32,000 nt of DNA from an uncultured archaeon (GTDB lineage: Archaea > Asgardarchaeota > Thorarchaeia > Thorarchaeales > Thorarchaeaceae). The position numbers and the translations under genes were made by a program. Where the stretch lies: positions 397,049 through 429,048 of the forward strand of contig CAYHAA010000001.1 of the NCBI GenBank assembly GCA_964354495.1, read 5' to 3'. Each line of letters starts with the position of its first letter. The first letter of the stretch is position 1. The notes beneath the pieces were generated by a model. It was not told the DNA's origin. It saw only the letters and a list, made by a program, of their open reading frames with translations, and did not search any database. Positions 1 through 32,000 of the stretch are shown piece after piece.

Positions 1-103
1 AAAGAAGGCAGCTGCAAAGAAGGAAGAGCAGCCTAAGAAGGAAGTTCCAAAGAAGGCAGCTGCAAAGAAGGAAGAGCAGCCTAAGAAGGAAGTTCCAAAG
101 AAG
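1..103 (+). repeat. Perfect 48-bp coding tandem repeat (2 full copies plus a partial)
   Basis: aagaaggcagctgcaaagaaggaagagcagcctaagaaggaagttcca occurs at 2-49 and 50-97 with no mismatch, then aagaag at 98-103. Confidence 0.95.
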
Positions 104-115
104 AAGTCTGAGTAA
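2..115 (+). CDS. 3' end of a gene entering from the left; Lys/Ala/Glu/Pro-rich repetitive C-terminal tail (partial)
   Basis: The frame from base 2 reads KKAAAKKEEQPKKEVP KKAAAKKEEQPKKEVP KKKSE and stops at TAA 113-115. The rest of the gene lies outside the window, so the product cannot be named. Confidence 0.75.
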   Translation, partial: KKAAAKKEEQPKKEVPKKAAAKKEEQPKKEVPKKKSE

Positions 116-120
116 TCCAA

Positions 121-155
121 GGTGCACTAGTGCCCTCGTAGTGACACTGAGCACT
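121..155. other. Imperfect hairpin just after the stop of the first gene
   Basis: gtgc(122-125)/gcac(151-154) and agtg(129-132)/cact(145-148) can pair. Alternative pairings also exist. Confidence 0.35.
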
Positions 156-176
156 CATCTATCCACATAATATTGG

Positions 177-245
177 AAAAAAAAGATAGTTTGTGGCTCA
201 TGACTTGATTTCTGGATATGACCAGAAAGTGCCAAGTATGAGCCA
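177..245 (-). terminator. Long hairpin (194-245) followed on the minus strand by a U8 tract (177-184); probable terminator/3' UTR element of the 280-876 gene
   Basis: Pairings are tggctcat/atgagcca (8 bp), acttg/caagt (5 bp) and tttctgg/ccagaaa (7 bp) with a 6-nt loop. A8 lies at 177-184. The element sits between convergent genes. Confidence 0.65.
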
Positions 246-279
246 TTACTTTGGTCCTGGCCTGATAATGCAACTTCAA

Positions 280-876
280 CTACTTGGCCGCGGTGATTTG
301 CTTGTCCAAGTCTTCGAGTTGAGAATCAAGATCTGCTTCTTTTGATTTGTACTCATCCTCTGGAATGTATCCACGCATGTAGTCGAATCGAAGGTCCGTC
401 AATTGAGCCTTGAGGCGGTCCTTCTGTTGGAGGAGAAAATCAAGTTGATCGCTGCCTTCTGCGGCTGAAGCCGTTACCACTTCAGGTTCGTAAATCCGCT
501 CTGGTGCTGGAACTGGTTTTGGAGCCGGTTTCTGTACAGCTTGAGGCGTTGGTTGAGGCTTTGGAGCTGGGGTTGGTTTAACCTCCGGCGCAGGCTCCGG
601 TCTTGATCTAGGTGCCGGGACCGGAGTGACAATTTTTGGGGCATCCGTCTTGACACTCTCCATCCTTTCCATATTCTGCCTCAGAGCTTCAATCTGATCT
701 GCTATTTCTGCGAAGCTGTCATTAATCGTCTGATTAATGTTCATCTTCATCCTTGCGAAGTTCTCAGCCAACGTATCCGCGAGCTTCTTTGTCTCAGCCA
801 CGTTCTCGGCAAAGTCTTCGATTTCCTTCAACTTCTCCATGATGGCGGATAAGTCAAATGACATTTTCTTGCTCAA
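280..876 (-). CDS. Coiled-coil / Pro-rich linker / C-terminal helical-hairpin protein (steadiness-box- or SHOCT-like end)
   Basis: 198-aa ORF (TTG start; ATG at 864 is an alternative). It has an N-terminal heptad-like helix, a PAP/PEP/PKP-rich middle, and the C-terminus QLDFLLQQKDRLKAQLTDLRFDYMRGYIPEDEYKSKEADLDSQLEDLDKQI. Confidence 0.8.
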   Translation of the reverse strand: MSKKMSFDLSAIMEKLKEIEDFAENVAETKKLADTLAENFARMKMNINQTINDSFAEIADQIEALRQNMERMESVKTDAPKIVTPVPAPRSRPEPAPEVKPTPAPKPQPTPQAVQKPAPKPVPAPERIYEPEVVTASAAEGSDQLDFLLQQKDRLKAQLTDLRFDYMRGYIPEDEYKSKEADLDSQLEDLDKQITAAK

Positions 877-964
877 ATATGGTCGCCTGTTACCGATAGT
901 TCGCTTGTTTGATTCTTAACCTTTGCCTTGATGCATCTATACCGAAAAACGAGTAGCTTCTCTG

Positions 965-1810
965 TCATTCGTACTCCAACGTAGTGATTGGTTGTTCTTC
1001 AGGTGCCTCTTTCCGAGTGATGAAGAACACAAAGGCCGTTGCATACATGAGGATATGCAGAAGACCGACCGGGAGCCAAATGTATGCAGATGCACCCATC
1101 ACGCCGGAGGCAATATAGAGTACTCCAGCTGCAATTGCAATGTTCTGGATCTTCGTGCGCCCAATTTCAACAACAATTGATAAGCCCGCCACCAGTACAA
1201 AGAGGGAGTATACTAGATGTGTTGTTGAAAAGTAGTTGGTAAAGTCCTTGGGATAGAGAGTTTCCTCCGTCACTATGAATGGTCCGTTGACGATGATTTC
1301 CATCACTGAGAAGATCTGCAGTAAAGCTGTTATGAAACCGACACTGGCAACCATGATTCCCACTCGCTTGTTGAATGGTTTATTGAATGCGTAGAATCCG
1401 AAGGACTGGAGAATCACTGCGATTGAAAGACCGGCAAGGTATGCGGGTAATGGAGGAATATACGAGGACAGGAGTACCTGACGATACATGAGGTCGTAGA
1501 GCATATTGAACTCAACTGTCAACAGGCCAATAATGCACCCAATACTCGCCAAGAGAAAGACAGGTCTCGCCCTTAGGCGGGGAGTCTGCTCTTGAGATAG
1601 GGCACACTCCCTGCATGATATTGCACCACGATATCGAACAATCTGCTCTCCGCTCAACTCCTTATGACAGAAGATACACTTAACCTCACTCTTCTTTTCA
1701 GCCTGTGTTGCCAAACCTCTCCCTCGATTTCCCTGCACGCAAGAATGTTCTTTGAAGACTAGCGTGCTCTGACAACACATAAGTGCTGGCTTCCAGATTG
1801 CATCAGCCAT
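965..1810 (-). CDS. Membrane protein with an N-terminal CxxC...CxxC zinc ribbon and about 6 TM helices
   Basis: CIFC-x17-CREC is followed by six hydrophobic segments. The start is uncertain: ATG 1810, or TTG 1714 downstream of gagggagagg. Confidence 0.8.
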   Translation of the reverse strand: MADAIWKPALMCCQSTLVFKEHSCVQGNRGRGLATQAEKKSEVKCIFCHKELSGEQIVRYRGAISCRECALSQEQTPRLRARPVFLLASIGCIIGLLTVEFNMLYDLMYRQVLLSSYIPPLPAYLAGLSIAVILQSFGFYAFNKPFNKRVGIMVASVGFITALLQIFSVMEIIVNGPFIVTEETLYPKDFTNYFSTTHLVYSLFVLVAGLSIVVEIGRTKIQNIAIAAGVLYIASGVMGASAYIWLPVGLLHILMYATAFVFFITRKEAPEEQPITTLEYE

Positions 1811-1825
1811 CGAGCTTGGACTGCA

Positions 1826-2677
1826 CTAAGCATTCTTGACCTCTGCTTTACCTTCGAGAATTGCTCTCCTGATGATCGAAATCAGGCGGTCTCTGTATGA
1901 GATATCGATGGCCACGAGTTCATAGGTTGCTACGCCAAGTATCTGCCCAACTCGTTCAGGAGTCAGAGCCGTTGGAAGGTCCTGCTTATTGGCTATGCCG
2001 ATTACCTTGGCATCAGGAACTTCGTCCTTCACCAGAGATACAAGTTTCTTGCTTCTAAGCACGTTCTCCAATGTGCTGTCTGTGACTATCACAACAACCT
2101 GTGCGTTCGCAATCATCTTTGCCCATAGGATGCTGAATCTTGATTGTCCTGCTAGATCCCAGAGTACAATGTTTGCATTGCTAATCTCTTCTGGCAGTTT
2201 CTTGATGCTGACACCAATAGTCGGATCATGGACTAGGGGTAGTGTTTCACCTCTCAAGAGATGAAGTGTTGTGGTCTTTCCAACCCCTGCAAATCCCAAG
2301 ATTGCTACTTTCACCATTGTGACAGCGATTTCATCAACCTTCTCATCGAATCCTGTTAAGGACTGATTTGCTAGGGCCAGATTCGAATACTCTCTCATGA
2401 ATGAATCTACAAGCTGCCCCATCTTCTCCTCTATCTGTGTAGCATCATCTGCCTTGTCACCAACGAATATGAAGGTGAAGGGTTCTCTCTGGGAGTAGAA
2501 AATTCTTGAGCCTGCAACATTCATGAATTCCGTTTTGTTCTCCAGTTCCATGGTCTTTAGAAAATGTGTTAGATTGACTAGGAACTCAACAAGATTCGCT
2601 CTTGTTTCACTCTTTGTGTACTCCTTTGAGTAAATCATGTTTTCCTGTTCGCCAAGTACATAGACACCGCGGATCAT
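1826..2677 (-). CDS. Longin-like domain fused to an Arf-like small GTPase
   Basis: G1 GFAGVGKT, G2 PTIG, G3 WDLAGQ and G4 NKQD are Arf-family-like signatures. The N-terminal ~118 aa (MIRGVYVLGEQENMIYSKEY...) show the beta-beta-alpha-beta-beta-beta-alpha-alpha longin pattern. Confidence 0.9.
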   Translation of the reverse strand: MIRGVYVLGEQENMIYSKEYTKSETRANLVEFLVNLTHFLKTMELENKTEFMNVAGSRIFYSQREPFTFIFVGDKADDATQIEEKMGQLVDSFMREYSNLALANQSLTGFDEKVDEIAVTMVKVAILGFAGVGKTTTLHLLRGETLPLVHDPTIGVSIKKLPEEISNANIVLWDLAGQSRFSILWAKMIANAQVVVIVTDSTLENVLRSKKLVSLVKDEVPDAKVIGIANKQDLPTALTPERVGQILGVATYELVAIDISYRDRLISIIRRAILEGKAEVKNA

Positions 2678-3780
2678 TTTGCTTCACCCCAGGTCTTCAT
2701 GAGCAGTTCGAGATGCCTGCGTGCAGCCTCTGGAGTTATCTCTTTCGATGATAGCTTCTTATCGATAACGGGCAGCACATATTCTGGCATGAATGATTGA
2801 ATTCTGGGATTTGTCAACAATCCCCATAAATCCTCTTGGCCAAAATGCAGTGCAACTTTCTCTGTTTCTAGGGTCCGTAGAACTTTCATGACGACTGATA
2901 GTGGAAGAGCAGTACTTCGGGCAATATCCGCAGGAGAGAGTACTTGGTTTCTTAGCGAGGCAAGTACTCTATACTGAAGCCTCTCTGATAGTATTTTGGA
3001 GATCTTCTCTCTGTCCTCAAGCATAGGTGAGTTGGGATCATTTTCAACCACTATCGGATTGTAGCCCTTGCTCGGGGGAGCTGGCGAGAAGAACTCTGCC
3101 ACATAGTCCATGTATCTCTGTGCAATCTGCGGCGTCGTTTCCTTCGCCTTCTTCATTGCATCCACTGGTGGTTCTCGATAACCAACGACATCTTTCACAA
3201 GAAAGACAATTTCGGAAGTCTTACCAAGAAGTTCCACTGTCACAACACCCGACTTGATGAGGGGTGCCATTGCCTCTCGCAAATCTACTTCATCTTGAAT
3301 CTCGTTCTTTAGCCAGAGCGACAGTTTTGCAGCTTTCTCAATTCCCTCTGCCTGCATCCGCTCCAGTAGGAGTGCTGAAGATGGAGTAAGGAAAATCTCT
3401 GCGAACTGCTGTTCCTCAGTAAGGTCTTTGAGAACACTCCGACTCTCCAAGATCTCCTCTAGGGAGAATGCTTTGGGGTCTTCACTGATTAGAGCCAGTA
3501 TCAGTCTACCTGAGCCCGCAAGTTCGCCACGCAGGAGTTCGATATTCTCATCAGGACGAAGAACGCTGCAGACCATCCAACCTGGATAGAGCGCAGAGGC
3601 ATAAGTTGCAATCTTCATTCCTTCGATTTCAGAGTAGCTTAACTCCTTCTTTTCCTTTTCCTGCTCGTAGAAGATGAGGTTGAGCACTTTCTCATTAAGC
3701 GAGAATTTTGAAGGATATCTCTGAGTGACTACGAACCCCTGAAAGTCGTCCAAGTGGACTACGAACGTTGCCTCTGGCAT
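2674..3780 (-). CDS. Longin/uDENN-like domain plus two winged-helix domains; candidate GTPase regulator
   Basis: The N-terminus FVVHLDDFQGFVVTQRYP resembles the F-D/H-x3-G-P-x5-P start of uDENN/NPR2-type longins. Two wHTH-like segments follow (...DLREAMAPLIKSGVVTV...; LSPADIARSTALPLSVVMKVLRTLETEKV). There is an ATGA overlap with the GTPase gene at 2674-2677. Confidence 0.75.
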   Translation of the reverse strand: MPEATFVVHLDDFQGFVVTQRYPSKFSLNEKVLNLIFYEQEKEKKELSYSEIEGMKIATYASALYPGWMVCSVLRPDENIELLRGELAGSGRLILALISEDPKAFSLEEILESRSVLKDLTEEQQFAEIFLTPSSALLLERMQAEGIEKAAKLSLWLKNEIQDEVDLREAMAPLIKSGVVTVELLGKTSEIVFLVKDVVGYREPPVDAMKKAKETTPQIAQRYMDYVAEFFSPAPPSKGYNPIVVENDPNSPMLEDREKISKILSERLQYRVLASLRNQVLSPADIARSTALPLSVVMKVLRTLETEKVALHFGQEDLWGLLTNPRIQSFMPEYVLPVIDKKLSSKEITPEAARRHLELLMKTWGEAK

Positions 3781-3811
3781 GTAACGACCCGCTCAGGAAT
3801 CGCATTTACTC

Positions 3812-3825
3812 CATAAATCTTTGAC
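3812..3825 (-). promoter_or_regulatory. Candidate archaeal BRE + TATA box for the longin/GTPase unit
   Basis: The minus strand reads gtcaaaga-TTTATG, ending about 31 nt before the ATG at 3780. This is a motif guess only. Confidence 0.35.
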
Positions 3826-3866
3826 TCTCATGTAGTTAAAATGTTCAAAATGCGCTCCATTTAATT

Positions 3867-4229
3867 CTACTCGTCATGTCTTGAGTCTGAATAATGGATT
3901 TGGCAGGTGATTTGTCCCTTCTTGTTGAAAATCCAGCAGTGTTCACAGACAATCTCTCCACAAATGACGCATGTTCCAAGACGCTGATTCAAGTCCGCGA
4001 GACTTGTTTCATTCATACTCTGTGAATGTGTATCGCAATACCCTTTACCGCACCTGCAGCAGACTGCTAGAACCATTTCTCCACAGATAATGCATCTTCT
4101 CCGTTGGTCCTTTAGATTCGCATCGTGCACGATACCAGCATTGCAGTCAGCATTCCTGCATGGTCCCAATCCTTTGTATTCTCCGCAGTACTGACAAAAG
4201 GGGAGAATGTTTGGAGAGTTTCTAGGCAT
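3867..4229 (-). CDS. Small multi-zinc-finger protein (B-box/AN1-like motif plus further treble-clef motifs)
   Basis: 15 Cys in 120 aa, including C-x2-C-x7-C-x2-C-x4-C-x2-H and C-x2-C-x4-C-x2-C-x10-C-x2-H. Confidence 0.8.
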   Translation of the reverse strand: MPRNSPNILPFCQYCGEYKGLGPCRNADCNAGIVHDANLKDQRRRCIICGEMVLAVCCRCGKGYCDTHSQSMNETSLADLNQRLGTCVICGEIVCEHCWIFNKKGQITCQIHYSDSRHDE

Positions 4230-4321
4230 ACTTGTGCACCAGTGTCCAGAGCGCGCTCATATTCTCTCCATAAGAAAGTGTGAAAAGCGTTCCGATGGTT
4301 TGAACAAGGTGTGAGCTGAAC

Positions 4322-6670
4322 ATGGATATTGACCGCCAGAACCTCATCATACCTGCAACGGCCACGAGAAGGTTGCAGCTAGCAGGCGGCCAACCTATGG
4401 AGCAGGCAGTCCCTGAGGACTACGTCTTAGCCGCAATGATCCTTCGCGCGATGGAGAGGCGAGAGGGCCGTTCGCTCGAGTTCATACTGAAGAGCTATCT
4501 ACCGGCTGCAATCGTCAGCTCACCGCAACCTAATCGCTTTTTCCTAGTGGAACTGCTTGGACTCACATCAGAATCCGTCTTGCAAATCCGCAGACCTGCC
4601 TTGCAGAAGATTCAGGAAAAAGTAGACAAAGCAAGTACGTCTGAAGAGCTGTCCAAATGCATACAGACTGCTCGAGATGAAATCAGGAATGTGCTCGAAT
4701 CCACACCGTCGACGATTGTTGGTCTCCTTGCAGGGCTGATTGCCCGTGGAGTTTCCCAAATTCTGGACCGCCCATCAGGGCAGAGCACTGAAGACTATGC
4801 AGTCACACTCACAGGGATTATTGACACTTCAGAGTTTGATAAGTCCATTGGAGTACTTCAGGAAACAGCAGAATCGCTTGCTTCCGTCGAAACCATTCTC
4901 ACAGGATTTCTTGATGCGGCAGTGCCAAGGATTGATGCACTTCTTGGCACTCACCGAGCTGAAGCATCGCCAGTTCTCTCACGCCTTGCTCTTCGAGTAG
5001 AATCATTGGAACAACAGATAGAGTCGCTTGAGTCTCAACGGACAAAGACTGCGGCTATTGCATCTCGTGATAGAAGTACAAAGCTGACGGAGCTTGATTC
5101 TCTGTTGAGCGCACGGAGAGCGGCGCTTGAACGTGATAGAAATCGCCAGTCAGATATTGTCGCAAGTCTTGAGAGTTCTGCTCATGAGCTCATTGTGGGT
5201 CGAGATGAACTGACTGCAGAATCTCGGAGAGTGATTGATCAGGTTCATGGGCAGTTCGCGGCCCTCCAGGATATGCTTGTTTCTGCGAGATTCGACGATA
5301 GCGGCGGAAAGAAGAAATCCATCATAATGATACCCTTCTTCATAGCTGGTTTTTCAAGAAAAGACCAGCTCCATATTGAAGTCTACCCCCTATCTTATTT
5401 CCAAGGCAACGGACTGCGAGTGAGCAGACGTCACGATTTTGTCGATACCTTCTTGTCGCCGTCCCGAGCTATTGATGCACTCTCAGCACTCCTTGAGGAT
5501 AGAGCCAACAACGATGTTGCATTCAGGAAATTCATCCGGGACTCGTCAATAGACCACAATTTGGTGGCTGATGCGAAGGCGAGAGAACTAATCAAGACTG
5601 GAACCGAGTCACTCTTGGGAGATGCTCTGGTCAAGAGACCTCTGGCCGATGAGTTGAATGACTTGCTTCTAGGAATCCCGGAAACGAAGGTTCACAGAAA
5701 GAAGAGGCGCGTCATGACTCCCACCATATCAGATGGCTCTCTATGCAATGTCAAATTCCACGTTCAGAATGAGGCGGGAAAACCCGTTGAAGGTGCAGAA
5801 CTCGAATTCGGAGCATTGCTAATCACCTCGGACGATAATGGCATAGCAAGGACCTCTCTGCCTCGAAGTCACTATGAAGGGCTTGTTCGAGCTCCTAGTT
5901 ATCTTGAGAAGACTATTGATTTCTCAATAACGACCTCTGGCGATGTAGTGATACCAGTAGTCATCGTACCACTGGCTCATGAAGAACAGCTCGCCCTACG
6001 ACTCGACGAGCTCGTTGAACGTGCAAGACGTCTGGATATAATCCGTGACCGACTGTGGGATGCATTTGAGAAGCAGGGACCAACTCTCCTTGGGATTCCA
6101 GCTTATCGATCTGCTCTGATTGAATTACTGTCAGAGCTTGGTTATGAACCAGAGGCATGGATAGCAGAAGCAAAACAGAAGACGGGGATGGTGAAGCGTC
6201 TTCTCAAGAGAGACAATAGAATAGATGGACTTCGCCGGGACATTCTGAGGATGGCTGAGGAGTCGAAGGCATTCGGGGGCATAATGCTCTTTTCAGAGTT
6301 ACTCGTACGTCTAGACAACCTTGGCTGGAGCACTAATTCTGATGAGATTGAAGGAATAATCAACGATATGTCCAAAGAAGGCCTCATCAGAGGTCTCTCC
6401 CCTCTCGATAGCGGAGCTCTCCTCATCGAATTTGTTCCTGTAGCTCTGACCAATGATCCCCAAATGATTCTTGACTTGGCTGCGCGTAGTGAAGGAAAAC
6501 TGACGATTGAGGCTGCTGTTGTAGACCTTGGTTGGAATGAAGAACGCGTCAGAAATGCTCTAAGCCTCTTGATTGGAAACGGAGCAGCAAAAGAGCAGCG
6601 TAGTTATTCAAAGAGCACACAGTATTTCTTCCCTGGACTGCGAGGGGAAAGAAATAAGTCCAATTCTTAG
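4322..6670 (+). CDS. Multidomain protein: coiled-coil N-region + carboxypeptidase-regulatory-like beta-sandwich + C-terminal ESCRT-II Vps22/SNF8 (EAP30)-like tandem winged helices
   Basis: Residues ~553-775 match remembered SNF8 motifs in order: PAYR..LGYEP (PEFR..IGVDP), GGIMLFSEL (GGLITLEEL), VPVALTNDPQMILDLA (VPAELNMDHTVVLQLA), LGWNEERVRNALSLLIGNG (LKWETERARQVLEHLLKEG), YFFPGL (YWLPAL). Residues ~475-550 read VKFHVQNEAGKPVEGA...TSDDNG. Confidence 0.85.
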   Translation: MDIDRQNLIIPATATRRLQLAGGQPMEQAVPEDYVLAAMILRAMERREGRSLEFILKSYLPAAIVSSPQPNRFFLVELLGLTSESVLQIRRPALQKIQEKVDKASTSEELSKCIQTARDEIRNVLESTPSTIVGLLAGLIARGVSQILDRPSGQSTEDYAVTLTGIIDTSEFDKSIGVLQETAESLASVETILTGFLDAAVPRIDALLGTHRAEASPVLSRLALRVESLEQQIESLESQRTKTAAIASRDRSTKLTELDSLLSARRAALERDRNRQSDIVASLESSAHELIVGRDELTAESRRVIDQVHGQFAALQDMLVSARFDDSGGKKKSIIMIPFFIAGFSRKDQLHIEVYPLSYFQGNGLRVSRRHDFVDTFLSPSRAIDALSALLEDRANNDVAFRKFIRDSSIDHNLVADAKARELIKTGTESLLGDALVKRPLADELNDLLLGIPETKVHRKKRRVMTPTISDGSLCNVKFHVQNEAGKPVEGAELEFGALLITSDDNGIARTSLPRSHYEGLVRAPSYLEKTIDFSITTSGDVVIPVVIVPLAHEEQLALRLDELVERARRLDIIRDRLWDAFEKQGPTLLGIPAYRSALIELLSELGYEPEAWIAEAKQKTGMVKRLLKRDNRIDGLRRDILRMAEESKAFGGIMLFSELLVRLDNLGWSTNSDEIEGIINDMSKEGLIRGLSPLDSGALLIEFVPVALTNDPQMILDLAARSEGKLTIEAAVVDLGWNEERVRNALSLLIGNGAAKEQRSYSKSTQYFFPGLRGERNKSNS

Positions 6671-6711
6671 CTTTGTTTAGACTATACTTGCTGGGAATTG
6701 GGGACTGAAGA

Positions 6712-7491
6712 ATGAATCGAGTCGCTCATATGCTATTTCCGTTGGCGATGTTTGTAGGCCTATACTCTCTGATCTATGCCTTTAGTGTCTGGCAGTCAGA
6801 CTTGGGGACTCTCCGCGATCTTCTCTTCTACTATATCGCGGGCGGTATTGCACTCTCAATCTTTTCTGTACCGATTCTCTATTACAAGGCACCTCATAAC
6901 GATATGATGGCTCGTACTACAAGTAATCGTGGGTCTGTGTCAGCCATTGTGTTTGTCACTTTCTGCATGGGGTCTCTAATCGGCACAATCGTGTATCAGT
7001 GGAATACTGGCATTACTATCATTGGCAACATCTCTATCTTCATAGGTGCTCTCATAACTATGACCGGCGCGCTAATGCCTGACTGGGATATTCCTCTCCT
7101 AGGAATGTCACGCCATCGAAATATTATATTTCACTCTCTTTTGCTCCCTCTCTTGATTGTACTGGGAACCCTAGTGAATGTCACTTCAAGGATACTCTCT
7201 TCTACAAGTCTAGCTGTCGGTGCAGAGGTAGAGTACTACATAACTGCACTTTTTCTTCTCGGCTATGCGTCTCATCTCTATCTTGATGTCTTTGAGAGTG
7301 ACGCCAACCCACTTGAGATTTTATGGACCGCAGTTGATCCCGAACATAAGGCGCCATCGAGTCTGAAGCCTCTTGGTCCGATTAGGATAAGCCAGAAGAA
7401 TGCACGCAGATGGCTTGTGGGCAATGCAACATTCCTCGTAGGAATCGCCCTTGCGCTATTTGCTCTATACTTCTACAATATTCTCTCATGA
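6712..7491 (+). CDS. Membrane-embedded metal-dependent hydrolase, YdjM/LexA-binding-like family
   Basis: Multiple TM helices with the motifs G-x-x-x-PD-x-D (GALMPDWD), HR-x4-HS (HRNIIFHS) and G-Y-x-SH-x3-D (GYASHLYLD). Confidence 0.8.
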   Translation: MNRVAHMLFPLAMFVGLYSLIYAFSVWQSDLGTLRDLLFYYIAGGIALSIFSVPILYYKAPHNDMMARTTSNRGSVSAIVFVTFCMGSLIGTIVYQWNTGITIIGNISIFIGALITMTGALMPDWDIPLLGMSRHRNIIFHSLLLPLLIVLGTLVNVTSRILSSTSLAVGAEVEYYITALFLLGYASHLYLDVFESDANPLEILWTAVDPEHKAPSSLKPLGPIRISQKNARRWLVGNATFLVGIALALFALYFYNILS

Positions 7492-7515
7492 TCCAAAAAC
7501 ATCAAAGCTGCAGTA

Positions 7516-7833
7516 TTACCACTCATCATCCTCTTCTTCAACATCGAGGTCCTCTTCCTCCTCCTCTTCAACCTCATCGTCACCATCTTCAACGGCTTCA
7601 AGCTCAGGAGGCAGGTCAGTCAGGTCTTCTTCCTCTTCGTCTTCCTCGAACAAGAAGGTTTCAGGATCAACTTCCACCTGGACTTCTTCCCTCTTTGGCT
7701 TTGCCTTCTTCTCTGGACCCGCCATACATACCATGTCGACAGGATCGAGATGCTCACACTCTACACAGCATTCGCCCTTATGGTCACAGGTTAGGAATGC
7801 ACCACACCTCTTGCAGCATTTCAGTTCAGACAC
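7516..7833 (-). CDS. Small Cys/His-rich protein with a highly acidic tail ending in DDEW
   Basis: Likely GTG start at 7833 (the ORF track extends it to 7875). The N-half has 8 Cys and 2 His; 30 of the last 43 residues are D/E. Confidence 0.7.
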   Translation of the reverse strand: MSELKCCKRCGAFLTCDHKGECCVECEHLDPVDMVCMAGPEKKAKPKREEVQVEVDPETFLFEEDEEEEDLTDLPPELEAVEDGDDEVEEEEEEDLDVEEEDDEW

Positions 7834-7988
7834 GATATAACCCCGGAGTAGAGTTTTGACATATAGAAATCCCAAAAATTACTAAATAAGCGTCTCGCTG
7901 AGGTATTGTTTTGTCATTGATAGGGATTTGCTGGTTCTCAATCAAGGTTAAATGATATTCACTGACCACTGTACCGGAGCTGCTGCCC

Positions 7989-9725
7989 GTGGACGACCTT
8001 GAAACTGAGATAAGAAAGGCAGTGTTGGATAATGCTGTCAAGTATAATGGAAAACCCAACGTCAAATCTGTAATGGGATTCCTCCTAGGTTCAAGGGCAG
8101 ACCTTCGTTCCCGCGCAGGCGAAGTCAGGTCGATTGCTGAGAGGATTGTTACTGATGTCGAAAAGATGTCAATCGAGGAGCAGGTCTCCGAATTGAAGAA
8201 GATTGCTCCTGAACTCCTGGCAACGCCCGATGTTGTTAAGACGGAGGAAAGGAGAGAGCTCCCTGATCTTCCCAACCTGGACAGGTGGCCAAAGGTAATC
8301 ATGCGCCTCGCACCTTTCCCATCTGGTCCGCTTCATATTGGGAACTCACGAATGGTCATTCTCAATGATTACTATGTCAAGAGGTACAATGGTGAGCTGA
8401 TTCTGGTCTTTGATGACACCATCGGATCTACGGAGAAAGTAATCGAGCCAGACGCATATGATCTCATTCCTGAGGGACTCGATTATCTTGGTGTCAAGAG
8501 CCACAAGACTGTCTACAAGTCTGATAGGATTGATCTCTTCTATCGGTACGCAGTAGACCTCATTACTCGCGGAGAAGCCTATGTCTGTGATTGCAGCGCT
8601 GCCCTCTGGAGAGATGAACACAAGATCAAGGGAATCCCTTGTGCATGTCGTGAACTAAGTCCTGAAGATAATCTTGCCAGGTGGGAGAAGATGCTGGATG
8701 GCACTTACTCCGAGAAAGCAGCTGCAGTCCGTTTGAAAACAGGGATGAAAGATCCCGACCCAGCGATGCGCGATCATGTGATTCTTCGAATATCTGAGAC
8801 CGATCATCCACGTGTGGGAACCAAGTATCGTGTGTGGCCGCTGCTCGAATATTCATGGGGAATCGATGACCACGAGCTTGGTGTGTCGCACATCATTCGA
8901 GGGAAGGACCTAGTAAAAGAAGGGAAGGTCGAGCAGCACATCTGGAACATTTACAACTGGCCTCATCCGGAATTGATGTACTACGGGCGACTCAAATTCG
9001 AAGACGCTACACTGAGCAAGAGCAAGTCTCGGAAGGAGGTTAAAGACGGAGTATTCACAGGCTGGGATGACCCGCGCACCTGGAGCCTTCAATCCCTTGA
9101 GCGCAGGGGTATCAGTGCGCAAGCACTCCGGAAGGTAATGCTGGACTTGGGTCTAAGCATAGTTGATATCTCGATTTCGATGAAGTCAGTGTACTCCGAG
9201 AACCGTAAGCTTCGCGATGCAGAAACACGACGAGCATTCTTCGTGCAAGACCCAGTATGGATTACTGCTGAAGGTCTGGGGCAAGATATGACTGAGGCTC
9301 GGGTTCCTGTTCATCCTGATTTTCCTAAACGAGGCGTAAGGAGAATCCCTATTCATTCAGTTGATGGCAAATCGACCTTTGGCATACAGAAATCTGATTT
9401 GGAGAGGCTCAAAACTGGCGTTCTCTTTCGGCTTAAAGATATGGCCAATTTCACTCTGAGGAAGGTGAAGCCTCCACTTGTTCGTTTTCATAGTATCGAT
9501 GTAGAGGAGGTGCGCAAGGCAGATGGTGCCATCATACATTGGATACCAAAAGAGGGGTCAGTACCAGTAGAGATGACCCTCGTTGATGGCAGTACTGTCA
9601 CGGGCCTTGCTGAACCTGGAGTTGCGAAGATGAAAGCAGGTACCTTCGTTCAGTTCGAGCGCGTGGGCTTCGCTCAGATTACAAAAGCAGGTGTCCCAAT
9701 TCAGGTCTCATTTGCACACAAGTAG
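7989..9725 (+). CDS. gltX: Glutamate--tRNA ligase (archaeal type)
   Basis: RLAPFPSGPLHIGN (HIGH variant), FDDT, CxC..CxCR zinc site, DDHELGVSHIIRGKD, LSKS (KMSKS variant), GWDDPR, QFERVGF. The N-terminal helical extension is typical of archaeal GluRS. Confidence 0.97.
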   Translation: MDDLETEIRKAVLDNAVKYNGKPNVKSVMGFLLGSRADLRSRAGEVRSIAERIVTDVEKMSIEEQVSELKKIAPELLATPDVVKTEERRELPDLPNLDRWPKVIMRLAPFPSGPLHIGNSRMVILNDYYVKRYNGELILVFDDTIGSTEKVIEPDAYDLIPEGLDYLGVKSHKTVYKSDRIDLFYRYAVDLITRGEAYVCDCSAALWRDEHKIKGIPCACRELSPEDNLARWEKMLDGTYSEKAAAVRLKTGMKDPDPAMRDHVILRISETDHPRVGTKYRVWPLLEYSWGIDDHELGVSHIIRGKDLVKEGKVEQHIWNIYNWPHPELMYYGRLKFEDATLSKSKSRKEVKDGVFTGWDDPRTWSLQSLERRGISAQALRKVMLDLGLSIVDISISMKSVYSENRKLRDAETRRAFFVQDPVWITAEGLGQDMTEARVPVHPDFPKRGVRRIPIHSVDGKSTFGIQKSDLERLKTGVLFRLKDMANFTLRKVKPPLVRFHSIDVEEVRKADGAIIHWIPKEGSVPVEMTLVDGSTVTGLAEPGVAKMKAGTFVQFERVGFAQITKAGVPIQVSFAHK

Positions 9726-9732
9726 GTCGAAC

Positions 9733-9776
9733 TGCGCCGCCAAAGGAAACATATAGTTGTATGCCTTTGGGGCACA
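9733..9776 (+). other. Intergenic hairpin directly upstream of the RBS GGAGGT (9777-9782)
   Basis: ccaaagg(9740-46)/cctttgg(9764-70), cata/tatg and gcc/ggc can pair. Confidence 0.5.
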
Positions 9777-9788
9777 GGAGGTTTCACA

Positions 9789-10550
9789 ATGGCCAATAAG
9801 AAAAAGAAGACCGCAGCAAAAGCTCCAAAACTCTCACCTACAATGTTCAAAGTCACAGGTGTAGACTCACCGCTGAAGGTGAGCGATAAGAGCCAGAAGC
9901 TGTACTATTTCACAGCAAAGATAGATGCAGAAAAGGCGAGAAAGGTTGCGACGACAGAAGGTGCTGATGTCCTCGGAGAATCCGTAGCAAATGCGACTGC
10001 AGCAAAGCCGGCGTTGAAGTATGATTTCTATTGCACATACGATGCAACCCTCGAACGCAAATTCCTGAGAGTTCGAAAACAGGAATTGGGCGTCAATGAT
10101 CAAGTGAAGGGGGTTCTCGTTGGTAACGAGGTAGTCACGCCTGGGAAGGGCGATGATGTTCCTGGAAACTCTGTCAAACTCAATGTAATCGAGCTCTTTG
10201 AGATCACACAAAAGGATGGCATGACAGTCGATGGACTGACAGGTGGTCCTGCAAGAGAAGTCGAACCACTGCTGAAAGGTCCAGGCAAGAAAACAACAAC
10301 TCCCGCGTGGGTGAAGAAGAATTCTATTTCTGCTGGTCCGTTTGCTAGCGTGGACAAGGTAGTCAAGGCCGTTAGCAGCATAGCTGCCTCACGACCTTCT
10401 GACGCAAAGCGTGTTGTTCTTCAGGAACTGAACTTCAAGGAACTGAATGGATTCTATGTTCCCACCTATTACGTCAAGGTAACTTCAGGCAAGAAGTCGA
10501 AGACAATGAAGATCAATGCCATAAACGGAAAGGTCTCGGTTCAAGTATAG
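9789..10550 (+). CDS. Hypothetical basic protein
   Basis: 253-aa ORF with GGAGGT 6 nt upstream of the ATG and a Lys-rich N-terminus (MANKKKKTAAKAPK). No family recognised. Confidence 0.85.
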   Translation: MANKKKKTAAKAPKLSPTMFKVTGVDSPLKVSDKSQKLYYFTAKIDAEKARKVATTEGADVLGESVANATAAKPALKYDFYCTYDATLERKFLRVRKQELGVNDQVKGVLVGNEVVTPGKGDDVPGNSVKLNVIELFEITQKDGMTVDGLTGGPAREVEPLLKGPGKKTTTPAWVKKNSISAGPFASVDKVVKAVSSIAASRPSDAKRVVLQELNFKELNGFYVPTYYVKVTSGKKSKTMKINAINGKVSVQV

Positions 10551-10566
10551 TGGAAGTTTCACCTAT

Positions 10567-10599
10567 CAGGCGGAGGCATGCCCCATCCGCCCCCGCCTG
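10567..10599 (+). terminator. GC-rich hairpin after the 9789-10550 gene
   Basis: caggcgg(10567-73)/ccgcctg(10593-99) plus ggc/gcc, followed by gggtttctattct. Confidence 0.45.
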
Positions 10600-10665
10600 G
10601 GGTTTCTATTCTAATGATTGTGTCTTCGGGAACAGTGACGAACGTGAAGTGTTGATTCCTTAATG

Positions 10666-10673
10666 CTTATATT
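10666..10673 (+). promoter_or_regulatory. Candidate TATA box for the alkaline phosphatase gene
   Basis: CTTATATT ends about 32 nt before the ATG at 10706. Confidence 0.45.
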
Positions 10674-10705
10674 ATCCATCTATTCTCGAATCGAGGAACC
10701 ATCTT

Positions 10706-12157
10706 ATGACAGACACCACCTCACTAACCCGAGTCCTATTAGTTTCATCACTTCTCATGGTTTTCTTGCTCCCGACCGCGGCCTTGATTGGCAATGAACC
10801 AACCAATCAAACAGTACCCGCGGATGAAGGGCCTCTCAGTATTATTCTGATGATAGGTGATGGAATGGGCTTTGAACATGTCAGACTCGCTCAGCTGGTC
10901 GAAGTGGGTGAGAACGGTTCTCTGGCCATGCAGCAACTTACATGGAATGCCTCAGTCACAACACATAGCGCCAATGCTGCAATCACAGATTCTGCGGCTG
11001 GCGGCACCGCAATTGCGACTGGATACAAAACGAACAACTACATGGTTGGAATGCTGCCTAATGGAACTGTTGTAGAGAACATACTTGAATTTGCAGAGAG
11101 CCTCAACAAATCCTCGGGTGTTGTGTCTACTTGTCGAATCGTTGATGCAACGCCAGCTACCTTCACGACCCATGTTTCTGATAGGAATGATAGACCAGAT
11201 ATGGTCAGTCAATTGGTCGAGAACGCCAATGTCGATGTGCTCCTGGGAGGAGGCTCATCGTACTTCTCATCGGCCCAAATCAATACAATGATATCAAATG
11301 GATATTCGGTTGTCTATGACCGCACATCAATGATGGCTGTCACAACGGGCAGGATTCTTGGTTTCTTCGGAACTGGTGTTTCTCCTGATCATATGAAATA
11401 CGAGGCTGACCGTGACTATTCAACCACGCCCTCGATCGCTGAGATGACGAACAAGTCTATCGAACTGCTTTCGCAAGACCCCGATGGATTCTTCCTGATG
11501 GTTGAGGGCGGGTTGATTGACCTTGCCGCTCACGATGAGAATAAAACGAGAAATGCCCTAGAAACAATAGCGTTTGACAAGGCCGTAAAGGTTGCCTTGG
11601 ACTATGTCAAGATTCATTCGAATACAATCCTCATAGTGACAGCTGACCACGAGACTGAGGGTCTAATCGTCACCAATCACAATCTGAATTCTGAGCTTCC
11701 CTCAAATCTACTCACACAAGAGCAGAACGAGACCCTGAGAATAGAACGAGTCAACAATGTAACGGTTGATTGGACAGCGACATACCATACAGCTTGGCAT
11801 GTTCCGATTTTCTGCTATGGATCTGCCTTCTCTGGACTCCCACTGAATGTTACAATTGACAACACAAACACCTTCGCTCTCATGAAAGACTACTTCTTGG
11901 GGAATCCACTCAACGTGACACCTGTCGAGATACCGACAACCACGACGACGATCACAACCACCACAACGACCACGACGACATCAACGCCGACAACCACTAC
12001 TACGACCACTACAATAACGGGCTATACGAATACTACCACGACTTCTGAGGCCACGACACCAACCGGAACACCGTTTGATACCAACATGCTTCTTATCGCG
12101 GCAGTTGGCGCAGCAGTGGTAGTTGTGGTTGTACTGATCATCATCCGACGTAGGTAA
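10706..12157 (+). CDS. phoA: Secreted, C-terminally membrane-anchored alkaline phosphatase (PhoA family)
   Basis: Signal peptide, then IGDGMG, TDSAAGGTAIATG (catalytic Ser), DATPA, EGGLIDLAAH, TADHE and YHT, then a Thr-rich linker, a TM helix and RRR. Confidence 0.93.
   Translation: MTDTTSLTRVLLVSSLLMVFLLPTAALIGNEPTNQTVPADEGPLSIILMIGDGMGFEHVRLAQLVEVGENGSLAMQQLTWNASVTTHSANAAITDSAAGGTAIATGYKTNNYMVGMLPNGTVVENILEFAESLNKSSGVVSTCRIVDATPATFTTHVSDRNDRPDMVSQLVENANVDVLLGGGSSYFSSAQINTMISNGYSVVYDRTSMMAVTTGRILGFFGTGVSPDHMKYEADRDYSTTPSIAEMTNKSIELLSQDPDGFFLMVEGGLIDLAAHDENKTRNALETIAFDKAVKVALDYVKIHSNTILIVTADHETEGLIVTNHNLNSELPSNLLTQEQNETLRIERVNNVTVDWTATYHTAWHVPIFCYGSAFSGLPLNVTIDNTNTFALMKDYFLGNPLNVTPVEIPTTTTTITTTTTTTTTSTPTTTTTTTTITGYTNTTTTSEATTPTGTPFDTNMLLIAAVGAAVVVVVVLIIIRRR
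11936..12070 (+). repeat. Thr-rich low-complexity linker (ACN codon runs)
   Basis: PTTTTTITTTTTTTTTSTPTTTTTTTTITGYTNTTTTSEATTPTGT, encoded by mixed acc/acg/aca/act codons. Confidence 0.9.
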
Positions 12158-12303
12158 TCAGTTGTGGTCCTCAAGTGCTCCATGAGCGAGTTTGATTCTT
12201 GAGATTCGTTTGTCAAGAACCTACAATCGGCTATTTGGATAGGCCACTTGGCTAAGTTCATAAGACATCCTACACGCGTTGATTTCCACTAGGTGTTCAT
12301 CTA

Positions 12304-13491
12304 TTGCCAATCGAGTACTCGTCTGTGCTTGTCCGTTTCGGAGAGATAGGAATCAAGTCAAAACAGACTCGTCGCCGGATGACGAAAATGCTAGCAGACC
12401 ACATACTCTCAGCACTCGATGAGAAGGGAGTCTCCTATTCTGCCGTTCGCAATGAATTCAGTCGTATCTTCGTCGACACCAATGAAGCGAAAAGAGCAGC
12501 AGAGATTGCAGCCAGAATCTTCGGCGTCGTTTCAACATCTCCCGTCGTAGTCACCTCTTCAAGTCTAGATGACATACTGGAGACAGCTGAAGCGCTTGCC
12601 CGCGCAAATTTCAGGAGAGGCCTTTCGTTTGCAGTCGGCGCCCGCAGAATTGGCGAACATGCGTATTCCAGTCAAGAGTTGAGAAACCGCTTGGGTGAGC
12701 GTCTGCTTGAGGGCAACTCCGACCTACAACTCAGAGTGGATTTGAAGAATCCAGAGCAGTCAATCTATGTTGAAGTGCGGGATACAGCCTCTCACATCTT
12801 TACTGAGACCGTGAAGGGCGTGGGCGGTATGCCAACCGGATCACAAGGCAAGGTCGTGTGCACAATATCCACAGGGCTAGATTCTCCGATAGCTGCTTTC
12901 AAAGTCATCAAACGAGGCGCCATTCCAATCTTCGTGTACTTTGACAATTCTCCTCACTGCGATAAGAACTGCACCGAGCTTGCAGTACAACAAGCACAGC
13001 TGCTGGCAAATTACATCTATGGTCACACTGTCAAGATGTACATAGTCCCTCACTGGCCTGACCTTGAGGATGCGATAAGGCATGGTCCTGAAAAGATGAC
13101 ATGTCTCTTCTGTAAGAGGAATATGATGCGGATTGCCCGTGAGATTGCAGTTGCCGAGGGAGCAGATGCAATTGTGACAGGAGAGATCATTGGCGAACAG
13201 GCATCACAGACGACAGCGAATCTCAGGGTCATCAATGAAGCTGTACCGGACTTTCCGATTCTACGGCCACTGGCGGGTGATGACAAGGTTGACATCGAAA
13301 GAATCGCTCAGGAAATAGGAACCTATACCTTTGCTGAGGCGGGCCTTCAATGTTGTGACCTTGCTCCCAAGTATCCTGCTATTTCCTCAACGGTCCAGAA
13401 AGCCATTGAGGGCGAAAAGACTATGGACCCTAGTATATTGAAGTCGGAGTTCGAAAAGGCGAGGGTGCTGATTCTTAGGGGGAAGTCCTAA
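12304..13491 (+). CDS. thiI: tRNA 4-thiouridine synthase ThiI (THUMP + PP-loop, no rhodanese domain)
   Basis: VRFGEIGIKS, a THUMP region, PP-loop variant STGLDSP, CLFC, TGEIIGEQASQT, RPL and QCC. TTG start. Confidence 0.93.
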   Translation: MPIEYSSVLVRFGEIGIKSKQTRRRMTKMLADHILSALDEKGVSYSAVRNEFSRIFVDTNEAKRAAEIAARIFGVVSTSPVVVTSSSLDDILETAEALARANFRRGLSFAVGARRIGEHAYSSQELRNRLGERLLEGNSDLQLRVDLKNPEQSIYVEVRDTASHIFTETVKGVGGMPTGSQGKVVCTISTGLDSPIAAFKVIKRGAIPIFVYFDNSPHCDKNCTELAVQQAQLLANYIYGHTVKMYIVPHWPDLEDAIRHGPEKMTCLFCKRNMMRIAREIAVAEGADAIVTGEIIGEQASQTTANLRVINEAVPDFPILRPLAGDDKVDIERIAQEIGTYTFAEAGLQCCDLAPKYPAISSTVQKAIEGEKTMDPSILKSEFEKARVLILRGKS

Positions 13492-13660
13492 GGAAAACTC
13501 CCCTATCATGCCTCTTCTTGCCTATTTGAACTGATAGTGCCCTTCAAGTCAAGCTAAAAGGTATTGCACCAACCCTTTCCGGTAATACAAAGTTCTTAAA
13601 CTAATTCGCGTGAAGAACGCGTGTATAAGACCTGTTTATCCTAGAGGAGTGAGAGAGGTC

Positions 13661-13897
13661 TTGCCTAGATCAAAGAAAGACAGAATCATCCCAGTAGCAC
13701 CAATCGATAAACTCATCCGTAGAGCGGGGGCGGGACGCGTGAGTGACAAAGGAGCTGAGCGGTTAGCTCATATTCTTGAGGAAGTTGGTGAGTACCTAGC
13801 AACAAGAGCCTTCCAAATAACTGCCCACACAGGACGGAAGACAATCACTGATAAGGACATAGAGCTTGCCTACAAGCAATGGGGCAAGCCAACCTGA
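13661..13897 (+). CDS. Archaeal histone (HMf-like fold) with a short basic N-terminal extension
   Basis: IPVAPIDKLIRRAGAGRVSDKG...GRKTITDKDIELA is a histone fold with R-x-T-x4-D in L2/alpha3. The likely TTG start at 13661 follows gagagaggtc (the ORF track start at 13610 is probably too long). Confidence 0.92.
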   Translation: MPRSKKDRIIPVAPIDKLIRRAGAGRVSDKGAERLAHILEEVGEYLATRAFQITAHTGRKTITDKDIELAYKQWGKPT

Positions 13898-13975
13898 GAG
13901 TAGGCTTCTTCCGTGATGGTTTTCAAGGGTAATAGCTCCATATGATTGTGGAGAATCCAGTTCCGGTGATGTAGT

Positions 13976-14668
13976 GTGAGAGAGGCAGTCGAACCCGTGG
14001 CGGATACGATAGCACTCCTCTCCCTGCACGATATTACGCCCGCACATGAAGATGATACCATCCATACCTATGATCTCCTTACGGGGCTTGGCGTGGAGAG
14101 TCTGACGTTGCTCGTCACGCCATTCTATGGGATGAAGAAAACCAATTGCTTTGCCAAGGATTCACCCTTCACTGAATTTCTTCTCTCGCTTGGCCTTGAG
14201 ATTTCACTCCATGGATATTCTCACATCACCAAATCTGGAGCACCATGCGAGTTCTGCAATCTGACGCGAGAGAGAGCGCTTACGCGCCTGAAGGATGGAA
14301 TCACACTCATTAAACAAGGATTCGGGAAAAGACCCGTCGGATTTGTCCCTCCTATGTGGGAGGCTCCCCAGCGTATTGCGAAGGCGGTCCGAGAGGTTGG
14401 TCTTGATTATTGTGTCATTGAGGATAGGCTATACACTTCAGCAGATTCCAAAATCCATGGTACTGGGGCACGAATAATCAGCCAGGGTCAGAGGGCTCTC
14501 AATACGGAGGCTGCCATGTTTGAGATCGAGCTGGGTGGAGCTCTGCAGATAGCTGTACACCCCTTCGATTATAGGATGAACAACCTCTTTGAATTGCTTG
14601 TCGATCTGAAGGACCGCCAGGGCTATCGTTTTCTCGGGTACCGCGACTTCATGAAGTCTACTCACTGA
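13976..14668 (+). CDS. DUF2334-like / NodB-type polysaccharide deacetylase family protein
   Basis: SLHDITP, ISLHGYSH, GFVPPMW and IAVHP motifs. The GTG start is uncertain (13976 or 13997). Confidence 0.8.
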   Translation: MREAVEPVADTIALLSLHDITPAHEDDTIHTYDLLTGLGVESLTLLVTPFYGMKKTNCFAKDSPFTEFLLSLGLEISLHGYSHITKSGAPCEFCNLTRERALTRLKDGITLIKQGFGKRPVGFVPPMWEAPQRIAKAVREVGLDYCVIEDRLYTSADSKIHGTGARIISQGQRALNTEAAMFEIELGGALQIAVHPFDYRMNNLFELLVDLKDRQGYRFLGYRDFMKSTH

Positions 14669-14778
14669 TATCTAATGTCCGTTGTTACATATCGAAAAAT
14701 GGTCCGGACTGACCTGAAACGGAATCCATCCACAGAAGAATCCTTCTTATACCTGTGATTTCATGCGTAGCTAGGTAC

Positions 14779-14818
14779 GAGTGGGTGTTCCGTACGCGCA
14801 CCTGAAGAACACTCGCTC
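14779..14818 (+). promoter_or_regulatory. 12-bp stem-loop in the probable 5' UTR of the giant surface protein gene
   Basis: gagtgggtgttc(14779-90) pairs fully with gaacactcgctc(14807-18), using two G-U wobbles. A candidate TATA (CTTATA) is at 14746-51 and an RBS (GAGGAGGT) at 14838-45. Confidence 0.6.
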
Positions 14819-14853
14819 ACACACCGAACCATTCGAGAGGAGGTCTACGCCTC

Positions 14854-17800
14854 ATGAGGAGATGCGGTCTAATCGGTATTCTGCTAATAGTGGTCTTCTT
14901 ATTGCCTGTATCAAGCCCATTGGTTCAATCTGAAATGAATCTGGATGAACTCACGAAGCTGAGTCCGCTCGTTGGAGGATCGACCGTATCTCAGAGTGGT
15001 GAGCTGAACTCTGGCACAGGTACATCTCTTCCTGTTTCGATTAGCGGCATCGTGTCAAACGTTGGCTCTGGTGCCATGCAAATCACCTCTGCAAGTCCTG
15101 GAACAAGTACTGTCACACTTACCGATGGTTGGACAGGTACCAATCTTGCCGCTCAGATTGAGTCACTATCTATGACGACAGACAATGTCCTGCGCAACAG
15201 TAACCTGAACAACTACCATTCGGAGAGGTTCCTTGTCAGTTCCACCGCCGCATACAACGGTGAAGCCCATCCTGTGCCTAATAGCTGGACAATGTACAAG
15301 AGCGTCGCAAATGACGAGAAACATCCAAATCATGGCGTATATGAAATCGAGGCAAGTCCCAGTGGTTATGGTGGAACATATGGTCTCTTTCTAGAGTCCC
15401 AATATGGAACTAGTTTCAGCCACAATCCAAATGATGAAGTCTTCATCAGCCAGATGATTTCCACTCCATGGCGAGCTGTCTATACTGCTCAAATCTCGTT
15501 CAAGTATTACATTACTTCAAGCTCTACGATGACAGACAAGCTCCACTTGTTCACGAGGTTGGGCGGTTATGTCACCAAGTATCATGTGTTCGAATCTGGT
15601 GACACGACGAATACTTGGCTGACTGCATCAGTGGTGGTCCAGGCGGCTTCTCTGCAAGGACTTGCAAACCGTGTGCTGCAGCTCGACATCGGTCTTGCCA
15701 CTGACTTGAGCGGCACGCAGTCTCTAGCAGCCAATGCATATGCCTACATTGATGACGTGCAGCTGAGTTTTGTGGTCCGTCCCTTCCCCGAGCAGATTGA
15801 CCTCAAGGCAAATGGAACTATTGTATGGGGTTCTACCTCTGGAAGCACCTACCCATATGTCCCTGACGATGCCGATCGTGATTGCTGGGACTACTCAAGC
15901 GGTATTGACCTTGATGGCTACAACGATGACGGTAATATTGAATTTGGCATTTATGGCAGTGATTGGACTGTAGATGCCGATTTCCAGATTGGCCTCCAGT
16001 TTCCTGTATCTATCCCCAGGGGTGTAATCATCACTTCAGCATGGGTGGAGATGGAAGCAGTCTCGTCATCAAGCCCTAATCTGTACGGTGCACGAGTCTA
16101 TATTGCAGACGCTGATAATGTAGGTGCTTTTACAACAGGACTGCCCCATCTGGAGGACAGATACAGTTGGGTGCCAACAAGTATAGACTGGACCTTCAAC
16201 TCATGGATAACGTTTCCTGATACTCGATACAAGTCCCCCGAGATAGGGCCACTTATTCAGAAAGTTGTCAGCCGACCTGGATGGTCCCAGGACAACTACA
16301 TGTGTCTTATGATTGACTACATGGACTCCGACTACTTCCAGAGATATAGCAACATAAAGGGAAGCACAGGTTGGGGCCCGGAGGATCTCGCAAGACTCTA
16401 TGTCGAGTATGTCATACCGGAAGATGAAGATCACGCGGTCTTCTACAATTTCCAGAAGACTATCACAATAGACCACACACGTGTTGCTGCTACGCTCACG
16501 AACTTCCCTGTCCTCATCGACATCATCGATACCGATTTGAAGAATCATGTTCTGTCAGGTGGCAATGACGTTGCTTTCACTCTGAATGGCCAGCCTCTTG
16601 ATTATGAGATTGAGCTTTTTGATCAGAACTATAATACCACGCATGCTCATCTCGTGGCATGGGTCAAAGTTCCTAGTTTGTCTAGCACCATTGATACGGC
16701 GATTACCATGCACTATGGATGTGAAGACGTACCATCGAGCTACTCCACTGGTGTGTGGGACAGCTATGAGATAGTCCAGCACCTCAACGACAATCCTACG
16801 GGAACACAACATGATAGCTCTGCAAACGATCACCATGGTACATCATATGGGGCTATGACGACTGATGATCTCCTAGCTGGCAGGATTGGGAGTGCCATTG
16901 AGTTCGATGGCATCGACGATGTCATCTCAGTGGGTCAGATATACACGGATCAGTGGTCACAACTCACTGTGAGTGCTTGGGTCTATCATGATTTGACCTC
17001 TGATGACCGTATCTTCTCAAAAGCTCCTAGCACGACCCCCCCCGACTGCATCATGCATCTTGGCATCACTGGCTCAGGCAATATGAGAGCCCGACTGTCA
17101 ACAGATGAATCTGCGTCGGGCAACTATGATAGTCTGACGATTCCATCGAACCTGAATTGGCACCTTCTCACTTGGACCTGGAGCTCAGCCGGAACAGTGT
17201 ATCTATACATAGACGGAAGTCTGGATCGCTCTCTAGCTAGGACTGGCACATCAGTGAAGAATTCCGATCTGATGTTCATTGTAGCCAATTGGGAAACCGG
17301 CACGAGCGATTCTAGGCATTGGGACGGCAAGATTGACGAAATCAGAATGCTGCCCGCACTTCTCTCAGGCGATTGGATTCTCACAGAATGGAGAAATCAG
17401 AATAGTCCATCAACATTCTACTCTGTAGGAACAGAGTCAGGGAATCCTGATGTCTGGACCGATGCCGGAGAAACGAGTGTGCTCTTCACGACAGATTCTA
17501 CGGCACCAGTCACATTGGATGTCAACCTCACATTCGATATCAGCGGAAATGGTCAGACCCTCGATGAGGACCTTGACCCTGGTACAAGCTTCTTCATTGA
17601 GAGTGGAAGCAGCATTGTCAATTGGACCGCAAGGGTCATGGTCTCACCCCCTGCTGGTGCCACGTCTTTCGGTTTCAGCGTGGAATACCCGATGGCGGAG
17701 TGGAAACCGACAGCAGCGCTCAATCCGTTCAACAATGCCAAGAGTTACCCGCAGGACTGGTGGTATCAGGCAGGAACTCTGTCCATCAATTCCTCGGCTA

Positions 17801-20800
17801 TCGATTTCTGGGGTATCTGGACGCTCAAATTCATCAGCTGGAACTTTGCCCAAGACTTGGTCTTAGGAAGAACTGGAGAAGCGCTCTCGACCACAGCGAC
17901 TTTCAACATTGGCGACTCCATGAAGTACTTGGCAACCACTCCCACCGTCCAGGGAGCAACTGTCGGGCTTGTGCTGACTGATCCGACTGGCTCCGTACGG
18001 TATTCTCTTTATAATTCGACAGTCACTAATCCATCACACAAGTTTCCGTCATTTAACTATAGGAAGGACTTCACAATAGTCCCTACCAACAATGTGTACG
18101 AAAATGTAGTTGACTTCCCGATTGCTCTTGATTTCACAGACACTGATCTTCACAGCACAAACAAGGTTCGAGCTGATGGTTCGGACATTATGTTTGCCAT
18201 GGGCAGCACCATTCTCCCTCACCAGATAGAGTACTTCAAGCAGGACTACACTCCAACAGACGCTCGTCTGGTAGTGTGGGTCTGTGCCAATCTCTCCTCT
18301 ACGGTCACGAATACGTTCTCAATGTACTATGGAAGTCCAATTGTCGATAATCTCGAAGACCCTGAAGGTGTCTGGGGTCCAAACATGGAAGCAGTCTGGC
18401 ACCTAGGAGAGGATGTAGTTGATGAAGGCTCCACAGGCGTGCACTACGACGCGACCGGAAATGGCTACAATGGCGTGCAGCACGGGAACGTCGAGACTCT
18501 TACATCACGCGTAGGCTACGCTCAGACCTTTGACGGCAACGACTACATCGAATTCTCCGACACTCTTGCCCCTCCCGGCAATGTAATGATTACCGGTTGG
18601 TTCCGGATATCCTCCACACACAGTCCCACGACCGCAACCACGAAGGTGATCATGGAGAAGTACCTTGATGGCGACCACAATATGGTCATTGCGCTTGTTG
18701 GACAAGATTACGGGCAAGGAACAGTCCCGAATGGAACCCTTGTCTTCAAAGTTGAGAGCGCGTCGGGCCAGGCCATGTACAAATGGACGACTAGGACTAC
18801 TTGGAATGCAGGTTGGTACTATATTGGTTGTTATGCCAATGAGTCGGACCCATCAAAGAACAAGATCTTTGTGGGATTCTCAACCGCCGCCTATGATACA
18901 GCAGTCGGCCAGGTTGGGTCAGGAACTCAGGTAAATATGAGCTATGTTGAGGAATGGCGACTTGGCGGCAGCGATTATGACATTGCCACTCCCAAGACGG
19001 GTTGGTTCACAGGCAATATAGATGAATTCCGGATTGCCACTGTGTACCGTTCTGAGGGGTGGCTCAAGACTGAGTGGGATAACCAGGCATCGCCCACGAC
19101 ATTCGCCTCGAAAGGAACCGAACAGGCGCGGACATCACCCAACCATACCTTCACCCAGACTCTGGCCTCAACTGCTCCTGCAGGCATCTGGACCGCCTCT
19201 GTCTACTACAACGATACTGGTGCATCAGTGTCAACTCGAACTGGCCTCTTTGAACGCACCTTCACAGTGAAGCGCAACACATACCTCACGCTCGCCAAAC
19301 CAACAGATGCTGTCGGTGATCGCCTGTCCGTCAAGACCGCTGGGGACGCAGTGATTGTTGAGTTTGAACTGAAGGACACACTGAATGCTCAGCTCGTCAA
19401 CGGTGCAACTGTCACCATCAACTGGACTTCTCCGAGCACGGTGACTCTTGACTCCTATGGAGGAGGGAAGTATGGTAAGGTGCTTGACACAAATGGCCTT
19501 GCCAGTGCGAAGAGATGGCGAATCAATGTGCAATCAACTCATCCGTACTACAACAATGCGAACGAGTACTTCGATATTGACCTCTATCATAATACTGGAC
19601 TCGACTCTTCAGGTGTATCGACTACTCCCGTTGGAGAGGACTTCACCGCGACGCTCACATTCATGGACTCATACACAGGAACGCCCATTCAGGGAGCAGC
19701 TATTACCTTTTCAGACAACTCACCTGTGCAATCTTATGTTGACGAGGGAGGCGGTGTCTATAGTGTGACTGTCGACTCCGCGGCTCTGAGCCTCGGTGAC
19801 CACGTATATACTCTCAAAGCCACTTCCAGTAATGCCTATCTGAAGACAGCAACTGTCACAGTGACATTCACCTTGAGGGCACACTATACATCAGTTTCAG
19901 TTCAAGGGGACTTTGTGACACCGTACGGAAGTAACACACAGGTCACAGTGGTCTTGATTGACCTAGACACCGGACTGCCGGTAACGATTGGAAGTGTTTC
20001 TACATTCTCCTTCACTACCGACTCTTATGCAGCTGATAACTTCGGTTCACTCTCAAGCTTCACACAGACACTGACAACAAATGACTGGTTGATAGGCACA
20101 GAAACCGTGACTCTCACGGTCACGATGTCCAGCACGAATTTCCTGGCTCCTGACCAATTTCAGTTTGATATTACAATCAGGCGCCACAGGACTTCACTGA
20201 CCATAGCTGGAGTCGTGACACAGCCCTATGGAAATCTGACTCCACTCACGGCAATCCTCACAGACCTTGATACTGGCACTCCTGTGCCTATTGGTGCTGT
20301 GCAACAAATACTGTTCCAATGGATTGGTGGATCCCAGACACTGTCTGGGAGTTACACCGTGTCCTTGGCCACTAGCGCATGGCCGGTGGGGACAAGGATT
20401 GTCCAAGTGATTACTACTATGGTTGCAGGTGCGACATATGACGCACCCTCCAACTACCAGTTCACAGTCACTATCCGCAAGATGGCAACAGTCTTGTACT
20501 ATGATCCTTCAAGTTTCACCTTTCCACTTGGCACTGATTTCGAAGTCAATCTTCGTCTCAATGTGAGTGAACCCGGACAGTACTATGGTGATCCAATCAC
20601 AGGAAGGACTGCAGGCGAGTTCTCAGTTCCACCTTACACGTTCACGCTTAATACTGCTGATAATGCCGTTGGCAGATACAAACTAACAATCAGTGCATCC
20701 TACTTCGTGGGGGGTTCATATGAGATTCGCGTCTACTTCGTTTCTGCAGATAGCCGCTACGCGGACGCGTCTGTGCTTATCCGATTCACCTACCGACAAA

Positions 20801-23800
20801 TCCAAAGCTATCTGACTTCACCGAACTATCCGCAGGTAACAACTCCCTACGGCATGGATGTTCAAATCACGCTCAACTACACAGATGCTGACTATGGAAC
20901 AGGTATCGAGGGTGCGATGATATCATCTCCCGACCACCCGGCTTGGGTCTATGGACAAGTTGATCTCGGTGAAGGTGTCTACACAGTCTGGATTGATGTG
21001 GAGGGATTGACTCAAGGCACACATTACATCAGCCTCACTGCTACCAAAGCGGGCATTGATGCAAAGACGCTGCAGTTCAGAATCATTGTCAGAGCTGCCT
21101 ACACCTCCGTCATTCCCTCAGTCGGGTCACTCGTGATACCTCTTGGCAGTTCTGTGACCTTCTACGTCGACTACACGGACCTCGATAGGCTGCTGCCAAT
21201 TGACAACAATACCGGTGACACTGATGTTGTTTCCTCCTGGGGCAGGTTCACGGTCGAGTATGTAATAGCGATGCAGAGATACAGGATTGTGTTCCAGACT
21301 ATAGACTCAGATGGTGTTTCCTCAAATGTCGTCCGAACCTTCACTTTCTCAAAGGGAGCAAACTATCAGGTTGCAGGCTTCAATATCACAGTCACAATTC
21401 GCACGCACAATACTGACTTCCGACTTGTTAGTTCTGTTGAACCAACTAGCACGATTGGAATATTCAACATCTCAGTATACTATGGAGACCTCGATGATGC
21501 AGTCGGCATCAAGTCGACTCTTGTCATCTTCTCCGTCTACAATGCATCCGGACTCGTTTCCTCGAGCTACAGTTATGACCTAGTGCTTGGTGATGGTTTC
21601 TACAGAATCCAGGTGCCTGCCTCACAATTTGGCCTCGGTCTGCAGACATTCACAGTGTATGCTGACTGGACGGGCACGTATCCGAAGTATCAGGACAAGT
21701 CTCTTGTCACGACTGCGAGCGTTGTGGGCCGTGAGTCTGCATTGACTCTTCTGCTCTCCTCTGAACCAACACCCTACCTCGGTACGATGAGCTACACCTT
21801 CTTCTTCAGTGACATCTTCAGCGGCATTGGAATTGACAATCTGACCGGCCATGTCTTCATCTTTGTCAGTTTCCAGGGCGAAATCATCGAACCCTCAGAC
21901 ATAACCATAATCGACCGGTCTGCAACACAACCTGGCAACTATTCGATTCAGTTCAATACGTCTGTCCTTAGCAGAACTGGCCTGTTCTTTATGGACATCT
22001 CCATGGAGTGGGCGAAGGGTGTTTCGCCCTACTATGCAAACCGCACTGATGTTGTTTCCCTAAGGGTGCTACAACGAGACACCTTGCTGCAGACCACGCC
22101 TCCATCTCCTACAAGTTATGGTGAGAATGCAACCTTCACCTTCACTTTTGAGGACATAACCGGAGAACTCAGCATCCCTATCAACGATGGTCCCACATTA
22201 ACAGTTCAGTTGAGTCTTGCTGACTATTCAGTATCGTACAATGCCATATCACACATATTCACAGTGTCCTTCAATACCGACCAGTTTGGCACAACACTGG
22301 GTTCACACTCATTCACCCTCGATGTCATATGGAGCGGCGTCCCGTTCTATGCAAGTCGCACCGGAAAATTGGTATCAGTGACAGTGATTGCCCGTGAAAC
22401 ATTCATGGAGTATCTCACCCCTGCTCCCACACAATACATGGACACGGTTGTGTTCAATGTCACATGGACCGATATCACTGGTGGCGCTTCAGACCCGATC
22501 TCCGGGTCAACTCTCACTCTCTATGATGGTCTGACTCCGATCAATGTAGCCAAGTACAGCTATGTTGAGGTGGCATCGGGCATATACAGGATCACTCTCA
22601 ACACCACCTATGCTCCCTCCCCAGGAACATATCAGCTCCGCGTCGGACTCAATGCTGGAGTCTCGTACATCACTCCAGCCTACGTCATTCGCGAATTCAG
22701 TATCAGATACAGGATTACATTGCTCTCCGCGGAGCCAGTCGCAGCGGTGCCCTACAACTCGCCCGCCCAAGTCATTCTCTATTACCAAGACCTGTACACT
22801 GCCAGTCTTATCGCGAACACATCAGCTGGCTCGTATCCTGTGAACCTGCAGTTCCTCACAGGCAGCAATTGGATCTATTCAGTCGTCTGGAATCCTGTCT
22901 TCAAACACTATGAACTATCTATACAAACCTACAATCAGGGATTCGTCATCGGCGCACCTGTGACCGTGACGCTGAGGATGAGCTATGACATTCAAGCTCC
23001 CTTCTATGCATCGGATGACCTCATCATGCAGTTCACGCTGCGAATACGCTACTCTAGCCTAACCCTGACCTCTGAACCTGAGACCACGCCCTACGGCGAC
23101 AATGCTCAGTTCAGAGTCTTCTTTGCAGACGCTGATGCAGCAGGTGCTGGCATAGCGAACGCTCAAATCGTGGTTCTCAACAACTCAGTGCCCTTGACGC
23201 TGAATACGCATTACACACTCTCACAGGGTATTGCTGGGGAGTATATCCTCACAGTCGACTCAGAGTTCCTAGGAGGTCTGGGAACCCGCTCACTCACGGT
23301 GAAAGCGAATTGGATTGCGGGTTCTCCCTACCATAGCAATGCGACTCGAGTTGTCAGTATCCTTGTACGCGCGAGAGAGACAAGTCTCGATGTGACCATA
23401 CCTCCCTCTCAGGTGAAGTATCTCGATGACGTCACATTTGCTTTTGTCTACACCGACCTAGATGCTGCCGCTCCTATAGCAGCAATCATGGCATCGTATA
23501 TCCACCTGAGGTTCGCCAATGGCACGGAGATTATTGGTGGCTACACGATAACTCCTGTGGGCTCATCCTTCGAAGTGGTGATCTCGTCGACGAGAGTGTC
23601 GAACATACCGGTCACTGGTCTTTCACTCATCGTTGGTGTTGACTGGCCAGGCTCTCTAGCGCCATTCTACGCGGACGACACGACGACCCTCAAGATAACA
23701 ATAGTCGGGCGCAGCATCCTTGTTGAGACAGGACAGATAGACCGAACTCCTAAGGGTGACACGCTTTCAATCGTCCTGACCCTCGCGGACCTCGACAATG

Positions 23801-26800
23801 GCAATCCTGTCACAGGAGCCATCATCCTCTTCAGTTCCCAGAACGAGAGTCTTGTGCAGGGAGTCAACTATGGCATATCTGAGCTGACCGGAACGTACAC
23901 AATCAGTGTATACACTGGCACCTTCCCCGGTATTGGCGTGTTCCTGTTCGACGTGGAGGTTCGTTGGAATCCACTTGTCTCGCCGTTCTATGGCAACAGA
24001 ACAACTGGCACGCTCAATGGTCTGATAGATACCATCAGAGCATCACTTCAGGCTGGTTCGCCTGTTCCATCCACGGTACAGATAACCGGAAGTGTATCGC
24101 TCATAGTGACCTATAGCGATCTTGACCACGGGCAGGCCGGAATACTAGGCGCATTTATCACGGCCGAGTACGTTCCAAATACCAGTCCCGTTGTCGGTTT
24201 CATATTTACTCCCGTTGCAGGGCAGCCTGGTCAGTACAACATCAGCTTCAGCACATCCAATCTACCTGCCACCGGAAGCTATACACTTCGAATAACAGCG
24301 ACAAAGAGCAACTATGCTACGTCACAGACAACGCCCTCTTTCAGTGTGACTCTCATCAGTACAACACTGACACCGGTACTCTCGTCCATTACAGTCAACT
24401 GGAGTATTCAAGCGCACGTGGTTGTCTTCTTCAAGAGTCTGCTCACTGGTTCTGGTGCAATAGGCGCAACAGTCACATATTCAGTCTTCGGCCTGCCAGT
24501 GACCGGCATGACACTGAATGGCACACCGGGCTACTATGAGGCGTACATCGATACGTCTTTCATTGGTGCAGGTACGCGAGTGGTCATTATCCAGGCTACC
24601 AAGGATCAGCACTTCCCCGCCACAACAACGGTTACACTCATCATTCTGACTCTGCCCAGTGAGATGACCATCATCGCGCCAACTGAAGAAGTATTACCCG
24701 TGCCACGAGGAGACCCCGTGACTGTCAATATCACTCTGACAGATGCTAACGGTGTTCCGATTCCTGTGAATCTAGTAACAGAAGAAGTTTACATCACTTT
24801 CAGAGGTCAACGATACTACCTTGTCCGAATTGACTTTACTTCGATTTGGACGGGGACCATTCCAGCTGGAGGACCTACAATATTAGACCCGGCTTCATAC
24901 GATGTCAGAATCACTGCAGTCATCGATAATTACAATCCTGCAGTGAGCCAGTTCAAGATACTCATCGAACAGACCACAACAGAAGTGAGTCCCCTATATC
25001 CTGCAGATCCATTTTTCGATCCCGAGAGCCCGCGTATAGAGGCAGTGTATTCGGAAATCATTACTTTCAGACTCAACTTCACTGTTCCTGCGATTAACGA
25101 CACTCCGATAACTGATGCCTTTGTTTATTGGTATGAAGTGCGGTGGGCGCTCAATCTGAGTTTCGTACATACGGGCGGAGGAATCTGGGAGCTCACATTC
25201 GACACGTCCCAAGGCAGATATGGTACTTGGGGTATCACATTCACAGGAATTCCGGATAATCCGATTTATGCGGCAGATGAGGTAAGTCTCACCCTCACCA
25301 TCAAGAAGATTACCACCGCGGTTATTGGGCCCTTGACACCAGAGTCCTATCCTTGGGGCTGGGTCGGAAACATCAGCTTCTTCTACAATGATACTTGGTT
25401 CAACGCGGGTGTAGATAACGCCACTGTGACCTTCGACTATGGTCCGTTCAATAACATTCCTGCATTCGACCTTGGCAACGGAACGTATCTTGTTCAGATT
25501 GACACGACATATCTGGAGTCGAATGCCCGACATAGAATCATTGTGAACCTCGCAAAGGAGAACTATGAGGAACGAACCACCGGCATCAATATCAATGTGG
25601 AGTTGCGTCCGACAGTTCTAGTTGTCATCTCAGACGAGCAGAGTCAGATTGGAGGTGATTCAGCCAACCTCCAGATTCCGATGGGCGACTCATTCTATGT
25701 TGCCTTCTTCTATAACGATACAAGCCCCATAGGTGGTCTGAGCGGCGGCATAGCCAGTGCGACTATCGGTGATAACACCCTCTTCGGAAGCACTGCATTT
25801 GGAGGCCAGCGCAATTTCACTCTTCAGAATCTGGGTGGAGGGTACTATCGCTTCTTCTTCGATACCACAGACACGAGTCTCTACCTCTTCTCTGAGGGAG
25901 TTCCTCAGACTGGTGAGAGATTCTTCTTCACCATCAGCCTTGAGTTTGAGAACCGGAAGTCCCAGGAAGTAGAAGTGGTCATCACTGTGATCGATGTCCC
26001 AACAGAGTACATCTTTGAATATCCACTAGATTTGGACTTCGTTCATGGAGACACGCTCAGGTATCGCATCTATGTGAATGATACATGGCACAATAGACCC
26101 GTTGTTGGTGCCTCTATAACAGCGGATTGGAATCCTGCAGTCGTAGTGACAGGCAATGGAACAGATGCGCCTGGTCGGTACTACGTGGACCTCTTGGCAA
26201 GTGCAGCTGGTGCAAGCGGGTTTATTGACATCTCAATCGTACTTGAGTACCATTCGATGGCACCAATCCGTATATCCGCTTATTCTGCTCCCAATGATAC
26301 AGACGTCTTGATTGGCCAGATCACTCGTATCGGCCTGCCAATCAGCCTTCTAGTCATCACTCTCTTAGGACTCTACGTAAGAGTGTGGAGCGTGCCAAAG
26401 AGAATACGTCAGATAAACAGGCAGATAAAATCAATCAGGAAGAACAAGGTTCCAAGGCCAATCTCCGATGTGAAAGAGAGAAAGCAGCTCATCGCGGACT
26501 TGTTCAATGATACTCTCTCAGAACTCAAGATCACTCGCACTGCTGCAGATATGCCGGAGGAGTCCATTCCGATTGATGTGCCTGAGATGGGAGGATTGCT
26601 CATGCAGCTGGCAATTCTCACGAACCTCAGTGCTGATGAACTGGAGGACTTCAAAACAGACATCTCAAAGATGAAGATGAGCGAACAGGCTGCCTTCGTC
26701 AAAGAGGTCATCATGCAGGAAGCCACTCGGGCTGCCCGACGCGATGGCAAGACAATCGAGGACACCCTCAAGACAGTCAAGAGAGAGGCAAGCAAGCGTC

Positions 26801-27123
26801 TCAGTGGCGAAGAAGCCATCGAAACAGCTGCTCCTGTCAAGAAGGCTGCAGAAGAGCCTAGGCTGCTGCCTCCGGATGAAGAACCAGTAGAACCCGTGGT
26901 ACCGGTCAAGAAGAAGCCAGTGTCCAAGAAGGGTCCCGTCGAGGAAGAGGCTGAGGTAAAACCGGAACGAATGAGCACGAGTGAGATCGAGGAGTTGCGC
27001 AGGGATCTTGAAAGACGAGGTGTTCCCCCCTACGAGATTGATACCATCCTTGAACAGGCTCGTGCACTACCAAGAGAACTGGTGGAAGAGCTTGTAAAGA
27101 GCCTCGAAGAGAACAAGAAGTAG
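14854..27123 (+). CDS. Giant (4089 aa) type I membrane surface protein: signal peptide, DNRLRE/CBM96-like domain, 2x (DUF2341-like + LamG), about 22 Ig-like repeats, TM helix, ~245-aa cytoplasmic tail
   Basis: DUF2341-like segments lie at ~16444-16720 and ~18052-18333. LamG-like segments (VW/HL, FDG.D.I, SAWV, W.G.IDE.R) lie at ~16750-17420 and ~18370-19110. The TM is IGLPISLLVITLLGLYVRVW at ~26326-26390, followed by a basic stop-transfer stretch. There are many N-x-S/T sequons. Confidence 0.9.
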   Translation: MRRCGLIGILLIVVFLLPVSSPLVQSEMNLDELTKLSPLVGGSTVSQSGELNSGTGTSLPVSISGIVSNVGSGAMQITSASPGTSTVTLTDGWTGTNLAAQIESLSMTTDNVLRNSNLNNYHSERFLVSSTAAYNGEAHPVPNSWTMYKSVANDEKHPNHGVYEIEASPSGYGGTYGLFLESQYGTSFSHNPNDEVFISQMISTPWRAVYTAQISFKYYITSSSTMTDKLHLFTRLGGYVTKYHVFESGDTTNTWLTASVVVQAASLQGLANRVLQLDIGLATDLSGTQSLAANAYAYIDDVQLSFVVRPFPEQIDLKANGTIVWGSTSGSTYPYVPDDADRDCWDYSSGIDLDGYNDDGNIEFGIYGSDWTVDADFQIGLQFPVSIPRGVIITSAWVEMEAVSSSSPNLYGARVYIADADNVGAFTTGLPHLEDRYSWVPTSIDWTFNSWITFPDTRYKSPEIGPLIQKVVSRPGWSQDNYMCLMIDYMDSDYFQRYSNIKGSTGWGPEDLARLYVEYVIPEDEDHAVFYNFQKTITIDHTRVAATLTNFPVLIDIIDTDLKNHVLSGGNDVAFTLNGQPLDYEIELFDQNYNTTHAHLVAWVKVPSLSSTIDTAITMHYGCEDVPSSYSTGVWDSYEIVQHLNDNPTGTQHDSSANDHHGTSYGAMTTDDLLAGRIGSAIEFDGIDDVISVGQIYTDQWSQLTVSAWVYHDLTSDDRIFSKAPSTTPPDCIMHLGITGSGNMRARLSTDESASGNYDSLTIPSNLNWHLLTWTWSSAGTVYLYIDGSLDRSLARTGTSVKNSDLMFIVANWETGTSDSRHWDGKIDEIRMLPALLSGDWILTEWRNQNSPSTFYSVGTESGNPDVWTDAGETSVLFTTDSTAPVTLDVNLTFDISGNGQTLDEDLDPGTSFFIESGSSIVNWTARVMVSPPAGATSFGFSVEYPMAEWKPTAALNPFNNAKSYPQDWWYQAGTLSINSSAIDFWGIWTLKFISWNFAQDLVLGRTGEALSTTATFNIGDSMKYLATTPTVQGATVGLVLTDPTGSVRYSLYNSTVTNPSHKFPSFNYRKDFTIVPTNNVYENVVDFPIALDFTDTDLHSTNKVRADGSDIMFAMGSTILPHQIEYFKQDYTPTDARLVVWVCANLSSTVTNTFSMYYGSPIVDNLEDPEGVWGPNMEAVWHLGEDVVDEGSTGVHYDATGNGYNGVQHGNVETLTSRVGYAQTFDGNDYIEFSDTLAPPGNVMITGWFRISSTHSPTTATTKVIMEKYLDGDHNMVIALVGQDYGQGTVPNGTLVFKVESASGQAMYKWTTRTTWNAGWYYIGCYANESDPSKNKIFVGFSTAAYDTAVGQVGSGTQVNMSYVEEWRLGGSDYDIATPKTGWFTGNIDEFRIATVYRSEGWLKTEWDNQASPTTFASKGTEQARTSPNHTFTQTLASTAPAGIWTASVYYNDTGASVSTRTGLFERTFTVKRNTYLTLAKPTDAVGDRLSVKTAGDAVIVEFELKDTLNAQLVNGATVTINWTSPSTVTLDSYGGGKYGKVLDTNGLASAKRWRINVQSTHPYYNNANEYFDIDLYHNTGLDSSGVSTTPVGEDFTATLTFMDSYTGTPIQGAAITFSDNSPVQSYVDEGGGVYSVTVDSAALSLGDHVYTLKATSSNAYLKTATVTVTFTLRAHYTSVSVQGDFVTPYGSNTQVTVVLIDLDTGLPVTIGSVSTFSFTTDSYAADNFGSLSSFTQTLTTNDWLIGTETVTLTVTMSSTNFLAPDQFQFDITIRRHRTSLTIAGVVTQPYGNLTPLTAILTDLDTGTPVPIGAVQQILFQWIGGSQTLSGSYTVSLATSAWPVGTRIVQVITTMVAGATYDAPSNYQFTVTIRKMATVLYYDPSSFTFPLGTDFEVNLRLNVSEPGQYYGDPITGRTAGEFSVPPYTFTLNTADNAVGRYKLTISASYFVGGSYEIRVYFVSADSRYADASVLIRFTYRQIQSYLTSPNYPQVTTPYGMDVQITLNYTDADYGTGIEGAMISSPDHPAWVYGQVDLGEGVYTVWIDVEGLTQGTHYISLTATKAGIDAKTLQFRIIVRAAYTSVIPSVGSLVIPLGSSVTFYVDYTDLDRLLPIDNNTGDTDVVSSWGRFTVEYVIAMQRYRIVFQTIDSDGVSSNVVRTFTFSKGANYQVAGFNITVTIRTHNTDFRLVSSVEPTSTIGIFNISVYYGDLDDAVGIKSTLVIFSVYNASGLVSSSYSYDLVLGDGFYRIQVPASQFGLGLQTFTVYADWTGTYPKYQDKSLVTTASVVGRESALTLLLSSEPTPYLGTMSYTFFFSDIFSGIGIDNLTGHVFIFVSFQGEIIEPSDITIIDRSATQPGNYSIQFNTSVLSRTGLFFMDISMEWAKGVSPYYANRTDVVSLRVLQRDTLLQTTPPSPTSYGENATFTFTFEDITGELSIPINDGPTLTVQLSLADYSVSYNAISHIFTVSFNTDQFGTTLGSHSFTLDVIWSGVPFYASRTGKLVSVTVIARETFMEYLTPAPTQYMDTVVFNVTWTDITGGASDPISGSTLTLYDGLTPINVAKYSYVEVASGIYRITLNTTYAPSPGTYQLRVGLNAGVSYITPAYVIREFSIRYRITLLSAEPVAAVPYNSPAQVILYYQDLYTASLIANTSAGSYPVNLQFLTGSNWIYSVVWNPVFKHYELSIQTYNQGFVIGAPVTVTLRMSYDIQAPFYASDDLIMQFTLRIRYSSLTLTSEPETTPYGDNAQFRVFFADADAAGAGIANAQIVVLNNSVPLTLNTHYTLSQGIAGEYILTVDSEFLGGLGTRSLTVKANWIAGSPYHSNATRVVSILVRARETSLDVTIPPSQVKYLDDVTFAFVYTDLDAAAPIAAIMASYIHLRFANGTEIIGGYTITPVGSSFEVVISSTRVSNIPVTGLSLIVGVDWPGSLAPFYADDTTTLKITIVGRSILVETGQIDRTPKGDTLSIVLTLADLDNGNPVTGAIILFSSQNESLVQGVNYGISELTGTYTISVYTGTFPGIGVFLFDVEVRWNPLVSPFYGNRTTGTLNGLIDTIRASLQAGSPVPSTVQITGSVSLIVTYSDLDHGQAGILGAFITAEYVPNTSPVVGFIFTPVAGQPGQYNISFSTSNLPATGSYTLRITATKSNYATSQTTPSFSVTLISTTLTPVLSSITVNWSIQAHVVVFFKSLLTGSGAIGATVTYSVFGLPVTGMTLNGTPGYYEAYIDTSFIGAGTRVVIIQATKDQHFPATTTVTLIILTLPSEMTIIAPTEEVLPVPRGDPVTVNITLTDANGVPIPVNLVTEEVYITFRGQRYYLVRIDFTSIWTGTIPAGGPTILDPASYDVRITAVIDNYNPAVSQFKILIEQTTTEVSPLYPADPFFDPESPRIEAVYSEIITFRLNFTVPAINDTPITDAFVYWYEVRWALNLSFVHTGGGIWELTFDTSQGRYGTWGITFTGIPDNPIYAADEVSLTLTIKKITTAVIGPLTPESYPWGWVGNISFFYNDTWFNAGVDNATVTFDYGPFNNIPAFDLGNGTYLVQIDTTYLESNARHRIIVNLAKENYEERTTGININVELRPTVLVVISDEQSQIGGDSANLQIPMGDSFYVAFFYNDTSPIGGLSGGIASATIGDNTLFGSTAFGGQRNFTLQNLGGGYYRFFFDTTDTSLYLFSEGVPQTGERFFFTISLEFENRKSQEVEVVITVIDVPTEYIFEYPLDLDFVHGDTLRYRIYVNDTWHNRPVVGASITADWNPAVVVTGNGTDAPGRYYVDLLASAAGASGFIDISIVLEYHSMAPIRISAYSAPNDTDVLIGQITRIGLPISLLVITLLGLYVRVWSVPKRIRQINRQIKSIRKNKVPRPISDVKERKQLIADLFNDTLSELKITRTAADMPEESIPIDVPEMGGLLMQLAILTNLSADELEDFKTDISKMKMSEQAAFVKEVIMQEATRAARRDGKTIEDTLKTVKREASKRLSGEEAIETAAPVKKAAEEPRLLPPDEEPVEPVVPVKKKPVSKKGPVEEEAEVKPERMSTSEIEELRRDLERRGVPPYEIDTILEQARALPRELVEELVKSLEENKK
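19273..26300 (+). repeat. About 22 diverged ~100-110-aa beta-sandwich repeats (protein-level repeat)
   Basis: The recurring pattern T-x-L...P-Y-G...Y-x-D-x-D...PI-x-GA...G-x-Y-x-I...G-x-Y/H...Y appears at a ~300-330-nt period. Confidence 0.8.
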
Positions 27124-27233
27124 CAGATTTGGCCTCTGCTGCCTCTCTTTTCATCCACAAGTCGGTAGAAGACTTGCTCGTGGAAGATAAGGTAGCTTTT
27201 CGATTTTTGGTGGCACAGTCTGAACGACATGAA

Positions 27234-27301
27234 TTATTATGCATCAGGTTCCAAAGTCTCGCATTGTTACAGATTGTTACTGAGAATGTAACAGGCAACA
27301 A
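27234..27301 (+). promoter_or_regulatory. Candidate TATA plus TGTTAC/GTAACA repeat array upstream of the second giant gene
   Basis: TTATTAT at 27234-40; ATTGTTAC at 27263-70 and 27273-80; GTAACA at 27288-93; GCAACAA at 27295-301. Confidence 0.4.
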
Positions 27302-27318
27302 GATTCGGTGATGCAACA

Positions 27319-30300
27319 ATGAGGACCGTCAAAACTCTCACTCTCGTATTGATTACATTGTTTATTCTCTCACTTGCAGATGTCTCTGGAGATAGTCCTG
27401 CAGCAAACACGTTGATTGACGACGAGACTTCATCCGGTCAGAGCCTCATTGCTGACGGATCAAGTTACGTCGGAACTGGATCTGCATTGACAGTTACATT
27501 CACGGGCACTTTCATTAACGCCTCAACATGGACGCAGACAAGTTCAACGCTCTCCTCGGAGTTCCAGCCTGGCACATCATTCTCTGTCACAAACTCAAGT
27601 GTTGTCGCCTGGACTGCCTATGTCCTTGTTTCGCCACCTCCAGAGGTTGAGAGTCTGAGTTTCTCTGTAGCCTATCCTAGGACTGAATGGGGTCCGACCT
27701 CTCTCACAAATCCCGTCGGAGTTTCAATGTCCTATCCAAGTCAATGGTGGTATGATGCTGATACTGTCTATGTCAGCACATCTGCAGTGACCACCTATGG
27801 TGTCTGGAAACTTCAGTTTCTGGGACTCAATCAACTGACGAATCTTCAACTTGGCGAGAGTAGTGGACTGTTCTCATCAACTGCTGCTTTTGACATAAAC
27901 GATGAGATGCTATTCCGCTCAACGAGCACTTGGATTACCGGTTCGACGACTGAGTACATCTTGACTGATCCGACAGGCTCGACTTGGTATAGTTCCACTA
28001 ACACAACATCTACAGCCACAAGTCATATGCTTCAGTCGTTTGCCTACATTAAGACCATCACTGTCGACAGAGCACGTCATCTGAGCACTGACCTTGCCAA
28101 CTTTCCCGTCTTGGTGAGCCTTGTTGATACAGACCTCCATACTAAGGTGCAGGCAGATGGCGATGATATCGTATTCTATGCTGGTGGAACGATAGTACCT
28201 CATGAGATTGAGCTGTTCGACAAGGACTATAGTCCGACTCAAGCTCGTCTCATTGCTTGGTTGAAGGTGAATCTTACAGGTTCTGTGAATACTGTTATTC
28301 AAATGTACTATGGAAATCCGCTGATTGGGTCTCAGGAGCGTCCTGAGGAGGTATGGACTGAGAGTTTCTCCGCTGTCTGGCATCTGAATGAGGACGCCAC
28401 AGCAGGTGGCTCTTCAACCATCCACTATGACTCCACAGCAGATGACCGTGACGGAACTCAGAGTGGCAATGAAGAGGCCACCGGAGCGATTGGTATCGGT
28501 CAGAGATTCGATGGCTCGAATGATCAGATTGTAGTTTCATCGTCCATGTCGCTTAATCCCTCCGGCGATGTACAGATATCTGGCTGGTTCAGGCTTGATG
28601 ACAGCTTCTCAAGCACTTCGCCCACGACTCGTCTAATCGTTAGCAAGTGGCTCAATGTCGACAATGATATGCACATTGCACTGGCTGGGACTGACTACAC
28701 AATATCCGGGGTTCCTAAGGGTAGCCTTGTCTTTAAAGTGGAGAATGATGCCTCAGGTCAGAAATACAAATGGACAACGAGGACGAGTTGGACGGGTGGA
28801 ACGTGGTACCATTTCTCCTGTACCATGGATTCAGGAACTCCCGCCAATAATCGAATCTATATCAATAATGCTCCGGATACAGCAGCAGGATATGTTGGAG
28901 AACTAGCGTCTGCTCATATGACCTACAATGGTGATTGGGGTATTGGCGGTGGGTCCATTGAACAGGTCGCCAGCTACTCAGCTTGGTTCGATGGAGTGAT
29001 TGATGAGGTAAGTGTTTCAGCACAACCAGCTGGTCGCTCAGCTGCTTGGCGAGCTGGCTCATACTCAAATCAACAGAATCCATCCAATTTCTACACTGTA
29101 GGTTCTGAGCAGCAGAGAGCCTCTCCTGAGCTCAGTATAAAAAAGATTGCCGATAACACCGCGATTGCAGGGATCTGGAGGATCTCAGCATTTTACAACG
29201 ATTCCGGCAGCTCTGTAAACTATCGAGTTGGCATATACGAGCGCACATTCACAATACTACGTTCATCATCATTGACAGTTTCAGCTCCAATGGCGGGCGT
29301 CGGCAATGGAATTGTGTCATTAGTTGTAGGTGATATTCTATACACCGAGGTCGACCTCGTTGACTCCCTGACTGGCGGAATCACAGGGGCCACAGTCACG
29401 ATGAATTGGACGGTATCCGGAGTGAGTTCTCCTATCTATCTCAATGATATGAATGGAGGAGTATACGGCATAGCAGTCAATACATCGGACCTAGGATCAA
29501 ATATCCGATGGCGCATTAACCTCTTGGCAACCCATCCATATCATCGATCATCTTCGACCTACTTCTATCTGGACCTATATCATGAAACACGACTGGATTA
29601 CTCAGATGTGACTACAACCCCAGTCGGCCTTGACTCAAATGCAACTCTCACTTTCCGTGATGAATACAATTATAGTCCAATATCTGGTGCCACACTCAAG
29701 TTCGCCAACGGTAATCCAGTGACTGTCATTTCCCAGGCTAATGGTGTCTATGAAATATCAGTAGATACATCTTCATTGGGACAAGGACAATACTCGTATA
29801 TCATCAATGCAACAAAGCCGGGCTCGCTCTATGTGATGGCCACCGCGACCATCACATTCACTATCAGGCCGCACTATACTGCACTCTCTGTTTCAGGTAG
29901 TCTTGTTACTCCCTCTGGCAGCGACACATCACTTACGGTCCGGCTCATCGATTTGGATACGGGCACAATGGTGAACATTGCTTATGTGACTTCTCTGAGT
30001 TTCACTTCATCATATGGCACTCAAATCAGAGATAGCTATAGCGTTGTTCTTTCCACAAGTGCATGGGCAATTGGATCTACGGACGTCACACTCTCAGCAG
30101 TTATGGCAAGCTCGAACTACTATACTCCTGATCCTTACCAATACCAGATTAATATCCGGAAACATTACACTGCTATCAGTGTGACAGGGGGGTTGGTGAC
30201 TCCATACGGAAATGTTACGCCTATCACTATTGTCATAACCGATCTTGACACGGGAACACTCCTCAGTGCGAGCGCAGTCAATGCCTTCCAATTCACTTCC

Positions 30301-32000
30301 AGCTATGCTCCCTATTCTGAGAGCGATCCTATCTCAGACCTCTTCGTCGAACTGCCAACTGGAACCTGGCTTGTCGGAACCCATGCAGTGACCCTTCAGT
30401 TGGCAATGAAGGGAACGTCGAACTACTACAATCCATCAAACTACGTATTCTCGATTATAGTCAGAAGCTTGAATACAGTTCTATACAACGCACCAAATGA
30501 CCTTGTCTTCCCGAATGGCGATGATTTGATTGTTCTTCTCCAGTTTAATGTCAGCGAACCCGGATCTCACTATGGCGAAGCCATAACCGGTGTTCTCGAT
30601 TCGGCCTTTTATGTGACGAATGCGACCCCATTTGTATATCCAAAGACAGTTGTTGGTCTCGGAAATGGCCTGTACCGCTTGACAATTTCGTCGATCTATT
30701 TTGAAAGCGGGACATATACAATCATAATCACGGTATCACCTTCAAACCCGATTTATGCTCGGACAAGTATGTTGCTGACTTTCAGCTATCGCGCTGCGAG
30801 AAGTGACTTGACCGCAAACCTGTACACTGTTTCAACACCATACAACCACAATGTGACCGTAACGCTCACGTACTATGACCTCGACAGAGCTATGGGAATA
30901 GTCACTGGTGACATATTCTCACCCAGCACTTGGACTAGTTCCAGTCATACTGGCAACGGAGTCTATTCAGTTATCATCGGCCTCCATGGTTTCTCCGTAG
31001 GAACACATGTAATCAATCTAACAGCTCAGGAACCCAACTATGAAACAAAGAGTGTACTGATTACCGTCATTGTGACGAAAATCCATACAGACGCGGAACC
31101 AAGTGTCATCTCACTTGACATGCCAGTCGGAAACACAAAGGTGTTCTATATTGACCTCACGGATCTTGATAACGGCAAACCGATAGCAAGTGTGATTCCT
31201 ACGAATGATTGGCTTGGATCTGTCCCTATCTCTGTGATTTGGACCGGTACAAGATACGAGGTCACTTTTACAACTACCGGCTCTGATACGCTAGGTTTCT
31301 ATACCATTGCTTTCACTTTTGCCCCTGGTGCGAATTACTATAATGCCGTCTGTGAGATAGAGGTCGATGTACGAACACATGTCACAATATTCAGCCTTGT
31401 CAGTGCTGCGGAACCGACTCCCTTCAATGGAATCGTGAACATTTCCTTAAGGTACTATGACTGGGACAATAAGGCAGGCATTACAGATGATACGAACATA
31501 GAGGTACTTGTTTGGAACCAGACTAGTTGGATTTCGACCTTACTCGTAAATGGGGGAAGTGGATATTACACACTTCGAATCGATGCTAGCCTCTTTGGTA
31601 AGGGAATCCAGTATTTCGACATCTTCTTCAATTGGATTGGTCCAGTACAGCAGTTTGAGAACAAATCCATCGCTGCATCCGTCAACATCATAGGAGTATA
31701 TTCGCAGCTTGCGCTGCTTCTTGCCTCAGAACCAACACCCTACCTTGGTGTAATGAGCTATACCTTCCTCTATAGCGAGTTGAGCGGAATTGGAATCACA
31801 AACTCGACTGGAGATGTCCACATCTCCGTAAGCTTCGAGGGTGCGTCGGTGAACCTTGCACAAGTGACAATCGCTGAGGTCAATCCTGTGCTTCAGCCTG
31901 GCCGGTATACCGTTTCATTCAACACAACGATCTTCGGCAAGACCGGGCTCATCTACATGAATGTGTTCATCAATTGGACCTCTGGAGTAGCTCCATTCTA
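27319..32000 (+). CDS. Second giant surface protein, paralog of 14854-27123 (partial; more than 1560 aa, runs off the window; absent from the ORF track)
   Basis: Hand translation from ATG 27319 (MRTVKTLTLVLITLFILSLAD..., a signal peptide) shows no stop up to base 32000. It contains one DUF2341-like domain (~28045-28315), one LamG (~28360-29110) and Ig-like repeats 1-9 in the same order as the first gene. Confidence 0.92.
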   Translation, partial: MRTVKTLTLVLITLFILSLADVSGDSPAANTLIDDETSSGQSLIADGSSYVGTGSALTVTFTGTFINASTWTQTSSTLSSEFQPGTSFSVTNSSVVAWTAYVLVSPPPEVESLSFSVAYPRTEWGPTSLTNPVGVSMSYPSQWWYDADTVYVSTSAVTTYGVWKLQFLGLNQLTNLQLGESSGLFSSTAAFDINDEMLFRSTSTWITGSTTEYILTDPTGSTWYSSTNTTSTATSHMLQSFAYIKTITVDRARHLSTDLANFPVLVSLVDTDLHTKVQADGDDIVFYAGGTIVPHEIELFDKDYSPTQARLIAWLKVNLTGSVNTVIQMYYGNPLIGSQERPEEVWTESFSAVWHLNEDATAGGSSTIHYDSTADDRDGTQSGNEEATGAIGIGQRFDGSNDQIVVSSSMSLNPSGDVQISGWFRLDDSFSSTSPTTRLIVSKWLNVDNDMHIALAGTDYTISGVPKGSLVFKVENDASGQKYKWTTRTSWTGGTWYHFSCTMDSGTPANNRIYINNAPDTAAGYVGELASAHMTYNGDWGIGGGSIEQVASYSAWFDGVIDEVSVSAQPAGRSAAWRAGSYSNQQNPSNFYTVGSEQQRASPELSIKKIADNTAIAGIWRISAFYNDSGSSVNYRVGIYERTFTILRSSSLTVSAPMAGVGNGIVSLVVGDILYTEVDLVDSLTGGITGATVTMNWTVSGVSSPIYLNDMNGGVYGIAVNTSDLGSNIRWRINLLATHPYHRSSSTYFYLDLYHETRLDYSDVTTTPVGLDSNATLTFRDEYNYSPISGATLKFANGNPVTVISQANGVYEISVDTSSLGQGQYSYIINATKPGSLYVMATATITFTIRPHYTALSVSGSLVTPSGSDTSLTVRLIDLDTGTMVNIAYVTSLSFTSSYGTQIRDSYSVVLSTSAWAIGSTDVTLSAVMASSNYYTPDPYQYQINIRKHYTAISVTGGLVTPYGNVTPITIVITDLDTGTLLSASAVNAFQFTSSYAPYSESDPISDLFVELPTGTWLVGTHAVTLQLAMKGTSNYYNPSNYVFSIIVRSLNTVLYNAPNDLVFPNGDDLIVLLQFNVSEPGSHYGEAITGVLDSAFYVTNATPFVYPKTVVGLGNGLYRLTISSIYFESGTYTIIITVSPSNPIYARTSMLLTFSYRAARSDLTANLYTVSTPYNHNVTVTLTYYDLDRAMGIVTGDIFSPSTWTSSSHTGNGVYSVIIGLHGFSVGTHVINLTAQEPNYETKSVLITVIVTKIHTDAEPSVISLDMPVGNTKVFYIDLTDLDNGKPIASVIPTNDWLGSVPISVIWTGTRYEVTFTTTGSDTLGFYTIAFTFAPGANYYNAVCEIEVDVRTHVTIFSLVSAAEPTPFNGIVNISLRYYDWDNKAGITDDTNIEVLVWNQTSWISTLLVNGGSGYYTLRIDASLFGKGIQYFDIFFNWIGPVQQFENKSIAASVNIIGVYSQLALLLASEPTPYLGVMSYTFLYSELSGIGITNSTGDVHISVSFEGASVNLAQVTIAEVNPVLQPGRYTVSFNTTIFGKTGLIYMNVFINWTSGVAPF

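Follow-up and report, generated by a model that had tools for sequence, protein, structure and literature searches.

What might a Vps22-type module be doing at the far end of a long, soluble protein of a Thorarchaeia archaeon, and is the join between the two real? Few machines of Asgard archaea are as clearly eukaryote-like as ESCRT-II. According to the experimental literature, each Asgard genome has one Vps22/36-like gene and lacks Vps36, for which Vps22 homodimers stand in (PMC9192718). In the window analysed here, the whole stretch of 32,000 nucleotides, an intact single open reading frame (positions 4322-6670, plus strand) encodes 782 residues, as the preliminary description had it. Its parts follow one another in the order head-and-hairpin module, polybasic linker, beta-sandwich and Vps22 module:

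4322..6670, plus strand: whole open reading frame P0001, 782 aa plus stop; 127 homologues, the majority full-length
4322..4825, plus strand: N-module head, first half, residues 1-168 (AF2 model)
4826..5269, plus strand: antiparallel helical hairpin (AF2 model, alignment)
5270..5686, plus strand: N-module head, second half, residues 317-455 (AF2 model, alignment)
5687..5743, plus strand: disordered polybasic linker, residues 456-474 (pLDDT below 50; net charge +5)
5744..5965, plus strand: transthyretin-like / CarboxypepD_reg-type beta-sandwich, residues 475-548
5978..6205, plus strand: Vps22 N-terminal helical domain, residues 553-628 (aligns to SNF8 from residue 29 and to the N-terminal part of standard Asgard Vps22; helices in the AF2 model)
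6215..6436, plus strand: Vps22 winged helix 1, residues 632-705
6455..6637, plus strand: Vps22 winged helix 2, residues 712-772 (sequence conservation, SNF8 profile alignment, AF2 model)

The C-terminal Vps22 module

Based on the sequence, profile and structural matches presented here, the protein closes with an entire Vps22/SNF8 module of 230 residues and is a genuine Vps22-type (ESCRT-II) paralogue, as first proposed from motifs of human SNF8. Residues 553-772 form a full-length homologue of Vps22/SNF8, a helical domain followed by two winged helices, the second of which terminates in an invariant Y.FPGL motif common to the short Vps22 of the same genome. In phmmer searches of the PDB, residues 540-782 matched human SNF8 (2zme_A, E 3.3e-6, query 18-234 on chain 26-239) and yeast Vps22 (1u5t_A, E 2e-4) and no other protein significantly, the next match standing at E 2.9; with the family profile these values became E 1.7e-13 for the human protein (profile positions 13-227 of 231) and E 2.3e-7 for the yeast one, and the profile's PDB sequence matches below E 0.01 were Vps22 only. 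The eukaryotic Vps22/SNF8/EAP30 proteins (2zme_A, 3cuq_A, 1u5t_A) share with the module a colinear helical domain, WH1 and WH2 and the same fold, but identity is ~21-23%, and what is there a protein of 230-260 aa is here the end of a protein of 782 aa. The Foldseek comparison with ESCRT-II structures that had been suggested as a check placed Vps22 chains at ranks 1-3 for the AF2 model of the module (pLDDT 80; E 4.5e-8 to 2.4e-7, ~218 columns), with Vps36 next; the TM-scores to Vps22 stayed at 0.34-0.37, low values that reflect a different pose of the helical part when the module is modelled alone.

The suggested Pfam search gave a divided answer. EAP30 (PF04157) is recognised in 49 of the 58 family members with E-values no higher than 1e-3, the lowest being 8.1e-9, and scores 70 bits on the orthologue in genome G108, but on this protein it reaches 11.7 bits over the whole length and 15.6 bits over residues 540-782, both below the curated cut-off of 26.8. 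Of the winged-helix-type families in Pfam, EAP30 alone turned up in the 58 members, which answers in its favour the doubt that the C-terminus might score as a generic wHTH. The module is also clearly homologous to the standard Asgard Vps22 (asCOG cog.002769; PMC9192718; PMC10936438), to which hhalign aligns it with a probability of 100% (E 1.8e-39, 219 columns). The long protein nevertheless scores less well against SNF8 (E 1.7e-13) than do the standard Asgard Vps22 (1.9e-35) and the short Thor form (4.6e-22); it has diverged, and its partner surfaces may have changed.

The N-terminal module and the integrity of the fusion

The preliminary description placed a plain coil in front of the beta-sandwich. 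This part of it does not hold, since the first ~470 residues are a globular head and a hairpin in the AF2 model of the N-module (m011b040292d6; pLDDT 88.6, pTM 0.77). The coiled coil itself is real, but it is longer than had been stated and consists of two antiparallel helices, residues 169-245 (77 residues) and 251-316 (66 residues), the second of which carries invariant R265, A268, R271 and D272. The first half of the head runs beta-beta-beta-alpha-beta-beta-beta-alpha-alpha, then another strand and helix, and a conserved PFF.AG motif, common to stand-alone and longin-fused relatives, follows the hairpin. The linker has a median net charge of +5 over 58 homologues (range -5 to +6). The beta-sandwich lies where it was first placed and is probably transthyretin-like, CarboxypepD_reg (PF13620) reaching 20.6 bits, below its cut-off of 32.3. 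The absence of a signal peptide and of a TM helix was likewise upheld, the highest Kyte-Doolittle value over a 19-residue window being 1.73, on a Pro-containing beta-strand.

Sequence searches of PDB, Pfam and NCBIfam with the N-module returned coiled-coil noise only, the hairpin gave generic hairpin and coiled-coil matches only among PDB structures, and the fold searches with the head (PDB Foldseek, VIA-align on 48,161 chains, AFDB Swiss-Prot) gave lists filled by hairpins, coiled coils and HlyD. A language-model look-alike search with residues 1-170 yielded unnamed clusters only, below 0.9. For residues 1-125, the order of elements alone suggests a longin/roadblock fold (beta-beta-alpha-beta-beta-beta-alpha(-alpha)), the fold lists being hairpin-dominated; Pfam finds no Longin match in the long protein, and in relatives from other Asgard a distinct N-terminal longin domain precedes the module (weak Pfam matches, E 5e-4 to 6e-3). 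HlyD-type membrane fusion proteins resemble the N-module in topology, a long alpha-hairpin being inserted into a beta-rich domain in both (E about 1e-4 to 1e-3 in Foldseek), but the TM-scores are 0.13-0.26 and the long protein is cytosolic, with neither TM anchor nor signal peptide; we judge this likeness to be an analogy of shape only. Stand-alone homologues of the N-module, cytosolic proteins of ~540 aa, occur in Bathyarchaeia and other Asgard, and the module is thus not a plain coiled-coil scaffold. In Bathyarchaeia and Hecatella the neighbours of these stand-alone relatives are housekeeping genes and give no clue to function. One weak relative of the N-module, the match being mostly to the hairpin, adjoins an ABC ATPase and an FtsX permease.

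That the fusion might be an assembly or frameshift artefact joining two unrelated genes is so improbable that we set it aside. Nothing was found in favour of it, and the same colinear architecture recurs in more than 120 full-length orthologue clusters of Thorarchaeia, which come from numerous samples, as well as in another class. Moreover, single contigs from two DNA runs of two independent metagenome studies span the gene uninterrupted at ~95% identity, their only indels being a compensating +1/-1 pair in the last few codons. The 127 homologues, 39-97% identical, are mostly 730-840 aa long, a few being shorter or partial. Of the 43 genomes of the family, 36 have the full-length N-module, as does the one sister-family genome searched. 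The recommended search of other Asgard genomes also brought up colinear homologues in Asgardarchaeia, where one protein was aligned end to end and its C-terminus matches the Vps22-module profile at about E 1e-26; the fusion spans more than one lineage. Small metatranscriptome contigs map to all three parts of the gene. Three Thor genera, represented by genomes that are 95-99% complete, have lost the fusion gene and kept both the short Vps22 and the syntenic locus. Because these genera do without the fusion in an otherwise syntenic locus, the gene is accessory and its function dispensable.

Two Vps22 forms in one genome

The fusion gene lies at C1:401 kb, 330 kb from a locus at C1:67-72 kb that holds Vps4, Vps25, the short Vps22 and one ESCRT-III gene; a second ESCRT-III gene lies at 361 kb, 40 kb from the fusion. 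The co-encoding with Vps25, ESCRT-III and Vps4 that is typical of Asgard is not seen for the fusion gene. The short Vps22 (270 aa) adjoins Vps4 and the only Vps25 of the genome (a 245-aa frame on the minus strand); within the family, 40 of 43 genomes have this short form. In this protein a Vps28-type steadiness box replaces the helical domain (SB-WH-WH), and of the two forms only the long protein keeps the helical pairing domain, the part that eukaryotic Vps22 is described as using to pair with Vps36 (PMC10936438). Standard Asgard Vps22 proteins are usually encoded in ESCRT loci and measure 240-280 aa in our EAP30 frames, in line with the ~220-260 aa first quoted, whereas the long protein is three times longer and is encoded elsewhere, beside a short copy.

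Other candidate partners and paralogues were considered. In three lineages, 2-8 kb separate the fusion from an orthologue of an Arf-like GTPase. Obligate coupling to it was rejected, as genomes lacking the fusion keep the GTPase at 70-77% identity and the two show no co-loss. A 368-aa neighbour, restricted to one family, was discounted at the sequence level as an ESCRT-II-like (tandem WH) subunit, its hhalign probability for the Vps22 module being 0.7%; its PDB profile search returned generic winged-helix matches only (E > 0.02). The third weak EAP30 match in the genome, in a 706-aa frame, is the C-terminal winged helix of an MCM and no paralogue.

In design, the long protein is an archaeal counterpart of eukaryotic Vps36, a Vps22 paralogue with an N-terminal targeting module. 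It differs from Vps36 in having neither GLUE/PH domain nor zinc fingers, Pfam finding no PH/GLUE match in it, and of the two eukaryotic proteins the fusion profile matches Vps22 only; the profile of standard Asgard Vps22 matches both. The likeness to Vps36 is an independent (analogous) elaboration, with no orthology. A similar layout is described for arCOG09748 from euryarchaeal ESCRT loci (PMC10936438), in which a Vps22-like winged helix at the C-terminus accompanies a helical/coiled-coil part and a globular domain whose fold is unknown; compared by description only, those proteins differ from the long protein in having a single winged helix and in being encoded beside Vps4 and ESCRT-III.

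Proposed role and its alternatives

We propose, with a probability of roughly 0.6, that the long protein is a soluble accessory subunit of the ESCRT-II type, an alternative stalk subunit analogous to Vps36 whose N-module serves in targeting; Vps25 binding and the target are what we infer. The Vps22 module would use its helical domain to pair with another Vps22-type chain, either itself or the short SB-Vps22. Winged helix 2 would bind the single Vps25 of the genome, which in turn would feed ESCRT-III and Vps4, and the N-module, perhaps together with the basic linker, would set where or on what the Vps22 module acts. The putative recruitment of Vps25/ESCRT-III to a different site, raised from the outset, may take place. 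Against the proposal stand the lack of linkage of the gene to those for ESCRT-III, Vps4 and Vps25, its loss in three genera and its weaker score against SNF8.

The same lack of linkage to any ESCRT gene would suit an ESCRT-independent scaffold, in which the tandem winged helix has been re-used for generic protein or nucleic-acid binding and the head and hairpin work in, for instance, chromosome/DNA handling or an ATPase-linked machine. The greater divergence of the protein from eukaryotic Vps22 compared with other Asgard copies points in this direction, as do the HerA/DUF87-fused proteins among the weak structural neighbours of the N-module and the weak SMC/Rad50-type coiled-coil matches of its stand-alone relatives. 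However, the HerA matches have TM-scores of 0.15-0.36 and probably concern the hairpin only, the SMC matches lie far below cut-offs, and the Vps22 unit has been kept whole, including the pairing domain and the invariant Y.FPGL, and no other part of the protein is as well conserved (its columns average 80% identity, those of the N-terminus 56%). We consider such a scaffold unlikely. An alternative of another kind concerns origin: the long protein could be the original main Vps22, with an N-terminal extension, and the short SB-WH-WH form the derived paralogue. The fusion profile matches standard Asgard Vps22 over its full length (up to 132 bits), whereas its match to the Thor short form is confined to the winged helices (about 83 bits); once Asgardarchaeia proteins are included in the tree, all the fusions group as a single clan, to which the short form is not sister. 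By contrast, the short form is the one that adjoins Vps25 and Vps4, it is present in nearly all genomes of the family (40 of 43), the fusion has been cleanly lost in three genera, and both an earlier tree (99/84) and leave-one-out placements join the two Thor forms. That support for a Thor-specific duplication is lost once the Asgardarchaeia fusions are added; the two trees, which are unrooted, disagree, and each comes with long-branch warnings. An origin as the main Vps22 seems to us quite improbable.

Returning to the accessory subunit, a more specific version of it is that the long paralogue, the short SB-Vps22 and two Vps25 would make up a heteromeric Y-shaped ESCRT-II. Its head-and-hairpin, possibly under the Arf-like GTPase, would do the targeting without ubiquitin, as a Vps36 analogue arisen independently of eukaryotes. 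This assembly is offered tentatively, and the odds are against it in this exact form. Thorarchaeota seem to be without ubiquitin (PMC9192718).

The architecture was unfamiliar when first noted and has remained so: it is absent from Pfam and NCBIfam and has no description in the searchable literature. The database entries inspected for the long protein carry only the name "hypothetical protein" or that of a PEGA domain, and the accession numbers of six family members are absent from every searchable paper and from the supplements of PMC10936438 so far as these are searchable. Judged from sequence, what is new is the presence in two Asgard classes of a second, long Vps22-type predicted subunit, one that combines an entire pairing domain with a large module at the N-terminus. 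Its significance is tempered by the extensive shuffling of domains among ESCRT parts already known in Asgard (PMC10936438) and by its dispensability in some genera. If the long protein assembles with Vps25 and the short Vps22, the passage from a homomeric ESCRT-II to a heteromeric one with a targeting subunit would have arisen more than once. Such an assembly would also offer a tractable archaeal system for the aiming of ESCRT-II without ubiquitin, and would give a first functional handle on an unannotated head-and-hairpin family that is widespread in Bathyarchaeia and Asgard.

A complete Vps22 module in a long protein

In the 3.3-Mb genome that holds the window (C1:397049-429048; 97.7% complete), the preliminary description had proposed an ESCRT-II Vps22 paralogue fused behind a coiled coil and a beta-sandwich, and both the fusion itself and the identity of its C-terminus are upheld here.

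Fusion gene and ESCRT-related genes of the source genome
Window 4322-6670, + strand: fusion ORF, 782 codons, uninterrupted
G000 C1:361313-361798: second ESCRT-III gene (Snf7, 67.6 bits), outside the canonical ESCRT locus and 40 kb upstream of the fusion
L001:1186-1995 (extracted locus at about 69 kb of G000 C1): short Vps22, in which a Vps28-type steadiness box replaces the standard Vps22 helical domain

The fusion is a cytosolic protein in which an N-module (residues 1-455), a linker, a putative transthyretin-like beta-sandwich (residues 475-548) and a complete, strongly conserved Vps22 module (residues 553-772) follow one another, and it is paralogous to the short Vps22. Three lines of evidence show that it is not an assembly or frameshift artefact: it has 127 homologues, 39-97% identical and mostly of 730-840 aa (a few are shorter or partial), the closest of which are labelled Thorarchaeota in the protein collection; Asgardarchaeia-labelled proteins of 761-784 aa contain the N-module, beta-sandwich and Vps22 module, one of them aligning with the fusion from end to end (22% identity, E = 4e-29); and two DNA runs, each of a separate study, contain unbroken contigs that span window positions 4000-7000 with about 95% identity and with no indels except one compensating pair in the last few codons. 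Among 201 genomes sampled phylum-wide, the full-length N-module, in frames of 660-930 aa, occurs in 36 of the 43 that belong to the window's family and in the single one from a sister family; EAP30 matches elsewhere in the phylum are almost always in 240-280-aa frames. Four short contigs of a wetland metatranscriptome, on the N-module and Vps22 module, give a weak hint of expression.

The C-terminus matches EAP30/Vps22 in preference to generic winged-helix families. In a PDB sequence search with residues 540-782 alone, the only significant matches were human SNF8 (E = 3.3e-6; query positions 18-234 align with chain positions 26-239) and yeast Vps22 (E = 2e-4), the next match being at E = 2.9. 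A profile of the C-termini of 58 orthologues (A4) matched SNF8 over its full length (E = 1.7e-13, positions 13-227 of 231) and yeast Vps22 (E = 2.3e-7), with no other matches, Vps36 and Vps25 being absent. In an AF2 model covering residues 468-782 (pLDDT 80), residues 553-628 are helical and are followed by a first (632-705) and a second (712-772) winged helix; SNF8/Vps22 chains take the top three Foldseek places for this model (E-values between 4.5e-8 and 2.4e-7, alignments of about 218 columns), ahead of Vps36. Pfam EAP30 scores 11.7-15.6 bits in the fusion itself, under the cut-off, is present in 49 of 58 family members, and reaches 70 bits in the G108 orthologue, the most distant of those from Thorarchaeales; no other winged-helix-type family was detected.

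The linker and the archaeal N-terminal module

The linker (residues 456-474) is polybasic and predicted to be disordered, with a net charge of +5, which is also the median across 58 homologues, with exceptions among members. Residues 1-474 are modelled with confidence (pLDDT 88.6, pTM 0.77) as a globular head, formed by 1-168 together with 317-455, into which two long helices (169-245 and 251-316) are inserted as an antiparallel pair. Against solved structures only hairpins and HlyD-type adaptors were retrieved, with low TM-scores, a comparison that barely probes the head. In predicted-structure libraries, uncharacterised proteins of archaea contain the whole N-module: these are AFDB clusters (E-values from 4e-18 to 2e-9; one entry is Q96YK3, 456 aa) and ESM Atlas clusters (381-552 aa, TM 0.51-0.62) from Bathyarchaeota, Thermoproteota, Promethearchaeota and Thorarchaeota. 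An exhaustive profile search gave about 90 clusters of roughly 520-570 aa, matched over positions about 50-450 (E = 1e-16 to 1e-3), those named being Bathyarchaeia and Hecatella. The closer relatives examined share N-terminal and post-hairpin motifs with the fusion and have neither transmembrane helix nor signal peptide. A longin domain precedes the N-module in other Asgard genomes (weak Pfam matches), and the gene contexts of stand-alone forms were uninformative. In another Asgard genome (L012:3931-7461, - strand), an FtsX-type permease and an ABC ATPase are followed by a 542-aa hairpin protein weakly similar to the N-module, an order resembling MacAB-type transporters with their adaptor.

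Gene neighbourhood and loss of the fusion

In the window's family, the fusion gene is divergent from a set of four genes; in this genome a 281-aa ORF lies between the last two.

Genes divergent from the fusion (window coordinates)
3867-4229, - strand: Cys-rich zinc-finger protein, 120 aa
2674-3780, - strand: 368-aa protein with a C-terminal winged helix; stop overlaps the GTPase start
1826-2677, - strand: Arf-family GTPase, 283 aa (Pfam Arf, 69.8 bits), with a roughly 120-residue N-terminal extension
280-876, - strand: steadiness-box-like protein, 198 aa, with N-terminal coiled coil, Pro-rich linker and C-terminal hairpin

The hairpin of the last protein gives weak CdvA/steadiness-box-type Pfam matches (18 bits; 23.5 bits in the G108 orthologue), both under the cut-off. 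The 368-aa protein is found solely in the window's family, and hhalign connects it neither with the Vps22 winged helices nor with the N-module. The sister family has three of the four genes within 4 kb, rearranged: the GTPase at 58% identity, the steadiness-box-like protein at 31%, and the zinc finger at 36%, the last in the same position and with weak B-box/AN1-type matches. The Asgardarchaeia fusion locus has a GTPase orthologue (32%) at 7 kb. The GTPase, whose conservation is far above the fusion's, lies 2-8 kb away from it in each of three lineages, and this repeated closeness suggests a link. The link is not obligate: three genera include five genomes, 95-99% complete, that have no fusion but retain a GTPase with 70-77% identity. 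At three such loci (L074, 8229-9529; L075; L076), from three Thor genera, the synteny of GluRS, YdjM, zinc finger, 368-aa protein, GTPase and steadiness-box-like protein is intact and the fusion gene alone is cleanly missing, with no remnant ORF detected; 48 bp separate YdjM from the zinc finger in L074. Elsewhere in the window are two successive ORFs, 14854-27123 (+ strand, 4089 aa) and 27319-31998 (+ strand, >1560 aa, continuing past the window end).

Origin and possible role among ESCRT proteins

At 330 kb from the fusion gene lies an ESCRT locus of the classical Asgard kind, which encodes a 270-aa Vps22 (EAP30, 48.7 bits), the sole Vps25 of the genome (46.8 bits), Vps4 and one ESCRT-III protein. 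The steadiness box of this Vps22 (PDB 2f6m_B, E = 0.003, family-profile residues 15-82) agrees with Table S3 of PMC10936438. In several non-Thor Asgard families the EAP30-type genes number two or three, with 387-aa forms in family f16 among them, so the rule of one Vps22/36-like gene in each Asgard genome does not hold throughout. Hatano et al. 2022 (PMC9192718) and Makarova et al. 2024 (PMC10936438) describe short forms of Asgard Vps22 and numerous fusions of ESCRT-I type; the present architecture, and six accession numbers of family members, are not mentioned in the searchable literature.

In the first maximum-likelihood tree, the fusion clan grouped with the clan of Thor short forms, apart from other Asgard Vps22 (99/84), a grouping that carries a long-branch warning, and leave-one-out runs placed each clan on the same branch. 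Once the Asgardarchaeia fusions were included, a single clan held all fusions (88/94), and the short forms branched elsewhere with weak support. Because the fusions form one clan, and independently because they have a common N-module, the fusion likely arose once. A profile of 20 standard Asgard Vps22 (A7) matches SNF8 over its full length (1.9e-35) and also Vps36 (3.5e-16), whereas that of 9 Thor short forms (A6) matches SNF8 over the winged helices only (4.6e-22), its N-terminus matching the Vps28 steadiness box (E = 0.003). By hhalign, the fusion module aligns with standard Asgard Vps22 over 219 columns (probability 100%, E = 1.8e-39) and with the Thor short form over 148 winged-helix columns only (E = 7.7e-25). 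This calibration of A4 against A6 and A7 makes the long protein the more divergent Vps22 copy; it alone in this genome also keeps the N-terminal helical domain, which in eukaryotes probably favours Vps22-Vps36 pairing (PMC10936438).

Less likely readings are that the Vps22 module has been re-used independently of ESCRT, or that the lineage's Vps22 was this long form from the start. We favour the reading of the fusion as an alternative ESCRT-II stalk subunit, which would pair through its helical domain and bind Vps25 through its second winged helix, its target being set by the N-module, perhaps with the basic linker. In a lineage reported to be without ubiquitin and without Vps36 (PMC9192718), such a stalk subunit with N-terminal targeting would have the same design as Vps36.
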